A DNA stretch of 64,000 bases, taken from the sequence record NC_134264.1; one strand, written 5' to 3'. The translations under genes and the position numbers were made by a program. Origin of the DNA: Escherichia phage Lindwurm. Shown one piece after another: positions 1 to 64,000 of this stretch. Below the pieces are notes generated by a model. It was not told where the DNA came from. It saw only the letters and a list, made by a program, of their open reading frames with translations, and ran no database searches. Every line of letters begins with the position of its first letter. Positions within the stretch are counted from its first letter, which is position 1.

Positions 1-187
1 CATCTAGTAAATCCAGACGCGTAATAGGAATCCACTTAATCTCTTTGGCAACAACACCACTATTCTTATACATAATAGGGTATTTACTAGTCATTGTCTC
101 TATGTGATAAGTGGTTTGCTTACTACAATAATCCCAAAGTTCATCATCGGGCTTGAAATAGGCTTTATTAGATATAACAACCTTCAT
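1..187 (-). CDS. hypothetical protein, partial (runs off window start)
   Basis: ATG at 187-185 on minus overlaps the TGA stop of the upstream gene (ATGA); open frame to position 1. Confidence 0.4.
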   Translation of the reverse strand, partial: MKVVISNKAYFKPDDELWDYCSKQTTYHIETMTSKYPIMYKNSGVVAKEIKWIPITRLDLLD

Positions 188-681
188 AATTTTATTCTAA
201 GTCTAGGAATTTCAGGCTCCTCTTGATGGACTTGGTAAATAACAGGGCTATTATTTACCAGAATATAGCTTATATAAGCTGGAACATAGGATAATACAAA
301 TGGATATGGAACTTTAGCTACATAGCATTGGTATTTTCCGTTATAAATTCTAGCTGAATGCAAAACTTTAGAGGTGACAACATCATAGAACGTAGTTTTC
401 TTCCAGTTAATAAGATTTCCATCAGAATCTATAAATTGGCTACGTTTTGACCCAACTAGTTGAGACAACATTGATATTCTACCTCTAATAGGATAGAGCT
501 TGTATGGTAATTCTTTCCGTTTCTCAAATAGAATAAGTCTACGTTGAGAAAATGTGCCAGGCAACTTCCTGTTATCTAGCACATATTTATTATATCTTGT
601 TGTAATTACGGAATAATCACCTTCTTGCTCAATTGATACAAACGCCCGTAAAGCATATATGGGCAATTTGAAATCAAGCAC
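184..681 (-). CDS. hypothetical protein
   Basis: 165-aa ORF in track; GTG start; abuts end of polymerase gene. Confidence 0.45.
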   Translation of the reverse strand: MLDFKLPIYALRAFVSIEQEGDYSVITTRYNKYVLDNRKLPGTFSQRRLILFEKRKELPYKLYPIRGRISMLSQLVGSKRSQFIDSDGNLINWKKTTFYDVVTSKVLHSARIYNGKYQCYVAKVPYPFVLSYVPAYISYILVNNSPVIYQVHQEEPEIPRLRIKL

Positions 682-3241
682 CGAGAATCCTTCTCACGTT
701 ATCCAAATCTTTACATACAGCAATAAACTTATCATCCTTGTATTTGCTATGATCTGGATGCTCTTTATCCATTGCAGCTAGTTTCTTATACTCGAACTCT
801 GCATCAAGTAATACACCCTTGACATAACGAGTATATTCATCATCATCAATACAAGCGATTGATGGGTGCTGTTTCTTCATCTTACCACAAGAATAGTCAC
901 GAGAACCTCCAGCTTCAGAATCTGAATCAATACCAATCGGGCAACCAGGAATACTGATACCACGGTCTTTCTGAATATTACGAATCAGGATTTCATTGTA
1001 TTGGTCGATCAAATCCTCACGAACAATAGCAACTACGGAGTCGTGAACCAGCATAACAATCTTCATCTCTTGTTCTAGGCCAAGAGAAATGATCTCATTA
1101 TCTGCATCTACAGCACCTAAAAGGAGACTATCAGAAGAAGCAGACTGAATGATTGCGTTAAATCCAGAGCGGATTTCTTCACCCTGAACACCACGGTCTT
1201 CGGAATGGATATTATGCAGACGACGTTTACGCCCAAAGTGGCTATAGATAAATCCATGATTCTTGATCTGGTCGTGACACTTATCAATCCAACGCTTAAG
1301 CTGCGGGAACTGACCGAAGTAAGTTTCAATGTACTCTTTAGCATCTGCAACAGTACACTCTACAAACGGTTCACCTGTCTTAGCAGCTTGTTCCAGAAGA
1401 GCTTCGTTAACAGAATGAGCTACTTTAGCTGGGCCAGAACCATACAAAATACCGAAGGTAATTGCCTTAGCAGCCTGGCGCAGGGCTGGGAATAATTTTT
1501 TAACATCACGAGGTTCGCATTGTAGCTTAAATACCATATGTGCGATGTTAGAGTGGAAGTCAGGGTATTTATCAGGTTCATTTCTCATGTTGATAAATAC
1601 CTGTTGCATATTTCTATCACCAGATAGAACAGCAGCATAATAAACTTCCGCAGTTGTTAAGTCCCATGCGATTACACGATACCCGGGAGGGGCTACTACA
1701 CAACCCTTGATAATAGATTCATCACGAGGTAACTGTTGCAGGTTCAGTTTACCAGAAGAACTCAGACGACCAGAAGTAGTCATATGTTCATGGAAGCCAG
1801 TACGAATGCAACCATCAGCATCAATGCTCAGAAGAATCTTCTCAACGTAAGTAGAGATCAGCTTAGTCAGCTTACGAATCTCTAGTAGGGTCTTAGCAAT
1901 TGGATGCTGCGTAGACAATTCGTTCAGAGCTTCTGCATCTGTAGAGTCTGCTCCAGTATCCGTCAATTTACCTGTTGGAGTTAAGCCAACATAATCAAAC
2001 AGAAGAACACGGAGTTGTTTAACAGAGTTTGGGTTAAACGCTTCGTTCTGATCTTTCTCTAGCTGAACGACTTCTGGGTAAGTATACAGCTTCTCACGGG
2101 CTTTATTCAGATTATGAGTTAACTGATACTGAGCTTCTTTCAAGCGATCAATAGAAATTGGTACACCACGATCCTCAACACGCTGGAGAAATACACAACC
2201 AGGCATTAGAACATCATAATACAGACTGCAAAGTTTTTCATTCTTCTCAATTTTTGGTAAGAAGAAGTTGTGCAAACGTATGGTTGCATCGGTATCTTTC
2301 GCAGCGTAAGGCCACATAATATCAAACGGAATTAAATCATAGGTGAAATCTTCTTTCTTGATTTTATGTGCTTTGCAGTAATCCTCTTTGAACTTATCTA
2401 GTTCGAAGTCATAGTCACCCATATCGGTATACTTCATTGCTAGAGATTTCAAGCCATGAGTACCACGACGTTCATCTAGAACATAATGCTGCAACATAGT
2501 ATCATGGAGCCTGCGTTCTTTATGTGCTTTATCAAAAGTAAGTCCCAGATGGTACTTATAAAAGTGCATATCAAACTTCAAGTTGTGAAAAACAATAGTG
2601 TGGTTTTCACTATCCAGAATTTTCTGGAGATAATATACTGCAACCTCTGTGAGACAATCAGAATCGATATATACACCCTGATACTCTTGGTGAGACATAG
2701 AAACACCAAGCAGATAACCATCTCGACAGTATAGTGCTGAGGTTTCGGAGTCGAATGCGACAGGTCCGATAACCATATTATACACCATCTTGATATATTC
2801 TTCTGCCTCCTCAGGGTCAGTAATAGGACGATAATCACCAGCTTTTGCAACCTTCTCACGACCATTGATAATATCGTGGATATTTTCTACTGTTGCATCG
2901 AAAACTGGTTTCATTTCAGGTTTAAAGTGTAACTGGGCTGGGCTGATACTCGCAATCCAGTTAGCATATCCATTATACTCTACACGTTTACCAGTATAGT
3001 CACCAATGCCTTTCTTACCTGCGAAATACAGGAAAGGTTCAGCACCTACTAGTATAACAAAATCATAATCATTCGGATCAAATGGGTTTTCTGGTGTTCC
3101 AATAGTAATGTGCTTTTTAAGCAAACGACCAGATAACTTCTCGTTACACATATGGAATACATCAACTTCCTCGCCGTATAGCTGGAAATGTTTATCGTAA
3201 CGAGTGTTGTTTAGGGCTTTATCAACTACTGCGATTTTCAA
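674..3241 (-). CDS. DNA polymerase, family A, with 3'-5' exonuclease domain
   Basis: 855-aa ORF; Pol A motif B RQAAKAITFGILYGSG, motif C VHDSVV, DTGADSTD motif, N-terminal exo region; length matches my recollection of T5 polymerase. Confidence 0.9.
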   Translation of the reverse strand: MKIAVVDKALNNTRYDKHFQLYGEEVDVFHMCNEKLSGRLLKKHITIGTPENPFDPNDYDFVILVGAEPFLYFAGKKGIGDYTGKRVEYNGYANWIASISPAQLHFKPEMKPVFDATVENIHDIINGREKVAKAGDYRPITDPEEAEEYIKMVYNMVIGPVAFDSETSALYCRDGYLLGVSMSHQEYQGVYIDSDCLTEVAVYYLQKILDSENHTIVFHNLKFDMHFYKYHLGLTFDKAHKERRLHDTMLQHYVLDERRGTHGLKSLAMKYTDMGDYDFELDKFKEDYCKAHKIKKEDFTYDLIPFDIMWPYAAKDTDATIRLHNFFLPKIEKNEKLCSLYYDVLMPGCVFLQRVEDRGVPISIDRLKEAQYQLTHNLNKAREKLYTYPEVVQLEKDQNEAFNPNSVKQLRVLLFDYVGLTPTGKLTDTGADSTDAEALNELSTQHPIAKTLLEIRKLTKLISTYVEKILLSIDADGCIRTGFHEHMTTSGRLSSSGKLNLQQLPRDESIIKGCVVAPPGYRVIAWDLTTAEVYYAAVLSGDRNMQQVFINMRNEPDKYPDFHSNIAHMVFKLQCEPRDVKKLFPALRQAAKAITFGILYGSGPAKVAHSVNEALLEQAAKTGEPFVECTVADAKEYIETYFGQFPQLKRWIDKCHDQIKNHGFIYSHFGRKRRLHNIHSEDRGVQGEEIRSGFNAIIQSASSDSLLLGAVDADNEIISLGLEQEMKIVMLVHDSVVAIVREDLIDQYNEILIRNIQKDRGISIPGCPIGIDSDSEAGGSRDYSCGKMKKQHPSIACIDDDEYTRYVKGVLLDAEFEYKKLAAMDKEHPDHSKYKDDKFIAVCKDLDNVRRILGA

Positions 3242-3334
3242 ATTTAATCTCCTCTTGGTAAGTAAGTATAACTTCAGTGTTTCTTCTCTAACTTACCAAT
3301 ATATTATATCAAAATATTGGGATAATAGCAAATA

Positions 3335-3664
3335 CTATTTATAGGTGTGAAGTAATTTACGCATTTCATTGCGATGCTTTTCTAGTACCCGAAATTCTTC
3401 ATCTATACGCAGAAAAGCATCTAGCGCTTTCATAGATTGCTCAGTATTTTCTACAACAGCCCAATCATATGTTAGGTATACCTCTTGACCTGTATCTTTT
3501 ACTTTAAAGTAAATATAAGATGCAGGTAATTTAGGATCACCAAATAAATGGAAATTCTTTCGTTTATTAAGGGACTCCAGTGTTGTAAACCGCTCTAGTT
3601 TAACCTCTTTGTGTGTTACACTATCATACACTGGAACATCCGCATAAATATATACATATTCCAT
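3335..3664 (-). CDS. hypothetical protein
   Basis: 109-aa ORF in operon context. Confidence 0.45.
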   Translation of the reverse strand: MEYVYIYADVPVYDSVTHKEVKLERFTTLESLNKRKNFHLFGDPKLPASYIYFKVKDTGQEVYLTYDWAVVENTEQSMKALDAFLRIDEEFRVLEKHRNEMRKLLHTYK

Positions 3665-3690
3665 AGTAGCTCCTCAGTTATTTAGGACTA

Positions 3691-4581
3691 TTATACCAAA
3701 TCTTTAAGCGATTCAGCAACTAAAATTTCAATACGTTTTGCTAACATATCAATTTCATCTTTGTTTAAATCACCCGGATCTTTGCCTTCGGGCAGAAGAA
3801 AGTTAGCAACTACAGGTGTTAAACGCGTTTTTGTACGAATTAACTTGGCCAATGCTTGTGCAGCTTTATTACCAGAAGCATCATTATCTAGTAAGATAAC
3901 AACAACTTTTACACCAGCAATAATATAAGGACTGAACTTATCTGCAATGTTATCCGAAGTAAACTGATGTGTACCAAAGCAGCAAGAAGCATAGTCTATA
4001 CCATTATCCTCTAGGTTCAGCATATCAAAGATACCTTCAACTAGAATAAGAACTGGAGTATTATATCGTACAGGGAAAATCGGTGGTGAAACTTGTTTTG
4101 GTTTTACTAAGTATTTAGGAGGGGCAGAACTGTTTATAGAACGACCCAAAAATAGGATATTGCGTCCAACAGCATCTGTGATTGGAAATACAATTCTGCC
4201 TTCCCAGTCTGCTTGGTGTTGGAAAGCAAAATATTTCTTCAAGGTCTTAGAACTTATACCTCGGAAATCACCTTCGAAAAGGTAAGCAGATTCAGGAATT
4301 GCAAGATTCGTTGATCCATTCCTAATCTCTGAAATCTTTTTGCGTACTTGCGATAGCCTTGGGGACTGTAGGTACTGAGTCTCATTAAAATAATGGTAAA
4401 TGCTCGGTATACCTTTACCGAAGCCACAACTCAAGCAGTGCATAATACCTGTTTCAGGATCAATACGCAAACTTGGGTGTTTATCGTCATGATCTGGATT
4501 GAGACAACAGATGAGGATGTCCCCACCTGTGTCTTTATATTCAATGCCTTTCAGATCAAGTAGTTCTGTTATTCTACTCAT
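3691..4581 (-). CDS. DNA primase (zinc-binding plus Toprim-like)
   Basis: N-terminal CxxH..HCxSCG zinc motif (CLNPDHDDKHP...HCLSCGFGKG); acidic Toprim-like LVEGIFD / LLDNDASG. Confidence 0.75.
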   Translation of the reverse strand: MSRITELLDLKGIEYKDTGGDILICCLNPDHDDKHPSLRIDPETGIMHCLSCGFGKGIPSIYHYFNETQYLQSPRLSQVRKKISEIRNGSTNLAIPESAYLFEGDFRGISSKTLKKYFAFQHQADWEGRIVFPITDAVGRNILFLGRSINSSAPPKYLVKPKQVSPPIFPVRYNTPVLILVEGIFDMLNLEDNGIDYASCCFGTHQFTSDNIADKFSPYIIAGVKVVVILLDNDASGNKAAQALAKLIRTKTRLTPVVANFLLPEGKDPGDLNKDEIDMLAKRIEILVAESLKDLV

Positions 4582-6101
4582 ATATCGCTGGCCTGTTCAC
4601 CTGTTGAATTTTCAGCTTTGTCTTTCTTAGCACGTTTAGGTTGAGCCGGCTTATCCTTCTCAATAGGGATAACGAACTCAGCTTCCATTTGAGATATATC
4701 TTCCATTGCTAGGTTGGTAGTGTTATCCATTCGCAGAGTTTCCCAGTTCATTTTAGGCATAAACTTCACGCTATCAGAAGAACGAGTCTTAACGAAGTCA
4801 AACATAATAGCACCTTGACCATTATCAGCTTTTGCAGCGTTAAGATTAGCAGCCATGTCTGCGGAATCAAGAATCCCCTTTGACATACGTGTTCTACCAT
4901 CTTGATCGATCTGGTAAGGAGCTACACCAGCCACGTTATGTTTCTGGCAGATAGATTTGAAAGACGAGCTAACAACCATCTGTTCTTTCCAGTCATACAT
5001 ATCAATGGTTTTAGAGTCTGGAAGTCTGGTTTGGTTAATATAGTCCAGTAAAGCTACTGTAACTTTATCTCCATATCTAGCAACTAATTTATTTAATTCT
5101 ACGTCAACTGTTGTAATAGACAGCTCAGGGTCATAAACAATAATCATAGGAGTATGTAGCTCATACCCTTCTATTAGCTTACTTTCCATATCGTAGAAAT
5201 CACTCATCTTAGCCATTGTGTACTGTTTAACGAAGTTATCGAAAAGCTCTTCACCACCATTAAACATTCTAGCTCTAGTTCTGGCTAATCTCAACAGAGC
5301 TGCACCTTCTAGAGTATTATTACGCATTGCTAGTGCTGATACACCAGCTAACATGGCTAGATTACGCCTAAATACTTCATGTTCTTTCATCTCAATTGAG
5401 AAGTATGGAGCAATATCTCCATTCAAATATTGCTGAACCTGTATGTTTGAACAGATAATGGATTTACCAGTACCACGCCAACCACCAAGCAGTAACGTTT
5501 CTGTGCGAGCTAAACCAATTTGAGCGTCGAACTCATTACAAATACCAAGAGCGATTAAGTTCAGTTTGGTATCTTCTTCTCTCTGGAAAATACGCATGTT
5601 ATCTGCGTTGAATACTTTTCCAGTATTCGTTACTTTCTCTTCTAATTTTAAGTGAAGGGAGGCAACTCGGTTGAGAATTTCTCCCTGATCCAGCATTGTT
5701 AAATCTTGAAGCACGTCTGTTTCTAGAAGCTTCAGGAACAAATCCTGCGTATATTCGGCCTCTAGGACTTCAAGTGCCTGTTCCATGCTCACTTCTGGAA
5801 TTTGAGTGTTAGCTAAGACGACTAGAGCTTGAGAAAGGCGGGCGTTCCTATTAGCTTCAAGCATAAGTGCGTCAATGGACGGCATTGTGTTATATTTTTT
5901 ATAATAATTCTGGACGGCTTGGTAAATTGAGGAGAAAGCGTCATTAAAATGATCTTTATGCAGTTTTGAGAATGTTTCCAATGCTATTTGCTTCTGTTCG
6001 GAAGCTAGAAGCATCTTCAACACTACAGCTTGCACGTTAAACAAGGTCATTCTCCTTTGCACGCTTTCGTGCCTTCTAAATGCAAAAAGGGGAAGGAGCA
6101 T
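4578..6101 (-). CDS. replicative DNA helicase, DnaB/RecA-fold
   Basis: Walker A GGWRGTGKS; 507 aa; ATG at 6101 preceded by GGGGAGG RBS; overlaps primase stop. Confidence 0.7.
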   Translation of the reverse strand: MLLPLFAFRRHESVQRRMTLFNVQAVVLKMLLASEQKQIALETFSKLHKDHFNDAFSSIYQAVQNYYKKYNTMPSIDALMLEANRNARLSQALVVLANTQIPEVSMEQALEVLEAEYTQDLFLKLLETDVLQDLTMLDQGEILNRVASLHLKLEEKVTNTGKVFNADNMRIFQREEDTKLNLIALGICNEFDAQIGLARTETLLLGGWRGTGKSIICSNIQVQQYLNGDIAPYFSIEMKEHEVFRRNLAMLAGVSALAMRNNTLEGAALLRLARTRARMFNGGEELFDNFVKQYTMAKMSDFYDMESKLIEGYELHTPMIIVYDPELSITTVDVELNKLVARYGDKVTVALLDYINQTRLPDSKTIDMYDWKEQMVVSSSFKSICQKHNVAGVAPYQIDQDGRTRMSKGILDSADMAANLNAAKADNGQGAIMFDFVKTRSSDSVKFMPKMNWETLRMDNTTNLAMEDISQMEAEFVIPIEKDKPAQPKRAKKDKAENSTGEQASDI

Positions 6102-6132
6102 AGCCCCCTCCCCTTAGGTTTAATTTACCAGA

Positions 6133-6900
6133 TTATTCAGCAGCCGCAGCTTTTGCATCCAGTTTAGCACGCTTAGCGGCACCATCATAGTCCTTAGCAA
6201 CCAGACCACGACGAGACAGCATAGATTTAACACCCCGCTCAGACTTACCAGTTTTCTCAGCAATCTCAGCAACAGTCATGTTAACCAGATCCAGACCTTC
6301 TAACAGATCTTCACGAGTTTTAGCACTTGAAGTTTCCTGTACCGGCATAGCAGCAATACGACCTTCACGAAGCAGACTCAGAGCTTTACCACGGATCTGC
6401 TTAATATTGCGACCGAAGTGAGCAGCGATAGCTTCAATAGTAGCACCAGCAACAACCTGATTAACAAAATCAGTTTCTTCATCCGGAGTGAAGGAACGAA
6501 CAGCAGCAGCTTTTTCAGTTGGCTTAACAGAAGCAGTCATTTCCAGACTCAGAATCTTACCTTGTACCTGCTTAGCACCGAACTGACCACCAGCTACAGC
6601 AGCAGCGATTTCAGCATAGGTATACTGACCAGCATGAGCGTTCAGGAAATCAACCAGTTCAGCTTCCTGCTCAGGAGTCCACGGAGATTTCTGCACTTCG
6701 TTAGCTTTTTGTACTTCAAAACCTTCTTTACGCAGTTTAGAGCCAACAGAGCGAGCAGTAACATCTTTGCCGGTTTCCGCAGCCAGTTCAGCAGCGATAG
6801 CAGCTACTTGTTCTTGAGAGATTACAGCAACACCCAGAGCAGTGGCTTTTGCTTTCAGAGACTCGGTTACACCTTCTACGTTCCAGTTCAGTTTAGACAT
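6133..6900 (-). CDS. hypothetical Ala-rich protein with three internal helix-rich repeats
   Basis: 255-aa ORF; repeats of type TGKxxxxRSVGSKLRKEG; resembles 9626..10036 product. Confidence 0.5.
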   Translation of the reverse strand: MSKLNWNVEGVTESLKAKATALGVAVISQEQVAAIAAELAAETGKDVTARSVGSKLRKEGFEVQKANEVQKSPWTPEQEAELVDFLNAHAGQYTYAEIAAAVAGGQFGAKQVQGKILSLEMTASVKPTEKAAAVRSFTPDEETDFVNQVVAGATIEAIAAHFGRNIKQIRGKALSLLREGRIAAMPVQETSSAKTREDLLEGLDLVNMTVAEIAEKTGKSERGVKSMLSRRGLVAKDYDGAAKRAKLDAKAAAAE

Positions 6901-7675
6901 TATTATTTTTCTCCAATAGTTCTTTAATCGACAGGATTTCTATCCCATTCGTTTCGGCTTTCTTATAAGATGAGGAAGAACGCTTCGATTCATCCTCACA
7001 GATTAGGTATTTGACGTCTTTAGTAACGGATTTCTTAACCGTATATCCTAGACCTTCTAAATAGTTTGTTGCATCCGTTCGATTTGCAAAATCTTGCAAA
7101 GATCCGGTAATACATACCGCGATTCCATTTGGCTGGGCAATTAATTCATCTGTAATGATGACGTCAGCTTTAGTGCCCTTAATACCGGTTGAAAATTTCC
7201 ACGGTAGTTCGATAACATCCTTGCCTTGTGGGGAATTTAGCCAGGCTTTATAATTTTCTCCAGCCTTGCCGTCAGCCTTCACATCGTGGAAGCTAGTGCA
7301 ATTTTGGGATAATTTCTTTGCTGCAACCTCTCCAATTAGAGAGATTCCTAAAGAACCGAGAACTGAACCAAAGTCAATGTCTCCGCGAACTTTAGTATTT
7401 AATTCGCTAATTAGCTTAGCGGCAACCTTGCTACCCACGGCTCTAACCAAATCTTCTTCGGTTAGGTAAAATAGTTCTGAAATCTTCGTCAGCTCCAGCT
7501 TCTCAATAGTTTTTGGGCCAAAGCCCTTTAACTTCATTTTTGTACAGAAGTTCTCAATTAACTTACTTGATTGCGCTGGACAGTTGGACTTATTCCGACA
7601 GAATAATTGTCCGTTGACAAGATCTAGCTTAGAACCACAAGAGGGACATTGTGTTGGAATTTCGATTTTCATCAA
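6893..7675 (-). CDS. NAD-dependent DNA ligase, C-terminal half (Zn finger, HhH, BRCT-like)
   Basis: CPSCGSKLDLVNGQLFCRNKSNC zinc finger at N-terminus; follows ligase adenylation/OB ORF. Confidence 0.7.
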   Translation of the reverse strand: MMKIEIPTQCPSCGSKLDLVNGQLFCRNKSNCPAQSSKLIENFCTKMKLKGFGPKTIEKLELTKISELFYLTEEDLVRAVGSKVAAKLISELNTKVRGDIDFGSVLGSLGISLIGEVAAKKLSQNCTSFHDVKADGKAGENYKAWLNSPQGKDVIELPWKFSTGIKGTKADVIITDELIAQPNGIAVCITGSLQDFANRTDATNYLEGLGYTVKKSVTKDVKYLICEDESKRSSSSYKKAETNGIEILSIKELLEKNNNV

Positions 7676-7702
7676 ATTTCTTCCTTATCAATTTATATAA
7701 AT

Positions 7703-7731
7703 ATTATAGCAAGTATTTAAGCATTTAGCAA
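7703..7731 (-). promoter_or_regulatory. early-type sigma70 promoter (TTGCTA-17-TATAAT) inside the ligase split
   Basis: minus-strand TTGCTA and TATAAT with 17-nt spacer, followed by ATAAATTGATAAGGAAG box. Confidence 0.5.
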
Positions 7732-7874
7732 CTACAATTTTAACTAACTTTGCTTACCCTCGCCATAACTTTCTATCCCTCAACTGAATGATAATAGTAT
7801 ATACCTAAGCGGCGAAAATGTCAATAACCACTTTATAATTCCGATATGGTAGATGGGTAGCAAAGGGTTATGTA

Positions 7875-8846
7875 TTAATCGTATACTCGCTCTACTATGC
7901 ACGGGATTACACCACCAGCACGAATTACTCGAATCTGGCAACCGATCTCTAGATCGAGAGAGTTAATATAATCAACGTTATTAAGGGTCGCTTTAACAAT
8001 TGTAGCATCATCAATAATTACCGGCTCGAAATAACCAACTGGAGTTACTTTACCAGAAGCCCCTACCTGCCACTCAACTTTAGTAAGAGTTGTAATCTCG
8101 CCTTCTTCATCCTCTTTAATAGCGAATGCTCCACGAGGGAATTTATTAGTCCAGCCTTCACGGAAGAATTTGTTGTTGTCATTAATACGAACAACTTTAC
8201 CGTCCGTCGGAATCCATTTAAAGAAGGAACGCACATTAACAACTGTTAAGAAGTCCTCATTCTCTAGCCAAAGCATATCTTTTAAATATGCTTCTGTAAT
8301 ACCTACAGATTCAGCAGAACACTGGATACCGTATGCAACGAAGATTAGACCACCTTCTCCGATACGTTGTACGAAATCATCACTATCTTTGAGGTTAATA
8401 GCACCAGAGGCAAAGTTACGTTTATTTTCTACTTCTTTTGTAATTAGAACTTCACCAGTGATTTGAGTAGGTACTTTTTGGGAAATCTTTTTAGGAATAT
8501 TCAGCAATCTTACGTTGCTTGTGACATCATTCCCTAGAATACCATTACCACGAGTTAGTGCTTGAACAAATTCTCCATTAATATATAACAGAGAAATCGC
8601 ACAACCATCTAACTTATCAGTTTCTACTTGACCTAATGGGTTAAACGGAGGTTTATCCCCACGATTATAATAAACTTTCTGTAAAGAATACATACGATAC
8701 AGATGTGGGATATCTCCTTTAGGCCCAATCTCTTCCTCTATTGGGAATCTTTTAATAAGACGATCATATTCTTCATCAGAGATTAAAGACATTCCCTGGT
8801 AATACGCTTCTTGACAACGTTTAATAAAGTCTTTTACATTAGTCAT
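7875..8846 (-). CDS. NAD-dependent DNA ligase, N-terminal half (adenylation domain plus OB fold)
   Basis: KxDG adenylation motif in KLDGCAISLLY; C-terminus VIRAGGVIPCIVERV resembles OB-fold end of LigA. Confidence 0.75.
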   Translation of the reverse strand: MTNVKDFIKRCQEAYYQGMSLISDEEYDRLIKRFPIEEEIGPKGDIPHLYRMYSLQKVYYNRGDKPPFNPLGQVETDKLDGCAISLLYINGEFVQALTRGNGILGNDVTSNVRLLNIPKKISQKVPTQITGEVLITKEVENKRNFASGAINLKDSDDFVQRIGEGGLIFVAYGIQCSAESVGITEAYLKDMLWLENEDFLTVVNVRSFFKWIPTDGKVVRINDNNKFFREGWTNKFPRGAFAIKEDEEGEITTLTKVEWQVGASGKVTPVGYFEPVIIDDATIVKATLNNVDYINSLDLEIGCQIRVIRAGGVIPCIVERVYD

Positions 8847-8877
8847 TTATTTATATCTCTCATCAATTTATATAAAT

Positions 8878-8906
8878 ATTATATAACAAAACTGAGTTGA
8901 AAGCAA
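8878..8906 (-). promoter_or_regulatory. early-type promoter
   Basis: minus-strand TTGCTT-17-TATAAT followed by ATTTATATAAATTGATGAGAG. Confidence 0.5.
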
Positions 8907-8933
8907 ATACATTTATAAAGAAAAAGCCAAGAA

Positions 8934-9242
8934 CTAGGCATTCTTGGCTTTGAGTTCTTCAGCTCGTTTCTGTACTTCATGTAAAACCTCAGATTCGCTA
9001 AGAATCTGTGTAAACGCATAGAAAAGCTGTGATGTTGTTTCTAGGGTGTAAGGAAAAGAGAAGCCAGATTTCGTTGGAAACCACTCATCATTAATATCAA
9101 GAAGCCAGTAACGAATACCCATGTATAGATTCCCACGAAATTCAGATACTGTTAATCTTACTTGTTCTCCCTCCTTCTCCCAAAGTATGATGGACTGGTC
9201 ATCAACGTGTCCTTCATAGTTTTGATTTACCTGTTCGCTCAT
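8934..9242 (-). CDS. hypothetical protein
   Basis: 102-aa ORF. Confidence 0.5.
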   Translation of the reverse strand: MSEQVNQNYEGHVDDQSIILWEKEGEQVRLTVSEFRGNLYMGIRYWLLDINDEWFPTKSGFSFPYTLETTSQLFYAFTQILSESEVLHEVQKRAEELKAKNA

Positions 9243-9260
9243 TTACATATCCCAAATACA

Positions 9261-9282
9261 CAAAAAGCCCCATATAGGGGCT
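9261..9282 (-). terminator. hairpin terminator
   Basis: GCCCC-ATATA-GGGGC stem followed by U-run on minus strand. Confidence 0.45.
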
Positions 9283-9292
9283 AATTGGTTTC

Positions 9293-9589
9293 TTATCGGC
9301 CTACTGGAGAAGCACGATCTAACTCTGATTGGAGGCTAGTCACACGACGGACTTTCTCGACAGGAATAAAACGGAAGCTATCATTAGTACGAGAGAAGAC
9401 AAGGATTTCATCATCTTTCGCTTTACGAATACGTTCACGTTTAATACGCTCAGCCAGATATTTATCTTGGGCTGGATCAAATTCCATCGTACCCTGAAGG
9501 TACGTGGTTCCTTTCTGACGAAGTTTCTCGTAATGAAGATAAAACTCACCAAATTTTTCACATTGTGCGATAATTTCAGCTTTGGTCAT
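9293..9589 (-). CDS. hypothetical protein
   Basis: 98-aa ORF. Confidence 0.5.
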   Translation of the reverse strand: MTKAEIIAQCEKFGEFYLHYEKLRQKGTTYLQGTMEFDPAQDKYLAERIKRERIRKAKDDEILVFSRTNDSFRFIPVEKVRRVTSLQSELDRASPVGR

Positions 9590-9625
9590 AACTGTGTTCC
9601 TTTTGTTGGTGGATTTATCTAAAAA

Positions 9626-10036
9626 TTACTTAGTGATAGCTCGGATTGCTTCTGCCAGATGAGCGGCTGCTTTACCGGTCAGTTTGTCGATAATTGCATC
9701 ATCCAGAAAATCTGGTGCTAGGCCAGCATCAGAGAATGCTGAACGAAGATCGGCGTGGGCTTGGGCTTTGGAAGTACGAGAACCACCAGAAGCTTTTTCT
9801 CCAGTAGATGCGCTAGATTTAGAAGCGGAGCCCGCAGCTTTCTTGATATACAAACCTGCTTTAGTCAGCTTCATACGAAAACCGTTCGGAGTTACACCAT
9901 TTTCCTGGGCAATTTCGCTAACAATTTCCATGCTAACGCCTGGACGTTCATCCTCTGGAAATTGCTCCATACGAGCAACGTATTCGGAAGACATTTTTTC
10001 GAACAGTTCATCAGTCCACTGAGTTGGAGTAGTCAT
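9626..10036 (-). CDS. hypothetical protein
   Basis: 136-aa ORF; motif VTPNGFRMKLTKAGL similar to repeats in 6133..6900. Confidence 0.5.
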   Translation of the reverse strand: MTTPTQWTDELFEKMSSEYVARMEQFPEDERPGVSMEIVSEIAQENGVTPNGFRMKLTKAGLYIKKAAGSASKSSASTGEKASGGSRTSKAQAHADLRSAFSDAGLAPDFLDDAIIDKLTGKAAAHLAEAIRAITK

Positions 10037-10092
10037 ATTTTATATTTCCTTAATTAAGAATTAAACAGAATAGTTCTTTCAAACTATGAGAA

Positions 10093-10121
10093 TATTATAT
10101 CAAGAATTATAGGATTAAGCA
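10093..10121 (-). promoter_or_regulatory. early-type promoter
   Basis: minus-strand TTGCTT-17-TATAAT. Confidence 0.5.
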
Positions 10122-10139
10122 ACTGAAATTTTTAAGTAG

Positions 10140-10415
10140 TTACTCCACTAGGCCAACAGCGAGCATATCATCGATGCTGGCAACCTCCCAATCGTCCGCA
10201 ATAGCTTCGCATACTGTTAATGCGACAACCTCGCTATACGGATAGTTACCAGCTACCCAAGTATGCTGAGTAACTACATCTGAGTCAGCATCTAGAGTTA
10301 GTAATACTAAGCCATTATTATCATTATCCCAGCTTCTACGATACAGAGTTTTTACTTCCCCATCTTTAAGCAAATCTGTTAGCTTACTCACGGCGTTTTC
10401 CTTTTTCTTTATCAA
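10140..10415 (-). CDS. hypothetical protein
   Basis: 91-aa ORF. Confidence 0.45.
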   Translation of the reverse strand: MIKKKENAVSKLTDLLKDGEVKTLYRRSWDNDNNGLVLLTLDADSDVVTQHTWVAGNYPYSEVVALTVCEAIADDWEVASIDDMLAVGLVE

Positions 10416-11088
10416 GTTTCAGGGCAGCCTTAACAGCTTCGTTAATCAACGTAATAATTTCTTCACGAGTCCACTTATATCCTAGAGATTTTACGTCAAC
10501 CCCTAGCTTTTCCAGATGTTTAACAGAAGCCAGCTCGTAATTCATATAATGAACGTTCTGTTGTTTGCCTTCTGATAGAAGCCATACACGGTAACAACCA
10601 ACAGGATTATCCATTGCTTTTTTGATTTCACCGATACACTGGTATCCAGGAACCCAAACAAGCTCACCAACTGCAAATTCTTCTGCTACAGCATCATCAG
10701 GAATAATTGGAGGATTCAATGGATCTACAATATCGTTCAAACGAAGCAGAGCACCGTATCGTTCCAGAACAGATTTAACCATTGCTACAGAGCGATAATT
10801 ACGATCGGCAATTTCTTCGAAAGAATCACCAGATAAATACTGCTCAATAACGTTAGCTAACTCAATGCCTTCAATAAGTGTGCCGCGTTTCTTTTTCTTC
10901 ATTTCGGCAACTTGAATCTGACGGTCTTGCCATTCTTCAATCATCCTTTCCATAGTTGGATTGGATGATACGCCGAGCATTTCACATGCTGCTTTCTTAG
11001 TACCACCGTTCTCCAGATGCTCTATAACCTTTTTAAAGACTTCATCGGGGATTTCATGGATATGTTTCTTTCTACGAGAACCAGCCAT
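10384..11088 (-). CDS. hypothetical protein (possible DNA-binding N-terminus)
   Basis: 234-aa ORF; basic N-terminus; downstream of promoter. Confidence 0.5.
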   Translation of the reverse strand: MAGSRRKKHIHEIPDEVFKKVIEHLENGGTKKAACEMLGVSSNPTMERMIEEWQDRQIQVAEMKKKKRGTLIEGIELANVIEQYLSGDSFEEIADRNYRSVAMVKSVLERYGALLRLNDIVDPLNPPIIPDDAVAEEFAVGELVWVPGYQCIGEIKKAMDNPVGCYRVWLLSEGKQQNVHYMNYELASVKHLEKLGVDVKSLGYKWTREEIITLINEAVKAALKLDKEKGKRRE

Positions 11089-11119
11089 ATTTAAACTCCT
11101 CTCTCAAATTTATGAATCT

Positions 11120-11148
11120 ATTATACAGAAATTTTTTCCTGAAAGCAA
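11120..11148 (-). promoter_or_regulatory. early-type promoter
   Basis: minus-strand TTGCTT-17-TATAAT then ATAAATTTGAGAGAGGAG. Confidence 0.5.
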
Positions 11149-11156
11149 ATAAATTT

Positions 11157-11615
11157 TTAATTTGGATAGAGTTCGGACTTAAAATTAGCCCTAACTTTTT
11201 TAGCCTCTTCTATAGTATTGCACTGCTGGTACTTACGAATAGATCCTTTCTGCATTAGCACACAATATTTATCGCCCCTCATGTAAATATTAGGCTCGCC
11301 CAACTTATTGTCTTTACGTACATTAATATTGTGCATTTGCTTAGATCTATTGGAGTCTTCTAGATTCTCTATAAAGTTGCAATCTTTAATCCTGTTTTTG
11401 TGATCTATCTCTTCTGGTATATATCCCTTATGGTATAAGAATACCAACTGATGCTCTCCCCAGTGCCTACGCTTAAACCCTATTCTTATATACCCTTTAT
11501 GTTTACCACCGGCAAACTTACCTACTAGACCCTTCTGTCTTGTTTTCTTCCATTTAAGGTGGCCTGTTTCAGGATCATACTCAAAAGCCTCTCTAACCTC
11601 TTCCTGTGTTATCAT
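11157..11615 (-). CDS. HNH homing endonuclease
   Basis: IDHKNRIKDCNFIENLEDSNRSKQMHN HNH motif. Confidence 0.7.
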   Translation of the reverse strand: MITQEEVREAFEYDPETGHLKWKKTRQKGLVGKFAGGKHKGYIRIGFKRRHWGEHQLVFLYHKGYIPEEIDHKNRIKDCNFIENLEDSNRSKQMHNINVRKDNKLGEPNIYMRGDKYCVLMQKGSIRKYQQCNTIEEAKKVRANFKSELYPN

Positions 11616-11853
11616 TTTCTTTAATCAATTCTCCCAATTCTCTATAGATTTGATCTAACTCAAAAGATATACGTAGTGATACACTTTGCTTTCTCTGCTT
11701 TAGCAACCATGCGCCTATGCCATTTATGGATGCTAGTCTAGCAGGAACCACCCTACATAGCTTCTCCGTAGTATCATAAACAGGAACTTTACGTTCTTTT
11801 ACTGGGAACTTCCTTGTTTCCCATTTTTTATTCTTCACTGTCATTTCTAGCAC
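11593..11853 (-). CDS. hypothetical protein
   Basis: 86-aa ORF overlapping neighbours. Confidence 0.35.
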   Translation of the reverse strand: MLEMTVKNKKWETRKFPVKERKVPVYDTTEKLCRVVPARLASINGIGAWLLKQRKQSVSLRISFELDQIYRELGELIKENDNTGRG

Positions 11854-14695
11854 CTAGCTCTGCCATTGCTTCATCATGCATATGTTTTTCCTCATCAGTC
11901 ATAAACTTATACGGGATTGGCATACACTCGATTTTACAATAGGTTCTGTACCAGTCTACAATATTCTCCGTGTTCATATCCTTACCAATACCCATCATAC
12001 CAAGATACATTCTTGCATATTTTGGGTTAGCACTCTGACCTGTTTTAAGGAAGAAATCTTTCTTCTTACCTTTCAGGGCTTCTATGAATGGTTTGATAGT
12101 GACATTTGAACACTTCTTAATATCTTCCCAGAACATCTCGTGCATTTTATGGAAGAATGCCGCTCGATCATTCGGTTTATCCTTGATATATTGTTCGACA
12201 TGCTCAACTGTTACATCTTTAATAGACTCAAGATGATAGTAGCGAACAAGAAGTAGTTTAGCTTCATACGCATCTGCATGGCGTGGAGCACAATAATCAG
12301 GAGTTGAATACAAAATAGCTTTGATTCGCTCTTCCGTATATTCCTTACCAGCACCTTCGATAGTTCCCCAGCTTTCACTGAAAATATCAATAGTTGCACC
12401 CTGATCAAGCAAGTAATAACGTAAAGTACTAGTATAGTTTCTAGATTCCAGCTCTCTACGACGTGCGTATAATTGCTGTGCTAACTCTAGCCAACCTTCA
12501 TCAATGTTATATTGCTCAGAACCTGCGGAGAATCCACTCGTAGATTTATCAATAAAATAATAAATGTTCTGAGCGCCGCGGTCGCGCCTGATTGCTTGAA
12601 AACGCATGTTTGGCGCTTGGTTGCTGGTTCTAGTAATAACGAATACGTTATCAAAGTAGTTGAAGTCAACGCCACTCGTTACGGATGGACTACATAATAA
12701 GCAATCAATTTGTTGGTCAATCAGCTCATTAGTTGTGTAATCCAGAATACGTCGAATATCTACATCGGATGTAGAATTTGAGTGGATTTCCTTAACTAAC
12801 GCACCCGTATTACGACGCAATGCCATGCCCTTCTCATTCAGTTCATCCGGTCCACAGTCAGATACTAGGATAGATTTCTCACCCATCTCTAGAGAGGTCT
12901 GAAGTGCAACCCAAATACTAGATTCATCAGGGAACTCATAAGCATGGGCTTTTGACAGCATTTTACGGTGATGATTATAAAATGCAACCGGTTTATCAAA
13001 CTCAATCAAAGAACCATATGCTTCAATTGTTTCTGCACTAATATCCCCATCAGATAATATAATGATTTTTGCAGTTGCAAGAATATCCCGAAGAACCTGA
13101 ATACATTCACGACGTTGTTTAACAACCGGGGCGAATAATAGGTCATTCATTACAGCATCACATTCATCGATAAAGATTGCATCAATTTGACCAATAAAAC
13201 TCTTGAACTTATGCAAAGAGTGAATAGTTGTGGACATACGGTCAATAGCACCACGCTTAAAATTAAGCATATCTACAGACTTATCATATTGCCCTGCACT
13301 AAATTTCTTAGCATTTGAAGATACCAGTGCTCGAGTATTGGTAATTGCTAAGAAATTACCTTTAATAACTCCTGAATCTAACCAACGCACAACCGCCGTA
13401 GTTTTACCTGTACCTAGACTTGCTTTTACAAAAGTCATATAACCTTCTGGTGGTACAGTATTTAATTTCAAGAAGTTATCAGTTTCTAGAGAATTAGTTT
13501 CTAGCTTTTTAAGTGGAATACCTTTTAAAACATCAGGTATATCGCGTTTAGAATTATTAACAAACGCTTTCAGAGCCTGTTTACGACCGTTATTAAAGTA
13601 ATCTTGAATATTACGACTATTATCTTTAGTTGCAATATATTCTGATAAGGCTGGACGGATTTCTTTTTCTAGCCATGCAAAATCAACACCATCCTCTAAA
13701 GCTCTGTGATAGAGTTTAGGAATAATACGTAGATACACTCCATCCTCAGCTTCTTCTAGTTCGCTGATAGTTTCCTCTACTTTATCAGAGGCAGCTTTTT
13801 TACCTTTAATTTGGTCGAGTAAAGAGTAAAACTCCTCCTTAAACTCACCTCTAGTTGTTTCATAGTCAACCAGATTATTGGGTAAATTTACTTTAGAACC
13901 CTTAACAAATACCAGACGTGAAGCACCCTCCGCTTTAAACGGATCTACTATACCATCGGTAAATAACGGATCTGCAAAATAATGGAGCTGTACGGAAGAG
14001 TAATAAGCTAAGTCGGCAATATCAAAGCCATACTTTTGTCTACTACTTTCGTTGATAGATGTAAATAAGAATTTGATTTGACCCTGAGTTACTTTAACAT
14101 TAGATTCTAGTATTAAGTGCATTCGGATACCTGGTTTTAGCCCAGCCGAAGACGATGCATGAGCGATAAACCCTGCATCAAGGGGAAACATGTCCTCACT
14201 AATACTATTTAACATTCTAATAATATGTCGAGCCATGCCAACAAGATCAAACTTGTTACAACCACCTGTATCTACAATACCATCCACATCCATTGCAATT
14301 ATATGACTTGGGTTAGATACATTAAAGTTGCCCTTCTTACGTCGCACATTATTTTTAGGTGCAAGACATCGACCTCGTACCGCAACGATATGAGGGTCAG
14401 ACGTTAAACGTCTCATAAGAGGAAGCATTTCTACTAGGGTTTGAGGATCAACTTCATCAATTACATCAAACTTGAAGGGCATTGAAGCTGGTTTACCTTC
14501 AGGATGCTTTGAAGAAAATCTTTTAGCAAAAAGATAGTCTTCTGCTTTAACTTCTCGCCAATTGCCTGTGGCTAAATCGCGATGAAATCCTGCATGACCT
14601 TGTAGGATTGAGAACACAACAATACTCCTGTGTTGGAAATGAAATAAGTTTTCTTTAGGACTATTCAGAAAGAATAGAACAACTGTTACTGTCAA
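11828..14695 (-). CDS. P-loop NTPase / helicase-like replication protein; true start uncertain
   Basis: Walker A SLGTGKTT and Walker B-like FIDECDA; N-terminal 70 aa look non-coding, so start may be an internal Met. Confidence 0.6.
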   Translation of the reverse strand: MTVTVVLFFLNSPKENLFHFQHRSIVVFSILQGHAGFHRDLATGNWREVKAEDYLFAKRFSSKHPEGKPASMPFKFDVIDEVDPQTLVEMLPLMRRLTSDPHIVAVRGRCLAPKNNVRRKKGNFNVSNPSHIIAMDVDGIVDTGGCNKFDLVGMARHIIRMLNSISEDMFPLDAGFIAHASSSAGLKPGIRMHLILESNVKVTQGQIKFLFTSINESSRQKYGFDIADLAYYSSVQLHYFADPLFTDGIVDPFKAEGASRLVFVKGSKVNLPNNLVDYETTRGEFKEEFYSLLDQIKGKKAASDKVEETISELEEAEDGVYLRIIPKLYHRALEDGVDFAWLEKEIRPALSEYIATKDNSRNIQDYFNNGRKQALKAFVNNSKRDIPDVLKGIPLKKLETNSLETDNFLKLNTVPPEGYMTFVKASLGTGKTTAVVRWLDSGVIKGNFLAITNTRALVSSNAKKFSAGQYDKSVDMLNFKRGAIDRMSTTIHSLHKFKSFIGQIDAIFIDECDAVMNDLLFAPVVKQRRECIQVLRDILATAKIIILSDGDISAETIEAYGSLIEFDKPVAFYNHHRKMLSKAHAYEFPDESSIWVALQTSLEMGEKSILVSDCGPDELNEKGMALRRNTGALVKEIHSNSTSDVDIRRILDYTTNELIDQQIDCLLCSPSVTSGVDFNYFDNVFVITRTSNQAPNMRFQAIRRDRGAQNIYYFIDKSTSGFSAGSEQYNIDEGWLELAQQLYARRRELESRNYTSTLRYYLLDQGATIDIFSESWGTIEGAGKEYTEERIKAILYSTPDYCAPRHADAYEAKLLLVRYYHLESIKDVTVEHVEQYIKDKPNDRAAFFHKMHEMFWEDIKKCSNVTIKPFIEALKGKKKDFFLKTGQSANPKYARMYLGMMGIGKDMNTENIVDWYRTYCKIECMPIPYKFMTDEEKHMHDEAMAELGARNDSEE

Positions 14696-15116
14696 TTTCT
14701 CAACAAATTAATTGCAAATACTGAAGTGGGGTGGCAACTTCCACTTTCACGCTGCGCTGCTGCTTTGCTATACCGCACAAATCCTTGAGGATGGCCGCTA
14801 AGCCAGATTTGCTCACCTAATGCTTCATATACTAGCTCATACTAGATGCAATATAACTTACAGAATCACGTCTCGGAGTTTTTCACTCCTCCCGTCTCAC
14901 TTCACAACCACCTCTATCTAGGTTGCTTCGAGGCCTTACCAGGGTTCCTACGGGACGCAGATCGCTAAGTATTCTATTAACTATTTGTTTAAAAACTAAC
15001 ACGTAACAGTTAAAACAACCCTTAATGGGGCAGCCTAACTGTTCCGTATCGCGGATTGTAAACAAGAAAAATTAGCAAAATCAATTTTTACTAATGTCTC
15101 TCAATTCAATATAAAT

Positions 15117-15145
15117 ATTATATCAAGATTTTGGGCATCCTGCAA
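15117..15145 (-). promoter_or_regulatory. promoter-like element
   Basis: minus-strand TTGCAG-17-TATAAT followed by ATTTATATTGAATTGAGAGAC. Confidence 0.4.
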
Positions 15146-15236
15146 GTAAAATTTTCCGGATGGTGCTATCATTGGTCTTGAGTACGGATAAAACCGAGCC
15201 AAAATGACTCGGTAATCAGAGTTCAGCTAATAAAAA

Positions 15237-15629
15237 TCATTCATCATTTAATCCCGGAACATAGATCCCAACACGGTTTAATTGTTCTTTAGCTTCTTTG
15301 AGAATATCTGGAGTGTACTCCCAAATATCATCTTCCACCTGTAAAAGATGGGGCGAACAACCATCATCCGGCACACGACATATGGCCAAACCACGTGGAT
15401 GGAACAAAGAGAAGTTTAGGGCAACAATCAAGCCCATAGCAGACAATTCATTCCAATCCAATTCCCATTCCCCCGCGTAGCCGGATAGGAAAACACCAAC
15501 ACAGGGATCATCTGTTTGCTGCTCAGGAAAAGTGAAGGAGGCTTGTCTTACCCCCAACCAACGTTGTAGCAGCTTCTCCGCACGTTTCACCAAACTAGGG
15601 TCAATCTGACGCCAATATACTTGTTCCAT
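15237..15629 (-). CDS. hypothetical protein, paralog A
   Basis: 130 aa; shares W.ELDxMGL.xALN..LF.P and C-terminal G.Y.PGL with the adjacent ORF. Confidence 0.5.
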   Translation of the reverse strand: MEQVYWRQIDPSLVKRAEKLLQRWLGVRQASFTFPEQQTDDPCVGVFLSGYAGEWELDWNELSAMGLIVALNFSLFHPRGLAICRVPDDGCSPHLLQVEDDIWEYTPDILKEAKEQLNRVGIYVPGLNDE

Positions 15630-15638
15630 TATGCCTCC

Positions 15639-16067
15639 TTAGGCAGTTAAACCTGGGATCATATACCCGAAACGTCGAAGTTTCTGAATCCCCTCATTTA
15701 CTTCTTCCGGTGAGTAAGACCAACCATAACGTTCATTAATCTGAAAACCAGGAGATTCACTAGTTTTATAGTTAACAACTAGGCGATGCTTAGCAGGCAT
15801 AAACAGCTTATAGTTTAACGCAAAAACTAAGCCCATTTCGTCTAACTCTTTCCAGCCCACAATCTCTTCAAGATCCTCCTCTACCTGAACAATTAAACCA
15901 ATACAGGGAGCCTCATCAATATCATCTTTAAAAGCAAAGGAGATTTCGTTATTCTCACACCATATTTTCAAAGAGTTAATAGCCTCATTATACAGGCTAG
16001 CCGGGAGAGTACGCCAAAAGTTAACTAAAATTGGGTTAGCTTCTTTAGAGAATACATTATTGAACAT
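15639..16067 (-). CDS. hypothetical protein, paralog B
   Basis: 142 aa; tandem paralog of 15237..15629. Confidence 0.5.
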   Translation of the reverse strand: MFNNVFSKEANPILVNFWRTLPASLYNEAINSLKIWCENNEISFAFKDDIDEAPCIGLIVQVEEDLEEIVGWKELDEMGLVFALNYKLFMPAKHRLVVNYKTSESPGFQINERYGWSYSPEEVNEGIQKLRRFGYMIPGLTA

Positions 16068-16069
16068 AT

Positions 16070-16582
16070 TTACACCTTAAATTGTTGCAAGGATTTACAC
16101 ATTTCAAGATTTGGGCTAAATTCTAGCATATAGCTAACAGCTTTTAAATCTTGAAGATTTATCCCAGTCCTACCGTTGACTATAACCGTTGGATACTGAT
16201 ACATCATAGCACCCGCATCATCAAGCACACACCAATGTTTGAGCTTATGCTTTTCAACGAAGCGAAGAACAGAATTACCCCTAGATAATCCACCCCCAGT
16301 AAAATCCGTTGTACCAAGAAAACGATCGATAAGACCTAATCCGGTCATAATCTGAATGTTCTCCATCTCATTTCTGACAGAGAACCAAGATGATACTCCA
16401 ACAATCATTATTGGAGAAGGACGAATAAAGTCCTGAAAAGCCTTGAGAAGCGGTTTGAAAACCCAATCACTTCCAAAGAAAATCTTTTCATCATCAGGCG
16501 CATGATATTGGGAGATGCTCGAATTGAGCACCCCATCAATGTCTAGAAAAATAATTGGAGTATTACTTATTTCCTGACACAT
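16070..16582 (-). CDS. HAD-like hydrolase/phosphatase
   Basis: N-terminal IFLDIDGVLN (HAD motif I DxDG). Confidence 0.5.
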   Translation of the reverse strand: MCQEISNTPIIFLDIDGVLNSSISQYHAPDDEKIFFGSDWVFKPLLKAFQDFIRPSPIMIVGVSSWFSVRNEMENIQIMTGLGLIDRFLGTTDFTGGGLSRGNSVLRFVEKHKLKHWCVLDDAGAMMYQYPTVIVNGRTGINLQDLKAVSYMLEFSPNLEMCKSLQQFKV

Positions 16583-17378
16583 AAGGTCTACCCTCTAAAT
16601 GAGCTTCTACACGAGCAATAAAATCAGGATCACTGAAAGCATCTACCGCACCTTTACTCCAGTAAGGGATACCGCGTTCTTCCAGCTGGTACATCTCACT
16701 ACGAGTCATACCTTGATAGCTCGGTTCCGCCGCTAGGGCACTATCATAGTAGTTAACAACCATTAGCTTGGCAGCAGTCAAATTAAGAACAGGAAATAAT
16801 TCCCAGTAGAAGTTAATTACTTGGTTAGAGCAACCAACCACAACGATCATATCTTGACTGGTAATACCATCAAAAACATTGTACATTTCTGCGTACGCTG
16901 GAGCATGCTCCCCAAAAAAGATTACATTAGGTTTAACCCATTTATAATCGTCTGGATCAATAGAATTGTACCCTACATCAATAATCCGTTTATTGCTACT
17001 ATTGTAGCTATCAGCTACAACAACCTCTTTTAAATATCCGTGAATGTGCAGAATGTCACTATGTGGAACGCCAGCACGCTCAATAAGGTCATCAACGTTG
17101 GTAGTCAAGTTTACTACTTGGCCTGGATATTGTTTATACCATTCACCAATACGCAAATGCGCAAGATTGGGTTCAACAGTTTTTAGCTCTTCACGACGCT
17201 TGTTGTAAAACATATGGGTTTTATGATAAAAATTACCACGAAAGGCATGAATATTACATACCTCTTCTAGATCATAATCATCCCACAATGCTTTACCGCT
17301 AGCAGTATCAGTACGAAAAGCTCGTACACCACTTTCAACACTCAAACCTGCACCACTAATAATAATTAATCTACGCAT
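16563..17378 (-). CDS. Sir2-family (sirtuin-like) NAD-dependent protein
   Basis: GAGLSVESGVRAFR Rossmann/NAD motif, TTNVDDL, HIHG. Confidence 0.65.
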   Translation of the reverse strand: MRRLIIISGAGLSVESGVRAFRTDTASGKALWDDYDLEEVCNIHAFRGNFYHKTHMFYNKRREELKTVEPNLAHLRIGEWYKQYPGQVVNLTTNVDDLIERAGVPHSDILHIHGYLKEVVVADSYNSSNKRIIDVGYNSIDPDDYKWVKPNVIFFGEHAPAYAEMYNVFDGITSQDMIVVVGCSNQVINFYWELFPVLNLTAAKLMVVNYYDSALAAEPSYQGMTRSEMYQLEERGIPYWSKGAVDAFSDPDFIARVEAHLEGRPYVSGNK

Positions 17379-17592
17379 TTTTCACCTGTTCTCTGAAGTT
17401 TTGCCCAATACTGTCTAATAGCTCAGCTAATTCTTTATTGCCTTTCTCCATTAAGGTATTAGCAATAACTTCTAGCATAGTAGCACAGGATTCAACACCA
17501 TCCTTATAGCCAGTTTCCCACTGCTGCATTAATGCGTTTTCCAAAGCGTCGTTTAAACCCTTATCTGGTAGCATCGGCTTCGAGAATGCCAT
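17371..17592 (-). CDS. hypothetical protein
   Basis: 73-aa ORF. Confidence 0.4.
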   Translation of the reverse strand: MAFSKPMLPDKGLNDALENALMQQWETGYKDGVESCATMLEVIANTLMEKGNKELAELLDSIGQNFREQVKNA

Positions 17593-17785
17593 AAAGTTTC
17601 TCCTCTAGTTCCATAACACGATTTTCATAAGAGGCACGCAACTTTTCAATTGCCAGCGCACGCACTGTAACCTCATTAGAATTAATAGCTAATTGGGCCA
17701 GATCTTCTGTTTCCATACGTCCGTTGTAAATTAAGCGATATTTAAGGTGTTTCACATTCTTAGTCATTATTAAACTCCACTGCAA
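17561..17785 (-). CDS. hypothetical protein
   Basis: 74-aa ORF; start may be internal. Confidence 0.35.
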   Translation of the reverse strand: MQWSLIMTKNVKHLKYRLIYNGRMETEDLAQLAINSNEVTVRALAIEKLRASYENRVMELEEKLYGILEADATR

Positions 17786-18140
17786 CTGTTTCTAGGTCTT
17801 CATCAGAAAAATTAGAGTATACATCTTTAAGGTATTGTTTAATGTCTTCAGTAATATCTTCGTATCCCTCAGGAATACGTTGGTATACTTTTAGTACTCT
17901 ATTATAAACAAATTCAATATCATACTTTATTTCACCCTCATCCTCGTCAAACAAGCAATCTGAGTTATACGGTGATACATCTAGATTTGTTTCTACCCAA
18001 TCACCAATAATTGATGGATATCCAATACCCTCTAGATGGGAATAATCTCCAGTAGATGCAAAAATAGCTTCTCTAAGATCGTCTACGCCAAGATGGAAAC
18101 CACCACATGTAGACTCAACTATATAGGGCTTTAATTCCAT
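17760..18140 (-). CDS. hypothetical acidic protein
   Basis: 126-aa ORF downstream of promoter. Confidence 0.5.
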   Translation of the reverse strand: MELKPYIVESTCGGFHLGVDDLREAIFASTGDYSHLEGIGYPSIIGDWVETNLDVSPYNSDCLFDEDEGEIKYDIEFVYNRVLKVYQRIPEGYEDITEDIKQYLKDVYSNFSDEDLETVAVEFNND

Positions 18141-18169
18141 ACCTTTCTCCTCTCAAATTTATAAATCTA

Positions 18170-18197
18170 TTATATATAAATTTTTGGCTGAAAGCAA
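18170..18197 (-). promoter_or_regulatory. early-type promoter
   Basis: minus-strand TTGCTT-16-TATAAT then ATTTATAAATTTGAGAGGAG. Confidence 0.45.
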
Positions 18198-18199
18198 AT

Positions 18200-18236
18200 A
18201 AAATAAAAGCCAGGTCGACTAGCAACCCGGCTGATT
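18200..18236 (-). terminator. hairpin terminator after nrdD
   Basis: AGCCGGG...CCTGGCT stem followed by TTTTATTTT on minus strand. Confidence 0.45.
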
Positions 18237-18239
18237 AGC

Positions 18240-20114
18240 TTATTTAGCTCGAATATCCTGATGTTTCACTCTGCCCATCACCTCGTGCTGTTTACCGGGG
18301 TTAAATGGACGAGCACCCGGATTTCCAAGATACCCACAAACTCGACGAGTTACTTCAAGAGTTTCGGGGTCATGATTACCACAGATAGGGCACTTAAATC
18401 CATCTTCGGATGCTATTGTTTCACCTAAGAATCCACATTTACCACAAGAATCCACCGGAGTATTAATACCGAAGTAATGAACCTTACTAGCAGCATAATT
18501 AATAACCCATTCCAATGCATCTGGGAATCGTTTCATATCCGGTAATTCTACATAGGAAATACACCCACCAGAAGCAATCGGAGTAAAGTTAGATTCATAA
18601 TCAAATTTGACGTTAGGAGCAACTTTACGTTCCACATCAAGGTGGTGAGAGTTAGTGTAGTATCCTTTGGACAGAATATCTTCATGCTCCGGGAAATATT
18701 CACGGTCTAGACGACAAAAACGGTCACATAGGGATTCTGATGGTGTAGCATACAGGCTATAACCTAACTTAGTCTCTTCCTTCTTTTGATCGACCCTATC
18801 TCGCATGTACTGCAATACACGCTGAACAAACTTGATGCAGGTCTCGGACATTGTATCTACATCTTTGCCAAACATGAACTGTAGCATTTCATGGCAACCA
18901 ATATACCCTAGAGATACAGAAGCACGGTTATAGAAATGATCGAATACATATTCATCAGGCCCCAAGCGTAACCCAAAGGCTCCTGACATATAGAGGATGG
19001 GTGCAGCTTTAGCTTGAATGTATTTTAAGCGATCAACTCTCCACTCCAACGCTTTTAATGCTGTATCCACACGTAGCTCAAGCAAATCAAAGAATAGGTC
19101 AATATTTCCCTCAGCTTCGATAGCAATTCTAGGCAAGTTTACAGAAACAACACCTAAGTTATTACGACCGGCAGTTTCACCATCTTCTGTAGCAGCTAGG
19201 AATGAACGACAGCCCATAGAAACTTTATAGTCTCCAGTAACTTCTACAACCTTGTCATAACTGATATAATCTGGATACATACGTTCAGCAGTACATTTCA
19301 TAGCTAATTTCTTGATGTCATAATTAACATCTCCTGGTTTCATATTTACGCCATCACGAAGTACAAATACCAGTTTCGGGAAGATAGCTGTACGTTTATT
19401 GATACCTAAACCATCCATGCGTACTTTCAGTATTGCCCTCTGTACTAGACGTGCTTCCCAAGAAGTTCCTAGACCAAAACCAAAGGTAATAAATGGACTC
19501 TGACCATTAGAGTTGAACATGGTATTGATTTCATATTCTAAACCCTGACAAGCGTCATAGACTTCTTTTTCAGTCATCTCCGTAGCCATTACGGATGCTT
19601 TGGCTTCATCCTTAGTCCAACGTTTTGCAAACGCATGATTTTTATCATAGGATTTACGAACATAAGGGGCTAATACTTCATCAAGGCGATCTACAGAAGT
19701 ACCACCATACTGATGGGAGCTAACCTGAGTGATAATCTGAGCAGTAATAGCCGCCGCAGTAGTAATAGAGTTTGGAGTGCTAATTTCAGCATTACCAACC
19801 TTCATACCATTCTTCAACATATCTTCCAGAGCTACCAGACAACAGTTAGTCATGCCTAATGCAGCATAATCAGCATCATGGAAATGAATATCCCCAATCA
19901 TATGAGCATTTCGAATCTGAATTGGCATTTCTTCTAGAATCAGATACTTACTCAATTCACCTGCAAGCATATCCCTTTGTGTAGGGAAACGTTCTGAGGG
20001 TTTATTGGCATTATTAAATAGCAGCTCTTCATCTGCTGACCCTTCGATAATCTCTTTGCAGTTTCTAATTAACGCCTGCATTTCTTTATATTTTAGTTCT
20101 TCGTTACGATTCAT
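18240..20114 (-). CDS. nrdD: anaerobic ribonucleoside-triphosphate reductase (class III)
   Basis: 624 aa; C-terminal glycyl radical motif RVCGYLG; Zn ribbon CGKCGF...CPICG; GAAGGAGG RBS. Confidence 0.9.
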   Translation of the reverse strand: MNRNEELKYKEMQALIRNCKEIIEGSADEELLFNNANKPSERFPTQRDMLAGELSKYLILEEMPIQIRNAHMIGDIHFHDADYAALGMTNCCLVALEDMLKNGMKVGNAEISTPNSITTAAAITAQIITQVSSHQYGGTSVDRLDEVLAPYVRKSYDKNHAFAKRWTKDEAKASVMATEMTEKEVYDACQGLEYEINTMFNSNGQSPFITFGFGLGTSWEARLVQRAILKVRMDGLGINKRTAIFPKLVFVLRDGVNMKPGDVNYDIKKLAMKCTAERMYPDYISYDKVVEVTGDYKVSMGCRSFLAATEDGETAGRNNLGVVSVNLPRIAIEAEGNIDLFFDLLELRVDTALKALEWRVDRLKYIQAKAAPILYMSGAFGLRLGPDEYVFDHFYNRASVSLGYIGCHEMLQFMFGKDVDTMSETCIKFVQRVLQYMRDRVDQKKEETKLGYSLYATPSESLCDRFCRLDREYFPEHEDILSKGYYTNSHHLDVERKVAPNVKFDYESNFTPIASGGCISYVELPDMKRFPDALEWVINYAASKVHYFGINTPVDSCGKCGFLGETIASEDGFKCPICGNHDPETLEVTRRVCGYLGNPGARPFNPGKQHEVMGRVKHQDIRAK

Positions 20115-20143
20115 TACACCCTCCTTCTCTAACTAAGACTACT

Positions 20144-20172
20144 ATTATAACTCATTCGAGGGCGGATGTCAA
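20144..20172 (-). promoter_or_regulatory. consensus sigma70 promoter for nrdD
   Basis: minus-strand TTGACA-17-TATAAT. Confidence 0.6.
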
Positions 20173-20223
20173 CAATATTTTACTATAAAGTTCTGTAACA
20201 TGATCTGAGTCAAAAAATTTTAT

Positions 20224-20252
20224 TTGCCAACCTCTATTAAAAATTGTATAAT
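20224..20252 (+). promoter_or_regulatory. early-type promoter
   Basis: TTGCCA-17-TATAAT with TG extended -10 and A/T-rich upstream. Confidence 0.55.
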
Positions 20253-20364
20253 CACGCACTCGTGTATGCGATATAAAATGATTATCTAGTATCACACATC
20301 TCCCGTTAAAAGCAAGCAAATTTTTTATTTAAATGCAATATCATAGGCTTATTTAAAATTGTAG

Positions 20365-20393
20365 TTGCTTTTTACTGTATATATTGGTATAAT
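20365..20393 (+). promoter_or_regulatory. early-type promoter
   Basis: TTGCTT-17-TATAAT. Confidence 0.6.
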
Positions 20394-20466
20394 ATATTTG
20401 TAAGTTGATAAACAAGATCTTTTTGTTGATCCTCTGTTAGCGAAGTACACTATAGGAGTGTTATTT

Positions 20467-21219
20467 ATGGGAAAAGCACGTCAAAAAAGAGAGAACCGCA
20501 ATGGTTCAAGAAAGTGTGGCAACAAATATGAGAATAACGTAATTCAGGCTGATTTTTCTAATGATTACGCTAACCCAGTTGCTAAATCCCTAGTAGGTAA
20601 AAACCGCGAGCAAAAATCATATATCAATATGATCAAGAACAACACAGTGACTGTGGGTATCGGTGAGCCAGGTACTGGTAAAACCTTTATTCCGTCCGTT
20701 CTTGCAGCTCAGGAACTCGTAGACATTCACTCAGATATTGAGCAAGTGATCCTCGTACGTCCTAATGAACCTCTAGGTAAGTCTCTTGGTATGCTTCCTG
20801 GTGATCTAGCGGAAAAGCTAGAGCCTTGGTTGGAGCCAATAGCTGATGGTATGAAATGGGCCATCGGCGATCATGCATATAAGGGATATGTCGAACGTCA
20901 GAAAATTAAATTTTTGGCTATCGAACATGCTCGTGGCAGAACTTTCAACAACTCCTATGTAATTGTCGATGAAGCTCAGAATATTTCCGTTGAGGCAATG
21001 ATTTGTCTCCTAACTCGTGTAGGACAAGACTGCCGTTTAATTATCTGCGGAGATATAGCTCAGAAAGACATTAAAGGTGACTCAGGTCTAGCACTCCTTA
21101 TGGAAGTCTATGAGAAATACGAAAATGCCCCATTCTCAATGATCGAATTGATTGATAACGTTCGTTCTGTTGAGTCTAAAGCATTCTATGATATTTTTAA
21201 AGACATGGGGAAGGTGTAA
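20467..21219 (+). CDS. phoH: PhoH-like ATPase
   Basis: Walker A GEPGTGKTF; VIVDEAQN; ATG 20467 with AGGAG RBS (track ORF begins upstream at GTG). Confidence 0.85.
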   Translation: MGKARQKRENRNGSRKCGNKYENNVIQADFSNDYANPVAKSLVGKNREQKSYINMIKNNTVTVGIGEPGTGKTFIPSVLAAQELVDIHSDIEQVILVRPNEPLGKSLGMLPGDLAEKLEPWLEPIADGMKWAIGDHAYKGYVERQKIKFLAIEHARGRTFNNSYVIVDEAQNISVEAMICLLTRVGQDCRLIICGDIAQKDIKGDSGLALLMEVYEKYENAPFSMIELIDNVRSVESKAFYDIFKDMGKV

Positions 21220-21220
21220 T

Positions 21221-21442
21221 ATGGGAAACGTCGTTCATCTGAGCCGTAAAACTAAAATACATCGTACTTCACTGAGTGCTGCTAATATGATTACACGTAA
21301 GGAAGGGGAAGAAAGTCCTAAGACAACCCTAGCGTGGAAAATTGTAACCTCAAATCCAAATAAACCATTCAATTATAACGAGCTGAGCACCTCCATAGAT
21401 ATTCTATTAAAAGAAGTAGCTAGAGCTAAAGTAATTGAATAA
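21221..21442 (+). CDS. hypothetical protein
   Basis: 73 aa from ATG 21221 overlapping phoH stop. Confidence 0.45.
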   Translation: MGNVVHLSRKTKIHRTSLSAANMITRKEGEESPKTTLAWKIVTSNPNKPFNYNELSTSIDILLKEVARAKVIE

Positions 21443-21470
21443 GCTAAAAAGCTAGACTGGTAGTATACAG

Positions 21471-21500
21471 GGCCTGAGTATGAAAATACTCGGGCCTTTT
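21471..21500 (+). terminator. rho-independent terminator
   Basis: 11-bp stem GGCCTGAGTAT/ATACTCGGGCC, GAAA tetraloop, TTTT. Confidence 0.65.
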
Positions 21501-21517
21501 CTATCAGAAAATTTTAT

Positions 21518-21546
21518 TTGCCTAATGACCGATAATAAAGTAGAAT
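21518..21546 (+). promoter_or_regulatory. promoter upstream of nrdA
   Basis: TTGCCT-17-TAGAAT. Confidence 0.5.
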
Positions 21547-21585
21547 ATTCCTTAAATCCTGATAACTATAAAAAGGAAAGCCAAA

Positions 21586-23915
21586 TGAGCCATCGCATTG
21601 AAAAAGTAATTAAACGTGACGGTACTGTAGAAGACTTTGCTCCTGAAAAACTCAATGGTTGGGCAGAGTATGGTTGCAAAACAGTTGATGTAAGTTGGTC
21701 AGCCATTACTATGGCTGCTCAAAAAACTCTGCCTAAAGGGGTTGTAGATTCCGACACTCTGATGGATGCATTAATTAAAGCTGCTGAAAGTCTTATCAAA
21801 GATAACCCAGCATACGATGTACCAGCAAAGGAATTACGTCTTGCGCAAATGCGTAAACGCCTTTATGACTCTTTCGAACCACCTTCTCTACGCTTCTTCC
21901 ATGACCATATGGTTAGCGTAGGTGCATGGGAAGACATGAGTGCATGGATTACAGATGAGCAATTTGAAGCTCTGAATCAGGTTATCGACCATGATCGTGA
22001 CCGTCTTTTTACTAGTGGTGGACTGAAGCAGTTCTTTGATAAGTATTCCCGTCGTAACATAGCCACTGGTGAAATTTACGAAACTCCGCAGTTTGCCTAC
22101 ATGGGTATGGCAATGGCGATGCTATCTCAACCTAACTGGACAATTCTAGATGCAATCGATCTCTACAACGCAATGTCACTCCACAAAATCAACGTTCCTA
22201 CGCCGCCACTGGTTGGTCTGCGCTCTAGTGACCGTGGATTTGCTAGTTGCTGCCTCGTGGATTCCACTGACACGTTGGATTCAATCGACACCGCCGAGCA
22301 CATCGTCTTCAAAATGGTCGCAGCCAGAGCGGGAATCGGGTATCATCTTGAAAGCCGATCAATTGCTGATCCGGTGCGAAATGGGGCATTCCCGCATTCC
22401 GGAAAACTGCCATATTATCGACACATTGACCGCTCAGTAAAGGCCAATACTCAGCAAACTCGTGGTGGTTCTGCTACAGTGTCTTATCCATACTTCGACC
22501 CTGAAATCATTCAATTGATGCAGGTTAAGCAACAACGTGCTACAGATGAGAATAAAATCGATAAGATGGATTATTCTCTGAGCTTTAACAATCTTTTGTT
22601 AAAACGTTATCTTAAAAACGAAGATATTACGCTAATGTCATACTTCTATGCTCCAGAAGTTCATGAAGCGTTTTATAGTGATGACGAGGCTAAATTTGAA
22701 GAAATCTACGTGGCAGCGGAGAAACGTGTGGCATCTCTTACAAAGATCGACCACGAAGGAAGAACAGTTCCTGCAGCTCCTAAAGTCTCTGCAAAAGAAA
22801 TCCTAGATACTTGGCTACGTATCCGAATGGAAACAGGACGTATGTATGCTCATCACATCGGGGAATCTAACCGTCACGGTAACTTCCTTGATCCGATCCG
22901 TATGACAAACCTTTGTGTTGAAATTACTCAGCCTACACGCCCGTTCCATCATATCACGGAACTGTATAAGACAAAAGAGCAGCTTGATCAAATGAAGCCG
23001 GAGGATATCGGTGAAGTATCTCTGTGTAACTTAGGTGGTGTTGTACTTGGACGCATGGAATCTCTGGCTGAGTGGGAAAAAACTTGCTACATCCTTCTGA
23101 AATTCGTTGATACAATTATTGAAATTCAGGATTATCCATTCCCAACTATGGAGTATACGGCTAAGAAACGTCGTAATGTTGGTATTGGCCTGATGAACGC
23201 AGCAGGTGCAATGGCAGCAGAAGGTCTGGCTTACGAAGGTATTGAAGCTCGTAACTGGATCCACCGTGAGGCTGAAAAACTGTCTTACTTCCTGCATAAA
23301 GCCTCTGTACGCCTAGCTAAAGAACAGGGCGCATGTGAGTGGTTTGATCGTACTAAACCGTCTAAAGGAATTCTGGTAATCGACACGTACAAGAAAACTG
23401 TTGATGAACTGGTATCCGTAGGTCTAGAAATGGATTGGGAGTCTCTGCGTGCAGATATTCTGAAATATGGTATGCGTAACTCTGTTCTGACTGCTCAGAT
23501 GCCAGGAGAAAGTTCTTCTGTTCTGTTAGGTGTTACTAACTCTATCGAACCACCTCGTAAGATTGTATCTATCAAGGGTAGTGCAGTAAATAAAGTAATT
23601 GCAATTGCTCCGGGTGCAACCGATTGGGAAACGTTAATGAGCTATAAACTGGCTTATGATGTAGATCGTATCGAGTGGATCAAGTGGGTAGCAACTATGC
23701 AGAAATTCTTCAGTCAGTCTATCAGTACGAATATGTATTATGACTACACCAAGTTTGAGAATGAAATCATTCCTGGCCCAGTAGTAGTTCGTGATTTCAT
23801 GACTGCTGTTAAGTATGGGTGGAAAACTTGGTATTATGCTAACTTCAATACCGCAAATGGTGGAGGTGCTGGAGAAGAAGCAGCCGGTTGTGCATCCGGT
23901 GGTTGTACTATTTAA
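21586..23915 (+). CDS. nrdA: ribonucleotide reductase class Ia large subunit
   Basis: ATP-cone VIKRDGTVEDF, active-site NLCVEI, C-terminal Cys pair; start ATG 21586 with AAAGGAAAG RBS (track ORF is an upstream extension). Confidence 0.9.
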
Positions 23916-23923
23916 TAAAAACA

Positions 23924-23950
23924 AGGAGATCTTCGGGTCTCCTTTTTCTT
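23924..23950 (+). terminator. rho-independent terminator
   Basis: AGGAGATC-TTCG-GGTCTCCT hairpin followed by TTTTTCTTT. Confidence 0.65.
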
Positions 23951-24021
23951 TGAAATTTTACTTGCTAATCGCTACCAGATTTGCTATAATATTCCTGAAA
24001 TAGTGAGAAAGAGGAAAATCA

Positions 24022-25167
24022 ATGACTACTTTACTAAACCTGAATTGGGATCATACTAACGCTGACCTTTTCCTGGGAGATTCTCTCGGTATCGCAGATT
24101 ATGTACGTGTAGCACATCCAGAACTAGAGCGTCTGGCACTTCTGCAACGCTCTCAATTTTGGACTGAAACTGAAATCAGTCTGGAAGCAGATAAGAAACA
24201 ATGGCCTAATCTCCCACGGGAAATTCAGGAAATTACACTCCTGAACTTAGCCTGGCAGACTCAAACAGATTCCTTTATCAGTCGTGCTCCTGAAGCAGCT
24301 ATTATGCCGCTTGTAAGTCGTCCAGAATTGGAAGGTATGCTCAAGCAGTGGAGCTACTTCGAAGATCTGCATAGTCGTGCTTATAGCAATATTATTCGTA
24401 ATGTGCTAACTGATCCAGCAGAATTTATTGATTCTGTAACCAAAAACCAAGAAGCATTCGCACGCATCGCTGATTCTGTTGAACTATTCGATGAACTGTA
24501 CCAGTTAGGTCAGTATTTCATCGCAGTACGCGATCATCGTGGCGACAATACATATCCAGAAACTGAGTTCCCTGAAGTTAAACGTGAAACTCAGGCTAAG
24601 CTATTAGATGCTTACTTTGCGATCTACGGTCTGGAAGCAATGCAGTTTTACGCATCCTTTGCATGTACCTTTGCACTAGCAGAGAACGATATTCTGCAAG
24701 GTATTGCTAAAAATCTGCAATTAATCGCTAAAGATGAAGCTCTGCACACTCAGATGTCCAAAGCAATCATCCAGATTATGTTCCAGCAGTTTGACAAAGA
24801 TCTGGTGGATGAAGCAGTGGCTAAAGCACCAGCACAGCTCCTGAAAACTCTGAAAACTGAAATTGAATGGGGTCATTTCATTTTCAAAGGTCGTAGTCTG
24901 ATTGGCTTGAATGCAGAACTTCTAGAAGAATATCTGTACTTTGTGGGGCGTAATGCGTTTATGCACATTGGTGTAGAATGGCCTAGTCATTTACCAGTAA
25001 TCACCAAAAACCCTATTCCGTGGATCATGAACTGGTTGGATACCACTTCTTTACAGCCTGCTCCACAAGAAATCCAGATTGGTGCAGCCTACCGTGTAGG
25101 TCAGGTAACTGAGACCTCTACGGATACTCTAAAAGATCTGGGCAATGAATTTGGAGATTTCTTATGA
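24022..25167 (+). CDS. nrdB: ribonucleotide reductase small subunit
   Basis: 381 aa; di-iron ligand region EALHT; follows nrdA. Confidence 0.85.
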   Translation: MTTLLNLNWDHTNADLFLGDSLGIADYVRVAHPELERLALLQRSQFWTETEISLEADKKQWPNLPREIQEITLLNLAWQTQTDSFISRAPEAAIMPLVSRPELEGMLKQWSYFEDLHSRAYSNIIRNVLTDPAEFIDSVTKNQEAFARIADSVELFDELYQLGQYFIAVRDHRGDNTYPETEFPEVKRETQAKLLDAYFAIYGLEAMQFYASFACTFALAENDILQGIAKNLQLIAKDEALHTQMSKAIIQIMFQQFDKDLVDEAVAKAPAQLLKTLKTEIEWGHFIFKGRSLIGLNAELLEEYLYFVGRNAFMHIGVEWPSHLPVITKNPIPWIMNWLDTTSLQPAPQEIQIGAAYRVGQVTETSTDTLKDLGNEFGDFL

Positions 25168-25697
25168 TAACGGCATTATATGCAGTTGGGCCGAATGGGG
25201 AGTTCGGCCTCCGAGGTAAACTCCCCTGGGGTTCCTTCAGAGAAGAACTAGATGCTTTCTACTCTCAACTGGACGTGTTGAACCCAGATAACATCATCAT
25301 TGGTGCGGGTACTTATTTAGCACTTCCAGAAGTTGTTCGGCAACGTATGATTGGAGAATCTGACCTCTTTATTCGTGCGGATCGTCCTCTGCCTGATGAT
25401 ATTAAACATGGTATCTATACCCCAATTTCAAAGATTGGGGATACATTACCTACGTTCTTAAAAGATCAGCAGACAGTGGTTTTAGGTGGTGCAACATTAC
25501 TGTACGAAATGTATATTCATGGACATATTGAAAGTGCTTTTGTATCCACAATCTTTAGTACTCAAAAACTAGAGGCAGATGTATATCTGGATAATACGAT
25601 TCTAGATTACAACTATGAATCTACTCGTTTAGTTTACGCAACTGGCGCAAACAGTGATAACAGCCTGCGATTTGTACAGGAATTGGTTACTTATTAA
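25164..25697 (+). CDS. dihydrofolate reductase
   Basis: N-terminal ITALYAVGPNGEFGLRGKLPW, DHFR-like; sits between nrdB and thyA. Confidence 0.7.
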   Translation: MITALYAVGPNGEFGLRGKLPWGSFREELDAFYSQLDVLNPDNIIIGAGTYLALPEVVRQRMIGESDLFIRADRPLPDDIKHGIYTPISKIGDTLPTFLKDQQTVVLGGATLLYEMYIHGHIESAFVSTIFSTQKLEADVYLDNTILDYNYESTRLVYATGANSDNSLRFVQELVTY

Positions 25698-26536
25698 TGC
25701 AACAATATTTAAAAATTCTAACAGATGTAATTTTACTGGGTGAACCACGTAACGATCGTACAGGGACAGGCACGGTTTCAATTTTTGATTCCTATGCTAA
25801 GTTCGACCTACGTGAAGGATTTCCCGCCGTAACCACTAAACGTCTAGCTTGGAAATCAGTAGTTGGAGAACTCCTATGGTTTTTATCTGGATCTACAAAT
25901 CTCCATGATCTGCGAGTATTCACATTTGGGCGTGACGAAGGACAGTGGACTATCTGGACTCCAAATTATGAAGACCAAGCTATAAGTATGGGCTATGACA
26001 ACGGTAATCTAGGACCAGTATATGGTAAACAGTGGCGTAACTTTGGCGGACGAGATCAGATTCTAGAACTCATTGAGGGTCTCAAGAATAATCCACATGG
26101 TCGTAGACACCTAGTATCTGCATGGAACGTAGCTGAACTGGATAAGATGGCATTACCACCATGTCACTATGGTTTCCAATGTTACGTAAGTAATGATGGA
26201 TACTTAGACCTTAAATGGACACAACGTTCTGTAGACTGTTTTCTAGGCCTACCTTTCAATATTGCTAGTTATGCTTTATTAACACATATCCTAGCAAAAT
26301 TGACTGGATTAAAACCTCGTTATCTCATCTTTAGTGGTGGAGATACACATATCTACAGTGATCATATAGAGCAAGTAGAGGAGCAAATGAAACGTAAACC
26401 ACGTCCTTTGCCAACTCTAGTAATGCCAGAGTTTGTAGATCTCTATGATTTATTAGAGAATAATACTGCGGCTTGGTCTTTCAAGCTGGAAGGGTATGAT
26501 CCGCATCCAGCTCTTAAAGCTAAAATGTCCTCTTAA
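25697..26536 (+). CDS. thyA: thymidylate synthase
   Basis: RNDRTGTGT, active-site LPPCH. Confidence 0.9.
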   Translation: MQQYLKILTDVILLGEPRNDRTGTGTVSIFDSYAKFDLREGFPAVTTKRLAWKSVVGELLWFLSGSTNLHDLRVFTFGRDEGQWTIWTPNYEDQAISMGYDNGNLGPVYGKQWRNFGGRDQILELIEGLKNNPHGRRHLVSAWNVAELDKMALPPCHYGFQCYVSNDGYLDLKWTQRSVDCFLGLPFNIASYALLTHILAKLTGLKPRYLIFSGGDTHIYSDHIEQVEEQMKRKPRPLPTLVMPEFVDLYDLLENNTAAWSFKLEGYDPHPALKAKMSS

Positions 26537-26542
26537 CTTAAG

Positions 26543-26566
26543 TAGCCCTTCGGGGCTATTATATTT
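26543..26566 (+). terminator. rho-independent terminator
   Basis: TAGCCC-TTCG-GGGCTA hairpin followed by U-rich tract. Confidence 0.6.
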
Positions 26567-26687
26567 GAAATTGTACTTGCTTATTAAGTACAATTTCAAA
26601 TATAATATACTCAATAAGTACAAAAGGATAATAAAATGAGTAGAGAAATTGAATTAGAACAAGCCCTTCTGAATTTACTCCAATTAC

Positions 26688-27020
26688 TTGCAGGGTGATA
26701 AAGAAACTATTACTAAGGAACAGGTATTATTAATACTAGACTCTATCACTTCTAAATTCAGGACTTTAGAAGACTACTACTCTGTAGGCAATGGAGATGA
26801 GAAGGTAGAGTTATGTCTAAATCTCCTAGAAGATATGGGTTGGGATGAGGAAGATCAAGTAGGATATTTAGGTATATCTACAGAAATTCTAGAAAATACA
26901 GAGCATGAAAATATACTTGAAGTAAAGAGCAGAAGTGCTATTCGGTATAATACTTATGGTACAGGTATTACAGGAATAAAAGCATTACTTAGTATAGATA
27001 TAGGATGGTTAGATGAATAA
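26688..27020 (+). CDS. hypothetical protein; start unresolved (possible frameshift from the 26636 ATG)
   Basis: track ORF starts at TTG; a 20-codon ORF with good RBS at 26636 ends in TGA at 26696-26698 in the -1 frame. Confidence 0.4.
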   Translation: MQGDKETITKEQVLLILDSITSKFRTLEDYYSVGNGDEKVELCLNLLEDMGWDEEDQVGYLGISTEILENTEHENILEVKSRSAIRYNTYGTGITGIKALLSIDIGWLDE

Positions 27021-27561
27021 AAAGTTACCTAGCCAAGAAAGATTAAAAGAATTATTAATCTATGATCCAGATACCGGTATATTTACTAATAAGGTAAGTC
27101 GTGGTAGGGGAGGAAAAGCAGGTTCACCCGCTGGATACCTAAGAAAAGATGGCTATATAACTATTAAGATAGATAAAATAGATTATTTAGCACATAGACT
27201 AGCCTTTCTATACATGACAGGATCAATACCAGATTTAATAGACCACAAAAATAGGATTAGGTCAGATAATAGGTGGATAAACCTAAGAGAAGCTACAAGC
27301 CAGTCTAATAATAGAAACTGTACCGCATCGAGTAAATCTGGATATCTAGGTGTACACTGGAACAAACAATTACAGAAATGGCAAGTACAGGTGATTGATA
27401 ATAAAGGTAAAAATATTTATGGGGGTGTTTTTGACTACTTAGACCTAGAAAGTGCGGTCATAAAGGCTAATGAACTGAGAAAAACACTTCATGGTAGCGA
27501 AGCAGTTATAGAAGATTTCTATACTAACTATTACCCACCAGTAGAGGAACTTAATAAGTGA
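27013..27561 (+). CDS. HNH homing endonuclease
   Basis: IDHKNRIRSDNRWINLREATSQSNNRN. Confidence 0.75.
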   Translation: MNKKLPSQERLKELLIYDPDTGIFTNKVSRGRGGKAGSPAGYLRKDGYITIKIDKIDYLAHRLAFLYMTGSIPDLIDHKNRIRSDNRWINLREATSQSNNRNCTASSKSGYLGVHWNKQLQKWQVQVIDNKGKNIYGGVFDYLDLESAVIKANELRKTLHGSEAVIEDFYTNYYPPVEELNK

Positions 27562-28034
27562 GCGTTTTCCACATTTACACAGATGGTGCTTGTAAGTCTA
27601 ACCCAGGTCCAGGTGCTTGGGGTTTTATTGTCTATGATGATAACGACGATCGTTTAGGTTCTAAATCTGGTTATAATCCTAAAACTACAAATAATGAGAT
27701 GGAACTCACAGCTATTGTAGAAGCTCTACGTTGGTCTGTTAAAAAAGATAATAGACCAATTGCTATCTATACTGACTCTGCTTATTGCAAAAACGGCATG
27801 GAAAGTTGGATGTTTTCTTGGCAAAGGAAAGGCTGGAAGAAAGCAGATGGTGAAGTTCCTCTTAATCTAGAACTTTGGCAGGAAGCATTTAAATTAACAC
27901 AGCAGTATATCAACTTTCATAATACTAATCCTACCTTTATTAAGGTTAAAGGACATTCTGGTATTAGTGGTAATGAAGCTGTAGATGCATTGTGTAATAC
28001 TGTTATTACTGAGCAAGAACTTGCCGAGATGTGA
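27558..28034 (+). CDS. rnhA: ribonuclease H
   Basis: IYTDGACKSNPGPGAWG ... ELTAI ... YTDSAY RNase H1 motifs. Confidence 0.85.
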   Translation: MSVFHIYTDGACKSNPGPGAWGFIVYDDNDDRLGSKSGYNPKTTNNEMELTAIVEALRWSVKKDNRPIAIYTDSAYCKNGMESWMFSWQRKGWKKADGEVPLNLELWQEAFKLTQQYINFHNTNPTFIKVKGHSGISGNEAVDALCNTVITEQELAEM

Positions 28035-28110
28035 TAAATAAATTAAAAATTTTCTTGCTTAAAGCCCTCTAATTTAGTATAATATTCGTATTGAAAGTGA
28101 GGAGGGCTTT

Positions 28111-28395
28111 ATGCGGATTTATAACTCAAATTCATTAGGATTTAAACCATTGAGAAAACGTGCACAATCACCTCGTCAAATAAGAAAGGCTAATATTGGT
28201 GAGCCAGAGACACGACTTCCACCTCCTCCAGAACAACGTTTAGTTTATCTGGACGAAGAATTAGCGGAACGCGAAAGAAAAGCTCAAGAAGAGATTGAGC
28301 GTAAGAAAATGTGTACTGCTCCAGCCTACTCCAAAGGGGCTTATCAGTATATCTATACAGCCGAGGAGGCTAAAGATGCGGGGCGTAAAAAATGA
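28111..28395 (+). CDS. hypothetical protein
   Basis: 94-aa ORF. Confidence 0.5.
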   Translation: MRIYNSNSLGFKPLRKRAQSPRQIRKANIGEPETRLPPPPEQRLVYLDEELAERERKAQEEIERKKMCTAPAYSKGAYQYIYTAEEAKDAGRKK

Positions 28396-28841
28396 AGATT
28401 ACCGAATTTAAAGGTACTTATAGTTTCTTATCTAACTTTTATTTATCACCAATCACTTTCGAATACCTAAACGAGATATGGCATGCTGATACTGTAGAAC
28501 ATGCTTTTCAGGCTATGAAATCCGACCAAAAAGATGATGTAGCTCATGTACTGCGCTCCCTAAATGCAGGAGTTGCCAAACGTAGAGGACGTAAATTAAC
28601 TCTACGCTCTGACTGGGATAAGGTAAAAGATGATGTAATGCTAGAGCTTTTACGGTTAAAGTTTGCAATACCTGATTTGAGAGACAAACTGTTAGCAACA
28701 AAAAATGCAACTTTGATCGAAGGAAATACCTGGGGAGATACATATTGGGGTGTTTGTCGAGGCATCGGGGATAATACTCTAGGTGTTCTTTTGATGCAGG
28801 TAAGGTCTGAAATTAAAAGAAGCTTACAGTTAATAAATTAA
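28392..28841 (+). CDS. NADAR (YbiA-like) domain protein
   Basis: YSFLSNFYLSPITFE...WHADTVEHAFQAMK...TWGDTYWG typical of NADAR/DUF1768. Confidence 0.65.
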   Translation: MKITEFKGTYSFLSNFYLSPITFEYLNEIWHADTVEHAFQAMKSDQKDDVAHVLRSLNAGVAKRRGRKLTLRSDWDKVKDDVMLELLRLKFAIPDLRDKLLATKNATLIEGNTWGDTYWGVCRGIGDNTLGVLLMQVRSEIKRSLQLIN

Positions 28842-28849
28842 AAATTCAT

Positions 28850-28878
28850 TTGCTAAACGCTTCAAATTCTCGTATAAT
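28850..28878 (+). promoter_or_regulatory. early-type promoter
   Basis: TTGCTA-17-TATAAT then CATAAATTGATAAACAAAAAGGAAAA. Confidence 0.6.
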
Positions 28879-28916
28879 ATACTTCATAAATTGATAAACA
28901 AAAAGGAAAACAAATA

Positions 28917-29432
28917 ATGGCTAAGCAGAAAAACGCAAAAACTCAAGCAGCTCCGGCAGTTAAAACTTTCCCGCAGACCGAGGCTAATCGCAAAGCTCGC
29001 CTGGAACGTCACCTGCGTAAGCATCCTACCGATACCCAGGCTGCGCAAGCACTGAATAATCCGGCTCCGATTCGTAAGAAGCCTAAAGCTAAAAATGCCG
29101 CCCGTAAATCCTACAAAATGGTTATGTATGTAGAAAATTACGGACACAAATCTGTCCCAGTTTCCCTGAGCTTCAACGCTGGGGCTGAATTGTTCTCTCG
29201 TAATGGTATGTCTATGAAAGACTATGAGAAGGCAGTTAACCAGAAGCGTAAACCAACAGCAGATGTATTGCGTGATACTCGTGGACAGTTTGGTTCTGTT
29301 AAGCCAAATATCCTTGGCGTAGAGTATAGTAAAGATAATGTTCGTGCTCTGTGTTACGGTGTAGGCATTAAATTCACTGGTGATTCTGCTCGTAAATCTG
29401 CTAAACCAGCTCGCAAGCGTAAAGCGAAGTAA
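28917..29432 (+). CDS. hypothetical basic protein
   Basis: 171 aa, Lys/Arg-rich ends. Confidence 0.55.
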   Translation: MAKQKNAKTQAAPAVKTFPQTEANRKARLERHLRKHPTDTQAAQALNNPAPIRKKPKAKNAARKSYKMVMYVENYGHKSVPVSLSFNAGAELFSRNGMSMKDYEKAVNQKRKPTADVLRDTRGQFGSVKPNILGVEYSKDNVRALCYGVGIKFTGDSARKSAKPARKRKAK

Positions 29433-29495
29433 CAGGTAAATAGGGGCGAAAGCCCCTACAATCGACTAATTCTCTAACTAATCAAGGATATTTTT

Positions 29496-29711
29496 ATGTT
29501 CTCTAAGAAACCACGTTCTGTTACTGAAATCGTTGCTTCCTTTACCACTATCACTGATGAGCTTCAAGCTCGTATTGAGGCTGATCAAAAAATCGCTGCT
29601 GATATTCAGAAACAGCAGGAAGAACTCGCTTTAAAGTTGGCTGAAACCAACAAGAGTGAAAAATCTGCCCAAACTATTAAGGAAAATATCCTTAAACTGC
29701 TGGGCAAGTGA
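29496..29711 (+). CDS. hypothetical protein
   Basis: 71 aa, coiled-coil-like. Confidence 0.5.
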   Translation: MFSKKPRSVTEIVASFTTITDELQARIEADQKIAADIQKQQEELALKLAETNKSEKSAQTIKENILKLLGK

Positions 29712-29752
29712 TTTAGATCAGGGGGCGAAAGCCTCTCTTATTTGGAGAAACT

Positions 29753-29974
29753 ATGCGTAATTTTGTAGCAAAGAATGATTTTAACCGTGCTAGCACCCAT
29801 AAGTCAGCTAGGGATTATACACGACTTTCTAGTCATGAGGTAATGGATCTAGCAGTGGATGAGTTAGACTTAGATGACCTCTATATGGAAGAAAACTGGG
29901 ATGTCAGTGAGGATATGCTTCCTGGTTTTAAAGACCCCAAGAAGTGGGAGTCTATTAAAGAGACAGCTCTTTAA
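29753..29974 (+). CDS. hypothetical protein
   Basis: 73 aa. Confidence 0.5.
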   Translation: MRNFVAKNDFNRASTHKSARDYTRLSSHEVMDLAVDELDLDDLYMEENWDVSEDMLPGFKDPKKWESIKETAL

Positions 29975-30002
29975 TAGTTTTCTACACAATAAAGGATAAG
30001 TT

Positions 30003-30704
30003 ATGAAAGTAAAACCATTTGGTATGCTAGATATTGAATCTCTAGGAACTCCAGGAGATTGTGGTACTACTCATATCGCAATGCCTTCTTTCGCTTTTGT
30101 GGCTATGCATGGAATTGATAAAGACCCTGACTTAGTATTTGTTACTTTGGATGTGCAGGATCAGCTTAATTCTGGTGCCAAAGTTACAGCATCTACTCTA
30201 GCATTCTGGATGGATCAGGCTAAACATAGCCCGTCTGCTATCCACATTATGGAAGCTATGAATGAGCGTAATCCAAAACTGATTGCCTTCCAAAATGGTA
30301 AACATCATTGCACTAATAAACTTGGCTCTAACCATGCTGCCTTCTCTATGGCTCAAAATATTATGGAGTTGGCTCTAGGCGAAAATGCTTTGTATTATGG
30401 CAATGGCCCAGAGTTTGATATGACTATCTACTCTGCAAACACTTTCCATGCTGGAACCAATGAAGAAATAGTTCCGTGGAAATTCTGGAACTTGGGTAAT
30501 GTTAGATCTCTTCGTAATCTCTGGATGCAAACTGGCTATAGTTATAAAGCTCTAGAAACCGAAGGTATTAGCTGGGCAATAGCTAAAATGGAGAAGATGG
30601 ACACCATTCGTTATGGGATCTATCCGGTTAAGCACGATCCAGCATTCGATGCCCTAGTTGAGAGCTATTGTGTTGCAGCTATGATCGAAAAAGTGAAAAT
30701 TTGA
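30003..30704 (+). CDS. putative DEDD-type 3'-5' exonuclease
   Basis: LDIESLG (Exo I D-x-E), YGNGPEFD, HDPAFD (H-x4-D). Confidence 0.55.
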   Translation: MKVKPFGMLDIESLGTPGDCGTTHIAMPSFAFVAMHGIDKDPDLVFVTLDVQDQLNSGAKVTASTLAFWMDQAKHSPSAIHIMEAMNERNPKLIAFQNGKHHCTNKLGSNHAAFSMAQNIMELALGENALYYGNGPEFDMTIYSANTFHAGTNEEIVPWKFWNLGNVRSLRNLWMQTGYSYKALETEGISWAIAKMEKMDTIRYGIYPVKHDPAFDALVESYCVAAMIEKVKI

Positions 30705-30733
30705 TTTGCTTCCGGCTCCAAAATTCTGTATAA
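30705..30733 (+). promoter_or_regulatory. early-type promoter
   Basis: TTGCTT-17-TATAAT. Confidence 0.6.
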
Positions 30734-30774
30734 TATATTCATAAATTTGAGAAAACAATAAAAGGAAAACAAAT

Positions 30775-30957
30775 ATGCCAGTATCTAAAAATGTTCGTAA
30801 AAATGGTAAGAAAGCTACTCGTAATCTGGGTATCCGTCGTATGGCTGAACGTCAATCAGGTATCCAGAAAATCTTTGATCTGCTAAATCGTGCTAATCCT
30901 AAAATTGATAACAGTAACGATACTGTTCTGCGCACTCTGCTGGCAATTGGTCTGTAA
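30775..30957 (+). CDS. hypothetical protein
   Basis: 60 aa, basic. Confidence 0.5.
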   Translation: MPVSKNVRKNGKKATRNLGIRRMAERQSGIQKIFDLLNRANPKIDNSNDTVLRTLLAIGL

Positions 30958-31010
30958 TAGACCAAATTTAAACAAATTCAAATCTCAAACTTCATATAAG
31001 GAAGCAAATA

Positions 31011-31649
31011 ATGACTACTCGTATCTCTAAAACTCGCGCTCTGGCAACTATCAAATCTCTGGAAGCTAAAATCCGTAAAGCTACTGAACAGCAGCTTCTG
31101 ATTGCTGTTGGTGAAGGTAAGGATAAAAACCAGGTTGTAGTTGGCGCTGCAATCGAAGTAGCTGATCTGTCTACCCGTATTAAGACTGATTTCCAATCTC
31201 TACTGGATATGATGTCTCAGCGTGATCGTATCAAATCTGCTCTGATTAAGAGCAATGCAGAAACAATCGTTAAGATTGGTTCTCGTAAAATGACTGTTGC
31301 GGAAGCAATTGAAGCTAAGCGTTCTATGGAGCTTAAAGCTCAACTGCTGGCTAACATGCGTAAGCAGTTCCATGCCGCTACGGTTAAATTTAATACGCAG
31401 AAAGCACAGTTTGATGCTAAATATGAGCGTTTACAGGATAGCATGGCTACCCGCGATAAGAAAACTTCCGAAGATGAAGTTAAAATGCAGCTCAACCTGC
31501 TGGAACTCAAGAATACTCCATTCTTGATTGATCCGCTGGAACTGGAGAAGCTGATTAAGCAGCATGACGAGGAATACCAGGACTTTGCAACAAATGTTGA
31601 CTTTGTTCTGTCCGAGTCTAACGCTTCTACCTTCATTGAAGTAGAGTAA
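31011..31649 (+). CDS. hypothetical protein
   Basis: 212 aa. Confidence 0.55.
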   Translation: MTTRISKTRALATIKSLEAKIRKATEQQLLIAVGEGKDKNQVVVGAAIEVADLSTRIKTDFQSLLDMMSQRDRIKSALIKSNAETIVKIGSRKMTVAEAIEAKRSMELKAQLLANMRKQFHAATVKFNTQKAQFDAKYERLQDSMATRDKKTSEDEVKMQLNLLELKNTPFLIDPLELEKLIKQHDEEYQDFATNVDFVLSESNASTFIEVE

Positions 31650-32032
31650 TAATTTAAAAGCTAGTAAATCGGTAGACGAAAGCCCAAGCATCTTACCTCG
31701 CACCAGTGGTTGAAATACGAGGTTAAATAAGACCGCTGACCATACTATAAAGTATAATCTATTGGAGATTATGTTTATTACACCAGCCTTTTAAGCTGAC
31801 ACGTAAAAACAAAGCGTCGTTGATATTACCGACACAACTTCAAAGATCAACATTTAAGTATGAAAGCTGAAAAGTTTAAAGAACTCAAACTTCTAAACTT
31901 CTAAAGCTAAAAGATGCAAAGTATTCGTTGATGATTCAAACCCTAGATCAAAGGTACATGGCTCATAAGATATGGCCTGTGGCGCCTCTAGGCTGTTTAT
32001 CGGTTTACTAGTTTCACAATTTAAAAATGTAT

Positions 32033-32061
32033 TTGCTAATCTACTAAATTATATGTATAAT
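32033..32061 (+). promoter_or_regulatory. early-type promoter
   Basis: TTGCTA-17-TATAAT. Confidence 0.6.
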
Positions 32062-32091
32062 ATATTTTTAAATTGATGAAACGAGGCTATT

Positions 32092-32409
32092 ATGACTTTT
32101 CATATTTTGATTGATGATGTGCGTAATCTTCATGGAATGGACATTATCATTCGAACCCCAGAAGCCGCTGTAGAGTTTCTGAATAAAACTGATACCACAG
32201 GCCATTTCGTTTATATGGATAATGACTTGGCTGTAGATGGTATGGAAGGTTATCAAATTCTTCGTTTACTCTTAGAATTTGGGCAGAGACCAAAGAAAGT
32301 GGTACTAGTAACCTCGAACCCAGTAGCTAAGCAAAATATGCGTAATGATTTGCTTGACTTAGGGTATAAAGAAAATCCCAATCGTGTTGAATATGATTGG
32401 CAGGAGTAA
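32092..32409 (+). CDS. hypothetical protein
   Basis: 105 aa. Confidence 0.5.
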   Translation: MTFHILIDDVRNLHGMDIIIRTPEAAVEFLNKTDTTGHFVYMDNDLAVDGMEGYQILRLLLEFGQRPKKVVLVTSNPVAKQNMRNDLLDLGYKENPNRVEYDWQE

Positions 32410-32414
32410 AAAGA

Positions 32415-32864
32415 ATGAAGGCAGCTTTGCTTTTAGTAGCTGCCCTTACCTTCAGCTTTAGTAGTCAGGCATCGCACGATGCAAAAGAAATAGATTGCAT
32501 TGCTAAAAATATCTATTTCGAGAGTCGTGGTGAGGGCATAAAGGGAATGACGGCGATTGCACATGTTACTAAAAACCGTGTAAACTCCGGTAAATTCCCA
32601 GATTCCTACTGTAAAGTAGTATATCAGTCTAACCAGTTCTCTTGGGTATCTAAGAGACCAAAAGTTGATAAAACTGATGAGGCTTGGCAAACCGCTAAGA
32701 ATTTAGCTAGAGTGATATACTACGTTGATTTACCACAAGATCCTACATATGGAGCACTATACTTCCATAGTGGTAAAGATAAACCTTACTGGACAAAGAA
32801 GTTTAAGAAAACAACTAAGATTAAGGGACATACGTTTTATAAACCTGTTGTCACTAAAACTTAA
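32415..32864 (+). CDS. secreted SleB/CwlJ-like cell wall hydrolase
   Basis: signal peptide MKAALLLVAALTFSFSSQA; NIYFESRGEG...AHVTKNRV hydrolase_2-like motif; ATG 32415 with GGAG RBS. Confidence 0.65.
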   Translation: MKAALLLVAALTFSFSSQASHDAKEIDCIAKNIYFESRGEGIKGMTAIAHVTKNRVNSGKFPDSYCKVVYQSNQFSWVSKRPKVDKTDEAWQTAKNLARVIYYVDLPQDPTYGALYFHSGKDKPYWTKKFKKTTKIKGHTFYKPVVTKT

Positions 32865-32872
32865 AAATTTAC

Positions 32873-32901
32873 TTGCTTAAATACTTAAATTTCCGTATAA
32901 T
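32873..32901 (+). promoter_or_regulatory. early-type promoter
   Basis: TTGCTT-17-TATAAT. Confidence 0.6.
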
Positions 32902-33102
32902 ACTTCCATAAATTAATGAGAGGAAGCGAAATATGAAATCAGTTGTAATTATTGGTGTTAACACTCGCGGTATTCGTACTACGAAAACTGTTAAAACTTC
33001 TAACGTTGCTGAAATCACTACGAACCCTAAAAAGTTTGATTTCGCCAAAGTCTCAGCAGTTATGACAGAACAATCTTTTAACCAAGCGTTAGGAATGAAA
33101 TA

Positions 33103-33657
33103 ATGGAAGAGAATATTTTAGATGTTTTGCGTAGAGCTTTGCAGGATTCTAAGTTTAATGGTTCTGATAAAGAAGTCGCTAAAAGCTATCAGACCATAGT
33201 TGGGGATCTTCAGCGTATTGATAAAGACTTCATCACTTCAGAACAATTTGTGTCTTATCTCAAAGCTCAACTAAAAAGCATTAACCAGATGAAAGCTAAA
33301 CTTCATGGTCAAGATCTTGATAGTTATAGCTTGCAGTCTGCTCAGTATGAATACATTCTAAATAAGTGGTTGCAGGAGTATCTGCCCCCTCAGTTGTCTG
33401 ATACTGAGATTCGTAAATACTTTGCAGAATTAGTTAAGCTAAACCCCGGAATTACAAAGGGTATGCTGATGAAAGCGATTAAGGAAGAATTTCCTGGGCG
33501 TTATGATGGTGGTACTGCTGCTCAGATTGCTGGCGAATTTAACCAAGCAGATAGTTTAGTAAACTTAATAAAAGTTGCTAAACAGGATATTTCAGAAGGT
33601 AAATCATATACGCAAGAAGAAGCACTTGCTAAATTAAAGTCCGATAGATTAAACTAA
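33103..33657 (+). CDS. GatB/YqeY-domain protein
   Basis: EYLPPQLSDTEIRKYFAELV...MLMKAIKEEFPGRYDGGTAAQIAGEF closely resembles YqeY C-terminal domain (from memory). Confidence 0.6.
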   Translation: MEENILDVLRRALQDSKFNGSDKEVAKSYQTIVGDLQRIDKDFITSEQFVSYLKAQLKSINQMKAKLHGQDLDSYSLQSAQYEYILNKWLQEYLPPQLSDTEIRKYFAELVKLNPGITKGMLMKAIKEEFPGRYDGGTAAQIAGEFNQADSLVNLIKVAKQDISEGKSYTQEEALAKLKSDRLN

Positions 33658-33665
33658 AAATTTAT

Positions 33666-33694
33666 TTGCTAAATGCCTTTAAATTCTGTATAAT
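33666..33694 (+). promoter_or_regulatory. early-type promoter
   Basis: TTGCTA-17-TATAAT. Confidence 0.6.
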
Positions 33695-33719
33695 ATATTC
33701 ATAAATTAGAGAACAGCGA

Positions 33720-34490
33720 GCCGATTACGCTGAGTGCAGAATCCCAACCGGAGCGCATTGAATAGAGTCGGTGGGTTAGTTGTAAAACTAGTACACAGGG
33801 GGCGGCAATCCCGGTTAGTGGCTAGAACGTGTAAAATGAGGCGTCTGAAACCTCTCCCCTAAACTCTTCTCTAATTTATAAATAGTGGGGTGTGGAAATC
33901 ACTTATGTAGTAACACTGCCGTACTAGTATAATTGGTATTATCAAGCCGTAACTGGTGGAAGATGTAGGTTCGAATCCTACGGTCGGTAAGAACTGGATA
34001 ACTGGTGCTTTTAATGTAAAAGCTTCCGAGGTTAGTTGCGCACTGCCTAAACCACGCGGTAGTTGGTTCCAGACTAACCAACCAGTCTGCTGAATAGTTT
34101 TATTACGATTTAACTATGTCCAGGCTAAAGAAGAACTTTAGAAGGTATTCTAGGATAGTGAAGTTCTTTCTCCATATCGGAGTAGTTTTTCAAGCTATCC
34201 CCAAAGTGGGAAATGCTGACATGAGAGATGTCACTAATGGTGCACAATAGCACAGGTAATTCGCGATAACTCCTGTTGAGTAGCAGCAAAAGGCGGGAAG
34301 TCATGACCCCAAGCCTAACCGAGTCCTCAATATACCGCAGGACATAACCACTAAGTCACCCTGACTTAAACTGGAAAATAATAGACGTTACCGTATTTTG
34401 TCTTGAAATACTTAATGAGTGAGACTTATGACTCTCCCGGTATCGTCTGTATTTTTAAGAGTTTTTACAAGAGTTCTTAAAAATACTTAA
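33720..34490 (+). ncRNA. structured non-coding leader/RNA region of unknown function
   Basis: about 770 nt without credible ORF, downstream of a promoter; orphan T-arm GTAGG-TTCGAAT-CCTAC at 33965-33981; mutually exclusive hairpins at 34050-34090. Confidence 0.35.
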
Positions 34491-34491
34491 A

Positions 34492-34566
34492 CGGGGTGTA
34501 GTCTAAGGGAGAGGCAGGAGTCTTCTAAATTCCTTTATGCAGGTTCGAATCCTGTCACCTCGGCCA
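34492..34566 (+). tRNA. tRNA-Arg (anticodon UCU)
   Basis: acceptor CGGGGTG/CACCTCG, D-stem GTCT/AGGC, anticodon loop CTTCTAA, T-arm GCAGG-TTCGAAT-CCTGT, encoded CCA. Confidence 0.7.
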
Positions 34567-34600
34567 ATTTTATTAACTGTAACTAAAACAAAGGAAACAT

Positions 34601-35548
34601 ATGTTTAATACTAAAAATATGAAAGAACTGACTTCTGAGCAGAAAGTAATTCGTACTATTAAACGTTGGGGTATTGGTGCTGTAGTTGGTTTAGCAGGCT
34701 TGATTCTAGCTTTTAATTCGTATACCATTGTTTCTGATGGTACGGTTAAAACCCAGACTTTCCTGGGTAAAGTAGACCCTAATCCAGTATTACCTGGTTT
34801 CCATCTTGTAAACCCGTTTGCATCTTTCGATACTTTTAGTACAAAAGATATTGCTGTAAAATTAGATAAACTTCAGGTTCCTAGTCAGGATAAGTTTAAA
34901 TCCACTGTTGACCTGACTGTTATGTTGCAGTTTGATGGTTCTAAGGCACCGATTAACCGTATTAACGCAGGTACTCAGGATCAGGCACTAGACAAGTATG
35001 TAACTGAAAAATTACTGTCTACTATTCGTGAGTTTGGTAAGTCTGTACCTAAAGCACAAGATTTGTTTGATGCTAAAATTCAGGCTCAATTGCAAACTGC
35101 AATTCAACAAGAAGTTGAAGAGTATGCACGCCCATATGGTTATACAGTTAAGCAGGTATTCCTTCAGGATATTACTTTGCCACCGGTAATCATGGAACAG
35201 GTACAGAATACCAAAGTTCGTGAAGAGCAAGTTAATGCTGCGAAAGCTGAACTGGCTCGTGTTGAACAAGAAGCACAGCAGAAGGTTAAACAAGCAGAAG
35301 CAGATCGTGAAGCTCGCAACAACCAAGCTATTGCTAATGAACGTGACGCAGATGCTAAACTGTACGCAGCTAAGAAAGAAGCTGAAGCTAACGCCGCATT
35401 GCAACGTACCATTACTCCTGAGATGATTCGTTGGAAACAACTGGAAGTTGAGATGATTCGTGCTCAGAAATATCAAGGTGGTGTACCTCAGACTGTGGTA
35501 GGTACTGGCTACGATGGTCAAATGATCATGGATATGCGTAACAAATAA
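34601..35548 (+). CDS. SPFH/band-7 (prohibitin-like) membrane protein
   Basis: N-terminal TM GIGAVVGLAGLILAF; SPFH-like core; Ala/Gln/Glu-rich coiled-coil C-terminus. Confidence 0.6.
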   Translation: MFNTKNMKELTSEQKVIRTIKRWGIGAVVGLAGLILAFNSYTIVSDGTVKTQTFLGKVDPNPVLPGFHLVNPFASFDTFSTKDIAVKLDKLQVPSQDKFKSTVDLTVMLQFDGSKAPINRINAGTQDQALDKYVTEKLLSTIREFGKSVPKAQDLFDAKIQAQLQTAIQQEVEEYARPYGYTVKQVFLQDITLPPVIMEQVQNTKVREEQVNAAKAELARVEQEAQQKVKQAEADREARNNQAIANERDADAKLYAAKKEAEANAALQRTITPEMIRWKQLEVEMIRAQKYQGGVPQTVVGTGYDGQMIMDMRNK

Positions 35549-35571
35549 TAGTTACACGTAATCTTCGAACC

Positions 35572-35610
35572 AAGCCCGCGTTTCCTCCGAGAGCGCAGGC
35601 TTTTCTGTAT
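35572..35610 (+). terminator. hairpin terminator
   Basis: AAGCCCGCG...GCGCAGGCTT stem followed by TTTTCTGTATTT. Confidence 0.5.
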
Positions 35611-35620
35611 TTAAGGCAAA

Positions 35621-35660
35621 ATAAAAAGCCCCTAAGTCTTTCGACTAGGGGCTTTATTGT
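35621..35660. terminator. bidirectional terminator between convergent genes
   Basis: AGCCCCTA...TAGGGGCT stem flanked by A-run upstream and T-run downstream. Confidence 0.6.
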
Positions 35661-35872
35661 TTGGTTCCTTAGAACCATATACTCTTGTTACAGCAACCAC
35701 CCATACGGGAGGCCAATCTTGACTGAAAATCTACTCTAGGGGGCAGGATAAGAGTAGGCTTAAAGGCAAACGGATTGAACGCCGGTATTTGCGTAAACAT
35801 TGCTGGAGAGCAACAACGTGCTACAGGCATTGGGCAGCACGAAACAGGTTTTCTGCAACACATAATTTCTCC

Positions 35873-36289
35873 TTAGGAGTTATTACCACCATTTTGAGCT
35901 TTTGCAATTTGGCTTTGGCAGAAGCTATTAAACTTACCCATAAGTGATACAAGCTGTTTCCCATCCTCTGTCTTTGCGAAGTCTTCGAAAAGGGCTAGTA
36001 CTGCCTGTCCTTCCGCGGAAACCTGTGGTTGTTGGGTTTGTTGCTGAACTTGCTGCTGAGGCACCTGTTGCTGCATTTGTTGGGGCATTTGCGACTGCCC
36101 GCTCATTTGCTGCATCATTTGCATAGGACTCACACTTCCAGGGTTTTGCTGGAGTTGTTGCTGCATCTGTTGCGCTTCTGCTAAACGCTGTTGCAATTGT
36201 TGTAAGTAGGGGTTATCCAGACCCGGAATGGGCTGCTGGGAGCCCATACTTTGATTAAGTCCGTTATTTACAAAACCATATTTACTCAT
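35873..36289 (-). CDS. Gln-rich hypothetical protein
   Basis: 138 aa; low-complexity Q/P-rich core. Confidence 0.5.
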   Translation of the reverse strand: MSKYGFVNNGLNQSMGSQQPIPGLDNPYLQQLQQRLAEAQQMQQQLQQNPGSVSPMQMMQQMSGQSQMPQQMQQQVPQQQVQQQTQQPQVSAEGQAVLALFEDFAKTEDGKQLVSLMGKFNSFCQSQIAKAQNGGNNS

Positions 36290-36310
36290 AATGGGCTCCT
36301 CCCCTTAATA

Positions 36311-37297
36311 TTAAGCCGGCAGTTTAGCCTGCAGACCAGCCAGAGTCTGAGTGATAGTACCAAGACTTAAAGCGATTTGATTAATTACCTGACCGTTAGC
36401 ACCGCTACCCGCAGCGATTGCTTCACGTAGGCGACACGCATCTAACTCATCCTGGATACGCGCAGTAGTTACACCGGCGATCGCAGTCTGAAGTTCACAG
36501 CAACATTCAGCAATCTGACGTTCCAGAGAGTTCTGGTTAGCACACATCTGAGCCTGAACAGCGGCAAACTGGTTATTAGTTTGTAAAGTCTGCTGGAAAG
36601 CGATCTGTGCAGAATCAAACTTATCTTGTGCACGAGCTATCTGATTAGCTGCGAAAGATTGATCAATCTGGCGAGAAAGATCGAACTGGCCCTGAATAAC
36701 GTTGCGAGTTTCCTGGCAGATCTGATTAGACAGATTAGCACCTGTACCATAGATCGTAGTTAGTACAGACTGAGTATCACGGCTCTGGTTTTGGGATGTC
36801 TGGCTAAAACCATTGTTAACTGCGCTTAAAACAGCTCCAGTGCCCTGGTTAGCTTCTGTACGAGTAGTGTTAATAGCTGCTAGAATACTAGCGGTATCTT
36901 GGTTCTGAAGTACTGCATCAACTGCGGTACCTTCACCAACTACACCACGCCCACCGAATCCACCGAAACCACCGAATCCGCCTGTTAATAGAGCACCGAT
37001 TAGGATAGCTCCGAATAGTCCCATACCTTCACCACCGAAAGCACCTGCGTTTGCTGGGTAACCACCCAGTAGGCCAGGAAAGCCACTAGTGAATACGTTT
37101 ACTGGTTCTTGCATTTTATGTTTTCCATATTTATGACAATGTTCATCATCGTCATCTTCTTCATCGTCGTGTTCGCGATGTTTCTCTTCGTAGGCTCTGA
37201 CCTTCTCCCACTTTTTCTTATCTGATTCCTCGTGACGGTGCAGTTCTGCTGCAACGCTAGCGACGGTCTCAGGACTCTTAGCTACTTCTTCTGTCAT
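36311..37297 (-). CDS. glycine-zipper membrane-like protein with acidic N-terminus and Q/N/A-rich C-terminus
   Basis: AGGAGG RBS 9 nt before ATG at 37297; GGFGGFGGFGG repeats; CCC cluster. Confidence 0.5.
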   Translation of the reverse strand: MTEEVAKSPETVASVAAELHRHEESDKKKWEKVRAYEEKHREHDDEEDDDDEHCHKYGKHKMQEPVNVFTSGFPGLLGGYPANAGAFGGEGMGLFGAILIGALLTGGFGGFGGFGGRGVVGEGTAVDAVLQNQDTASILAAINTTRTEANQGTGAVLSAVNNGFSQTSQNQSRDTQSVLTTIYGTGANLSNQICQETRNVIQGQFDLSRQIDQSFAANQIARAQDKFDSAQIAFQQTLQTNNQFAAVQAQMCANQNSLERQIAECCCELQTAIAGVTTARIQDELDACRLREAIAAGSGANGQVINQIALSLGTITQTLAGLQAKLPA

Positions 37298-37503
37298 TTT
37301 TTGACACCTCCTAGTATATAGAAAATGTGTGTCTCTTTGATCACTCATCCATAACATATACTTTACACTACCCCAGCGAAAATGTCAAGGGGTCTTTAAA
37401 AATTGCCCCCGGATTTTTAGTGGGGTCACAAATTTTGGTCCTCACTACTTATCTGCTACCCTTAAATGCCCTATGATTTTCCTCTAAAAAGTTAAAAAAT
37501 TTA

Positions 37504-37532
37504 ATTGCTTGAATGCTATATTCTCTGTATAA
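37504..37532 (+). promoter_or_regulatory. early-type promoter
   Basis: TTGCTT-17-TATAAT then CTATAAATTTGAGAGAGG. Confidence 0.6.
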
Positions 37533-37562
37533 TATATCTATAAATTTGAGAGAGGAACCAAA

Positions 37563-38082
37563 TATGAATGTTGATGAGCTAACACAGCACCTCTTATCTA
37601 GAGGATTTGATACAGATAAATATCATTGCTGGTTAAGTACGGAAGGATGGCTAACAGTCCCGTTGTATGACTTCTCTGGGATGTTGAGGGGCTATCAAAC
37701 TTATAATCCTTCTGCTCCAAAAGGTCATGGTAAGTGCCCCTTTGAAGCTAAATACTTTACTTATTCTACTACCCAGTGTGTATGGGGACTAGAAACTCTC
37801 AATGGAGATGAAAAAGTAGTATTGATTGCTGAATCTGTATTTAAGGCAGTTGCGTTACATAACGCTGGTTATCCAGCCCTAGCAATGTTGGGTTCTTCTC
37901 CAGGAAAAGCGTTATTAAAGCAACTGAAATTACTACCTTTTAAATTGATAGCTGTCGGGGACAATGATCCTGCGGGTGAAAAATTTGCTAGAAAATTAAA
38001 CGGCTTTGTTTCTCCTGTAGATGTAGATGAGATGTCTACCGAAAACTTGAAAAATTTTCTTGCTATGAAGCTAAATTTCTAA
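37563..38082 (+). CDS. Toprim-domain protein
   Basis: VVLIAESVFKA ... KLIAVGDNDPAGEKFARKL (conserved Glu plus DxD); ATG 37563. Confidence 0.55.
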
Positions 38083-38088
38083 TATAAT
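38060..38088 (+). promoter_or_regulatory. early-type promoter embedded in 3' end of preceding CDS
   Basis: TTGCTA-17-TATAAT immediately upstream of tRNA-Ser. Confidence 0.5.
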
Positions 38089-38103
38089 ATATCTTATAAA
38101 TTC

Positions 38104-38192
38104 GGAAGAATAGCATAACGGTATTGCAGCAGATTGCTAATCTGTCGGTTTGAAATATAGCCTTGTGGGTTCGATTCCCACTTCTTCCGCCA
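38104..38192 (+). tRNA. tRNA-Ser (anticodon GCU), class II
   Basis: acceptor GGAAGAA/TTCTTCC, anticodon loop TTGCTAA, long variable arm, T-arm GTGGG-TTCGATT-CCCAC, CCA. Confidence 0.75.
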
Positions 38193-38198
38193 GATTTT

Positions 38199-38276
38199 GG
38201 TTCTCAAGCTCATATGGTATGAGCACCCAGCTCATAACTGGAAGGTACGTAGGTTCGAATCCTCGGGGAGCCACCA
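38199..38276 (+). tRNA. tRNA with CAU anticodon (Met/fMet/Ile2)
   Basis: acceptor GGTTCTC/GGGAGCC with G-U pairs, D-arm GCTC-ATATGGTAT-GAGC, anticodon loop CTCATAA; T-stem poorly paired. Confidence 0.55.
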
Positions 38277-38294
38277 ATTAAATAGAGGTCACAA

Positions 38295-38483
38295 ATGGAT
38301 CTATATATAGTTTATGTTGTGTTTATTCAAGATAGAGAATACCCGGATGAATATAAAAAAGGATATAGGTTAGCCAGAGCTACCTCTGAAGCCCAAGCTA
38401 TGGATAAAGTGGCAGATTATATGATTACGGTAGAAAACGTACACTATATCGACTACCTTGAAGCCTCAAAAGTAATTGACTAA
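38295..38483 (+). CDS. hypothetical protein
   Basis: 62 aa. Confidence 0.45.
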   Translation: MDLYIVYVVFIQDREYPDEYKKGYRLARATSEAQAMDKVADYMITVENVHYIDYLEASKVID

Positions 38484-38492
38484 GGAGACTAT

Positions 38493-38678
38493 ATGTCCAA
38501 GTTTCAAGAACTCAAGCAAGAGCTAGAAGAGTGTGCCTGCCCTGAGTGTAGGGGAATTGGTGAAAGTTCTGATGCAGAAGCAGGAGATACTTTTTGCAAT
38601 ATCTGGGTTTGCCCAAATTGCAATGGTACAGGTATTAATCCTAACTGTGGTATTTCCCTAGATATTGAACGAGGATAA
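38493..38678 (+). CDS. hypothetical Cys-rich zinc-ribbon protein
   Basis: CACPECRG...CNIWVCPNCNGTG. Confidence 0.5.
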   Translation: MSKFQELKQELEECACPECRGIGESSDAEAGDTFCNIWVCPNCNGTGINPNCGISLDIERG

Positions 38679-38779
38679 TACCTGTGAAACTAAAAGATTA
38701 CTATATTGGTTGGTTTGTGGGACTAGTAGTAGGATTTTCACTAGGCTATAATATGTATCAACTAATAAACTGATTACAT

Positions 38780-38856
38780 GGGGGTGTAATCGAATTGGCA
38801 TAGGTACTGGACTTAAAATTCAGGTTTTGTGGGTTCGAATCCCACCACCCCTACCA
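38780..38856 (+). tRNA. class I tRNA with UAA anticodon (Leu-decoding by anticodon)
   Basis: acceptor GGGGGTG/CACCCCT, D-stem ATC/GGT, anticodon stem CTGGA/TTCAG loop CTTAAAA, 5-nt variable loop, T-arm GTGGG-TTCGAAT-CCCAC, A73, CCA. Confidence 0.6.
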
Positions 38857-39031
38857 AATTAAGGAAATAAGATGTATAGACATCCACCTCCGCCAACACG
38901 TCGTTCTAGAGAAGTTATTCTCATGGAGTTGACTAAAAACTTCAAGGCAACTCTTGAAGATAGAGATCTAGGCACGGATGAAGACATTGATTTTATTTGT
39001 AGACTATTAAAGATGAAACTGGAGAAACAAC

Positions 39032-39238
39032 ATGGCTAATCCTGAAATTACCGCACAACGTTTCATGCTTAAAGGTATGATTGCTGAGGCGGGTTTAACT
39101 CAAGAGGTTGCAGATTTTCATAAGCAATTTCTTGATATTATAACTCTAGCTAAAGAAACTGGAGAAAAAGAACATGGAGCGGCAATTATGGCTATATCTC
39201 TTATTAGTCTAGACTTGGCTGAAGAATCTGGAGTTTAG
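39032..39238 (+). CDS. hypothetical protein
   Basis: 68 aa. Confidence 0.45.
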   Translation: MANPEITAQRFMLKGMIAEAGLTQEVADFHKQFLDIITLAKETGEKEHGAAIMAISLISLDLAEESGV

Positions 39239-39268
39239 ATCCTCCAAACAGAATTTTTAAAAATGTAC

Positions 39269-39298
39269 TTGCCTTTTGCTTTAAATTTCTGGTATAAT
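39269..39298 (+). promoter_or_regulatory. early-type promoter
   Basis: TTGCCT-18-TATAAT. Confidence 0.5.
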
Positions 39299-39328
39299 AG
39301 TTATATAAATTGATGAAGGAGTTAACGA

Positions 39329-39604
39329 ATGCAAAATCGTGTTATAGCAGCTGGTATTGAAAGTGCAATCTGTAAATCCTGGGAAGGCTGGGAAGGTGAG
39401 ATTGAATGGCTTTATTTCTACGATGTAGAGCTTCTGCCGGAAATTAAAGCTAAATGTGTTGAAGCTGGCATGTCTCCAGATGCAAGAGCTGATATTGATA
39501 TTTCAATGTCTGAACTTAAAGGTCGTGTAATCACTGTTAGTGATGAGGGCGAAGAAGTTTTTGAACTTCCGTTCTCCTTAACTGTCACTCCTAAGTTCGA
39601 CTAA
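39329..39604 (+). CDS. hypothetical protein
   Basis: 91 aa. Confidence 0.5.
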   Translation: MQNRVIAAGIESAICKSWEGWEGEIEWLYFYDVELLPEIKAKCVEAGMSPDARADIDISMSELKGRVITVSDEGEEVFELPFSLTVTPKFD

Positions 39605-39640
39605 CTAATACAGCATTGGGCAAGTTCTTTAAAATTTGAC

Positions 39641-39669
39641 TTGCCCAATACTATAAAACTTGGTATAAT
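39641..39669 (+). promoter_or_regulatory. early-type promoter
   Basis: TTGCCC-17-TATAAT. Confidence 0.55.
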
Positions 39670-39802
39670 ATTTATCTAATTTGGAAAGTTCTTTTTAAGG
39701 TAGTTCTTACTTTAGCAGAGTAAATTTTTGGCAGATGGCCCCCACCATTTTACCGATAACTCCTAGTCAGTGCGGTAACACTGGCTACCTTAAAGAGAAT
39801 TT

Positions 39803-39890
39803 GGGCGTTTATTCCGTAAGTGGTAGCGGAGGGGACTGTAAATCCCTGGTCATTGCGACTCGAGTGGTTCGACTCCATTAACGCCCACCA
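39803..39890 (+). tRNA. tRNA-Tyr (anticodon GUA), class II
   Basis: acceptor GGGCGTT/AACGCCC, anticodon loop CTGTAAA, long variable arm, T-loop TTCGACT, CCA. Confidence 0.7.
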
Positions 39891-39897
39891 ATTTAAT

Positions 39898-39972
39898 GCA
39901 CCTATCGTCTAGCGGTTAGGACACCACTCTTTCACAGTGGGAACACGAGTTCGATCCTCGTTGGGTGTGCCA
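39898..39972 (+). tRNA. tRNA-Glu (anticodon UUC)
   Basis: acceptor GCACCTA/TGGGTGT, anticodon stem CCACT/AGTGG loop CTTTCAC, T-arm ACGAG-TTCGATC-CTCGT, CCA. Confidence 0.7.
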
Positions 39973-39981
39973 ATTAATAAT

Positions 39982-40052
39982 TGGGGTACGCATAGGTTGC
40001 AAATGGGCCTCCAAAACCCATGAAAAGGTTTCGAATACCTTTACCCCTGCCA
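39982..40052 (+). tRNA. tRNA-Trp (anticodon CCA), tentative
   Basis: T-arm AAGGT-TTCGAAT-ACCTT, acceptor 3' TACCCCT + G + CCA, anticodon loop CTCCAAA; 1-72 mismatch and weak D-stem. Confidence 0.5.
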
Positions 40053-40058
40053 AAATTT

Positions 40059-40133
40059 GCACCTTTAGCTGAGATGGATTAGCGCTTGCCTGAAGAGCTT
40101 GAGAGGTTCGTTCGATTCGAACAGGGTGCACCA
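40059..40133 (+). tRNA. tRNA-Phe (anticodon GAA)
   Basis: acceptor GCACCTT/AGGGTGC, D-arm GCTG...TAGC, anticodon loop CTGAAGA, T-arm GTTCG-TTCGATT-CGAAC, CCA; anticodon stem has two U-U mismatches. Confidence 0.6.
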
Positions 40134-40150
40134 ATTTGAGGGAGCTGCTG

Positions 40151-40423
40151 ATGCATCCTGAAAACTTCTTTATTTACTGCGCTGATAAGTCGCTGAAACG
40201 TAGAATTAACAAAGTCTATCATTATCGTGCTAGTCAACAGCCTTATGTATATGCTTTTGATGATGATCACATTCCACTAGAACAATTATCTTGTGATTAC
40301 ATGATATTGAAGAACTTTGACGAGACAAAGATCTCAAGCGTTCATAATCGACAGAATCCATTAACGTGGAAATATAAGAAGAAAAAGAAAGGCATCAAAT
40401 TTTTAAAAAATGTAGTTGCTTAG
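40151..40423 (+). CDS. hypothetical protein
   Basis: ATG 40151 with GAGGGAG RBS (track ORF begins inside tRNA-Phe). Confidence 0.45.
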   Translation: MHPENFFIYCADKSLKRRINKVYHYRASQQPYVYAFDDDHIPLEQLSCDYMILKNFDETKISSVHNRQNPLTWKYKKKKKGIKFLKNVVA

Positions 40424-40444
40424 TTTCCAAAAGTTCTGTATAAT
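40416..40444 (+). promoter_or_regulatory. early-type promoter
   Basis: TTGCTT-17-TATAAT. Confidence 0.6.
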
Positions 40445-40492
40445 AATTACATAAATTGAACTGGAGAAGCAACATGATAGAATAAGATAAAT

Positions 40493-40568
40493 CGACCGTT
40501 GGCTGAATGGCTTAGGCGAAGGATTGCAAATCCTTTTTATGTGAGTTCAAATCTCATGCGGTCGTCCA
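40493..40568 (+). tRNA. tRNA-Cys (anticodon GCA)
   Basis: acceptor CGACCGT/GCGGTCG, anticodon stem AAGGA/TCCTT loop TTGCAAA, T-arm GTGAG-TTCAAAT-CTCAT, CCA. Confidence 0.7.
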
Positions 40569-40576
40569 AATTTTTA

Positions 40577-40659
40577 GGGTCGTTAGCCAAGTGGTTTGGC
40601 GGCGGATTGTTAATCCGTGTCGAAAGACAACGTAGGTTCGAATCCTACACGGCCCGCCA
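40577..40659 (+). tRNA. tRNA-Asn (anticodon GUU) with 13-nt extra arm
   Basis: acceptor GGGTCGT/ACGGCCC, D-arm GCCA-AGTGGTT-TGGC, anticodon stem GCGGA/TCCGT loop TTGTTAA, variable region GTCGAAAGACAAC, T-arm GTAGG-TTCGAAT-CCTAC, CCA. Confidence 0.65.
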
Positions 40660-40761
40660 AATTCTGTGTAGAGTTAAGTAAACCGGTAGCCAACCAGCTA
40701 TCATTGCTGATATCGAATTCAGCCACAGATACCGTTTTCATTAATAACTGAGGAAACAAGC

Positions 40762-40947
40762 ATGTCCAAGAATGTAATTGCGCAGCTAGAAGTTCATCGT
40801 GATAGCACTATCAACAATATTGAAGTTGAGAAGAAATACATCGAAGAACTTAAACATGATATACTGGTAAGTCTCAACCGTCTTAACGTACGAAAAGAGT
40901 TTCTTAAGGAACTTAATGCAGCTATTGAAAAACTCAAAGCTGAGTAA
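40762..40947 (+). CDS. hypothetical protein
   Basis: 61 aa. Confidence 0.45.
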   Translation: MSKNVIAQLEVHRDSTINNIEVEKKYIEELKHDILVSLNRLNVRKEFLKELNAAIEKLKAE

Positions 40948-40956
40948 ATGAATTAT

Positions 40957-41033
40957 GCGACCGGGGCTGGCTTGGTAATGGTACTCCCCTGTCACGGGAG
41001 GGAATGTGGGTTCAAATCCCATCGGTCGCGCCA
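40957..41033 (+). tRNA. tRNA-Asp (anticodon GUC)
   Basis: acceptor GCGACCG/CGGTCGC, anticodon stem CTCCC/GGGAG loop CTGTCAC, T-arm GTGGG-TTCAAAT-CCCAT, CCA. Confidence 0.75.
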
Positions 41034-41059
41034 AACTAAACTAGCACGAGAAATATGCT

Positions 41060-41407
41060 ATGATTAATGCTAAAGAAGAATTGTTACTTGCCCTAAAGAA
41101 TACTAATTCTGAAGTTAAGTGTATTAAGATAGAATTCGGTTATTATGGTGACAAAGAAGTTTGGGTATTGCCCGTAGGTTATACAGAAAAAGATATTGAA
41201 GATTTTCTAAATAATCTAGACTTTAAATATGATTCTGGTTATGGTGGGCAATTGCTTTATGGTAACGTGTGGTTTACTGATGGAACTTGGTTAGAACGTG
41301 GTGAATACGACGGTTCTGAGTGGTGGGAATATAAGGCTACGCCAGCAATCCCAGAAGAATGCCGAACAATTAATGGTGAAGTAGATCGTACTTTACTATT
41401 AAATTAA
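41060..41407 (+). CDS. hypothetical protein
   Basis: 115 aa. Confidence 0.5.
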   Translation: MINAKEELLLALKNTNSEVKCIKIEFGYYGDKEVWVLPVGYTEKDIEDFLNNLDFKYDSGYGGQLLYGNVWFTDGTWLERGEYDGSEWWEYKATPAIPEECRTINGEVDRTLLLN

Positions 41408-41527
41408 CAAAATTTCAGTGCAGAACACGGAGCTAGCAATTCGGAAGTGCTGACTCATGATAAGCTGCCTATGTACTTGCGAAGCGGTCGTGTCCAAGAC
41501 TCGGACTCTTGCACTGAAAACAATCAA

Positions 41528-41650
41528 ACATTCTAGCGTGGTTGATGGGGAAACCAGCTTGGCGAGGGCAGAAGCTCGTTCGATTCGAGTGAAAGAATGG
41601 TTCTCGTAAGTCCGCACAAGTGATAACAGGTTCGAGTCCTGTCTAGAATG
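41528..41650 (+). ncRNA. tRNA-like element with large internal insertion (non-canonical)
   Basis: 7-bp acceptor ATTCTAG(41529-35)/CTAGAAT(41642-48), D-arm GGTT-GATGGGGA-AACC, two T-arm-like hairpins (GCTCG-TTCGATT-CGAGT and ACAGG-TTCGAGT-CCTGT), about 121 nt, no CCA. Confidence 0.4.
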
Positions 41651-41798
41651 ACACTATAAAGTTTACTTATTATGTAGGTTCCGGTAGACCGGCGGGTCTA
41701 TTCTGGCATTTAAGAGAGGTCTCGCAAGCCTCTTTGTCAGCAGTGGGGTTGGTAGCCTCCAGGTGGCCTACACAATAAGTAAATTTATTAAAAATTCA

Positions 41799-41827
41799 TT
41801 TGCTATTCTGCTTAATTCTCTGTATAA
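41799..41827 (+). promoter_or_regulatory. early-type promoter
   Basis: TTGCTA-17-TATAAT. Confidence 0.6.
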
Positions 41828-41860
41828 TATATCTTATAAAGTGAAGAGAAGGAAAGCTAA

Positions 41861-42058
41861 ATGAAGAAAGTTTTATTACTATCCGTATTCCTACTTACTG
41901 GTTGTTTTAAATTTGACTCAACCATTAATAAAGAGTATGAATTTGCTAAAAATTTCTGTGGCGGAGAGAGTAATATAAAGAATTTCTACATATATAGTAC
42001 GATTCCTAGTACCGTTTATTGTGTAGACGGACGAATTATTAATATTCCTCCACAATAA
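41861..42058 (+). CDS. putative small lipoprotein
   Basis: signal peptide with lipobox LLTGC. Confidence 0.5.
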   Translation: MKKVLLLSVFLLTGCFKFDSTINKEYEFAKNFCGGESNIKNFYIYSTIPSTVYCVDGRIINIPPQ

Positions 42059-42067
42059 AAGAATTAA

Positions 42068-42143
42068 CAGTGCGTAGCGCAGTTGGTAGCGTGGGAGCCT
42101 TGGATGCTTCGGGTCGCAGGTTCGAGTCCTGCCGCACTGACCA
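42068..42143 (+). tRNA. tRNA-Pro (anticodon UGG)
   Basis: acceptor CAGTGCG/CGCACTG, D-arm GCGC-AGTTGGTA-GCGT, anticodon loop CTTGGAT, T-arm GCAGG-TTCGAGT-CCTGC, CCA. Confidence 0.75.
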
Positions 42144-42149
42144 AACAAT

Positions 42150-42227
42150 TGCGGGTTAGATCTCTGGTAGAGATCACTAGTCTCATAAGCTAGAAAGAGG
42201 TAGGTTCGATTCCTGCACCCGCTTCCA
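42150..42227 (+). tRNA. tRNA with CAU anticodon (1-72 mismatch, initiator-like?)
   Basis: acceptor TGCGGGT/ACCCGCT with T1-T72 mismatch, D-arm GATC...GATC, anticodon stem CTAGT/GCTAG loop CTCATAA, T-loop TTCGATT, CCA. Confidence 0.6.
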
Positions 42228-42247
42228 TTTTAATAGAGGATTTCGAA

Positions 42248-42415
42248 ATGAAAGTATTTCGATTAGTAGTAAGTGACAAACGTTCAGGTAAGAATACATC
42301 AAAATCCTTACTTGCTCATTACGGTAAAAATTGGGATGAAGTAATGGTAGAGTTTAGTACTAATCACCCTTACTTAAAAGTCCACTCTATTAAAGAAGTG
42401 TATAATGGTTACTAA
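42248..42415 (+). CDS. hypothetical small protein (55 aa)
   Basis: ATG 42248 with AGAGGA RBS; fits exactly between two tRNAs; below 60-aa track cutoff. Confidence 0.45.
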   Translation: MKVFRLVVSDKRSGKNTSKSLLAHYGKNWDEVMVEFSTNHPYLKVHSIKEVYNGY

Positions 42416-42416
42416 T

Positions 42417-42495
42417 AGATCGCTAGCTCAATAGGTTTAGTAGCATCCGACTTTTAATCGGAAGGTTCTGGGTTCGAGTCCCAGGCGATCTACCA
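42417..42495 (+). tRNA. tRNA-Lys (anticodon UUU)
   Basis: acceptor AGATCGC/GCGATCT, anticodon stem TCCGA/TCGGA loop CTTTTAA, T-arm CTGGG-TTCGAGT-CCCAG, CCA. Confidence 0.7.
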
Positions 42496-42513
42496 ATTTC
42501 AAGAAAAATGCAG

Positions 42514-42542
42514 TTGCTTAATGCTTAATTTCTTGTTATAAT
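42514..42542 (+). promoter_or_regulatory. early-type promoter
   Basis: TTGCTT-17-TATAAT. Confidence 0.6.
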
Positions 42543-42559
42543 ATTTATATAAATTGATG

Positions 42560-42870
42560 CGAAAATAGCTGCCTAGATATCAGGTGTATGACGTCTACAC
42601 TAGCAGAGCTACCGAAAAAGAGATCCTCAGGATAAACGTCGTAGCAAAATTAGTCTGATATCCATCAATTTAGTTCACTAAGGTATTAGCTTGACCTAGG
42701 ACTGGCTGCCAAAAAGCACGATCCCTACGATTCGGGAGAAGTTCTAGATTAGTCCACTAGATTCAGCGGCAACTGAATAGTGTATCGGGTTTGCGAGATG
42801 ACGCGGTTCCTTCCGCTCGAAGCGAAGGTGCTGTAGTTACGCCGAGCTAATAGCCTTAGTAAACTAAAGA
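42560..42870 (+). ncRNA. structured non-coding region of unknown function
   Basis: about 310 nt, promoter-proximal, no credible ORF; hairpins e.g. CCTTCCGCT-CGA-AGCGAAGG at 42808-42830. Confidence 0.3.
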
Positions 42871-42874
42871 ATTT

Positions 42875-42948
42875 GGGGATATAGTTTAATGGTAGAACAT
42901 CTGCTTTGCACGCAGAAGACGAGGGTTCAACTCCCTCTTTCTCCACCA
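42875..42948 (+). tRNA. tRNA-Ala (anticodon UGC)
   Basis: acceptor GGGGATA/TTTCTCC, D-arm GTTT-AATGGTA-GAAC, anticodon stem TCTGC/GCAGA loop TTTGCAC, T-arm GAGGG-TTCAACT-CCCTC, CCA. Confidence 0.7.
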
Positions 42949-42953
42949 AATTT

Positions 42954-43038
42954 GGGGCTATGCTGGAACTGGTAGACAATACGGCCTTAGATTCCGTAGC
43001 TTAAATGCGTGGGAGTTCGAGTCTCCCTAGCCCCACCA
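42954..43038 (+). tRNA. tRNA-Leu (anticodon UAG), class II
   Basis: acceptor GGGGCTA/TAGCCCC, anticodon loop CTTAGAT, 13-nt variable arm, T-arm GGGAG-TTCGAGT-CTCCC, A73, CCA. Confidence 0.7.
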
Positions 43039-43054
43039 ACTTATAGGGTAATGT

Positions 43055-43639
43055 ATGCAGTTTGTACCAATAAAAGATGCACCAGGGTATTTAGTAAATG
43101 AAACAGGGGATGTGTTATCTACATTTACTAATAAAATTTTATCAAGATATATAGTTGATGGATACCCTGCTGTAAAATTACAGATAAATGGTAAGCAAAC
43201 TTCGGTACTTATACACCGAATTATTTCTCATGTATTTGGGGACTTATATAATCTATTTGACCCTGAATTAGAAGTAGATCACAAGGATAGAGATAGGCTG
43301 AATCTATCTAAAGATAATCTTCAAGTTTTGTCAAAAATAGAACATCAGAAGAAAACTAATAAAGATAATGGATGGTCTGATAGTAGAGTACCTTGCCCCT
43401 TATGTGGAAATCTAATGCTTCAGAGATCAGTAACATGTACAAATTGTAAGCCAAAACCTACAGGAAAGTTAATAAAACCAGAATTGTCCTTAGAAGACAT
43501 AACTGAAAAGGTTTTATTAATGGGGTGGGTTAAGGCAGCTAAAGATCTAGAAGTATCAGAGTCCACTTTACGTAGACGATATACTAAACTAACCGGATTA
43601 AGCCCAAAAGTATTAACAGAACAACGGAAAAGCAAATAG
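43055..43639 (+). CDS. HNH homing endonuclease
   Basis: EVDHKDRDRLNLSKDNLQVLSKIEHQKK HNH motif; C-terminal Cys cluster and HTH-like tail; sits inside tRNA island. Confidence 0.75.
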   Translation: MQFVPIKDAPGYLVNETGDVLSTFTNKILSRYIVDGYPAVKLQINGKQTSVLIHRIISHVFGDLYNLFDPELEVDHKDRDRLNLSKDNLQVLSKIEHQKKTNKDNGWSDSRVPCPLCGNLMLQRSVTCTNCKPKPTGKLIKPELSLEDITEKVLLMGWVKAAKDLEVSESTLRRRYTKLTGLSPKVLTEQRKSK

Positions 43640-43719
43640 ACTGGTGACTAAACCCGATTGGAAATCGGTTGAGTGGTAGCAATACCGCCTTATGGGTTCA
43701 ACTCCCATCTTTTCCGCCA
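43626..43719 (+). tRNA. tRNA-Ser (anticodon GGA), class II
   Basis: acceptor GGAAAAG/CTTTTCC, anticodon stem CCGA/TCGG loop TTGGAAA, long variable arm, T-arm ATGGG-TTCAACT-CCCAT, CCA; 5' end overlaps HNH stop by about 14 nt. Confidence 0.55.
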
Positions 43720-43731
43720 AACAATTTATAC

Positions 43732-43826
43732 GGTAGGTCAATCCAACGGCTGGCGCTGGACTCCGACTTGAAATCGGTTGATCGTAGTGATACGGTGTAA
43801 GGGTTCGATCCCCTTACCTACCTCCA
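43732..43826 (+). tRNA. tRNA-Ser (anticodon UGA), class II
   Basis: acceptor GGTAGGT/ACCTACC, anticodon stem CCGA/TCGG loop CTTGAAA, long variable arm, T-arm AAGGG-TTCGATC-CCCTT, CCA. Confidence 0.6.
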
Positions 43827-44192
43827 AATCTTGAAGTATGCCGGAATCGGTAGACGGGGCTGCCTAAAAGGTTTATAGAGAACATCCACTCTCTACAACA
43901 TACCTCATAAAGCGGCTGAGATAAATGGTCTATCTCGTGAAGGTTCAAGTCCTTCTGCTTCTTGATACACCTATGGCTCAAAGTGTAACGGTGCTATTTG
44001 ATACTCTTAGTAAGACTTTCCCGACATGCGTTCGGGAGTAAGCTGCTAAGGCTAGAGTAGAAGAGTTTCGGAGAGCCGCCACAATTGAAAATTCGTACTC
44101 GTCTTGAGCTGCGTGCAATAGGAGATAACTTGATTAGTATTCTAGAACATGCTAATTGAGGAAGGTTTCGCTAACCCTGCGAGTTTTCAATT
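43827..44192 (+). ncRNA. structured non-coding region with orphan T-arm and 14-bp inverted repeat
   Basis: T-arm-like GAAGG-TTCAAGT-CCTTC at 43939-43955 with no matching acceptor; stem-loop CCCGA-CATGCGT-TCGGG; IR GCCACAATTGAAAA (44078-44091) / TTTTCAATTGTGGC (44184-44197). Confidence 0.35.
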
Positions 44193-44269
44193 GTGGCTAT
44201 ATCATAATTGGTTAATGATCCTGATTGTGAATCAGGCCTATGTGGATTCGAATTCCACTAGCCACCCCA
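44193..44269 (+). tRNA. tRNA-His (anticodon GUG)
   Basis: acceptor GTGGCTA/TAGCCAC, D-arm TCAT...ATGA, anticodon stem CCTGA/TCAGG loop TTGTGAA, T-arm GTGGA-TTCGAAT-TCCAC, C73, CCA. Confidence 0.75.
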
Positions 44270-44484
44270 AATTAACTTAAATAGGGAATAAAATATAGCT
44301 GATTTCTGCAAACAATGCTCCGTTGATATGTGGGGTAGAGATACTGGTGATCTTTCTGGTTTGATTACAGAAGCTGAGGTCAAAGAAGGTTATGGTGCAG
44401 TTGTGATTTGCGAAGGATGCGGAGTTATTCGAGTAGATCATGAAGGCAAACGTTTAGAAGAACAGGAAAACTTAGGAGAAACAA

Positions 44485-44721
44485 ATGAGTAATGCTTTAA
44501 TTAGTGAAATTATGTTAACACGTCTTGCAGAACTGCAAACTCTTCGAGATGAATCTCAGAATAACTTAGCGTACCATAAACAAATGGTAGATACTCTTAC
44601 TACTCGTATTGATACTTACGAGCGTGATATTGCAGCATTACAAGCTCTATTCTCTGTACCAGCACCAGATACGTTAGAACAGCCTGCTGTTTCTCAGCCA
44701 GTAGAAACAGCATCTAGTTAA
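44485..44721 (+). CDS. hypothetical protein
   Basis: 78 aa with GGAG RBS. Confidence 0.5.
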   Translation: MSNALISEIMLTRLAELQTLRDESQNNLAYHKQMVDTLTTRIDTYERDIAALQALFSVPAPDTLEQPAVSQPVETASS

Positions 44722-44730
44722 TAGCATTCT

Positions 44731-44806
44731 TGGGATGTAGATCAATTGGCAGATCGTCGGCCTCTGACTCCGAAGGTTCCACGTTCGATCCGTGGCATCC
44801 CAGCCA
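44731..44806 (+). tRNA. tRNA-Gln (anticodon CUG)
   Basis: acceptor TGGGATG/CATCCCA, D-arm GATC-AATTGGCA-GATC, anticodon loop CTCTGAC, T-arm CCACG-TTCGATC-CGTGG, CCA. Confidence 0.7.
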
Positions 44807-44812
44807 AACAAT

Positions 44813-44888
44813 TGGAGAGTAGTGTAACGGTTAGCACAACGGCCTTTGACTCCGTTAATGGTAGGTTCGATTCCTCCTTCTCCAGCCA
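44813..44888 (+). tRNA. tRNA-Gln (anticodon UUG)
   Basis: acceptor TGGAGAG/TTCTCCA, D-arm GTGT-AACGGTTA-GCAC, anticodon loop CTTTGAC, T-loop TTCGATT, CCA. Confidence 0.7.
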
Positions 44889-44896
44889 AGTAATAA

Positions 44897-44972
44897 GCGG
44901 TTAAGCACACGGGTTGTGTCGCAGGCCTTCCAAGCCTAGCTGAGTAGGGTTCGATTCCCTCTAGCCGCTCCA
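44897..44972 (+). tRNA. tRNA-Gly (anticodon UCC)
   Basis: acceptor GCGGTTA/TAGCCGC, anticodon stem AGGC/GCCT loop CTTCCAA, T-loop TTCGATT, CCA. Confidence 0.65.
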
Positions 44973-44988
44973 ACTTTAAGGAAACATT

Positions 44989-45240
44989 ATGCACGTTTTT
45001 GAGTTTCGTAATAAAAGTACCGATAAACGAGTTATTGTTATTGGAGAAACATACCGAGCATACGAACAAACTGACGGATCTGTTATACTGAATGATGAGA
45101 AAGGGGGTTTTAGCTTTTATCCAGAAGAACCTTATGAAGAGTTTCGAAAACAATTTAACCTAGACTGGAGAAAGCATTTAAACACTGTTGCTTCATCTGT
45201 AGTATTGCCAACTACCAGTACTGTGCTCTCTAATGGCTGA
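44989..45240 (+). CDS. hypothetical protein
   Basis: 83 aa. Confidence 0.5.
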   Translation: MHVFEFRNKSTDKRVIVIGETYRAYEQTDGSVILNDEKGGFSFYPEEPYEEFRKQFNLDWRKHLNTVASSVVLPTTSTVLSNG

Positions 45241-45397
45241 TAACCTAAAAGTCAAGATCGATAAACAAAAGAAACGTGTAGAAGTAGAGATTGGTGAAGA
45301 ACGTGTAGCCTTCACCTTTGAATTTCTACAACAAATGGCAATGACAGTTATGACTGATAAGTCTCCTGTTATTGAAAAAGAAATCCCGTTGAAATAA
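45233..45397 (+). CDS. hypothetical small protein (54 aa)
   Basis: ATG 45233 overlaps upstream stop (ATGGCTGA); lysine-rich; below track cutoff. Confidence 0.4.
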   Translation: MADNLKVKIDKQKKRVEVEIGEERVAFTFEFLQQMAMTVMTDKSPVIEKEIPLK

Positions 45398-45405
45398 CGG
45401 GTTCT

Positions 45406-45492
45406 GCTGGGTTGGCAGAATGGTTGAATGCACCTGATTTGTAATCAGGAGGAGTAATCCCACTGCAGGTTCGAATCCTGTGCCCAGCACCA
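45406..45492 (+). tRNA. tRNA-Thr (anticodon UGU) with 15-nt extra arm
   Basis: acceptor GCTGGGT/GCCCAGC, D-stem GCA/TGC, anticodon stem CCTGA/TCAGG loop TTTGTAA, variable region AGGAGTAATCCCACT (GGA-GTAA-TCC hairpin), T-arm GCAGG-TTCGAAT-CCTGT, CCA. Confidence 0.65.
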
Positions 45493-45674
45493 ATTTAAGG
45501 ACTAGTATGTTTAAACTACTAGTAGTTATCTGGTATAGTCAATCAAACAGAGCTAATACCTCCCACGTTATAGACTTTAATACTAAAAACGAAGCTGAAA
45601 AAGCATACGCTAATTTAATAGAACGTAATAAAGAATCTCGTAGTATAGTTTATGAAGTGACTAAACTCTATTAA
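45480..45674 (+). CDS. hypothetical protein
   Basis: 64 aa; 5' end overlaps tRNA-Thr 3' end. Confidence 0.4.
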   Translation: MPSTNLRTSMFKLLVVIWYSQSNRANTSHVIDFNTKNEAEKAYANLIERNKESRSIVYEVTKLY

Positions 45675-45682
45675 AAATTCAT

Positions 45683-45711
45683 TTGCTTTCTCTCTTATTT
45701 CTTGTTATAAT
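45683..45711 (+). promoter_or_regulatory. early-type promoter
   Basis: TTGCTT-17-TATAAT. Confidence 0.6.
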
Positions 45712-45741
45712 ATTTATATAAATTAATGAGAGGGAAACCAA

Positions 45742-46035
45742 ATGAAACGTTATCTTTCTGTTGTGTTCCAAACTGGTGGTCAACGCTATACCTATGAATT
45801 TCCTAGCTCTTGGAAGATCAAAGAAGGTGATCAAGTAGTAGTGTTAACACCGCGTGAGGGTTTCAAGGTAGTAACGGTTAAGCAAGTATTTCCAAAAGAG
45901 CATGAACCAGCTAAAGGCATTCGCTATAAGATGATTCATGGTGTAGTTCGTCAAGTACCACGAGCGGAAGTCGAAATCAAAGTAGATAAAGATGGTAAAC
46001 TTAAATATACCTCTTGCTTAGACGAGTTGCTATAA
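45742..46035 (+). CDS. hypothetical protein
   Basis: 97 aa. Confidence 0.55.
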   Translation: MKRYLSVVFQTGGQRYTYEFPSSWKIKEGDQVVVLTPREGFKVVTVKQVFPKEHEPAKGIRYKMIHGVVRQVPRAEVEIKVDKDGKLKYTSCLDELL

Positions 46036-46241
46036 TGAGGATTACTTTCACAGAAAAGATCATGAGTAATGGTGTTATGATCATTACCGCATGGGATGGT
46101 AGTCAGTGGTGTAGTGTTTCAGGTATTAAGCCTGAAAAACAAACACTAGAAAATATCTCAAAGATTAAGCGAATAATGGCAGAACGTGCACGACTTCCAG
46201 GTGCGCCTAGAAATGGCAAACGTTCTGCTGTAAAATGTTAA
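46014..46241 (+). CDS. hypothetical protein
   Basis: 75 aa. Confidence 0.45.
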   Translation: MLRRVAIMRITFTEKIMSNGVMIITAWDGSQWCSVSGIKPEKQTLENISKIKRIMAERARLPGAPRNGKRSAVKC

Positions 46242-46242
46242 T

Positions 46243-46319
46243 ACTTCGGTAGCTTAGCGATCTAAAGCACTCGGCTGATAACCGAGAGATCGGGGGTTTA
46301 AATCCCTCCCGGAGTACCA
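46243..46319 (+). tRNA. tRNA-Ile (anticodon GAU)
   Basis: acceptor ACTTCGG/CCGGAGT, D-arm GCTT-AGCGATCT-AAGC, anticodon stem CTCGG/CCGAG loop CTGATAA, T-arm GGGGG-TTTAAAT-CCCTC, CCA. Confidence 0.7.
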
Positions 46320-46415
46320 AATTTAGGAATTAAGACTATGCGTCCAGGAAAGTTTAAAAAAGCTAATTGGACTAAAGAGTATAAAGAATACTTACTTAGT
46401 CTAGTAAAACATAAT

Positions 46416-46491
46416 AGTTAGTTGGCAGAGCGGTTATGCACCTCCTTCATACGGAGCGATTACAGTGGTTCAAATCCACTACTAACTACCA
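46416..46491 (+). tRNA. tRNA with CAU anticodon (third copy)
   Basis: acceptor AGTTAGT/ACTAACT, anticodon stem CCTCC/GGAGC loop TTCATAC, T-arm AGTGG-TTCAAAT-CCACT, CCA. Confidence 0.65.
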
Positions 46492-46528
46492 TTAAAATAG
46501 CTAGAGATAGCTAAATTTAGGAGCAGCT

Positions 46529-46723
46529 ATGTTAACAATTAAAATAATGTCAGCCAAGAATGGGGAACAGATTCATACAGGCAAAAGTGTAAGCTTTAAT
46601 CCTAGAAATAAAAGATTGGCTATAGTTGGAGTAGACCAAGCCATCTTTTTAAAAGAAGATGAAGTAGCATATGTCATGAACCAAACTGGTAAGACAGTTT
46701 CCGTATACTATGGAAAAGTATAA
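46529..46723 (+). CDS. hypothetical protein
   Basis: 64 aa with AGGAG RBS. Confidence 0.5.
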   Translation: MLTIKIMSAKNGEQIHTGKSVSFNPRNKRLAIVGVDQAIFLKEDEVAYVMNQTGKTVSVYYGKV

Positions 46724-46765
46724 AGAATAAAAAGCTGAGCCAAATTCTAACATCGGGGAGATCTA

Positions 46766-47134
46766 ATGAAAGCATATCAAAATCTTAAATCTGGCGTAAT
46801 TAACCTTGTTCATGAAAATCAGATTATTCAGCTATACTCCGACAACGGTGAACTTAAACAGAAAGTTCTAGTTGAAGATCTAGAAGGTATCACACCGCAA
46901 TTCGATCCTGAATCCTTCCGTGAAGTTAAGGTGGAAGTCGTCCCTCAAATCGAAGGTGGTCAGCACCTAAATGTCAATGTGTTAAGCCGTGATCAGCTTT
47001 TGGATGCGCAGAAACATCCTGAAAAATATCCTCAGTTGACCATCCGTGTCTCTGGCTACGCTGTTCGATTTAATGCACTGACTCGTGAACAACAGAACGA
47101 CGTTATTAGTCGTACATTTACTCAGGCAATGTAA
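46766..47134 (+). CDS. grcA: autonomous glycyl radical cofactor (GrcA/YfiD-like)
   Basis: C-terminal half [56 protein letters not shown] nearly matches E. coli GrcA (from memory), including glycyl radical motif RVSGY. Confidence 0.8.
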
Positions 47135-47215
47135 TGGGGTTTGGATACGATTTCTCCCAGCTACGCAAGGTAGTCGAGCAAACTCCGTTTATCTCCCAAG
47201 TTTTAGGAGAAATGT

Positions 47216-47521
47216 GTGGATCGAGCATTAAGACGCCATCACCGGCAACGTGTGAAGAACAACCGTAAGAAGTATTGGACAGTCTTTCCACATGAAGAAA
47301 GCCCTAAGCGGTTAGGTATTATCACTACTACTCCTTGCATCTGTTCTTGTTGGATGTGTGGGAACCCTCGCAAATATTATAAGAATAGTAAAGCAGGTAT
47401 GAAAACCTCGGAGATCAGGAAAATGGAAGCGATGATTGCGGACATCACCTATACTGGTGGTATTTCAAATGATGAATTTGATGGCTTCGTAGCGTTCGAA
47501 GATGAACGCCCCGATCTGTAA
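47216..47521 (+). CDS. hypothetical protein
   Basis: 101 aa; GTG start with AGGAG RBS; Cys cluster CICSCWMC. Confidence 0.45.
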   Translation: MDRALRRHHRQRVKNNRKKYWTVFPHEESPKRLGIITTTPCICSCWMCGNPRKYYKNSKAGMKTSEIRKMEAMIADITYTGGISNDEFDGFVAFEDERPDL

Positions 47522-47529
47522 TTAATAAC

Positions 47530-47566
47530 AAACCCCAGCTATTGAATAAGTAGTCTGGGGTTTTTC
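47530..47566 (+). terminator. rho-independent terminator
   Basis: ACCCCAG...CTGGGGT stem followed by TTTTT. Confidence 0.65.
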
Positions 47567-47642
47567 TGTATAAAGGTACATAATATATGTATAATAAAAT
47601 TCATCCACATTAGGTTAATTTAAAAGACTTAATGGAGGTAAT

Positions 47643-47990
47643 ATGAGCCGTACTTATCGTAAACAATCTGGTGATCAGTGGTGGAAGTCTAAAGAACAAT
47701 TCTCTCAAGAATATTCTTTCCTCAAAGAAAATGGCTACTGGATTCGTGTTATTTATGCCAAATCCTGGGACGACATCAAAAAAGAAATGAAGGAAGCAAC
47801 CATTCGTAATGAGAAAAAGGATGGTTATAACTGGAATTCTATTAGTAAGAATGTTAAGTGGCATTCTAATAAAATGGTTCGTCAAGGGAATCGTCAAGAA
47901 CTCCACCGCGTGATGAAAGATCCAGAAAATTATGATTATAATCGCGATCATGACATGCGTAAACGTGGGTTATGGTGGTGCTATGACTAA
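47643..47990 (+). CDS. hypothetical protein
   Basis: 115 aa, Trp-rich. Confidence 0.5.
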   Translation: MSRTYRKQSGDQWWKSKEQFSQEYSFLKENGYWIRVIYAKSWDDIKKEMKEATIRNEKKDGYNWNSISKNVKWHSNKMVRQGNRQELHRVMKDPENYDYNRDHDMRKRGLWWCYD

Positions 47991-48007
47991 ATTCTGAAAT
48001 AATTCAT

Positions 48008-48036
48008 TTGCTAAACCTCTCTTTTCTTGCTATAAT
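48008..48036 (+). promoter_or_regulatory. early-type promoter
   Basis: TTGCTA-17-TATAAT. Confidence 0.6.
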
Positions 48037-48066
48037 ATGTTTATAAATTGATGAGAGAGGTTTGAA

Positions 48067-48348
48067 ATGAAAACTCGTCTAGACTGTGCTGTTCATGTTC
48101 TTGAACATGATGTTGCGGGAACCTGTATGTCTTACCACGAAGCAGGTCGTTTAATTAAAGAACGTGTGGCAGATGTGTGCGGATTGAAGATTACTGCTGA
48201 GGAAGCTGATGATCTTTTAGGTCAAGCACTGGAGAAAACCGAAATGTTTCTCTGTGATTCTTGTTCTTGGTGGTGTGAAGCCCACGAACGTTCTTTCAAC
48301 GATTATGATGTATGTCGTGATTGTAGTGGGGAGGATGAAGATGAATAA
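48067..48348 (+). CDS. hypothetical Cys-rich acidic protein
   Basis: 93 aa; CDSCSWWC...CRDCSGEDEDE. Confidence 0.5.
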   Translation: MKTRLDCAVHVLEHDVAGTCMSYHEAGRLIKERVADVCGLKITAEEADDLLGQALEKTEMFLCDSCSWWCEAHERSFNDYDVCRDCSGEDEDE

Positions 48349-48640
48349 GTTTATTATTGCACTGATGATATCCGCAGTTAGTTTCGGTTCTCTGGCGTCT
48401 ACCAAAGTTTCTATGAAAAATGGTAATGTTAAAGTCCAACAGAACGGCATTATTACCGAGTATGGTAAAGTTCGTGATGTTAAGGAACGTAATGGTAAAG
48501 TAGAAATATATACTAATAAAAACTTCTCTACTCCAGCCGTTACTATTAGCAAACGCGGTGAAATAACCACTCAACGTACTAATAGTTCTGATTCTTTTAC
48601 TTGTCGTTATGATTGCGACTTTGAAGGTGAAGATGAATAA
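48341..48640 (+). CDS. hypothetical secreted protein
   Basis: ATG 48341 overlaps upstream stop; signal peptide MNKFIIALMISAVSFGSLAS; ends CRYDCDFEGEDE. Confidence 0.5.
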   Translation: MNKFIIALMISAVSFGSLASTKVSMKNGNVKVQQNGIITEYGKVRDVKERNGKVEIYTNKNFSTPAVTISKRGEITTQRTNSSDSFTCRYDCDFEGEDE

Positions 48641-49052
48641 TTTAGACCCTAGAATTAAATTTGCAATTACAGAAATCCAAGATCAAATTGATGAGGACTT
48701 CACTGTTTGGTCAAGGTCTGGTAATGGAGAATATTGCCAGCTTTATAGCATGAAAATGGGTATTTCAATTGAGCTTAACATCAACTCTGAAGGTAGAGTA
48801 GAAGCCCAACCCATGTTCAGTATTCCAGGCTTCTCAGGATTTGTTGCAGGTATAAAATTGTGTCTACCAAATAACCATCTTCATCGAGTTATTTGTCAGT
48901 TAGAGACTATTAAGCATTTCTTGCCAGAAGGTAACATTAATGACTACTACCATGAAGTTGTAGCAGCTCATATGATGAAAGAAAGTAAACGTCGGAGAGA
49001 AGAACGTGAAAAGACTAAACATCAACAGCACAGTGCAGATCCCAGCAACTAA
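48633..49052 (+). CDS. hypothetical protein
   Basis: ATG 48633 overlaps upstream stop (GATGAATAA), same junction as previous gene. Confidence 0.5.
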   Translation: MNNLDPRIKFAITEIQDQIDEDFTVWSRSGNGEYCQLYSMKMGISIELNINSEGRVEAQPMFSIPGFSGFVAGIKLCLPNNHLHRVICQLETIKHFLPEGNINDYYHEVVAAHMMKESKRRREEREKTKHQQHSADPSN

Positions 49053-49398
49053 GGATGTTTTAACATTCCTACGTAGTGAGAATACTCAGTTTTGGCATGA
49101 CTATATTCAGGAAAATAAAAATAACCCAGATGTAGTTGCCTTTGCCAAAAAACGTATTGGTGAATATAAAGATCCAGAGATTAAAGATGGGATGATTACC
49201 ATGCAGTTATGGGTAGCTATGAAAACCTTTGGACCCACTATGAGTCTAGGATTTACTCCACTGTTTACTAATATTCTAATTAATGAAAAGGATCTGAAAT
49301 TATTATCTCTCCATTTGCTCTTTGGTTCGTCATTGGATCTGTGGTTGCTATTTACAGCTTGGTTGATGATCTGTATATTTCTAAGAATAAAGATGTAA
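49006..49398 (+). CDS. hypothetical protein
   Basis: 130 aa. Confidence 0.45.
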   Translation: MKRLNINSTVQIPATKDVLTFLRSENTQFWHDYIQENKNNPDVVAFAKKRIGEYKDPEIKDGMITMQLWVAMKTFGPTMSLGFTPLFTNILINEKDLKLLSLHLLFGSSLDLWLLFTAWLMICIFLRIKM

Positions 49399-49693
49399 TA
49401 TTATACGTTATACATAAAACTCGACCGTTAGATCTGCCCCCTCTTGATGATAAAACATTACTCAGATGTGCTAGATCTATGATATTTATTGTGGATATTC
49501 TTCTAGGCCCAACATCTGTGTTTTTCTTTTATAGAAAGACTCGTAATATGAAAAAATTTAAAGCTGAAATGCAGAATACCTAAAGAACTCGCGTAGGACC
49601 GAGTTGCGTCACCTGCAACTGTTACGGATAAGGGAGTCGTGCCCCTTAGTGCGGTAAGTGGTGAGTTGGTCGCTGACCTTAACTGGAGATTAT

Positions 49694-50038
49694 ATGACTA
49701 TAGTACTAATTCTTGTTACCACCTGGTTTTTAATCGGCGCTGTGTATGCAGTAGCTATACTTAGACACTTAGATGAATATTCTGCTGAATGGTTCATTAA
49801 ACACCTTCGTATAGACAACAAAGAGCACGAGTTTGAAAACGAAAAACAAAGAAAAGCAGTTGAAGAAATGACAGGCGAAGAATGTTTATTCTACATGCGT
49901 GCAATAGGATTCTTAGGATTATTTGGTGCTGGCCCACTAGGTTTTACCATAGCCCCTTATAAAGAAACAGTAGACGATATTAAGTTATGGAGAAATGCAG
50001 GGGTACTACGCAAAGCTAGAGAAACCAATATTACATAA
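49694..50038 (+). CDS. hypothetical membrane protein
   Basis: ATG 49694 with GGAG RBS; N-terminal TM IVLILVTTWFLIGAVYAVAIL. Confidence 0.5.
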   Translation: MTIVLILVTTWFLIGAVYAVAILRHLDEYSAEWFIKHLRIDNKEHEFENEKQRKAVEEMTGEECLFYMRAIGFLGLFGAGPLGFTIAPYKETVDDIKLWRNAGVLRKARETNIT

Positions 50039-50082
50039 GATTGATACTAAATCAACTTACTAGCAAAAGCAAATAATGACAA

Positions 50083-50118
50083 AGCCCAGCCTGCACTTTT
50101 GCGACTGGGCTATTTTTA
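50083..50118 (+). terminator. rho-independent terminator
   Basis: AGCCCAG...CTGGGCT stem followed by ATTTTTAT. Confidence 0.65.
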
Positions 50119-50132
50119 TAATAAAATTTTAG

Positions 50133-50161
50133 TTGCTTAGATGCCCAAACTTTTGTATAAT
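50133..50161 (+). promoter_or_regulatory. early-type promoter
   Basis: TTGCTT-17-TATAAT. Confidence 0.6.
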
Positions 50162-50192
50162 ATGTTTATAGATTGAGGCAAGAGGATTAAAT

Positions 50193-50891
50193 ATGAGGAT
50201 TATTTCTAAGTTCGCCGATGTGTATGATTTGCAGAACAGTTTGTTCGACCCAGATCGTGTGTGGGAACGTAAAACTGAGGAGTTACTGGTTAAAGTAACT
50301 GATGATGCAGAAAAGAACATTGTGCATACTCGCCAGGTATTTCGTGATGGTTCGCTATCTTTTCGTGGTGATTTCGAATATTTTGTAAACCCACTATTTG
50401 TTGCAGGTGAAGTTTACTGGTTACACGAGCTGTACTGCTGGCATCCAGCGTTTAGCTTCAAAACGTTCAACCTCGACACTATGTTCGATAAAATGGAAGA
50501 GATGGGATTGCATGCTCGCTCTTACTTAATGGATAAGAGTCGTGGAGATGTTCGTGAAACAATGCGTGATTTGCTCGCTGAAGCAAAACCTAAAGCAGAA
50601 CGTATCTTATCCGAACTGCGTGTACCGATTGCATATGTGAAAGGTATTAAAAAGAACGATAACGATGATGTTCGTAACTTCGTGATTCAGACTAACATTC
50701 GTTTCCATCAGTCAGGTATTCCGTGGCAGGAAATTGAAAGTAACTTATACCGTTTACACCAAGTTCTCGAACAGTATATCTTCGGTGTACTAGGAACTGG
50801 TGAGCCTGATATGATTAAAGTATCAGATAAAGACAGGTTAGCAGCGCATGGATTTGATACAAAAACTTCTTTCAGGAATATGGCACGGTAA
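50193..50891 (+). CDS. hypothetical protein
   Basis: 232 aa. Confidence 0.55.
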   Translation: MRIISKFADVYDLQNSLFDPDRVWERKTEELLVKVTDDAEKNIVHTRQVFRDGSLSFRGDFEYFVNPLFVAGEVYWLHELYCWHPAFSFKTFNLDTMFDKMEEMGLHARSYLMDKSRGDVRETMRDLLAEAKPKAERILSELRVPIAYVKGIKKNDNDDVRNFVIQTNIRFHQSGIPWQEIESNLYRLHQVLEQYIFGVLGTGEPDMIKVSDKDRLAAHGFDTKTSFRNMAR

Positions 50892-51297
50892 GTGGTATAT
50901 CCTGGGAGCAGGTCTAGCGATAGGCATCGGGTTCGGTGCTTATCACTTAGTAGATAAAGTGGAGACTTTAGCGGGAGATCTTGCAGTAGCTACTAAAAAG
51001 ATTTCTTCTCTAGAGACTTCCCTTAATAATGTGAAAGCTGAAAGCGAACTTCGTGAGACTAGAATGAATCAGTATTTCACGATGAATAATATTTCTCAAG
51101 CAGACTTAGATAAGAAAATTGGTCAGCTTGATAAAGCACTTAACCGCCAAGATATTATAGCTGCAAAGCCTGGATTGGTAACATTAATTGCTAAAAAGCA
51201 GAGTAAGGAGTTCGAGGAAAGATTAGCATGTTTAACTGGAAACTTGGAATACTGCTCGCAGCCGCAATCACAATCACAGGCTGTGCACAAGAAATAG
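50848..51297 (+). CDS. putative inner-membrane spanin-like protein (TM plus coiled coil)
   Basis: N-terminal TM YILGAGLAIGIGFGAY then coiled-coil; overlaps upstream gene. Confidence 0.4.
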   Translation: MDLIQKLLSGIWHGKWYILGAGLAIGIGFGAYHLVDKVETLAGDLAVATKKISSLETSLNNVKAESELRETRMNQYFTMNNISQADLDKKIGQLDKALNRQDIIAAKPGLVTLIAKKQSKEFEERLACLTGNLEYCSQPQSQSQAVHKK

Positions 51298-51581
51298 AGC
51301 CAGAACCCACACACGAGTTACCAACAGCTCATGTAGATTGGCCTAAAGGACTTCAACCTTGTAGCTTTGACTTTAAGTTTGAAAAGAAATTAGCTACAAA
51401 TGGAGAAGATGGCGTAGTAGTTGTTGTACCATATAAAGATTGGAATATGTTGGCAAAATGCCGTGAGGCAGAATATTCATATATTTCACGACTGACAAGT
51501 ATGGTTTGCTTCTATCGTCAAGATTTGCAAGAAAAACGTTGTTTAGTATATTATCCACCAATTAACAATAGGAAAGATTAA
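51228..51581 (+). CDS. putative lipoprotein (outer-membrane spanin-like?)
   Basis: lipobox AITITGC; start embedded in 3' end of preceding gene. Confidence 0.4.
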   Translation: MFNWKLGILLAAAITITGCAQEIEPEPTHELPTAHVDWPKGLQPCSFDFKFEKKLATNGEDGVVVVVPYKDWNMLAKCREAEYSYISRLTSMVCFYRQDLQEKRCLVYYPPINNRKD

Positions 51582-52333
51582 TGTCAGTATTAGTCGGTTT
51601 ACATGGTGAAGCTGGTTCGGGAAAAGATACAGTTGCAAAATTAATTATCGATTGGTGTAATGACACGTATCCAACGTGTTTATCCCGTCGTTATAGTTTT
51701 GCTAAGCCCGTTTATGAACTTGCATCCGTAATCCTCGGTGTAACTCCAGAGTTTCTAGGAGAGCGCAGAGGAAAAGAGATTGACCAATGGTTTACGGTCA
51801 CACAATCTCAATTGGAGCGAGCCAGAGATGTGTGGTTTAAGTACGGTATCGATAAGTTTGAAGACTTCTCGTACGTTTGGCCTATTTTTGAGGAAAAATA
51901 TCTTAATCCTCAACAACTTATCTCAGAGAGTAAAGAAGATGGACTTTATAGTTTATTTATTTCTCCGAGAAAAATGTTACAGCTCGTAGGAACAGAGCTA
52001 GGAAGGCAGCTGGTGCATGAACGCATTTGGCTCATAATTCTGGAGCAATCCATCGCTAAAGACGACCCAGACGTCGCCGTAATAACAGATGTTAGATTCC
52101 CCAATGAAGGAGAGTTACTCAGAGAAACAAACCATTTAGATATGGATTCTTTGATAGTAAATGTAGTACCCGCTGAGCAGAAGTTCACTATTAAATCAGA
52201 TCATCCATCTGAAAGTGGTATTCCTGCAAAATATATTACTCACGAATTAGTTAATAAATTCGATGGTATCAATAACCTTAAACTAGAAGTTTATAACTTC
52301 TGTGACTTAGAGCTAGAACCACTAGTTGGATAA
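51581..52333 (+). CDS. deoxynucleoside monophosphate kinase-like P-loop kinase
   Basis: Walker A GLHGEAGSGKDTVAKLI. Confidence 0.6.
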   Translation: MSVLVGLHGEAGSGKDTVAKLIIDWCNDTYPTCLSRRYSFAKPVYELASVILGVTPEFLGERRGKEIDQWFTVTQSQLERARDVWFKYGIDKFEDFSYVWPIFEEKYLNPQQLISESKEDGLYSLFISPRKMLQLVGTELGRQLVHERIWLIILEQSIAKDDPDVAVITDVRFPNEGELLRETNHLDMDSLIVNVVPAEQKFTIKSDHPSESGIPAKYITHELVNKFDGINNLKLEVYNFCDLELEPLVG

Positions 52334-52345
52334 TCAAGGATCGCT

Positions 52346-52945
52346 ATGACTAATAAAAAAGAAGAAAAGACTAACCTGTTTCACTCCATTCGCCAATCTA
52401 ACGAGTATACCTTTTTCTTTGATGAAGAATTAGGCCCGCCGGATGAATACCGTGATTTATCAATGGTACTTATGCAGGCACATGAGGATGACGAAATTAA
52501 TCTGATGATTAATGGCCCGGGTGGTTATGTTGATACTGCTGCACAGTTATCTAACTTAATTGCTAATTGCCGTGGAACAGTTATAGGACATCTGGTTGGT
52601 CCTAGTGCTTCTGCTTACTGCACAATTTTCCTATCCTGCCATGGGTGGGTAGTACATCCACATGCTACGCTAATGGGACACACGTTCTCTGGCGGATTCT
52701 GTGAGAAGGGTCAAGAAATCAAGAAAGCCTATGAATCTTACAACAAGTTCGTAGAAGATATGATGCTAGATGTCTACTATCCGTTCTTCTCAATAGACGA
52801 AATCGACGAGATGGTAAAAGACAACAAAAATATCTATCTAGATAGCAAAGAAATTCATAAGCGTATTGAAATCTTGGCAAAATATCGATCTGAGCAATAT
52901 AATAAAGCCCAGTTACCTCAATCAGAAGAGCATAACGAAGAGTAA
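52346..52945 (+). CDS. ClpP-like serine peptidase (S14 family-like)
   Basis: MINGPGGYVDTAAQLSNLI ... GPSASAY ... H resembles ClpP catalytic core. Confidence 0.5.
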   Translation: MTNKKEEKTNLFHSIRQSNEYTFFFDEELGPPDEYRDLSMVLMQAHEDDEINLMINGPGGYVDTAAQLSNLIANCRGTVIGHLVGPSASAYCTIFLSCHGWVVHPHATLMGHTFSGGFCEKGQEIKKAYESYNKFVEDMMLDVYYPFFSIDEIDEMVKDNKNIYLDSKEIHKRIEILAKYRSEQYNKAQLPQSEEHNEE

Positions 52946-52953
52946 GTAATTTT

Positions 52954-52987
52954 AAGCCAGGGTTTAACGACCCTGGCTTTTCTTTTA
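52954..52987 (+). terminator. rho-independent terminator
   Basis: AAGCCAGGG...CCCTGGCTT stem followed by TTTTCTTTTAT. Confidence 0.7.
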
Positions 52988-53048
52988 TCTAAAATTCTTC
53001 TTGACAACGACAAAATTTTATGCTCCAGAAGTGATCTTTAAAAACACA

Positions 53049-53077
53049 TTGTAATTTTCCTCCAAAATTAGTATAAT
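53049..53077 (+). promoter_or_regulatory. sigma70 promoter
   Basis: TTGTAA-17-TATAAT; upstream TCTTCTTGACAAC box at 52996-53008. Confidence 0.5.
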
Positions 53078-53101
53078 GGTACTGGTTAGAGGAGGTTACA
53101 A

Positions 53102-53758
53102 TTGGAAAAGTTCTTACAATTATTAACGGTACTGCTCCAAGAAGCGAAAGATCCAGCATCGCTTCTTAAACGTCTGCTAACTATCTTAGTTGCTGTCATT
53201 ATTTTCTTATTTGTTAGTAATACTAGCGAGGTGATGTCATTCTTAAAGACTTTCTCCACGTCTGCGGTTCTACAGGATGTTCAAACTCAAAGGATAGATA
53301 ACTTTCCTAATGTAGCTAGAGAGAAGAGCATGGTACTCTTTTCTCAAACGGGTGCGGATGCTGTTTTTGTCGTCAAGTATAAACCCGATGCCATTAATGA
53401 TTATTCTAACATTATTGCATGGGAAAGCAATGCGCAATTAGATAGGGCTGACTTGGCCGATAAAGCGGTAAATAAAACGTCTGAGCTATATAGACGTCAC
53501 TTGGAAGGCTTTAACTACGCATCGGATTTAAGTGTAAAAGTAAATAAATACATGGGGTTAAATATACCTGCGTTTAAGAACGTTACTTTTAATTACATAT
53601 ACACTTGTCCGTATTTCAATCTAAACAATATCTATGCTGGATATATTGGTATTGCTTGGAAAGATAATCCTGTAGATGCAGCCGATTCTGAGAAATTTAA
53701 CGAGTATTTAACAAAGCTCTGTTCCCCACAACAGAGATCTTTAGGTAGATCAATATGA
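53102..53758 (+). CDS. holin-like membrane protein
   Basis: TTG start with GAGGAGG RBS; N-terminal TM LTILVAVIIFLFV; directly upstream of endolysin; 218 aa. Confidence 0.55.
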   Translation: MEKFLQLLTVLLQEAKDPASLLKRLLTILVAVIIFLFVSNTSEVMSFLKTFSTSAVLQDVQTQRIDNFPNVAREKSMVLFSQTGADAVFVVKYKPDAINDYSNIIAWESNAQLDRADLADKAVNKTSELYRRHLEGFNYASDLSVKVNKYMGLNIPAFKNVTFNYIYTCPYFNLNNIYAGYIGIAWKDNPVDAADSEKFNEYLTKLCSPQQRSLGRSI

Positions 53759-54168
53759 GTTTTAAATTTGGTAAAAATAGCGAAAAACAATTAGCTACTG
53801 TTAAGCCAGAGCTACAAAAAGTAGCTCGTAGAGCTTTAGAATTATCTCCATATGATTTCACGATCGTACAGGGTATTCGTACAGTAGCACAAAGTGCCCA
53901 GAATATTGCTAATGGTACTTCATTTTTAAAAGATCCTAGTAAAAGCAAGCATATTACTGGGGATGCCCTTGATTTTGCTCCATACATTAATGGCAAAATT
54001 GATTGGAATGATTTAGAAGCATTTTGGGCAGTTAAAAAGGCTTTTGAACAAGCTGGTAAAGAACTGGGCATTAAACTTCGCTTTGGTGCTGATTGGAATG
54101 CTTCGGGAGATTATCACGATGAAATAAAACGTGGTACCTATGATGGCGGTCATGTCGAACTAGTTTAA
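53755..54168 (+). CDS. endolysin, M15-family peptidoglycan peptidase (L-alanyl-D-glutamate peptidase-like)
   Basis: 137 aa; KHITGDALDF and DGGHVE zinc-ligand motifs. Confidence 0.7.
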   Translation: MSFKFGKNSEKQLATVKPELQKVARRALELSPYDFTIVQGIRTVAQSAQNIANGTSFLKDPSKSKHITGDALDFAPYINGKIDWNDLEAFWAVKKAFEQAGKELGIKLRFGADWNASGDYHDEIKRGTYDGGHVELV

Positions 54169-54179
54169 TTAATAACTGA

Positions 54180-54202
54180 GGCGGGAATATTCCCGCCTTT
54201 TT
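54180..54202 (+). terminator. rho-independent terminator
   Basis: GGCGGGAA-TA-TTCCCGCC followed by TTTTT. Confidence 0.7.
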
Positions 54203-54245
54203 AGGCAAAGGGGGCTTTAATAATTTTTGAAGATAGGAGAAAGCC

Positions 54246-54662
54246 ATGTTTGCAGAACTATTCACTATGATGCTGCTAGGTATCTGGAAAATAAGTCTAG
54301 TAGTATTCGTTTTAATGATAGTCTTTACTATCCTTGCATTAACTACCCGAAATAGCTTATTAATAAAGGTTATTCACGGACTAGAGTATATAATTATGGG
54401 TTCATTCGGCGTTTGTAAATGCAATTGCCATAGAGATACGAAATATTGTTGGTTATGGATGGAACTAGAGAATCCTATATCCATAGCTTTGGCTGTTTCA
54501 TTCGGTATGATTCTTATGGCCCTTACTCTAGCATTAATACCTTTGATGTTAGCTGGGGGAGTTACAGCGTATTTCACCCTTTTCTCCCCGATACTTATGT
54601 ACTCAATTTACCCAATAACTATGTATCTAGTTAGGAAAAGATTTATACATGTAGTAGATTAA
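54246..54662 (+). CDS. hypothetical multi-pass membrane protein
   Basis: 138 aa, several hydrophobic segments. Confidence 0.5.
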   Translation: MFAELFTMMLLGIWKISLVVFVLMIVFTILALTTRNSLLIKVIHGLEYIIMGSFGVCKCNCHRDTKYCWLWMELENPISIALAVSFGMILMALTLALIPLMLAGGVTAYFTLFSPILMYSIYPITMYLVRKRFIHVVD

Positions 54663-54675
54663 GATAAAAAAGTAG

Positions 54676-54704
54676 TTGACTTTTAGCCCTAGTTATTATA
54701 TAAT
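54676..54704 (+). promoter_or_regulatory. sigma70 promoter
   Basis: TTGACT-17-TATAAT. Confidence 0.55.
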
Positions 54705-54737
54705 ATATACATAAATTAGTTAAGAGAGGTATATATT

Positions 54738-55169
54738 ATGTCTGATCGCTTCTATACTCAAATGGCGGAACATTTTCGTATACCACATTACGAGCTAAAC
54801 ATTGCACTCCGTGATCATGACTCTCCTGAGTACAAAAAGCTCGAAAAGAAAGCGGAAAAATCTATTGATACAAAGGTAGGTGCATCTATGTCTAAGGGCA
54901 AAAAGTTAACTCGTCTTGATCTTAATAAAATTTTAACTGAACTTTTGGGTACTGATATTGAAGGTGCTAAATTACCACTTCTTGTACTAGAGACTATGAT
55001 TAAAAAGGTCAAAAATAAAGAATATAAGAAGGTAGAAGTCCCGGAAGGCAGATTAAAGGCTCCTTATCAGGAAGCATTAACCGAGTGTTTGGGTGTAAAT
55101 CTTGATCTGAGCACCGCAACCGTAAAAACTATGAAAAACTTCTTAGAGGCCATTAATAACTATGAGTAA
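54738..55169 (+). CDS. hypothetical protein
   Basis: 143 aa. Confidence 0.55.
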   Translation: MSDRFYTQMAEHFRIPHYELNIALRDHDSPEYKKLEKKAEKSIDTKVGASMSKGKKLTRLDLNKILTELLGTDIEGAKLPLLVLETMIKKVKNKEYKKVEVPEGRLKAPYQEALTECLGVNLDLSTATVKTMKNFLEAINNYE

Positions 55170-55452
55170 ATTAGTATATCTATTGAAAGGTTCCACTTGC
55201 AATCCTTGCAAAATGTTTGAGCCAGTATTTGATAAAGTAGTCAATGACTATAATTTGGAAATCCATAAAGAGACTGATAATACAGAATTAATGCAGAAAT
55301 TTGGTGTGCGCCAAGTTCCTGTAGTAGTTCTGGCGGATCGCTTACCTAATGGTCGAGTAGAAGCCAATCATATTCTGATTGGACGTCAGCTTCGTAAAGA
55401 AACTATGCACGAAGCTATTAAAAATTTCCTGGATGATAATCCAGAGGACTAA
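55162..55452 (+). CDS. thioredoxin/glutaredoxin-like protein
   Basis: CxxC redox motif CNPC near N-terminus. Confidence 0.5.
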   Translation: MSKLVYLLKGSTCNPCKMFEPVFDKVVNDYNLEIHKETDNTELMQKFGVRQVPVVVLADRLPNGRVEANHILIGRQLRKETMHEAIKNFLDDNPED

Positions 55453-55459
55453 TAAACAA

Positions 55460-55490
55460 AGCCTGATCTTAGCTGATCAGGCTTTTATTT
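55460..55490 (+). terminator. rho-independent terminator
   Basis: AGCCTGATC...GATCAGGCT followed by TTTATTTT. Confidence 0.7.
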
Positions 55491-55493
55491 TAC

Positions 55494-55522
55494 TTGCTTT
55501 TTGCTAAAAATTTTGGTATAAT
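55494..55522 (+). promoter_or_regulatory. early-type promoter
   Basis: TTGCTT-17-TATAAT. Confidence 0.6.
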
Positions 55523-55549
55523 ACTTATATAAATTGATCGGAGGATTAA

Positions 55550-55795
55550 ATGTTAGCGGAACAAGCAAAGCGTTTAGCCAGGATAAATAGAGCTGCACTT
55601 CTTAAGAGCAGAAAGAAACCATATAAGTATGTTAAAAAGAGAATAGTTTCTTCTGTGGAGATTGGAGGTTCTTTTGTACAGTTTAATCGTGATGAAATTA
55701 GTTATGAAGCTATAAAAGCCCTCTATAAGGAGGGTTATACTCTCCAACTATCTAATGATTATGGCACAACTATTTTAACTGTTATTTGGGAATAA
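55550..55795 (+). CDS. hypothetical protein
   Basis: 81 aa. Confidence 0.5.
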   Translation: MLAEQAKRLARINRAALLKSRKKPYKYVKKRIVSSVEIGGSFVQFNRDEISYEAIKALYKEGYTLQLSNDYGTTILTVIWE

Positions 55796-55797
55796 TT

Positions 55798-56661
55798 ATG
55801 AAAAAAGAATTTAATGTACATAAAACTCTAGTAGTGCCTGATGATGCCAACCTGTTTTTCGTTGGTGATATTCATGGATGCAATGATTTGCTAGAAGATG
55901 CGTTGAAATTAGCAGGGTATAATGGCAAAAAAGATTGCTTAGTATGTGTTGGTGACTTAATTGACCGAGGCACACAAAACCTACAAGTTTTAGCCAAATT
56001 CCTGTATAATCCACATTTTATCAGTGTCCGTGGTAATCATGACCAATTTATGATTGCAGGAGATTGGGCTAATTGGATGTATAATGGTGGTCTGTGGGCC
56101 ATGAATGAGCTGGATGCAGACACCATTAAAAATATTGCCGAAGATATGGCTGAAAAAATGCCAGTATTCCTAACTGTTAGACATCGTGGTAAGAAGTATG
56201 GTGTTGTTCACGGTGGCGTACCTTTTACGTACAAAGAATGTGGTAATGAAGTAGAAACCCCAGTATGGGATAATCTTATTGCACAAGTAGAAGCAGCTAA
56301 GGAAGACCCACATGACCACCCTGGATACCATGTTGAACCATATTTATGGGATCGAGATGTAATCCAAGAAATAGGCTTCCACTTGTCCAAAAATGGCGAG
56401 GAACACCCATATTTCCAGCGTTACGCAGGATTTAAAGAAAAATACACGGTAGAAGTACCAGAAGTTAAGGGGGTAGATTTCGTATTTCACGGACATACTG
56501 GAGTTCCTTACCCACTTCTTTATAAAAACCGTGTCTATCTTGATACCGGCGGTGTTTTCAACGGGCAGTTGACGGTTGCGCAAGTTAATGATGAAACGGG
56601 CAAAATCACCACATTTACTACACTCCGGGAAGATAGCTGTGGTGTACAGAGGATTCTATAA
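55798..56661 (+). CDS. Ser/Thr protein phosphatase (calcineurin-like metallophosphoesterase)
   Basis: GDIHGC, GDLIDRG, GNHD motifs; ATG 55798. Confidence 0.75.
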   Translation: MKKEFNVHKTLVVPDDANLFFVGDIHGCNDLLEDALKLAGYNGKKDCLVCVGDLIDRGTQNLQVLAKFLYNPHFISVRGNHDQFMIAGDWANWMYNGGLWAMNELDADTIKNIAEDMAEKMPVFLTVRHRGKKYGVVHGGVPFTYKECGNEVETPVWDNLIAQVEAAKEDPHDHPGYHVEPYLWDRDVIQEIGFHLSKNGEEHPYFQRYAGFKEKYTVEVPEVKGVDFVFHGHTGVPYPLLYKNRVYLDTGGVFNGQLTVAQVNDETGKITTFTTLREDSCGVQRIL

Positions 56662-56903
56662 TGGAACGTGAAGAACGTTATGTAGTTATAAAGCTGTCTG
56701 ATATTGAGAAAGCCATAGAATTAGGGCATATCACTCAAAGCAACTTTACCACTTTGGAACATATCCTATCTAAACTACAGTATAGTCGAGCGCAACGTGG
56801 TAAGGAGGATCTCAAAACCGTCGTGGTAGAGCATGATTGGCCAGAGTACGAAGAAGTCTGGAAGATGCTGGAGAATCGTGTTGAATTTGAACAAGCACGA
56901 TAG
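56661..56903 (+). CDS. hypothetical protein
   Basis: 80 aa. Confidence 0.5.
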   Translation: MEREERYVVIKLSDIEKAIELGHITQSNFTTLEHILSKLQYSRAQRGKEDLKTVVVEHDWPEYEEVWKMLENRVEFEQAR

Positions 56904-57136
56904 GAAGAGATTAACAAAGGCTACCAAGAAGCGAAAGAGCACTATGAGGTTTATGATGAAATATTCAAACTTCGTGGTATTAGTAGTTATTGTCAGGGTT
57001 GGAATAAATATGCGGAGGAAGTTCTGTAATGAGAAGGACACGCTAAGAAATTGATGCCGAAGTTCTTCATGGCATTGCAGTTTGTGTTGGGCTAGCTTTG
57101 TTGATGGCCTTACCGTTTATTTTATAAGGATTAAAT

Positions 57137-57727
57137 ATGAAAGTTAAATTCTGGTCAGACTTGCATCTAGACCACCCTGGAGCGTTACGTTTCCGTCCGT
57201 GGTTTAAGAACATGAAAGAGCACGATGAGTATATTCTAGACACTTTGTCCAAGCATATTGGTAAACGAACAAAACTTATTTTGCTAGGAGATATTGCAGT
57301 AGGCCGTGAGGGACTGGCTAAATTAAAGTCAGTTATCCACAATGTTCCTAATCAACTCATTATGGGTAATCATGATGCGGAACGTCAAGGACTGAGCATT
57401 AGGGACTTAGCAGAAGTTTATGATGATATTCAGGCTCTAGGTAAACAGACTGGAGGTGGCAAAAAGTTTTGGCTATCTCACTGCCCTTTGCATCCTAATG
57501 AACTTCGTGGCAAACTAAATATCCACGGACACGTACATACTACTTCTTTACGTGATCCACGTTATATCAATGTCTCATTTGAAATGAGTAAAACTCCAAT
57601 TCCACTAGAGGATATTGTGTCTGGTAAGTTTACTAGCTATGATAGAGTAGTTAATTGTACTACCGGCGAAGTATTACAAATAGGGGAAGATGTAGCTGCT
57701 GTATTACGTGGTGATATAAATGTCTGA
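57137..57727 (+). CDS. metallophosphoesterase
   Basis: GDIAVGRE, GNHD, GHVH motifs. Confidence 0.6.
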   Translation: MKVKFWSDLHLDHPGALRFRPWFKNMKEHDEYILDTLSKHIGKRTKLILLGDIAVGREGLAKLKSVIHNVPNQLIMGNHDAERQGLSIRDLAEVYDDIQALGKQTGGGKKFWLSHCPLHPNELRGKLNIHGHVHTTSLRDPRYINVSFEMSKTPIPLEDIVSGKFTSYDRVVNCTTGEVLQIGEDVAAVLRGDINV

Positions 57728-57835
57728 GTATATAGCTGAGGCTATTATTAAACGAATCATACAAGCGATAGCAATACTTATAATCATTTGTATTGCTGTT
57801 GGCGCAGGATTAGGCATTTTAATTAAAAGTTTTAT

Positions 57836-57864
57836 TTGCTAAAATGCTTAAGTTTCTGTATAAT
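57836..57864 (+). promoter_or_regulatory. early-type promoter
   Basis: TTGCTA-17-TATAAT. Confidence 0.6.
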
Positions 57865-57894
57865 TACTTTATAAATTGATGAGAAGGAATCAAA

Positions 57895-58326
57895 ATGAAC
57901 AAAGTTGATAAAGCTCTAGTTTTCGCAGCAGCAGATAAGTTTGAACAAGTTAAGGCAACTTTCCGAACCTTGTTCCAGTCTTACGTTCAGGATAAGTCTA
58001 ATCCTATCTCTGAACGTTTGATGGTCTGGGAATGTCATGCTTGCAATGCCCTATTAATTGCGGATTATCGTAGCGATATAGATAAAGATCTGTGCGAAAT
58101 CCTTATCGCTGAGGAGGCAGAACGTTATCAGTTAATATCTTTCCAAGATTTGGCGGACCATATCATTCCTGATGATCTTTGGGATAAATACTACGGTGAT
58201 CCTGAAGATGAAGGAATGACTCCAGAAGCCTGTATTGAGCTGATCTGCAAAGATCATCCTGAAATTGCAGAGAAATTTGAAAAAGTTTTTGCTTCTGAGT
58301 TCTCCGGCGTTGTTAACGATTGGTAA
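57895..58326 (+). CDS. hypothetical protein
   Basis: 143 aa. Confidence 0.55.
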   Translation: MNKVDKALVFAAADKFEQVKATFRTLFQSYVQDKSNPISERLMVWECHACNALLIADYRSDIDKDLCEILIAEEAERYQLISFQDLADHIIPDDLWDKYYGDPEDEGMTPEACIELICKDHPEIAEKFEKVFASEFSGVVNDW

Positions 58327-58343
58327 GTAATTAAAAAATTCAG

Positions 58344-58372
58344 TTGCTTTAAGCCTTAAAATTCTGTATAAT
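58344..58372 (+). promoter_or_regulatory. early-type promoter
   Basis: TTGCTT-17-TATAAT. Confidence 0.6.
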
Positions 58373-58404
58373 AAGTTTATAAATTAATGAGAGAGGAAAT
58401 TCTA

Positions 58405-58656
58405 ATGGAAAACATGACTAAAAATGAAATGGCTAACGTTCTGGCAATTCTCCTCGACATGCAGGGTTTTGAGGGTCAGCTCATGAAGATGTCTATTCCG
58501 GCAATGAAAAAGATGTATGATTCTCTGAATAAGAATGCTATGGCGTTCAACCTTGCAAAACAGGAAGCACGTTTTGCGAAAGAACATCAGGCAACTGCTG
58601 AACGTCGTGCAGCATCTTTTGAGCGTGAAGTTAAGCAACTGAAAGGTAAGAAATAA
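58405..58656 (+). CDS. hypothetical protein
   Basis: ATG 58405 (track start lies inside the promoter-associated box). Confidence 0.5.
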   Translation: MENMTKNEMANVLAILLDMQGFEGQLMKMSIPAMKKMYDSLNKNAMAFNLAKQEARFAKEHQATAERRAASFEREVKQLKGKK

Positions 58657-58817
58657 TGGAGAATAAACTAGCATTAGTAGCAATAATGGTAGTTTTTCAG
58701 GCGATATTTTTGGGACTTATTCACAATAAAGTTTCTAAACTAGAAAACTCAGCAAAAGAACTGAAAGTAGAAATGTGTAAATTAGTCCCGGATAACGAAA
58801 AATGTAGGGGTATTTAA
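58656..58817 (+). CDS. hypothetical small membrane protein (53 aa)
   Basis: ATG 58656 overlapping upstream stop; hydrophobic core; below track cutoff. Confidence 0.4.
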   Translation: MENKLALVAIMVVFQAIFLGLIHNKVSKLENSAKELKVEMCKLVPDNEKCRGI

Positions 58818-59098
58818 TGTTAACTGAAATTCTCATTGGACTACTAGTTCTTATGACACTAGTAGCGATTGGTGGGGTTATTGGTATTGTAAGCATACGA
58901 AAAAACATGGAGAGTATGCTTACTACTAATAGTGGACTTCACTGCCGCTTAATAGAACAAGAACAGGATATTGAACTAGCACAAAGACGCTCAGATATTC
59001 TAAAAGAAAAACTAAACAATATTGAAGCAATAGCTGGGAATACAAAATTACCTAATAAAGTAATGCGTGCACAGATAATTACGGAGATTAAAAAATGA
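58817..59098 (+). CDS. hypothetical membrane protein
   Basis: 93 aa, N-terminal TM. Confidence 0.5.
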   Translation: MLTEILIGLLVLMTLVAIGGVIGIVSIRKNMESMLTTNSGLHCRLIEQEQDIELAQRRSDILKEKLNNIEAIAGNTKLPNKVMRAQIITEIKK

Positions 59099-59340
59099 TG
59101 ATGTTTATTCTAGCGTTTTATCTAATTGTGGTTGGCGTACTGGTTACTAAATACCACACATGGACGCCAAAGAATGTTGTTAAGGTAGCTTTATTTGTTA
59201 TTCCAGTTCCACTTATTATCTTTTCTATGTTACTGGTGATGTTAGTTGGTAAAGTAACAAAAACCGATATTAAACGTATTGCCGATGAATTGCAACAGTC
59301 TTGTGACATGGTAGAGGACATTCTTAAAGATGAAGCTTAA
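59095..59340 (+). CDS. hypothetical membrane protein
   Basis: 81 aa, two hydrophobic segments. Confidence 0.5.
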   Translation: MMMFILAFYLIVVGVLVTKYHTWTPKNVVKVALFVIPVPLIIFSMLLVMLVGKVTKTDIKRIADELQQSCDMVEDILKDEA

Positions 59341-59656
59341 TTTTAATGAATTAAATACCTTACATGAGATATTACAGTTTGTGAATAATAATATTAGTAT
59401 TCCAGATGATACACTAGAAGTTCTCATGTTAATCGAGAAAAAGGTAGGGATTGAAATTGAGGACTCTTGGAAACCACTTTCTGTATTAACACCTCTTAAT
59501 ATGAAAGTGATAGTTAAAAATATTGATACTGGTGAAGAGTGTGAAATGATTCGTAAAGAACTAGCTGATAGCTATTCACCAAAGTCTGTAGTAATGTATC
59601 ATAATGACATACCTAAGATCCTACAGACAGCTAATTACGTATGGCGTCTCCCATGA
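59330..59656 (+). CDS. hypothetical protein
   Basis: 108 aa. Confidence 0.5.
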   Translation: MKLNFNELNTLHEILQFVNNNISIPDDTLEVLMLIEKKVGIEIEDSWKPLSVLTPLNMKVIVKNIDTGEECEMIRKELADSYSPKSVVMYHNDIPKILQTANYVWRLP

Positions 59657-59755
59657 TTGATTTAGTACCAATTACTGCAGGGCTAATAGCACTATTAGTG
59701 CTTGCAGTTTTTATTATTGTGGAGCAGGCCAAAGTAATAAGGAGACTTAAAAACA

Positions 59756-59956
59756 ATGATAAAACGTCTTGTTTATCAGGCACCAAAGATTGTAACTGAG
59801 TATTTTGTATTACTGCCTCAGATTGTATTTCTAACAGCATTATTTAATATACTTTTTCGACATCTAGGAATAACGGAAAATATCTTCTACACTTCTGAAC
59901 TACTTCCTTTTATGTACGAAGGCATTATCGTGGCAATTAACGGAGTTCGTAAATGA
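59756..59956 (+). CDS. hypothetical membrane protein
   Basis: 66 aa with AAGGAGA RBS. Confidence 0.45.
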   Translation: MIKRLVYQAPKIVTEYFVLLPQIVFLTALFNILFRHLGITENIFYTSELLPFMYEGIIVAINGVRK

Positions 59957-60414
59957 CAGCATTACAACAACTACAGAATTACTGGTTTGATAATCAATTT
60001 AACGATCTCTTCATCCAGTTGTTTGTCGAAACGAACGGACGCTTCAACTACCGATTCTTTAATAAGTTTCACGAAACAAAATTCTCGCATACAGAAATTA
60101 ATGCAGCAATCCAAGACCTAACTGGTTCTAAAGTAATTCAATATCGTGAAGTAGACTTCACACCAGATTGTTTTGGATTTGAATTGTTTAAGAAAGCATA
60201 TAAATTTGGTAAGTTTGAGGATGCTCGTCAATGGGTTCATGATTTCTGGTACAACACTGATATTGTTCCTAGTCGTGTACTGATTCTTAACTGGATTGCT
60301 AAACAACATCCACCTAAAGCTCAATCGTCCTTCTTACCAACTGACACAGGAAACCTCTACCATGACAGAAAAGAAAAATCCATTGCTGGAGCAGATGAAG
60401 GAATGGGAGAGTAA
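59953..60414 (+). CDS. hypothetical protein
   Basis: 153 aa. Confidence 0.5.
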   Translation: MTALQQLQNYWFDNQFNDLFIQLFVETNGRFNYRFFNKFHETKFSHTEINAAIQDLTGSKVIQYREVDFTPDCFGFELFKKAYKFGKFEDARQWVHDFWYNTDIVPSRVLILNWIAKQHPPKAQSSFLPTDTGNLYHDRKEKSIAGADEGMGE

Positions 60415-60733
60415 TATTGAATCTGGTCTAGTAGACGGTGAAGATATTGTTAACTCCATGTTAGAAGTAACAATAGATAATGTTAACCCTATTTTGGCTG
60501 GGGAAGCTTCTGATCTTATAGGACTTTCTAGTACTTTCGATTCTTTGGCTAGATTAGCTTTAGATGATGAAGAGATAACCAAAGAAGATCTCGCCTCAGC
60601 TATGAATATGGCTATTAACGCTTACATTGGCAAACGTACCGATGAACTCGACAAACAAATCAAAAAGCGTGATACAACATTAAATCTTATGGAAACGGCC
60701 ACTATTTTAAGAAGTGGTAAACAACTTCATTAA
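60362..60733 (+). CDS. hypothetical protein
   Basis: ATG 60362 (track ORF extended upstream into previous gene). Confidence 0.45.
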   Translation: MTEKKNPLLEQMKEWESNIESGLVDGEDIVNSMLEVTIDNVNPILAGEASDLIGLSSTFDSLARLALDDEEITKEDLASAMNMAINAYIGKRTDELDKQIKKRDTTLNLMETATILRSGKQLH

Positions 60734-60740
60734 TTCTAGG

Positions 60741-60768
60741 GGCCAGGACTTAATTGTTCTGGCCTTTT
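60741..60768 (+). terminator. rho-independent terminator
   Basis: GGCCAGGAC...GTTCTGGCC followed by TTTT. Confidence 0.65.
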
Positions 60769-60787
60769 GTGTATCAAGGAATATAAT

Positions 60788-60985
60788 ATGAAAGCACTAG
60801 ATAATTACTTAAAGGCTAAATATAGTCCTATAGAAGATCAATCTGCTGTAACTTGTGAAATAAGTCGAGATAATACAGTACGATTAGCTCAAAAAGGCGG
60901 AGGAACATCTGCCAGTATTATTTGGCTATCCGAAGAACAAGCAAAAGACTTGTACCATAAACTAGACAAGTTATTTAACAAGTAG
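60788..60985 (+). CDS. hypothetical protein
   Basis: ATG 60788 with AAGGA RBS. Confidence 0.5.
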   Translation: MKALDNYLKAKYSPIEDQSAVTCEISRDNTVRLAQKGGGTSASIIWLSEEQAKDLYHKLDKLFNK

Positions 60986-60986
60986 T

Positions 60987-61433
60987 ATGAGAGAAAAAGT
61001 AAATGAATTACTAATCGAGGAAGCTAACAACTTCCCAATAAATAGGTTCATCAAATCTGATGGATCTATTAATAGAACTAAGATTAAGCAGCTACATCCC
61101 GACTTTCAGCAAGAAGCACTAAACCTTATATTTATCAAGAAAGCTGTTGCAGTTCATGGAGCTTTCTTTGGGTATGAGCGTGTAAATTATAAAACAATGC
61201 AACAGCAAGTCGAGATCTACTGTCCAGATCATGAAGGGTATTATTGGCAAACTGCTAGATCTCATTTAGAAGGGCATGGTTGTAGACTGTGTGCACACAA
61301 GGTTGTGCAGCGTGTCACGGATTATGGAACTTATACCGTGCCAGCATGTTATCATAAATTTGTAATTGACGATAATCATATAGTTTGGTATAATAAGTTT
61401 TCAAAGTTAAGAATGGAGATAAATAGTGAGTAG
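60987..61433 (+). CDS. hypothetical protein
   Basis: 148 aa. Confidence 0.5.
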   Translation: MREKVNELLIEEANNFPINRFIKSDGSINRTKIKQLHPDFQQEALNLIFIKKAVAVHGAFFGYERVNYKTMQQQVEIYCPDHEGYYWQTARSHLEGHGCRLCAHKVVQRVTDYGTYTVPACYHKFVIDDNHIVWYNKFSKLRMEINSE

Positions 61434-61707
61434 CTATATTATATGGTCAAATCCATTGGCAGCACTTAGTAACAAACTATTTAAAACAACGTGGGGCTAT
61501 AATGAAATAGAATTAAGCAGTCGCCCAATACCAAATACATGCTCTCTAGTCCCAGATCTGTATAAAGTAGTAATAAATAACGTAGAATATTTGGTTGACG
61601 AATTTGATAGAAGGTATATACTAGAGAGTATTTATGATAACAATACATCAATGAATGAACTGATAGATCATGCCCAAATGTGTGATAAAAGCTGGATGTT
61701 AATATGA
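61426..61707 (+). CDS. hypothetical protein
   Basis: 93 aa. Confidence 0.5.
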   Translation: MSSYIIWSNPLAALSNKLFKTTWGYNEIELSSRPIPNTCSLVPDLYKVVINNVEYLVDEFDRRYILESIYDNNTSMNELIDHAQMCDKSWMLI

Positions 61708-61937
61708 AAATCATAGCAATTATTTTAGTAGTTATGTTATTCATCGTAGTACTTGTATCTTTTGCTATTATGCGTAGAGCTAGAGAACTAGCAGAAGATC
61801 TAATAAAATTACGTGGTGAGTTAGCTGCTCTTAAACTACAACGAGAGAGCTTAAAAGTATTCGTAGCTCAAGGTAGCGTAGAGCATACAGCGGAAGACTT
61901 CATCGTATATCTTAAACGTTACATTGGAATTAAATAA
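61704..61937 (+). CDS. hypothetical membrane protein
   Basis: 77 aa, N-terminal TM. Confidence 0.5.
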   Translation: MKIIAIILVVMLFIVVLVSFAIMRRARELAEDLIKLRGELAALKLQRESLKVFVAQGSVEHTAEDFIVYLKRYIGIK

Positions 61938-62122
61938 TGGAAACTCTTTTTCTTTTAATGCTCGTAGGTTCCTTGCTGGTTATACTAGCACTTCTACTAA
62001 TCTGCAATATCCTTAATAATAAGAATCTAGAGCTAAAGTGTGAGAACCAAATCCTTAATCGTGAACTTAAACAATATAATCTAGCAGCCCATAAACTGTT
62101 AGACAAACTGGAGAATATATAA
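61937..62122 (+). CDS. hypothetical membrane protein
   Basis: 61 aa, N-terminal TM. Confidence 0.45.
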   Translation: METLFLLMLVGSLLVILALLLICNILNNKNLELKCENQILNRELKQYNLAAHKLLDKLENI

Positions 62123-62736
62123 TGTTTACACAACAACCTATTCAAGTAGTACTAGACCATGAACTGAACACATGGGATTATAGCTTTAAAGATTTAACTG
62201 CTACTGTACAATTCAAATCTATGAAGCTAACATTTGCGCACACTGACCTTAGAGCCTGTAAAGATCTTGAGGATAAGCTCGAAGATGCTCGTAAGATTTT
62301 TGGTAAGGCTCGCATCCCAGCTGATAATCTAATTAACGCATTAATCGATGCAGGGTACAAACTTGTGAAGACTGAGGTGAACCGCCCTAGTACTCCAGTA
62401 ACTATTAGAGATCCGTGGCAGTCAGGGACAATCTCAATGCTGAATAACTCGGATAAAAGATTAATGTCGGATATGCACAATGTTCCCTGTGGGGGTGTGG
62501 TAAGTAGTACGCAGTCATATAAGTTTGTGGAAGATTACGGCCCTTCTGTGCAGTTGAAACATACTCAAGAAGCCTTTGAATCTGATATGCGGAGCGTAGC
62601 ACCTGTGGATGCTGGAGTTTCTAGAAGTTCTGTTTGTACTATTCATTTTAATAATCCTAGTAAACATGGAAGTCTAGAAGATGCTATTATGGAGGCGTTG
62701 GGAGCTGCTATTAATGAAGATAAGAGGGATAATTAA
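62122..62736 (+). CDS. hypothetical protein
   Basis: 204 aa. Confidence 0.55.
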   Translation: MFTQQPIQVVLDHELNTWDYSFKDLTATVQFKSMKLTFAHTDLRACKDLEDKLEDARKIFGKARIPADNLINALIDAGYKLVKTEVNRPSTPVTIRDPWQSGTISMLNNSDKRLMSDMHNVPCGGVVSSTQSYKFVEDYGPSVQLKHTQEAFESDMRSVAPVDAGVSRSSVCTIHFNNPSKHGSLEDAIMEALGAAINEDKRDN

Positions 62737-63467
62737 TGAAAGATTTGGCTGTAAAGTTTAAGAATATTCTAGCCCTCGCTAAGGGGGCTGATCATCGCTG
62801 TTTCTCTGATTTAACCACTGAAGAGAAACATGCAGTAATGTTTGTTTGCGAAATGTTCCCAGCTAGATGGGAGGGTGGTAAGATTAAGTATGATAACAAA
62901 GCAGCAAAAGCTGACCTTGCTTATTCTTACGTTGATATGAATAAACTCCTCAAGTCTTTAGACCCCACTGCTAAAGGTCACATGGGAAACTATATTCATG
63001 TTATCATTGATGAACCTCTCCCGGCTTATAGAGAAACATCCGCTAGAGAAGCATTAGAAGCATATCCAGAACAATTATACATCCCACCTAAGAAATGTAA
63101 GTTCGATTATCTTCCGGCGTTAGCATTTGAAACTAGTATCACGTTTGAAGATATTTATAGAACGATTGGAGCTGTAGTAGCACGGATTGCAGTGGCACAT
63201 CATCGTGGCATAGAACTTACTACAGCGGAAGATTATATCCTATACGCTATCCATGATGAAAAGGACTCCTTCAAACGTCTAATGGATGCTCTAGGATTAG
63301 GCAGTCTCACTGCGCTTGTGCTTAACCAGGCTCCTAGAACCAAGCGTTATGCAAAGGGATCTATTACTCTTGAAGAAACAGGATCTACATCTTCATTCCT
63401 TGCTACATATATTTATTTAGCATCTAAAGGAATCTATCTAAAGGCTAGAAAGAATGTCACTATATAA
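62736..63467 (+). CDS. hypothetical protein
   Basis: 243 aa. Confidence 0.55.
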   Translation: MKDLAVKFKNILALAKGADHRCFSDLTTEEKHAVMFVCEMFPARWEGGKIKYDNKAAKADLAYSYVDMNKLLKSLDPTAKGHMGNYIHVIIDEPLPAYRETSAREALEAYPEQLYIPPKKCKFDYLPALAFETSITFEDIYRTIGAVVARIAVAHHRGIELTTAEDYILYAIHDEKDSFKRLMDALGLGSLTALVLNQAPRTKRYAKGSITLEETGSTSSFLATYIYLASKGIYLKARKNVTI

Positions 63468-63810
63468 AGTATATATTCTTGCGAACAGGGATCTGACAAA
63501 GATCCCTAAGAGAACAAAGATCGGTATTAGCATGAATCCACATAATAGGATTCAAACTCTAAACTTAGATAAGATAGTCTATCGAGGTTTTGACGATTTA
63601 TACGTATATGGGATCTATGAAACCCATAACCCTAGAGATCTAGAAGCCGCTGCTCATATCTACTTTAAGAAATACCGCTGTAATTTAAAGGGATTCGAAG
63701 GATGTACAGAGTTCTTTGATATTCACCCACAACTTGCAGAACGATTCCTATTAAATACAGGAGCCAAAAAGATTTACGATCCCAATACCAATCTCGAAGG
63801 AGATGTATAA
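63454..63810 (+). CDS. hypothetical protein
   Basis: 118 aa. Confidence 0.5.
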   Translation: MSLYKVYILANRDLTKIPKRTKIGISMNPHNRIQTLNLDKIVYRGFDDLYVYGIYETHNPRDLEAAAHIYFKKYRCNLKGFEGCTEFFDIHPQLAERFLLNTGAKKIYDPNTNLEGDV

Positions 63811-63827
63811 ACATTAACAAAATCTTC

Positions 63828-63857
63828 TTGACAACTCATTGCGGCACATGTTATAAT
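63828..63857 (+). promoter_or_regulatory. consensus sigma70 promoter
   Basis: TTGACA-18-TATAAT inside TCTTCTTGACAAC box. Confidence 0.5.
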
Positions 63858-64000
63858 AATCTCATAGATTAAAAACAACTCTTGTTTTGAACTCTAGGGG
63901 CGATGATTATTACACTTAGTATTACGTCTATACGTTGCGACAGCATGAGTATAGATCTAATTACTAAGTCTTCAGTAATACTCACGCGCCCCACGAGTAA

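Follow-up and report, generated by a model that had tools for sequence, protein, structure and literature searches.

Described systems with which the locus studied here can be compared include the superinfection-exclusion ‘moron’ membrane proteins HK97 gp15, T4 Imm/Sp and P22 SieA. Like these, our cassette of genes A, B and C from Escherichia phage Lindwurm, a T5-like Tequintavirus, is an autonomous and dispensable promoter–gene–terminator unit that has a predicted membrane anchor and is situated at module boundaries in different phages. It differs in comprising three genes instead of one and in lacking sequence similarity to them; superinfection exclusion is a candidate role of the cassette. 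Two-component spanins, typified by lambda Rz/Rz1, likewise combine a membrane-anchored protein, a long helical domain with Cys residues and a following gene for a small Pro/Cys-rich partner, and the cassette sometimes lies beside lysis genes. However, a lipoprotein signal is absent from the cassette partner, and protein A is predicted to be oriented the other way round from spanins, which are N-in/C-out with a periplasmic coiled coil. The family of protein A also extends to phages of Gram-positive hosts, and there is no sequence similarity. Class I fusion subunits, such as influenza HA2, share a Gly-rich hydrophobic peptide starting GLFGAI that is followed by a long helix, whereas in A, the corresponding segment is internal and the predicted location of the helical domain is the cytoplasm. 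Homology to class I fusion proteins has no support, the best HA2 match (E 0.084) being non-significant.

Two further comparisons concern phage cassettes. One found in gut phages (PHROGs 16490, 21718, 22984, 20016/36614 and 28802, all listed as of unknown function), and also in the Clostridium perfringens phage XP41-N3, encodes a central protein in which both the Gly-rich segment and the CCC domain of A recur, together with small Q/M-rich neighbors and Cys-rich sequences, but consists of five genes rather than three. Homology of B or C to its partner proteins was discarded, since hhalign performed no better than for reversed-sequence controls, leaving compositional resemblance only. The other is the counterpart in T5 itself, comprising T5.077, T5.078 and T5.079 (T5p075, T5p076 and T5p077), with A ~81% identical, the same gene order, promoter and terminator, and an SPFH gene convergent to the cassette; nothing of substance distinguishes the T5 and Lindwurm versions. 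In this classical model phage, the operon is strongly signaled, the records AY734508 and NC_005859 already carrying ‘promoter P12’ and an ‘efficient bidirectional terminator’ at the cassette, and has had no assigned function since annotation. Its products are hypothetical proteins in the T5 record and still of ‘unknown function’ in a 2025 re-annotation. In our literature search, the genes were absent from main texts under either nomenclature, their sole mention being in the supplements of a CRISPRi-ART study (PMC11879866).

A three-gene operon with its own promoter and terminator

The window, a stretch of 64,000 nucleotides of the Lindwurm record NC_134264.1, contains the cassette on its minus strand. 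A preliminary description had proposed a module of two genes here. Both are real: gene A (36311–37297; 328 aa) is the T5.077/T5p075 homolog and belongs to PHROG 8119, and gene B (35873–36289; 138 aa) is the T5.078/T5p076 homolog of PHROG 7894. A third gene had been overlooked. Gene C (35669–35863, minus strand; 64 aa), the homolog of T5.079/T5p077, separates B from the terminator and is preceded by the ribosome-binding site AAGGAG; it is annotated in T5 but left unannotated in most GenBank records. The locus is, thus, a self-contained operon running from P12 through A, B and C to a bidirectional terminator, and the autonomous transcription unit postulated earlier has both its promoter and its terminator in place.

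A consensus scan, the T5 annotation and alignment all identify a sigma-70-type promoter, equivalent to T5 P12, at 37360–37388 on the minus strand. Its −35 element TTGACA (37388–37383) is separated by a 17-bp spacer from the −10 element TAAAGT (37365–37360). The site matches 10 of 12 consensus positions, is one of only two promoter-like sites in 3.8 kb and is unchanged across six T5-like phages. The minus-strand TTGACA promoter reported before is, therefore, present, but at 37388 and not at 37395. Sequence inspection and alignment further delineated a region of GACCCC repeats (37371–37427, minus strand; GGGGTC on the plus strand at 37389–37394 and 37422–37427). These had been said to flank the −35 element; instead, both copies lie upstream of it. 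GGGGTC is not enriched in the window (7 observed versus 10.4 expected), and both copies are invariant in the six T5-like phages. GGGG(G/T) follows 11–14 nt downstream of each GACCCC; the resulting pair of short inverted repeats, located around the −35 element and upstream of it, is possibly an operator or a structural element.

The 5′ leader (37298–37355, minus strand) is near-invariant among T5-like phages and contains the previously noted Shine–Dalgarno sequence of gene A, AGGAGG, at 37312–37307, nine bases ahead of the ATG; its RNA fold was not significant (z −0.95). At the other end, folding and the T5 annotation agree on a rho-independent terminator at 35618–35655 (T5 ‘ter1’), effective on both strands, with the hairpin AAAGCCCCTAGTC-GAAA-GACTTAGGGGCTTT followed by a T run. 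Its RNA has a predicted dG of −24.3 kcal/mol (z −5.2), a stability equaled by none of 200 shuffled sequences, and the T5 record describes the same element as efficient, bidirectional and rho-independent, in line with what had been proposed. An Rfam search returned no RNA family within the cassette.

The encoded proteins and the wider family of protein A

Protein A matches phrog_8119 over residues 1–328 (E 5.9e-204) and, weakly, PHROGs 16490 and 9288. Much of its earlier portrayal was borne out: by sequence composition, the N-terminus is acidic and His-rich, and a Gly-rich hydrophobic segment (GLFGAILIGALLTGGFGGFGGFGG; uncharged stretch, residues 91–116) precedes a Q/N/A-rich C-terminal half with a CCC cluster at residues 265–267. 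The latter half comprises a long helical, Q/N-rich domain that bears the invariant triplet within the sequence QIAECCCE (residues 261–268). The label of a glycine zipper found no support, as no Pfam Gly-zipper model matched (E ≤ 1) and the core glycines are mostly spaced by five residues instead of following GxxxG. Membrane association, also suggested at the time, is plausible in view of the Gly-rich hydrophobic segment, the hydrophobic core of which is short (Kyte–Doolittle 19-residue maximum 1.72). A holin was considered and rejected, since A has no Pfam or PHROG holin match and, at 328 aa, is not small. The AlphaFold model contains long helices only and was, at a pLDDT of 45.8, too poor for a fold search.

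Profile searches retrieved 106 matches at a whole-library E ≤ 1e-3 with the common motif ...Q[LIM]AECCCE[LIV]KE.... We define the family here by two features, a hydrophobic segment rich in Gly and a helical domain bearing the motif Q-[LIM]-[AS]-[EDNQ]-CCC-[EDS], of which the Cys triplet is invariant in three family alignments (A1, A2 and A3). At least 494 IMG/VR loci encode such proteins, and gut viromes contain hundreds of family members; others occur on contigs of 199–473 kb and on contigs labeled as giant-virus MAGs (GVMAG), where the relatives have no hydrophobic segment. A word-indexed search with the CCC-domain profile gave seven short matches only. The uncharged Gly-rich segment precedes the helical domain in 104 distinct members and is missing from some. 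Many relatives end in Cys-rich tails such as GCGCNTGCNC, a feature of 52 of 72 other family members but of none of the 28 A-type proteins.

Pfam, NCBIfam, PHROGs, PADLOC and the PDB yielded no characterized match. When A, B, C and more distant family members were compared with the first four libraries, the only matches were PHROGs of unknown function, with no PADLOC match for A, B, C or the SPFH neighbor, and PDB sequence and profile searches gave nothing significant. By sequence, A is, thus, a member of a large, uncharacterized virus-wide family for which the curated libraries that we checked hold no description.

The flanks of the Gly-rich segment bear on topology. Lys/Arg residues are more numerous on the C-terminal side in 75 of the 104 distinct members, on the N-terminal side in three and equal in 26, a sample that includes many closely related sequences; N-terminal tails are net negative. 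From this charge bias, we predict an N-out/C-in orientation, in which the CCC domain would share the cytoplasm with B and C. Membrane insertion itself is inferred from the sequence. Translocation of a 90-residue tail with 12 Lys/Arg, as N-out would entail, is unusual.

Protein B matches phrog_7894 over residues 1–138 (E 1.5e-80) and consists of a conserved helix (27–48), a variable Q/M/P-rich linker and a conserved helical hairpin (92–133), the hairpin being the sole confident part of its AlphaFold model. Its characterization as a poly-Q protein was right about the Gln content (27.5%), but the poly-Q tract is merely the variable linker between conserved helical ends. Because the length of this Q/M tract is not constant and distant B homologs lack it altogether, the idea of an aggregation-prone poly-Q protein is weakened, as is a chaperone-like or copper-binding role of the Met/Gln tract that we considered separately. 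Foldseek with the B model recovered nothing from the PDB and nothing from BFVD beyond the homolog of phage KPP23. Protein C is Pro- and Cys-rich with a net charge of +7 and four CC doublets. It begins with MCCRKPVSCC, reaches a maximum 19-residue hydropathy of 0.85 and has neither a signal peptide nor a lipobox.

Conservation, mobility and dispensability

In 25 T5-like loci, none of the three ORFs is disrupted and their order never changes. Purifying selection is clear for A (dN/dS 0.12–0.21) and B (0.07–0.28), with weaker evidence for C (0.08–0.36); codon-position variability of gene A was set aside as seemingly inflated, probably by one badly extracted sequence. The genes are conserved in related phages, occurring together in the same 220–221 phage records, while the module is missing from about one-third of T5-like records with shared flanks (341 records match, of which 216 cover ≥80%).

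Beyond these records, A-B-C appeared in the same order in the Pseudomonas siphophages RSP and KPP23, in a lambdoid-type contig with the Q antiterminator on one side and holin–lysozyme–Rz genes on the other, in the metagenomic contig L146 and in a distant T5-like contig. The trio is, thus, found in at least four unrelated phage backbones, not counting N4-like contigs with a virion RNA polymerase, which have recognizable A and B but no more than a C-like remnant. Since trio and order recur in unrelated backbones, the cassette behaves as one that is horizontally mobile among unrelated tailed phages. Exchange of the three genes as a block further implies that their products almost certainly work together. 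With the patterns used, a scan of 185,579 species-representative genomes retrieved no A-type relatives, which leaves a prophage-borne exclusion role of the A-type cassette without support.

T5 st0, the standard infectious laboratory strain, carries a deletion that removes the cassette locus. A laboratory deletion in Bas33 (69,093–78,836) also removes it (PMC13250531), and CRISPRi-ART knock-down of T5.077, T5.078 and T5.079 was scored ‘Not Fit’ for each gene (PMC11879866 supplements). Together, these three results show that lytic growth under laboratory conditions does not depend on the cassette.

Candidate functions of the cassette

Our favored, still tentative interpretation is that of a mobile accessory operon encoding an inner-membrane-anchored A-B-C complex with a role in conflicts with other phages or the host, the functional part being put forward with low confidence. 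The complex is proposed from gene linkage. In this model, A would be anchored in the inner membrane through its Gly-rich segment, sending the acidic, His-rich tail into the periplasm and the CCC helical domain into the cytoplasm. The helical domain would oligomerize and recruit the signal-less partners, B with its helix, flexible linker and helical hairpin, and the small, basic, Pro/Cys-rich C. Metal or thiol bridging may join the Cys triplet of A to the Cys doublets of C, and the lack of Cys-rich C-terminal tails in A-type proteins, in contrast to most other family members, speaks for a link between A and C. Most speculatively, the complex might alter the cytoplasmic face of the infected-cell envelope for a non-essential, conflict-related end, candidate roles being exclusion of superinfecting phages or the countering of host defense. 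If such a role applies, the cassette would show that phages have solved a familiar problem with a different kind of protein; otherwise, it may represent a novel type of membrane-associated structure in viruses. T5 and Escherichia coli, both genetically tractable, are the obvious system for addressing the function of the whole A family.

A broader reading, which we consider possible but doubtful, holds that the CCC helical domain defines an unrecognized pan-viral family that, with small partners of odd composition, builds a new membrane-associated assembly in phages. Its range would span many tailed-phage lineages, Gram-negative and Gram-positive hosts and contigs labeled as giant-virus MAGs; an exclusion or anti-defense scaffold and a thiol- or metal-cross-linked lattice are example roles, and nothing comparable would have been described so far.

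A lysis accessory function appears unlikely. Here, A would act late as a membrane-fusing or membrane-disrupting protein that aids envelope breakdown or tunes lysis timing, as its GLFGAI-containing segment and long helix, reminiscent of the HA2 N-terminus, might suggest, HA2 being the top, if non-significant, PDB match of the A profile. Genomic context fits in part: family members follow a holin-like two-TM ORF (L010), lie between holin and lysin (L066) or adjoin holin–lysozyme–Rz genes (L144), and the Lindwurm cassette is ~2.8 kb from an ORF (32397–32864) that is the counterpart of a gene annotated as endolysin in S131, a related phage. However, accessory genes commonly insert at module boundaries near lysis genes, making adjacency weak evidence, and published reports credit T5-like phages with a holin, an endolysin and a spanin pair of their own (PMC4342426, PMC6658699). 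The missing signal peptide and lipobox of C, the predicted cytoplasmic location of the helical domain, the occurrence of the family in a C. perfringens phage and, without the segment, on contigs labeled as giant-virus MAGs, and knock-down without fitness cost also argue against this role. A spanin in particular was rejected on the lipobox, the C-in charge bias (75 versus 3), the separately reported spanins and the ‘Not Fit’ scores.

We regard a metal-handling module as improbable. A would bind or sequester a soft metal (Cu, Zn or Ni) in infected cells through its acidic, His-rich tail and Cys triplet, as would C through its four doublets and many relatives through their Cys-rich tails, and His runs such as HHYHHHHHEH in A homologs, a separate His-rich protein adjoining the family member of phage eiAU and the invariance of CCC are compatible with this idea. 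The argument is a compositional one, however. The tracts rich in His or in Q/M vary among distant homologs or are missing from them, and Pfam, NCBIfam and the PDB gave no metallothionein, copper-storage or metallochaperone match. There is equally little to recommend a host take-over factor or toxin, raised in the preliminary description, whose early expression would damage or reprogram the membrane of the infected host. High expression is implied by the consensus promoter together with the strong ribosome-binding sites, and A has its hydrophobic Gly-rich segment, but similarity to toxin or holin families is absent, the same cassette occurs in phages of very different lifestyles and nothing points to toxicity, knock-downs being ‘Not Fit’ and natural deletions losing this dispensable locus. 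Least probable is an internal, ejected or scaffolding virion component: a related cassette lies between a MuF-like head gene and scaffold and capsid genes in gut phage L069, family cassettes directly follow tail genes in eiAU and L010 and the relatives on contigs labeled as giant-virus MAGs have no membrane segment, but T5 st0 is infectious without the locus, knock-down carries no fitness cost and the position of the cassette varies among phages, being outside the late region in T5.

The surroundings of the cassette are those of an accessory region, in keeping with the favored interpretation. In T5, it adjoins T5.076, which is listed as an anti-defense gene, specifically an anti-retron gene. 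In Epseptimavirus, NadR-like and PnuC-like genes are located upstream.

Organization of the operon

The minus strand carries an operon of three genes, A (36311-37297, 328 aa), B (35873-36289, 138 aa) and C (35669-35863, 64 aa), identified from the ORF table and, for A and B, from the minus-strand sequence. The preliminary description had recognized a two-gene module and overlooked C, which starts ten bases past the end of B and has its own AAGGAG motif. Existing T5 annotation already covers the ORFs, promoter and terminator: records AY734508 and NC_005859, with the same arrangement, list 'promoter P12', proteins of 321 aa (T5p075/T5.077), 138 aa (T5p076/T5.078) and 64 aa (T5p077/T5.079) and an 'efficient bidirectional rho-independent transcription terminator'. 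Immediately past the terminator they mark a 'major DNA single-chain interruption', and a band-7 (SPFH) gene lies convergent.

The expression signals first proposed from the sequence largely held. A scan of 3.8 kb returned just two sigma-70-like sites, and one of them is the module's own promoter, TTGACA-17-TAAAGT (37388-37360, minus strand). Two GGGGTC copies, thought to flank the TTGACA, do exist (37389-37394 and 37422-37427), but both lie upstream of the -35 element, and the hexamer is not enriched across the window. The stretch of ~130 nt (37298-37430, minus strand) that leads from upstream of -35 up to the start codon is almost invariant in six T5-like phages spanning Tequintavirus and Epseptimavirus, among which at least half of the synonymous sites of A differ. 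Two inverted repeats in this region, GACCCC-N11-GGGGG and GACCCC-N14-GGGGT, bracket the -35 element and may represent an operator; the 5' leader has no significant RNA fold. The proposed strong ribosome-binding site of A is present as AGGAGG nine bases 5' of the ATG, and the terminator forms a hairpin of -24.3 kcal/mol (z -5.2), its stem differing between Tequintavirus and Epseptimavirus with the hairpin kept in both. Just past this terminator lies a second GC-rich hairpin (35570-35600, plus strand) containing GAGA|GCGCA, which aligns with the T5-annotated interruption (consensus Pu-pGCGC); the phage probably carries the same genomic nick beside the operon, predicted between 35592 and 35593 (plus strand).

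The features attributed to A were likewise confirmed: an acidic, His-rich N terminus (22 Asp/Glu, 12 Lys/Arg and 7 His in residues 1-90), a Gly-rich hydrophobic segment, GLFGAILIGALLTGGFGGFGGFGG, with a top 19-residue hydropathy of 1.72, and a Cys cluster, CCC at residues 265-267, among seven Cys overall. The view of B as a poly-Q protein stood as to composition (27.5% Gln). However, its Q/M-rich linker is of variable length and missing from distant homologues, which argues that the poly-Q tract is not the functional core; in the structural model, this disordered linker joins a helix (27-48) to a confident helical hairpin (92-133, pLDDT 82-91). Several GenBank records of T5-like phages (e.g. 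Sepoy, ESCO30, HMD-P5 and JLBYU40) call the B homologue a 'cAMP-dependent protein kinase catalytic subunit'; a spurious match to the low-complexity poly-Gln sequence, spread by annotation pipelines, almost certainly accounts for this name. C, MCCRKPVSCCPMPVARCCSP...GGCCNKSIWF, carries a net charge of +7, and its eight Cys form four doublets. Neither B nor C has a signal peptide.

All three ORFs are intact in 25 T5-like loci, with pairwise dN/dS values of 0.12-0.21 for A, 0.07-0.28 for B and 0.08-0.36 for C. tBLASTN recovered A in 221 phage records, the conserved C terminus of B in 221 and C in 220, in most of which C is unannotated. Variable sites in C favor the third codon position (5/7/13 at positions 1/2/3). 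Its dS is three to five times lower than that of A and B (0.08-0.23 versus 0.5-1.0), so substitution counts for C are small; the low dS hints at additional nucleotide-level constraint or a recent sweep, and Rfam has no RNA family at gene C. The strongest evidence that C is real comes from the unrelated phages that hold it.

A mobile cassette among accessory genes

A-B-C is a mobile three-gene cassette exchanged among unrelated phages, found in unchanged order in several unrelated backbones. In the 63-kb Pseudomonas phage RSP, it adjoins the large terminase gene and encodes an A of 321 aa, a B of 143 aa ending in ...LFNEFAETEDGKQLVAFIGKFNGFCQSKIQKAQN and a C of 60 aa, MCCNQPVPQCCGP...RCCKKFDCC; Pseudomonas phage KPP23 has the cassette too. 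On a lambdoid-type contig, it is flanked by the Q antiterminator and holin-lysozyme-Rz genes and occupies the opposite strand, with a 91-aa C containing RCCPMPVPRCCG...GGCCGLI. Contig L146 encodes A, B and C proteins of 307, 132 and 71 aa, a distant T5-like contig also holds the cassette, and N4-like contigs with a giant virion RNA polymerase retain A, B and a C-like remnant. Among 185,579 species-representative genomes, the patterns used detected no A-type relative.

Within T5-like phages, the presence of the cassette and its upstream neighbor vary. The 2.1 kb round the cassette matched 341 phage records, led by Salmonella phages S130/S131 and Th1 (98% identity), all T5-like Demerecviridae; about a third of the T5-like records having the same flanks lack the cassette. 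The upstream neighbor is primase-like in Tequintavirus and NadR-like plus PnuC-like in Epseptimavirus, with the cassette unchanged. This portion of the Tequintavirus early region holds tRNA and accessory genes, and the window has 21 tRNA genes on the plus strand. Two further plus-strand Rfam tRNA matches, unlisted by ARAGORN, lie at 33918-33989 (29.9 bits), within a T5 stretch annotated as stable 'RNAX' of unknown function, and at 38199-38273 (38.2 bits), aligning with an extra tRNA gene directly 3' of tRNA-Ser in related phages that is annotated tRNA-Met in S131 and tRNA-Ile(CAU) in T5.

The divergent neighbor (37513-38082, plus strand) is a Toprim/primase-like homologue of T5.076, which a CRISPRi-ART re-annotation lists as 'anti-defense, subverts retron-mediated defense' and scores 'Semi-Fit' (PMC11879866); the cassette therefore sits in an accessory, counter-defense neighborhood. 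On the other side, an SPFH/band-7 protein (34601-35548, plus strand; Pfam Band_7, E 2e-17; RefSeq label 'lipoprotein') is encoded. In T5-like phages, its gene is always convergent to the cassette and shares the terminator, but it is not beside the cassette in Pseudomonas, lambdoid-type or N4-like phages and thus probably lies outside the unit.

The operon is dispensable in the laboratory, since the st0 deletion in the T5 record takes in the entire cassette region and CRISPRi-ART scored T5.077, T5.078 and T5.079 each as 'Not Fit' with 'unknown function' (PMC11879866, supplementary files 8 and 16). That 2025 study lists no function for the operon.

The protein A family

A word-indexed search with A returned T5-like relatives only, whereas a profile of these against 1.84 billion representatives gave 106 matches at E <= 1e-3. 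The family has two recurring modules, a Gly-rich hydrophobic segment (typically GGLLIGALLGGRGGFGFGG) and a helical domain in which a Cys triplet is invariant (F.A.QL.A.KN...L.RQ[LIM]AECCCE[LIV]KE.I...R[LV]RD.L); certain proteins carry just one of them. No family protein matches Pfam, NCBIfam or PDB sequences. Scanning IMG/VR with the CCC domain retrieved T5-like loci and 29 others, many on contigs labeled GVMAG or of 199-473 kb, where relatives have 165-600 aa, mostly lack the hydrophobic segment and carry the CCC motif near the C terminus. A family-B DNA polymerase is encoded on one of these contigs; a 40-kb contig in the scan is a P22-like podophage.

The phage-type subfamily occupies at least 494 IMG/VR loci, mostly from human-gut viromes. 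Cultured phages with members include Edwardsiella eiAU, Clostridium perfringens XP41-N3 and Aeromonas, Klebsiella, Salmonella and Enterobacter phages, so the family is not confined to Gram-negative envelopes. In gut phages, the member is gene three of a tight five-gene cassette, all belonging to PHROGs of unknown function (21718, 22984, 16490, 20016/36614 and 28802), and XP41-N3 (6048-7852) shows the same pattern. Cassette sites vary (after tail and holin genes, at a MuF-like gene/scaffold junction, beside an integrase or in the early region), as expected for a mobile accessory unit. The partners, two small proteins that are Q/P-rich and Met/Gln-rich, one sometimes beginning with a Cys cluster, strikingly echo B and C in composition, but profile-profile comparison gave no score above reversed-sequence controls, and we therefore claim analogy only. 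A Cys-rich C-terminal tail, for example GCGCNTGCNC, is present in 52 of 72 other members and in none of the 28 A-type proteins encoded with a separate C gene. This pattern, from a redundant sample, is only suggestive that C may be a detached tail.

Predicted topology and proposed role

The low-confidence AlphaFold model of A (pLDDT 45.8) consists of long helices, typical of a protein requiring partners or oligomerization. Lys/Arg residues flanking the hydrophobic segment are richer on the C side in 75 of 104 distinct members, on the N side in three and equal in 26, and N-tails are net negative. For this partly redundant sample, the positive-inside rule predicts an N-out/C-in topology, which would place the CCC domain in the cytoplasm alongside the signal-less B and C and fits the relatives without a membrane segment.

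The locus is a strongly signaled, autonomous operon among accessory genes, laboratory-dispensable, with products inherited and exchanged jointly. Tentatively, we propose that these assemble into a complex at the inner membrane, on its cytoplasmic side. A would anchor the complex and scaffold it as an oligomer, B would serve as an adaptor, and C would attach by metal or thiol links mediated by Cys; the complex would act in phage-host or phage-phage conflict. The cassette and complex are much more secure than the functional part. An accessory role in lysis, suggested by an HA2-like hydrophobic peptide in A and frequent holin neighbors of family members, is improbable given the separate spanins reported for T5-like phages (PMC4342426, PMC6658699), the topology predicted for A, the presence of members in phages that infect Gram-positive hosts and the absence of any effect on fitness. 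Less credible still are a metal-handling module and, equally, a toxin or host take-over factor, the latter among the readings first drawn from composition; a virion component is very hard to credit.

The annotations and papers checked do not describe the exchange of the three-gene cassette among unrelated phages, the reality of the mostly unannotated C or the very large Cys-triplet family of A that reaches GVMAG-labeled contigs. Under the conflict-complex explanation, A-B-C would be a new protein solution within phage accessory or 'moron' cassettes; there is a real chance, though well short of even, that it is something without precedent. Functionally, the locus is typical phage dark matter, but it is a well-defined, widespread unit that sits in a tractable model phage, T5.

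Three further observations concern the wider family. A small HTH or sigma-like gene often precedes the five-gene gut cassette (loci L063-L142 and L062, the XP41-N3 locus), which reaches great abundance in one gut virome data set and merits separate study. In eiAU (L061, 7541-7906), the family member is followed by the gene of a separate His-rich protein, HHHYYHP...HPKHHDSHS, which resembles the His-rich N-tail fused to T5-like A and may be a case of domain fission or fusion. The member's ORF in L011 (Logan SRR22388068 contig, 5563-6348) does not translate with the standard code and is broken under table 11, which suggests a reassigned stop codon in that phage.

What the first reader, a model, noticed from the sequence alone, without database searches (positions are those of the whole stretch)
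38104..46491. Large tRNA island interleaved with promoters, small ORFs and a homing endonuclease
About 25 tRNA genes covering most amino acids (Ser x3, CAU x3, Gln x2, Leu, Tyr, Glu, Trp, Phe, Cys, Asn, Asp, Pro, Lys, Ala, His, Gly, Thr, Ile, plus Arg at 34492) sit in several short operons, each behind a copy of the early promoter. No tRNA-Val was found. A lytic phage carrying a near-complete tRNA set is consistent with codon supplementation, and plausibly with resistance to host tRNA-cleaving defences.
Basis: partly seen in the sequence, partly recalled or inferred. Interest (0 to 1): 0.5.

Follow-up and report, generated by a model that had tools for sequence, protein, structure and literature searches.

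The report
T5-type phage tRNA gene island
This is the well-known tRNA gene cluster of a T5-like coliphage: 24 tRNA genes transcribed from T5 early promoters, which supply codons rare in the host and, in T5 itself, blunt tRNA-cutting defences, so the finding is real but ordinary.

Summary
Window 38104-46491 holds 24 same-strand tRNA genes. ARAGORN finds 20 at default settings and Rfam finds 19 above threshold. Three more appear at relaxed thresholds. tRNA-Trp is recognised only because it is 70/71 identical to T5's annotated gene. tRNA-Arg lies at 34492. There are two Leu genes, not one. tRNA-Val is truly absent, through a deletion relative to T5.

The interval also holds seven copies of the T5 early promoter, about 20 small ORFs in phage families of unknown function, and one free-standing HNH endonuclease (T5 hegC orthologue).

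The DNA is 97.8% identical to Escherichia phage HK6 and syntenic with T5's annotated tRNA region. Codon supplementation is supported here: the codons most enriched over E. coli (CTA, AGA, GGA, ATA, CCA, TTA, ACA) all have a cognate phage tRNA. The anti-defence role is published for T5 and SP15 (PARIS, retron-Eco7). However, this phage's Lys, Thr and Asn alleles keep the host-like AriB site that T5's alleles have lost.

Verdict: already known, low interest. One side observation may be new. Individual tRNA genes occur as deeply divergent alleles that are swapped gene by gene among T5-like phages.

The parts
33917..33990 (+). Conserved tRNA-like element outside the island. It has no CCA, two acceptor mismatches and an aberrant anticodon loop. 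It lies inside the homologue of T5 'RNAX'.
   Evidence: Rfam tRNA 29.9 bits against a gathering score of 29. ARAGORN finds it only at -ps95. Present in 23/23 related islands at mean 98% identity.
34492..34566 (+). tRNA-Arg(UCU), 3.5 kb upstream of the island
   Evidence: 100% identical to T5 tRNA-Arg.
37513..38082 (+). Toprim-domain ORF (189 aa) abutting the island, behind the promoter copy at 37490-37555. Homologue of T5.076 and SP15 E0157_075.
   Evidence: Pfam Toprim_2 and phrog_849. 98% identical to SP15 E0157_075. That gene is probably the 'ORF75' reported to evade retrons Eco2 and Eco7 (PMC11555353); the match of numbering is my inference.
38044..38109 (+). T5 early-promoter copy (equivalent to T5 P15b), TTGCTA-17-TATAAT at 38060-38088. 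It drives Ser(GCU), the CAU tRNA, two small ORFs and Leu(UAA).
   Evidence: Syntenic with the promoter annotated in T5.
38104..38276 (+). tRNA-Ser(GCU) 38104-38192 and CAU tRNA 38199-38276 (annotated Ile2 in T5)
   Evidence: Both 100% identical to T5.
38295..38678 (+). Two small ORFs: 62 aa (phrog_10617) and 61 aa (phrog_6060, 'anti-termination protein Q-like'). They occupy the site where T5 has the hegA HNH gene.
38780..38856 (+). tRNA-Leu(UAA), 77 nt with a short 5-nt variable loop. Absent from T5.
   Evidence: Identical in 18 related islands.
38872..39604 (+). Small ORFs of 55, 68 and 91 aa, with promoter copy 39254-39319 (equivalent to P15c) before the last one
39625..39687 (+). Weaker promoter copy (equivalent to T5 P14a), TTGCCC-17-TATAAT with TG, upstream of the Tyr-Glu-Trp-Phe group
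   Evidence: (E = 4e-4)
39803..40133 (+). tRNA-Tyr(GUA) 39803-39890, Glu(UUC) 39898-39972, Trp(CCA)-like 39982-40052, Phe(GAA) 40059-40133
   Evidence: Trp is recognised only by 99% identity to the T5 annotation. Tyr is 81% and Glu 58% identical to T5, while Trp and Phe are 99%.
40151..40423 (+). Small ORF, 90 aa (phrog_5876)
40399..40466 (+). Promoter copy (equivalent to T5 P14b)
40493..41033 (+). tRNA-Cys(GCA) 40493-40568; Asn(GUU) 40577-40659 (83 nt, 12-nt variable loop); homologue of T5 'RNA3' 40662-40733; ORF 61 aa (DUF7337) 40762-40947; tRNA-Asp(GUC) 40957-41033
41060..41774 (+). ORF 115 aa (phrog_3972) at 41060-41407, then homologues of T5 stable RNAs RNA2 (41529-41653) and RNAIV (41672-41774)
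41783..41852 (+). Promoter copy (equivalent to T5 P13a), TTGCTA-17-TATAAT
41861..42495 (+). ORF 65 aa (phrog_6073) 41861-42058; tRNA-Pro(UGG) 42068-42143; CAU tRNA 42150-42227 (annotated fMet in T5; U1-U72 mismatch); ORF 55 aa 42248-42415; tRNA-Lys(UUU) 42417-42495
   Evidence: The Lys anticodon arm reads U36AAUCG41.
42498..42563 (+). Promoter copy (equivalent to T5 P13b), directly after Lys. T5's tRNA-Val(UAC) gene is missing between them.
42564..42855 (+). Non-coding stretch: a ~100-nt segment absent from T5 and HK6 (42564-42661), then the homologue of T5 stable RNA 'RNA2H' (42684-42855)
42875..43038 (+). tRNA-Ala(UGC) 42875-42948 and tRNA-Leu(UAG) 42954-43038
   Evidence: Ala is 72% and Leu 100% identical to T5 although they lie 5 nt apart.
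43055..43639 (+). Free-standing HNH endonuclease, 194 aa, orthologue of T5 hegC. Its 3' end overlaps tRNA-Ser(GGA) by 14 nt.
   Evidence: Pfam HNH_3 at 26 bits (cut-off 24.8) and phrog_59 at E = 6e-23. 96% amino-acid identity to T5 hegC. Present in only 3 of 26 T5-like islands examined.
43626..43826 (+). tRNA-Ser(GGA) 43626-43719 and tRNA-Ser(UGA) 43732-43826
43837..44191 (+). Homologues of T5 stable RNAs RNA1, RNAI and RNAIII (function unknown)
   Evidence: 87-99% identical to T5
44193..44269 (+). tRNA-His(GUG)
44328..44721 (+). Small ORFs of 54 aa (phrog_2210) and 78 aa (phrog_27262), at the site where T5 has hegD
44731..44972 (+). tRNA-Gln(CUG) 44731-44806, Gln(UUG) 44813-44888, Gly(UCC) 44897-44972
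44989..45397 (+). Small ORFs of 83 aa and 54 aa (phrog_5598, phrog_5919)
45406..45492 (+). tRNA-Thr(UGU), 87 nt with an extra variable arm. The anticodon arm reads U36AAUCA41, identical to E. coli thrU.
45507..46241 (+). ORF 55 aa; promoter copy 45667-45734 (equivalent to T5 P11); ORFs of 97 aa and 68 aa
46243..46491 (+). tRNA-Ile(GAU) 46243-46319 and tRNA-Met(CAU) 46416-46491

Best explanation
This is the tRNA-rich region of a T5-like phage (Tequintavirus, HK6-like lineage). Host sigma-70 RNA polymerase transcribes it early in infection from seven copies of the strong T5 early promoter. The promoter has an A-tract, TTGCTw, a 17-18 nt spacer, TATAATA, and a conserved ATAAATTGAGAG start region. 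The transcripts are short and polycistronic, mixing tRNAs, small ORFs and non-coding stable RNAs. Host enzymes are inferred to process out 24 CCA-encoding tRNAs.

The tRNAs do two things.

(1) They supplement decoding of A/U-ending codons that the 40%-GC phage uses far more than E. coli does: CUA, AGA, GGA, AUA, CCA, UUA and ACA. This is shown here statistically.

(2) They keep translation running when host defence nucleases deplete particular host tRNAs. They do so either by oversupply from strong promoters (Tyr against retron-Eco7) or by being poor substrates (T5 Lys, Thr and Asn against PARIS AriB). This is shown experimentally for T5 and SP15 and only inferred for this phage.

The free-standing HNH endonuclease (hegC orthologue) is a selfish homing element. 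Together with ordinary recombination between co-infecting relatives, it probably contributes to the mosaic gene content of the island. That last step is inference.
For: Identity of the region:
- 97.8% identity over 97% of the interval to Escherichia phage HK6; 633 phage records match, nearly all T5-like.
- Collinear with T5's annotated tRNA region, including named promoters P15b to P11, hegC and the stable RNAs.

tRNAs:
- ARAGORN and Rfam recover 23 of 24, and all carry CCA.
- 14 are at least 95% identical to T5 genes.

Promoters:
- A profile built from nine copies finds 27 matches in the window at E < 1e-3, seven of them in the island, all co-oriented with the tRNAs.
- The consensus equals that published for T5-like phages, TTGCTw / TATAATA with 17-18 nt spacing (PMC3326045).

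Codon test: (p = 0.003 and p = 9e-5).

Defence role (literature):
- PMC11464382: T5 tRNA-Lys is not cleaved by AriB and rescues infection.
- PMC12409363: Lys, Thr and Asn together are sufficient.
- PMC11555353: the ~8-kb tRNA-rich region is deletable; tRNA-Tyr under its strong phage promoter rescues infection from retron-Eco7.

HNH endonuclease: (presence/absence polymorphism, 3 of 26 islands).
Against: - No expression, processing or aminoacylation data exist for this phage.
- Trp-like 39982-40052 is non-canonical and no predictor detects it.
- The GTA codon is enriched 1.9x and heavily used (26 per 1000), yet tRNA-Val is missing. Supplementation is therefore not a strict rule.
- For two-codon amino acids the phage carries G34 tRNAs whose Watson-Crick codons (NNC) are depleted in the phage.
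- This phage's Lys, Thr and Asn alleles keep the U39-C40 AriB site that T5's resistant alleles have lost. The PARIS part of the mechanism may not apply here.
Confidence: 0.88

Rival explanations
1. Translational adaptation only. The island exists solely to match the tRNA supply to the AT-rich codon usage of the phage. Any defence evasion is incidental.
For: Strong match between the phage-enriched codons and the anticodons carried. The choice of U34 isoacceptors is the one expected for an AT-rich genome. This is the classical view cited in PMC3326045.
Against: - Deleting the region in T5 and SP15 leaves the phages viable in the laboratory but sensitises them to PARIS and to retrons Eco2 and Eco7 (PMC11464382, PMC11555353).
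- The island also carries tRNAs for codons that are not enriched (GAA, AAA, NNC codons).
- The heavily used GTA codon lacks a phage tRNA here.
Confidence: 0.2
2. Primarily a counter-defence arsenal. Each tRNA is a replaceable cartridge that either outnumbers or resists a particular host tRNA nuclease. Selection by such nucleases maintains several old allele classes per isoacceptor, which recombination shuffles gene by gene.
For: - Among 24 T5-like islands, Ala, Tyr and Leu(UAG) have 5 allele classes; Pro and Glu have 4; Lys, Gly and Gln(UUG) have 3. Classes differ by 30-45%.
- Backbone segments stay at 85-98% identity.
- Divergent genes sit 5-9 nt from genes that are 99-100% identical.
- All 24 islands have different allele combinations, and adjacent genes show all four allele combinations.
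- tRNA-Tyr, a published target of retron-Eco7 and of Septu (PMC11555353, PMC13096335), is among the most polymorphic, and its variable arm differs between classes.
Against: - The polymorphism does not track the known targets cleanly. Lys (mean identity 0.89) is less variable than Ala, Leu(UAG) or Pro, for which no nuclease is known.
- ORFs in the island are mosaic too.
- Only 24 non-independent genomes were sampled.
- No functional data exist on any allele except T5's and SP15's.
Confidence: 0.3
3. Pool maintenance after host shut-off. T5-like phages destroy host DNA early, so host tRNA genes can no longer be transcribed. A near-complete phage-encoded set keeps the tRNA pool up through the long lytic cycle.
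For: The near-complete coverage (19 of 20 amino acids, including tRNAs for common codons such as GAA and AAA) fits general replenishment better than pure rare-codon supplementation. T5 tRNAs are reported to be expressed from about 5 min until lysis (PMC3326045). Host DNA degradation by T5 is established knowledge.
Against: - tRNAs are stable on the time scale of one infection.
- Mutants deleted for the region grow normally on defence-free laboratory hosts (PMC11464382, PMC11555353).
- Nothing in the sequence tests this idea.
Confidence: 0.15
4. Prediction artefact or decayed relics. Most of the 'tRNAs' are pseudogenes or chance cloverleaves.
For: A few members are marginal: the Trp-like gene, the tRNA-like element at 33917, and tRNA-like remnants inside the stable-RNA homologues.
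Against: 20 genes at ARAGORN default and 19 above the Rfam gathering score, with E-values down to 7e-14. All are co-oriented, all encode CCA, and they are conserved across hundreds of phages.
Confidence: 0.01

Closest known systems
Bacteriophage T5 tRNA gene region, also called the 'tRNA-rich region' (NC_005859 about 28.0-37.3 kb, plus tRNA-Arg at 40.8 kb)
   Same: - Same position in the early region and the same gene order.
- Same promoter family (P15b to P11).
- Same stable-RNA segments (RNA1, I, III, 2, 2H, 3, IV, X).
- The hegC HNH endonuclease is present.
- 14 tRNAs are at least 95% identical.
   Different: - No tRNA-Val.
- An extra tRNA-Leu(UAA) with two small ORFs where T5 has hegA.
- No hegD, so Gln(CUG) is intact rather than a pseudogene.
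- No T5.063 or T5.069.
- Ten tRNAs (Tyr, Glu, Asn, Pro, Lys, Ala, Ser-UGA, Gln x2, Thr) are different alleles, 34-81% identical.
- Lys, Thr and Asn keep the host-like U39-C40.
Escherichia phage HK6 (PP724615) and other HK6/SP15-like Tequintaviruses
   Same: 97.8% nucleotide identity over 97% of the interval. Same tRNA allele set, same HNH gene (100% amino-acid identity), and also no Val(UAC).
   Different: - HK6 has an extra tRNA-Lys(CUU) after Asp and a 140-nt insert between Cys and Asn.
- The window has a ~100-nt insert after P13b.
- Several tRNA labels in the HK6 record are wrong: Ala(UGC) is labelled Val, the CAU tRNA is labelled Lys, and Gly is labelled Met.
Phage T4/T6 tRNA gene cluster with the SegB homing endonuclease
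   Same: A cluster of phage tRNA genes with an embedded free-standing homing endonuclease. The tRNAs are used against tRNA-cleaving defences (Septu cleaves tRNA-Tyr). The endonuclease promotes inheritance or amplification of the region (PMC2330249, PMC13096335).
   Different: - T4 has 8 tRNAs in two sub-clusters; this island has 24 in about eight transcription units.
- SegB is GIY-YIG; this enzyme is HNH.
- The phage families are unrelated.
- No amplification is seen in the window.
Nuclease-resistant phage tRNA variants (T5 tRNA-Lys/Thr/Asn against PARIS AriB; mycobacteriophage anticodon-loop variants)
   Same: Same isoacceptors at the same loci, expressed from the same strong promoters.
   Different: The determinant mapped in T5, substitution of U39 (and of position 41) at the AriB site U36AAUC|A41, is absent. 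The window has Lys UAAUCG, Thr UAAUCA and Asn UAAUCC, the last two identical to E. coli (PMC12409363 section 3d).

Membership tests
T5-type tRNA-rich region (Tequintavirus / Demerecviridae) | Nucleotide homology and synteny with the T5 tRNA region | tested here: met
   collinear blocks at 86-100% identity. 97.8% identity to HK6.
T5-type tRNA-rich region (Tequintavirus / Demerecviridae) | Twenty or more co-oriented tRNA genes interleaved with small ORFs | tested here: met
   24 tRNAs and about 20 ORFs on the + strand.
T5-type tRNA-rich region (Tequintavirus / Demerecviridae) | T5 early promoters (TTGCTw, 17-18 nt, TATAATA) heading the transcription units | tested here: met
   Seven copies in the interval, at the positions of T5 P15b, P15c, P14a, P14b, P13a, P13b and P11. 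The consensus is as in PMC3326045. A generic sigma-70 scan alone shows no enrichment (35 found against 38 expected).
T5-type tRNA-rich region (Tequintavirus / Demerecviridae) | Dispensable in the laboratory; loss sensitises the phage to PARIS and to retrons Eco2 and Eco7 | not testable with these tools
   Known for T5 and SP15 only (PMC11464382, PMC11555353).
Canonical tRNA genes | Cloverleaf recognised by covariance model or ARAGORN, a 7-nt anticodon loop, and a 3' CCA | tested here: met
   Met for 23 of 24. The Trp-like gene at 39982-40052 is inconclusive: it has a 3-bp D-stem with a 5-nt loop and a C31-A39 mismatch, and no tool calls it.
Canonical tRNA genes | Identity of the three CAU tRNAs (initiator, elongator Met, or lysidine-modified Ile2) | tested here: inconclusive
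   The names come from the T5 annotation. 42150-42227 has a 1-72 mismatch (U-U) but lacks the three G-C pairs of the anticodon stem typical of bacterial initiators. The modification state cannot be read from DNA.
Free-standing HNH homing endonuclease | HNH catalytic motif | tested here: met
   Pfam HNH_3 at 26.0 bits (cut-off 24.8), plus phrog_59, phrog_959 and other HNH families.
Free-standing HNH homing endonuclease | Presence/absence polymorphism at a fixed intergenic site among close relatives | tested here: met
   An orthologue (at least 95% identical) is found only in the window, HK6 and T5 among 26 T5-like islands.
Free-standing HNH homing endonuclease | Site-specific cleavage of endonuclease-free relatives and biased inheritance | not testable with these tools
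   [quoted passage not shown] 2004, which I know only as cited in PMC2330249 and PMC3326045. Which of them corresponds to hegC was not established here.
AriB (PARIS)-resistant phage tRNA variants | Substitution at U39 and/or position 41 of the cleavage site U36AAUC|A41 | tested here: not met
   Window: Lys UAAUCG (only position 41 differs), Thr UAAUCA and Asn UAAUCC, the last two equal to E. coli. T5: Lys UAAACC, Thr UAAGCA, Asn UAAGUU. Distal determinants also matter (PMC12409363), so sensitivity is not proven.
AriB (PARIS)-resistant phage tRNA variants | Not cleaved by AriB; rescues infection in PARIS+ cells | not testable with these tools
   Needs cleavage and plating assays.

The most novel reading that the evidence does not exclude
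The tRNA island of T5-like phages may be a combinatorial cassette array. Individual tRNA genes of 74-95 bp exist in the population as two to five ancient allele classes that are only 55-70% identical. These are exchanged gene by gene within a backbone that is 90-100% identical, so every genome carries a different combination.

Two further points would follow. The diversity would be maintained by balancing or diversifying selection from host tRNA-targeting nucleases. And T5's fully 'PARIS-proof' Lys/Thr/Asn combination would be the exception rather than the rule: only T5 among the 24 islands sampled has non-U39 at all three, and this window's phage has host-like sites at all three.

The pattern itself is shown here. 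The selective cause and its novelty are not. I found no description of it in the searchable literature, but that search is far from exhaustive.
Probability: 0.3. Interest if true: 0.5.

Novelty: already known. Interest (0 to 1): 0.15.

Why it matters
As stated, the finding only re-identifies a textbook feature of T5-like phages, so it matters little on its own. Its practical value is a correct inventory for this genome:
- 24 tRNAs plus Arg, and no Val.
- One HNH endonuclease.
- Seven promoters.
- A homologue of the SP15 retron-evasion ORF next door.

It also carries a caution. Anti-defence properties measured for T5's tRNAs should not be transferred to relatives by name, because the alleles differ by 20-40% and lack T5's mapped resistance substitutions.

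If the gene-by-gene allele shuffling proves to be selection-driven, T5-like islands would be a natural library for mapping the specificity of tRNA-targeting defence nucleases.

Tried and rejected
1. Known nuclease targets as the most polymorphic tRNAs. I tested whether Lys, Thr, Asn and Tyr are the most variable across 24 islands. This is only partly so. Tyr ranks second, Asn and Thr are mid-table, and Lys is lower. Ala, Leu(UAG) and Pro are as variable or more so. I do not claim an association.

2. HK6's annotated tRNA-Val. I checked whether it means the window lost Val recently. The HK6 feature is really tRNA-Ala(UGC), identical to the window's gene, so HK6 also lacks Val.

3. Independent detection of tRNA-Trp. 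ARAGORN down to -ps85 and Rfam at E<=10 find nothing. The minimum-energy fold is a cloverleaf but no better than shuffles (z = -0.96). I keep it only as 'homologue of T5's annotated tRNA-Trp'.

4. The tRNA-like element at 33917 as the missing Val. Its anticodon loop is aberrant (ACU, with A at position 33), its stem has 3 bp, and it has no CCA. Rejected as a functional Val tRNA.

5. A known RNA family for the stable-RNA homologues. Rfam has none at E<=10. Folding z-scores are only -1.4 and -1.9.

6. Generic sigma-70 scan. It shows no enrichment. Only the family-specific profile separates the real copies.

7. Distant homologues of ORF115. Loci L026-L036 carry no tRNA island, so they were not used.

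8. Literature searches for a prior description of tRNA allele cassettes in T5-like phages returned nothing relevant.

Full report
WHAT IS THERE

ARAGORN at default settings finds 21 tRNA genes in the 64-kb window. All are on the + strand and all lie between 34492 and 46491; 20 fall inside the reported interval. Rfam gives 21 tRNA matches at or above the gathering score. Of these, 19 are in the interval, one is tRNA-Arg, and one is a marginal element at 33918-33989.

Relaxed searches add three genes:
- A CAU tRNA at 38199-38276.
- tRNA-Ser(UGA). Its correct span is 43732-43826, which gives a perfect GGTAGGT/ACCTACC acceptor stem.
- tRNA-Gly(UCC) at 44897-44972.

It is 70/71 identical to the tRNA-Trp annotated in phage T5. 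It folds into a cloverleaf with a 3-bp D-stem, but no better than shuffled sequence (z = -0.96).

The interval therefore holds 24 tRNA genes: Ser x3, CAU x3, Gln x2, Leu x2, and one each of Tyr, Glu, Trp, Phe, Cys, Asn, Asp, Pro, Lys, Ala, His, Gly, Thr and Ile. All encode the 3' CCA. tRNA-Arg(UCU) sits at 34492.

tRNA-Val is truly absent. T5's Val(UAC) has no match in the window. In T5 it lies between Lys and promoter P13b, whereas here Lys (ends 42495) abuts the P13b copy at 42498-42563.

WHOSE IT IS

The interval is 97.8% identical over 97% of its length to Escherichia phage HK6. It matches 633 phage records, essentially all T5-like Demerecviridae. The upstream 5 kb behaves the same way. 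It is collinear with the richly annotated T5 record NC_005859. That record names the tRNAs, promoters P15b to P11, the HNH genes hegA, hegC and hegD, and eight 'stable RNAs of unknown function'.

PROMOTERS

Nine ~70-nt stretches that cross-matched several T5 promoters align into one family: AAAAATT..TTGCTw, 17-18 nt, TATAATA..ATAAATTGAGAG. A profile built from them finds 27 matches in the window at E < 1e-3.

Seven lie in the interval, all on the + strand, at 38044, 39254, 39625 (weak), 40399, 41783, 42498 and 45667. These are the positions of T5's P15b, P15c, P14a, P14b, P13a, P13b and P11.

A generic sigma-70 consensus scan is not enriched (35 found against 38 expected), so only the family profile is informative. 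The consensus is the one published for T5-like phages (PMC3326045). 'Several short operons each behind a copy of the early promoter' is correct.

PROTEINS

ORF 43055-43639 (194 aa) matches Pfam HNH_3 above its cut-off and several PHROG HNH families. It is 96% identical to T5 hegC and overlaps tRNA-Ser(GGA) by 14 nt, as in T5. Among 26 T5-like islands, an orthologue is present only in the window, HK6 and T5. That presence/absence pattern is typical of a free-standing homing endonuclease. The window lacks hegA and hegD.

About 20 small ORFs (54-115 aa) all match PHROG families, and nearly all are of unknown function.

Just upstream, ORF 37513-38082 (Toprim domain) is 98% identical to SP15 E0157_075. 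That gene is probably the 'ORF75' shown to evade retrons Eco2 and Eco7 (PMC11555353). The match between the paper's numbering and the locus tag is my inference.

FUNCTION, TEST 1: CODONS

I took 82 long non-overlapping ORFs of the window (15,776 codons) and 60 annotated E. coli K-12 genes (14,835 codons).

The codons with the highest phage/host RSCU ratio are CTA 7.8, AGA 6.1, GGA 3.4, AGG 3.2, ATA 2.5, CCA 2.4, TTA 2.4, CCT 2.0 and ACA 2.0. Seven of these nine are the Watson-Crick codons of island tRNAs: Leu-UAG, Arg-UCU, Gly-UCC, Ile2-CAU, Pro-UGG, Leu-UAA and Thr-UGU.

Mann-Whitney p = 0.003 for all cognate codons of amino acids with three or more codons. For the U34/k2C tRNAs p = 9e-5.

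There are exceptions. GTA is enriched 1.9x and heavily used, yet it has no phage tRNA here. The G34 tRNAs of two-codon amino acids match codons that are depleted in the phage.

FUNCTION, TEST 2: DEFENCE EVASION

The literature on the homologous region is direct.
- The region is an ~8-kb deletable segment. Losing it sensitises T5 and SP15 to PARIS and to retrons Eco2 and Eco7 (PMC11464382, PMC11555353).
- T5's Lys is uncleavable. U39->A abolishes cleavage and A41->C reduces it.
- T5's Lys, Thr and Asn together are sufficient to neutralise PARIS (PMC12409363).
- tRNA-Tyr rescues infection from retron-Eco7 mainly by abundance from its strong phage promoter. Even E. coli tRNA-Tyr works under that promoter (PMC11555353).

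This window, however, carries different alleles. Against T5, 14 tRNAs are at least 95% identical. The others are far lower: Tyr 81%, Ala 72%, Lys 71%, Ser(UGA) 70%, Pro 68%, Asn 67%, Gln(UUG) 64%, Thr 60% and Glu 58%. Gln(CUG) is unrelated to T5's pseudogene.

Using real E. coli lysT, thrU and asnT sequences, positions 36-41 compare as follows:

| tRNA | E. coli | This window | T5 |
|---|---|---|---|
| Lys(UUU) | UAAUCA | UAAUCG | UAAACC |
| Thr(UGU) | UAAUCA | UAAUCA | UAAGCA |
| Asn(GUU) | UAAUCC | UAAUCC | UAAGUU |

T5's mapped resistance substitution at position 39 is therefore absent from all three here. Distal determinants also matter (PMC12409363), so this does not prove sensitivity. 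It does mean that resistance cannot be assumed. The Tyr oversupply mechanism should apply to any functional allele behind the 39625 promoter.

SIDE ANALYSIS

I fetched 23 T5-like islands from IMG/VR (L003-L025; L015 is T5 itself) and ran ARAGORN on each. Clustering each isoacceptor at 85% identity gives these numbers of allele classes:
- Five classes: Ala, Tyr, Leu(UAG).
- Four: Pro, Glu.
- Three: Lys, Gly, Gln(UUG).
- Two: Ser(UGA), Asn, Thr, Gln(CUG) and others.
- One (monomorphic): His, Phe, Leu(UAA), the CAU tRNA annotated Ile2, the last Met, Val and the 77-nt Trp.

Classes differ by 30-45%. Backbone segments in the same genomes stay at 85-98% identity. One caveat is that those segments were retrieved by BLAST, which favours similar copies.

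The replacements follow gene boundaries. Window against T5:
- Ala is 68% identical, yet lies 5 nt from Leu(UAG) at 100% and 20 nt from RNA2H at 98%.
- Glu is 53% identical, 9 nt from Trp at 99%.
- Gln(UUG) is 60% identical, 8 nt from Gly at 99%.

All 24 islands have different allele-class combinations, and adjacent genes show all four allele combinations.

Only T5 combines non-U39 alleles at Lys, Thr and Asn in this sample.

I tested whether the known nuclease targets are the most polymorphic. The result is mixed: Tyr yes, Lys no. I therefore present the pattern as an observation and its cause as unproven.

Val(UAC) is missing in 9 of the 24 islands. HK6 also lacks it, because its annotated 'tRNA-Val' is actually Ala(UGC).

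VERDICT

The feature is the long-known T5 tRNA region in an HK6-like Tequintavirus, so it is already known and of low interest.

The points worth keeping are the allele-level caveat about PARIS and the gene-by-gene allele shuffling across T5-like phages. I could not find the latter described, but I have only sampled it.

Noticed in passing
window 39803-45492 compared with L003-L025 (IMG/VR T5-like islands) and L002 (T5): Individual tRNA genes occur as 2-5 deeply divergent allele classes (55-70% identity) swapped along gene boundaries in a 90-100% identical backbone. All 24 islands examined carry a different combination.
   Followed up: partly
window 42417-42495 (Lys), 45406-45492 (Thr), 40577-40659 (Asn): All three PARIS-target isoacceptors keep the host-like AriB site U36AAUC. 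T5's experimentally resistant alleles have A39 or G39. In the 24-island sample only T5 has non-U39 at all three.
   Followed up: yes
window 37513-38082: The Toprim-domain ORF next to the island is 98% identical to SP15 E0157_075. That gene is probably the 'ORF75' reported to evade retrons Eco2 and Eco7, with mechanism unknown (PMC11555353).
   Followed up: partly
window 33865-34491, 40662-40733, 41529-41774, 42684-42855, 43837-44191: These are homologues of T5's annotated 'stable RNAs with unknown functions' (RNAX, RNA3, RNA2, RNAIV, RNA2H, RNA1, RNAI, RNAIII). The three tested across relatives (RNA2/IV, RNA2H, RNAI/III) are as conserved as the coding genes, at about 97% mean identity. No Rfam family matches. 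Predicted folds have terminal helices but modest z-scores of -1.4 and -1.9.
   Followed up: partly
window 33917-33990: A tRNA-like element with no CCA, an aberrant anticodon loop and Rfam tRNA 29.9 bits is conserved at 98% in all 23 relatives. It lies inside the RNAX homologue. Database records label it variously as tRNA-Ser or tRNA-OTHER.
   Followed up: partly
window 45406-45492, 38780-38856, 40577-40659: Three tRNAs have unusual architecture. tRNA-Thr(UGU) is 87 nt with an extra variable arm. tRNA-Leu(UAA) is only 77 nt with a 5-nt variable loop, so it lacks the long arm typical of bacterial tRNA-Leu. tRNA-Asn has a 12-nt variable loop.
   Followed up: no
window 42564-42661: A ~100-nt non-coding segment just downstream of promoter P13b is absent from T5 and HK6. 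It is present at 95-100% identity in 83 phage records and is almost never annotated.
   Followed up: partly
L017 about 8416-8492 (IMGVR_UViG_2974654585 = Escherichia phage VEc33, MN316588): The 77-nt tRNA-Trp allele carries anticodon CUA instead of CCA, making it an amber-suppressor candidate. It occurs in only this one phage among 279 records with that allele. It could be a real suppressor or a sequencing error.
   Followed up: partly
L001 (HK6, PP724615): locus 10175-10248, 5195-5272, 12195-12273: The deposited HK6 annotation mislabels tRNAs. Ala(UGC) is called Val, the CAU tRNA is called Lys, and Gly(UCC) is called Met. Leu(UAG), both Ser genes after it and the HNH ORF are not annotated.
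   Followed up: yes
L014, tRNA-Glu (94 nt): One relative has a tRNA-Glu with an internal 19-nt tandem duplication of the T-arm region, and is probably a damaged gene.
   Followed up: no

Follow-up and report, generated by a model that had tools for sequence, protein, structure and literature searches.

Escherichia phage Lindwurm (NC_134264.1) carries, at positions 38780–38856 on the plus strand of the 64,000-nt stretch analyzed here (the window), a gene that encodes a genuine and conserved type-I tRNA-Leu(UAA), which is most likely leucylated by the host's leucyl-tRNA synthetase (LeuRS) and reads UUA and UUG codons. On the basis of its sequence, we infer that the gene is transcribed, that the transcript is processed and leucylated by the host LeuRS, and that the phage benefits from the product. 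The gene as such is already known: hundreds of records list it as tRNA-Leu, and leucine tRNAs of type I have been published for Streptomyces and for mitochondria. The spread of type-I tRNA-Leu in phages, and the dependence that the phage tRNA would have on an enterobacterial LeuRS that is reported not to charge type-I tRNAs, seem to have gone unremarked; no earlier description of a phage type-I tRNA-Leu was found in the part of the literature that was searched.

Structure of the tRNA gene

ARAGORN calls a tRNA-Leu(taa) of 77 nt at exactly 38780–38856 on the plus strand, with the CCA end encoded in the gene. The full sequence, GGGGGTGTAATCGAATTGGCATAGGTACTGGACTTAAAATTCAGGTTTTGTGGGTTCGAATCCCACCACCCCTACCA, matches the Rfam tRNA family (RF00005) along model positions 1–71 of 71; the gathering score of this family is 29, and the match reaches 57.4 bits (E = 1.1e-11). 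Close relatives carry the annotation tRNA-Leu-TAA. The call is far beyond chance. The acceptor stem consists of 7 bp (38780–38786 and 38846–38852) and contains a G1.U72 pair, and the D stem of only 3 bp (38789–38791 and 38803–38805) closes an 11-nt D loop, GAATTGGCATA, at 38792–38802. As RNA this loop, GAAUUGGCAUA, is numbered G13, A14, A15, U16, U17, G18, G19, C20, A20a, U21, and A22, so that G13.A22 is unpaired. The anticodon stem of 5 bp (38807–38811 and 38819–38823) is followed by the anticodon loop CUUAAAA (DNA CTTAAAA; 38812–38818), on which ARAGORN and the Rfam alignment concur, with the anticodon UAA (DNA TAA; 38814–38816) that reads UUA and UUG. The variable loop is GUUUU (DNA GTTTT; 38824–38828), 5 nt in length and without a long arm, and its last nucleotide, U48 at 38828, is able to form the A15:U48 Levitt pair. 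A canonical T arm (38829–38845; T loop TTCGAAT), the discriminator A73 at 38853, and the encoded CCA at 38854–38856 complete the gene.

The initial annotation, which had been made from the letters alone, described a 77-nt cloverleaf with a 5-nt variable loop and a CTTAAAA loop bearing the anticodon UAA, and every detail of this description is borne out by ARAGORN and Rfam. No alternative anticodon stem, which would have given another anticodon, is favored, since the covariance-model alignment of Rfam gives this anticodon loop a high posterior probability. With its variable loop of 5 nt, the tRNA lies outside class II, for which a stem-loop arm of more than 10 nt is required, and a leucine anticodon, UAA, on a tRNA with a variable loop within 4–5 nt makes it a type-I tRNA-Leu. 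It is not a nonsense suppressor either, since the anticodon 5′-UAA-3′ pairs with the codons UUA and UUG and not with the stop codon UAA.

The cloverleaf is further supported by covariation. A pattern composed of a Leu-type D loop, a UAA anticodon loop, a 5-nt variable loop, and a T loop matched at least 120 viral contigs, and a set of 59 homologs from these contigs that are pairwise less than 88% identical could be aligned without gaps. In this set, whose members had all passed through ARAGORN, a program that favors cloverleaf-forming sequences, 99.3% of the cells of the proposed cloverleaf form standard pairs, and changes on both sides, that is, compensatory ones, are seen in 19 of the 20 pairs. 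None of 500 shuffles reached the observed values of pairing and covariation, and controls with slid partners were only 34–46% paired. The minimum free energy fold of the single sequence is not a cloverleaf (z = −1.2); this is common for A+U-rich tRNA sequences without modifications, and the covariation and the match to the tRNA model weigh more than the fold.

Genomic context and conservation

The window derives from a T5-like Salmonella/E. coli phage (Tequintavirus, Demerecviridae), and over 3 kb it shares 98.9% identity with Salmonella phage vB_SenS_S124. The tRNA-Leu(UAA) gene is one of 22 tRNA genes that are clustered on the plus strand from 34.5 to 46.5 kb, 21 of which are called by ARAGORN and one more by Rfam at 38199–38273; small ORFs of unknown function are interspersed among the tRNA genes. 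In the same cluster, a class-II tRNA-Leu(UAG) of 85 nt with a Leu-type D loop and a variable region of ~13 nt is found at 42954–43038 (+), as had been proposed from the sequence at the outset. Two other members of the cluster have unusual variable regions, 15 nt in tRNA-Thr(UGU) and 12–13 nt in tRNA-Asn(GUU), and the T5 counterparts of both are of normal length. From these lengthened regions, the variable region looks like a weakly constrained indel hot spot in these phages.

A consensus scan found a sigma-70-like promoter match (TTGCTA-17-TATAAT) at 38060–38088 (+), upstream of tRNA-Ser(GCU). Such matches are not enriched in the window over shuffles, and the T5 annotation has a promoter, P15b, at the corresponding place. 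The match is a candidate start for a mixed transcription unit of tRNAs and small ORFs that would include tRNA-Leu(UAA), and it is plausible that tRNA-Ser, tRNA-Ile2, three small ORFs, and tRNA-Leu(UAA) are co-transcribed.

The three small ORFs and the tRNA-Leu(UAA) gene form an accessory cassette at 38297–38849 (+), which was delimited by blastn against the T5 genome (AY543070) and by the T5 annotation. The ORFs, for which there are PHROG and Pfam matches, lie on the plus strand at 38295–38483, 38493–38678 (a “Q-like” zinc ribbon), and 38684–38773. In phage T5, the HNH endonuclease gene hegA replaces window positions 38297–38849, and tRNA-Leu(UAA) is absent; the gene is therefore accessory and dispensable for the lineage. 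Where it is present, it is hardly changed: it occurs at 99% identity or more in ~290 phage records, and a match covering at least 80% of the gene is found in 339 records, with tRNA-Leu being the product in every homologous record that is annotated at this place. In Escherichia phage HildyBeyeler, 76 of the 77 nucleotides are identical while the flanking 3 kb are 91.5% identical. A blastn search of 5,426 complete Escherichia coli genomes yielded no homolog of the gene, only 23-nt matches to the T arm on plasmids, which argues that tRNA-Leu(UAA) is not a recent capture from the host.

No aminoacyl-tRNA synthetase was found among the six ORFs of at least 350 amino acids in the window, which encode DNA polymerase, a helicase, an origin-binding-like protein, NrdD, NrdA, and NrdB, so that charging would fall to the host.

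Leucine identity elements

Leucine identity in E. coli depends crucially on A73, while the anticodon and the long arm are dispensable for LeuRS; A15:U48, G18G19, A20a, and the tertiary pairs between the D loop and the T loop are essential (Giege and Eriani review). These elements were converted into a test of seven features: A73; U8:A14; A15:U48; G18G19 preceded by an alpha region of 4 nt; a beta region of 3 nt with A20a; an unpaired 13:22; and T54, T55, C56, and A58. A comparison of A73 and the D loop with the requirements of LeuRS had been suggested in the initial annotation, and by this comparison the phage tRNA has all the seven features. A73 lies at 38853, and the four bases of U8:A14 and A15:U48 are all present. 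The D arm has the 4-nt alpha region before G18G19, the 3-nt beta region with A20a, and a 3-bp stem with 13:22 unpaired, and the T loop TTCGAAT provides the partners U54, U55, C56, and A58. Among the tRNAs called by ARAGORN in the window, only tRNA-Leu(UAA) and the class-II tRNA-Leu(UAG) show the full set; tRNA-Lys shows six.

The specificity of the signature was evaluated with 1,044 unique tRNAs from viral and reference loci. Only one of 842 non-Leu tRNAs (0.1%), a tRNA-Tyr with a long arm, has all the seven features, and the pass rates across the groups of leucine tRNAs are 68–87%, among them 68% for class-II tRNA-Leu and 72% for class-I tRNA-Leu with anticodons other than UAA, a group that had not been selected by the search pattern. 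The single features differ in weight. A73 is present in all 171 class-I leucine tRNAs of the viral set, and also in 58% of non-Leu viral tRNAs; A15:U48 is found in 33% of the latter and is supportive only in combination, whereas the 3-nt beta region with A20a occurs in just 4% of them. U48 is found in 116 of the 117 class-I tRNA-Leu(UAA) and in 54 of the 55 class-I leucine tRNAs with other anticodons.

Furthermore, 902 unique viral tRNAs with a short loop were compared, among which 41 different anticodons occur. All the seven features are found in 141 of them, and every one of the 141 has a leucine anticodon: UAA in 102, which were selected by the search, and UAG in 21, CAA in 17, and GAG in one, which were not. 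What UAA, UAG, CAA, and GAG share is leucine only, and this is the strongest non-circular evidence that the body plan means leucine.

The host LeuRS would accordingly be expected to add leucine by reading A73 and the shape of the elbow, and neither the anticodon nor the long arm. The elbow cues that LeuRS would read are all kept, namely U8:A14, A15:U48, G18G19 behind an alpha region of 4 nt, A20a, and the tertiary pairs that join the D loop to the T loop. The loss of the arm would be tolerated because LeuRS ignores the arm.

Comparison with known leucine tRNAs

The cellular tRNA with the same anticodon is E. coli tRNA-Leu(UAA), encoded by leuZ. Besides the anticodon, it shares with the phage tRNA A36-A37-A38, A73, G1.U72, which is also found in E. 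coli leuU, and U48. The two have a common plan of the D arm, with a 3-bp stem, G13.A22, and A14 A15 U16 Y17 G18 G19 N20 A20a, and in a comparison with five tRNA-Leu genes of E. coli K-12, the phage D loop agrees with their D loop (GAAUYGGUAGA) in length and register. The anticodon loops, UUUAAAA in leuZ and CUUAAAA in the phage, have the common form YUUAAAA. On the other hand, the variable arm of leuZ is ~15 nt against 5 nt in the phage tRNA, identity outside the arm is limited to 42 of 72 positions, and the phage tRNA has A instead of G at position 9, C/U instead of U/G at 20/21, and C instead of U at 32.

Type-I leucine tRNAs are known from two other settings. In Streptomyces coelicolor, a type-I tRNA-Leu(CAA) with a 5-nt variable loop coexists with type-II leucine tRNAs and a single LeuRS (Fan et al., 2019, PMC6614811), and this bacterial LeuRS charges the type-I tRNA (PMC6614811). 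The initial view that bacterial tRNA-Leu is normally class II, which was among the reasons for doubting the identity of the phage tRNA, is thus too strong, as type-I leucine tRNAs are published for S. coelicolor (PMC6614811) and are found here in phages and in bacterial chromosomes. The same study reported that E. coli LeuRS failed to charge the S. coelicolor type-I tRNA-Leu(CAA) and stated that the E. coli enzyme charges type II only (PMC6614811). The two tRNAs differ in several respects: the S. coelicolor tRNA is encoded by the cell, has the variable loop ACAGC and C48, and serves a LeuRS that ignores A73, whereas in the phage tRNA both U48 and A73 are present, and an enterobacterial LeuRS is needed for it. 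Because ACAGC ends in C48, the S. coelicolor tRNA lacks the A15:U48 determinant; C48 may reasonably account for the failure of E. coli LeuRS on that tRNA, and the phage tRNA has U48.

The second setting is the animal mitochondrion, whose tRNA-Leu(UUR) is of type I with the anticodon UAA and derives its identity from A73 and A14 without a long arm (Giege and Eriani review). It is an organellar and structurally loose molecule with a dedicated mitochondrial LeuRS, while the elbow of the phage tRNA is canonical, with G18G19 and T54, T55, and C56.

Within the phage lineage itself, tRNA-Leu1(UAG) of T5 and its copy in the window at 42954–43038 have in common with tRNA-Leu(UAA) the lineage, the cluster, the Leu-type D loop, and A73. 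They differ from it by being class II, with 85 nt, a variable region of ~13 nt, and another anticodon, and T5 has no tRNA-Leu(UAA). The T5 tRNA-Leu1(UAG) is annotated as convertible to an amber suppressor.

Short-armed leucine tRNAs in phages and bacterial chromosomes

Genes for tRNA-Leu(UAA) of 77 nt are also present in Pseudomonas phage ZC08 (Schitoviridae), in Pectobacterium phage Arno162 (Ounavirinae), and in other genera of Demerecviridae, such as Aeromonas phage TS3, Vibrio phage PG07, and Proteus phage 1. Genes of 75–77 nt for tRNA-Leu(UAG) are found in DT57C, R7, PG07, Proteus phage 1, and Streptomyces phage Teutsch. The phages with short-armed leucine tRNAs infect Gammaproteobacteria and Actinobacteria. 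In DT57C, the class-I tRNA-Leu(UAG) of 77 nt is located 5 nt after tRNA-Ala, which is the slot of the class-II tRNA-Leu(UAG) in the window. A 77-nt class-I tRNA-Leu(UAG) takes up this slot in some relatives, as shown by DT57C, R7, Proteus phage 1, and Vibrio phage PG07. A derivation of the former from the latter by removal of the arm was considered and rejected, as just 42 of 72 positions outside the arm match; the DT57C gene looks like a gene replacement rather than a simple indel.

The same pattern was applied to cellular genomes, with one genome per prokaryotic species, and at least 120 loci matched. Among the matches listed, 117 are tRNA-Leu(UAA) genes that measure 74–77 nt and have a variable loop of 5 nt; at 110 of the 120 loci listed, the tRNA gene is the only one. 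Each of the seven identity features is present in 116–117 of the 117 genes listed. The loci listed belong mostly to Actinomycetota (Nocardia, Mycobacterium, Gordonia, Rhodococcus, Nocardioides, Arthrobacter, Corynebacterium, and Rothia), and also to Planctomycetota and a few others. In Mycobacterium tuberculosis, one paper gives only tRNA-Leu-2, -3, and -5 as long-loop tRNAs, which implies that the remaining leucine tRNAs are short. The tRNAs(UAA) of Actinobacteria, Planctomycetes, and other phages follow the plan of the window tRNA, with A73, A15:U48, AAUYGG, A20a, a 5-nt loop, and CUUAAAA, at 54–82% identity to it. C13 and a variable loop of the form xxAGU are found in one phage subfamily and in the majority of the cellular copies, whereas the window tRNA belongs to a subfamily with G13 and GUUYU.

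A broader reading of this distribution would be that type-I leucine tRNAs with the anticodons UAA, UAG, and CAA constitute a large and essentially overlooked class, spread over at least four phage families and the chromosomes of Actinobacteria and Planctomycetes. As a whole we hold this reading to be unlikely. If it is true, gammaproteobacterial LeuRS would charge a natural type-I tRNA-Leu, given A15:U48 and A73, contrary to the published statement. In its boldest version, the phages would have shed the arm to escape toxins of the host that grip class-II tRNAs.

This last idea, that the loss of the arm is adaptive because it evades toxins or nucleases that hold the class-II arm while the tRNA is still a substrate of LeuRS, is compatible with the reading of the gene as a host-leucylated tRNA-Leu(UAA) and would be an addition to it. 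Class-I leucine tRNAs recur in several phage families and with several anticodons, and class-I and class-II tRNA-Leu(UAG) alternate in one slot among T5-like phages. There is also a precedent in MenT3, a toxin that recognizes class-II tRNAs by their arm, and changes in their sequence are known to let phage tRNAs escape from anticodon nucleases. However, the short-armed form is a normal chromosomal gene in Actinobacteria, so that no phage-specific explanation is needed, and the lengthened variable regions of tRNA-Thr and tRNA-Asn in the cluster suggest relaxed constraint rather than directed loss. To our knowledge, no defense system targets enterobacterial tRNA-Leu(UAA) through its arm. The papers on Schlafen, HepS, and the Gifsy-1 terminase offer no link to arm-based targeting of this tRNA: bacterial Schlafen cleaves in the anticodon arm without class-II or leucine specificity, HepS targets tRNAs for Thr, Ile, and Ser, and the Gifsy-1 terminase cuts tRNA-Leu(CAG) in the anticodon loop. 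An adaptive escape is, in our estimate, quite improbable.

Decoding and proposed function

Among the leucine codons of 60 ORFs of at least 100 codons in the window, UUA is the commonest (24.9%), followed by CUA (21.2%) and CUG (17.3%). CUG accounts for about half of the leucine codons in E. coli, where UUA and CUA are minor. The two leucine tRNAs of the phage, with UAA and UAG, match exactly its over-used codons, and this fits the usual role of phage tRNAs in codon supplementation. The tRNA-Leu(UAA) would be transcribed inside the cluster of tRNAs and small ORFs, matured to a 77-nt tRNA whose CCA is already encoded, charged with leucine by the host enzyme, and used by the ribosome at UUA, the leucine codon that this A+T-rich phage employs most often and that a minor tRNA of the host serves, and also at UUG. 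Together with the phage tRNA-Leu(UAG), it would raise the supply for two over-used leucine codons.

Or the tRNA may act outside translation, as an uncharged or poorly charged decoy or sponge for tRNA-targeting toxins or as a source of fragments, or it may be a decaying accessory gene. The gene resides in an accessory cassette, T5 does without it and with no obvious harm, phage tRNAs are known to counter tRNA-cleaving defenses, and E. coli LeuRS is reported not to charge a type-I tRNA-Leu (PMC6614811). Against such a role, the positions for recognition by LeuRS and for the geometry of EF-Tu and the ribosome, as well as the CCA end, are intact, and even distant phages show conservation or covariation at them. 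For a decoy, there would be no need to combine A73, the full hinge signature, and a leucine anticodon; the anticodon suits the commonest leucine codon of the phage, and the gene is near-invariant in hundreds of genomes. We therefore give only a slight chance to a role outside translation, and retain leucylation and decoding as the function of tRNA-Leu(UAA) that is most probable.

Recognition by other synthetases

The initial annotation had left the identity undecided between a type-I tRNA-Leu and a tRNA that is charged otherwise. A73, the full signature, and the exclusive association of that signature with leucine anticodons among the 902 short-loop tRNAs favor the former, and the latter found no support. 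Charging with another amino acid, for example lysine or phenylalanine, would partly recode UUA and UUG. For a naive-Bayes isotype profile, the 1,044 tRNAs of viral and E. coli origin were used after masking of the anticodon and removal of the variable region; its leave-one-out accuracy is 82%. With the leucine profile trained on class-II tRNAs only, the phage tRNA scores −5.4 bits for Lys and −5.9 for Leu over all columns, and −2.5 for Lys and −3.6 for Leu over the unpaired and tertiary core columns. Lys and Leu are not separated by these scores, and as all the scores are negative, none of the isotypes used in training gives a good fit to the body. By nearest neighbors for each arm, the mean identity of the D arm is highest to tRNA-Leu, and the other arms are uninformative.

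Determinants for the synthetases in question are absent. LysRS depends chiefly on U35 and a UUU/CUU anticodon, and the phage tRNA has A35 and A36 instead. A substrate for AlaRS would need G3.U70, in place of which there is G3-C70, and both the long arm and G73 that would mark a substrate for SerRS are missing. PheRS of E. coli requires G34, U20, and U59 together with A35 and A36, according to the review, and the phage tRNA has U34, C20, and A59 in their place. Thus, although the whole-body profile places Lys marginally above a class-II-trained Leu, the tRNA-Lys of the window has six of the seven features, A73 is common to many isotypes, and one natural type-I tRNA-Leu was not charged by E. coli LeuRS (PMC6614811), charging with an amino acid other than leucine is scarcely credible, since the short-loop body signature occurs with UAA, UAG, CAA, and GAG and never with a non-Leu anticodon, which is hard to explain unless it means leucine, and since recoding of UUA, the top leucine codon, would change most proteins of the phage.

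Implications

The annotation of the gene as tRNA-Leu can be taken with reasonable confidence, and recoding of UUA in this phage is therefore not suspected. In phage and actinobacterial genomes, such genes may be given wrong scores by isotype-specific tRNA models in which a long arm is expected. The phage tRNA is also a natural substrate for a conflict in the literature, in which the arm is dispensable in vitro and yet the sole natural type-I tRNA-Leu that has been tested was not charged by E. coli LeuRS. Should enterobacteria charge the phage tRNA, the arm would be dispensable not just in minimal constructs, but also in nature, and a rule based on A15:U48 and A73 would explain which type-I leucine tRNAs a given LeuRS accepts.

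Class-I tRNA-Leu(UAA) genes in phages and chromosomes

The class-I tRNA-Leu(UAA) genes found in the viral comparison loci (L016-L135) fall into two body types, G13 and C13. The G13 type, with the D loop GAAUUGGYAUA and the variable loop GUUYU, includes the window gene and those of Aeromonas, Vibrio and Proteus phages. The C13 type has the D loop CAAUYGGCAGA and the variable loop xxAGU, is found for example in Pseudomonas phage ZC08, and is akin to actinobacterial chromosomal tRNA(UAA) genes. The prokaryotic genome contigs (loci L136-L255) harbor at least 117 stand-alone chromosomal tRNA(UAA) genes of 74-77 nt with a 5-nt variable loop and a Leu-type D loop. Among the matches listed, such short genes occur frequently in Actinomycetota and Planctomycetota, and a few lie in cyanobacteria and other groups; examples are those of Nocardia mikamii (L144), Mycobacterium sp. 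(L145) and a member of Planctomycetota (L141).

Other unusual tRNA genes

A short form is also found for tRNA-Leu(UAG): Demerecviridae other than the window phage carry a 77-nt class-I gene, as in DT57C (comparison locus L009, 292-368), R7 (L010, 292-368), Proteus phage 1 (L007, 371-447) and Vibrio PG07 (L006, 180-256). In DT57C, this gene lies 5 nt 3′ of tRNA-Ala(UGC), whereas in the window (42954-43038) and in T5 the same slot is occupied by an 85-nt class-II tRNA-Leu(UAG). With the arm left aside, 53 of 72 positions of the window gene match the Proteus phage copy, against only 42 of 72 for the DT57C copy. From these sequence comparisons, the class changes of tRNA-Leu(UAG) seem to come about both by indels of the arm and by replacement of the gene.

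The reverse of the Leu(UAA) anomaly is observed in the window's own tRNA cluster, where tRNA-Thr(UGU) and tRNA-Asn(GUU), usually short-loop isotypes, have long variable regions. The Thr gene (window 45406-45492) is 87 nt long with a 15-nt variable region, in which ARAGORN draws a 3-bp arm, and the Asn gene (40577-40659) is 83 nt long with a variable region of 12-13 nt, while their T5 counterparts are shorter (75 and 78 nt, respectively). tRNA-Thr is among the targets cleaved by HepS of the Salmonella prophage Gifsy-1.

ARAGORN and Rfam do not agree on every tRNA gene. A tRNA at window 38199-38273 (+), detected by Rfam (38.2 bits) but missed by ARAGORN, corresponds by synteny to “tRNAI2 (CAU)” of T5 and is annotated as tRNA-Met(CAT) in relatives. 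Conversely, the ARAGORN calls Tyr(GUA) (39803-39890), labelled pseudo-tRNA in some GenBank records, and Ser(GGA) (43626-43719) are below the Rfam gathering score.

Genomic context of tRNA-Leu(UAA)

Ending 6 nt upstream of the tRNA-Leu(UAA) gene is a small ORF, MKLKDYYIGWFVGLVVGFSLGYNMYQLIN (window 38684-38773, + strand), of 29 codons with a GTG start and a hydrophobic core. It is 98.9% conserved, annotated in Escherichia phage HildyBeyeler and unannotated in Salmonella phage vB_SenS_S124, and searches of PHROG and Pfam gave no match. In T5, the exact place of the window's three small ORFs and tRNA-Leu(UAA) is occupied by hegA, an HNH homing-endonuclease gene: window 38297-38849 corresponds in position to 36379-37062 of T5 AY543070 (9373-10064 of comparison locus L256). 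Because homology starts again at window 38850, T5 retains just the last ~7 nt of the tRNA-Leu(UAA) gene. Judging from this alignment, it looks as if a mobile endonuclease gene replaced the cassette of three small ORFs and tRNA-Leu(UAA).
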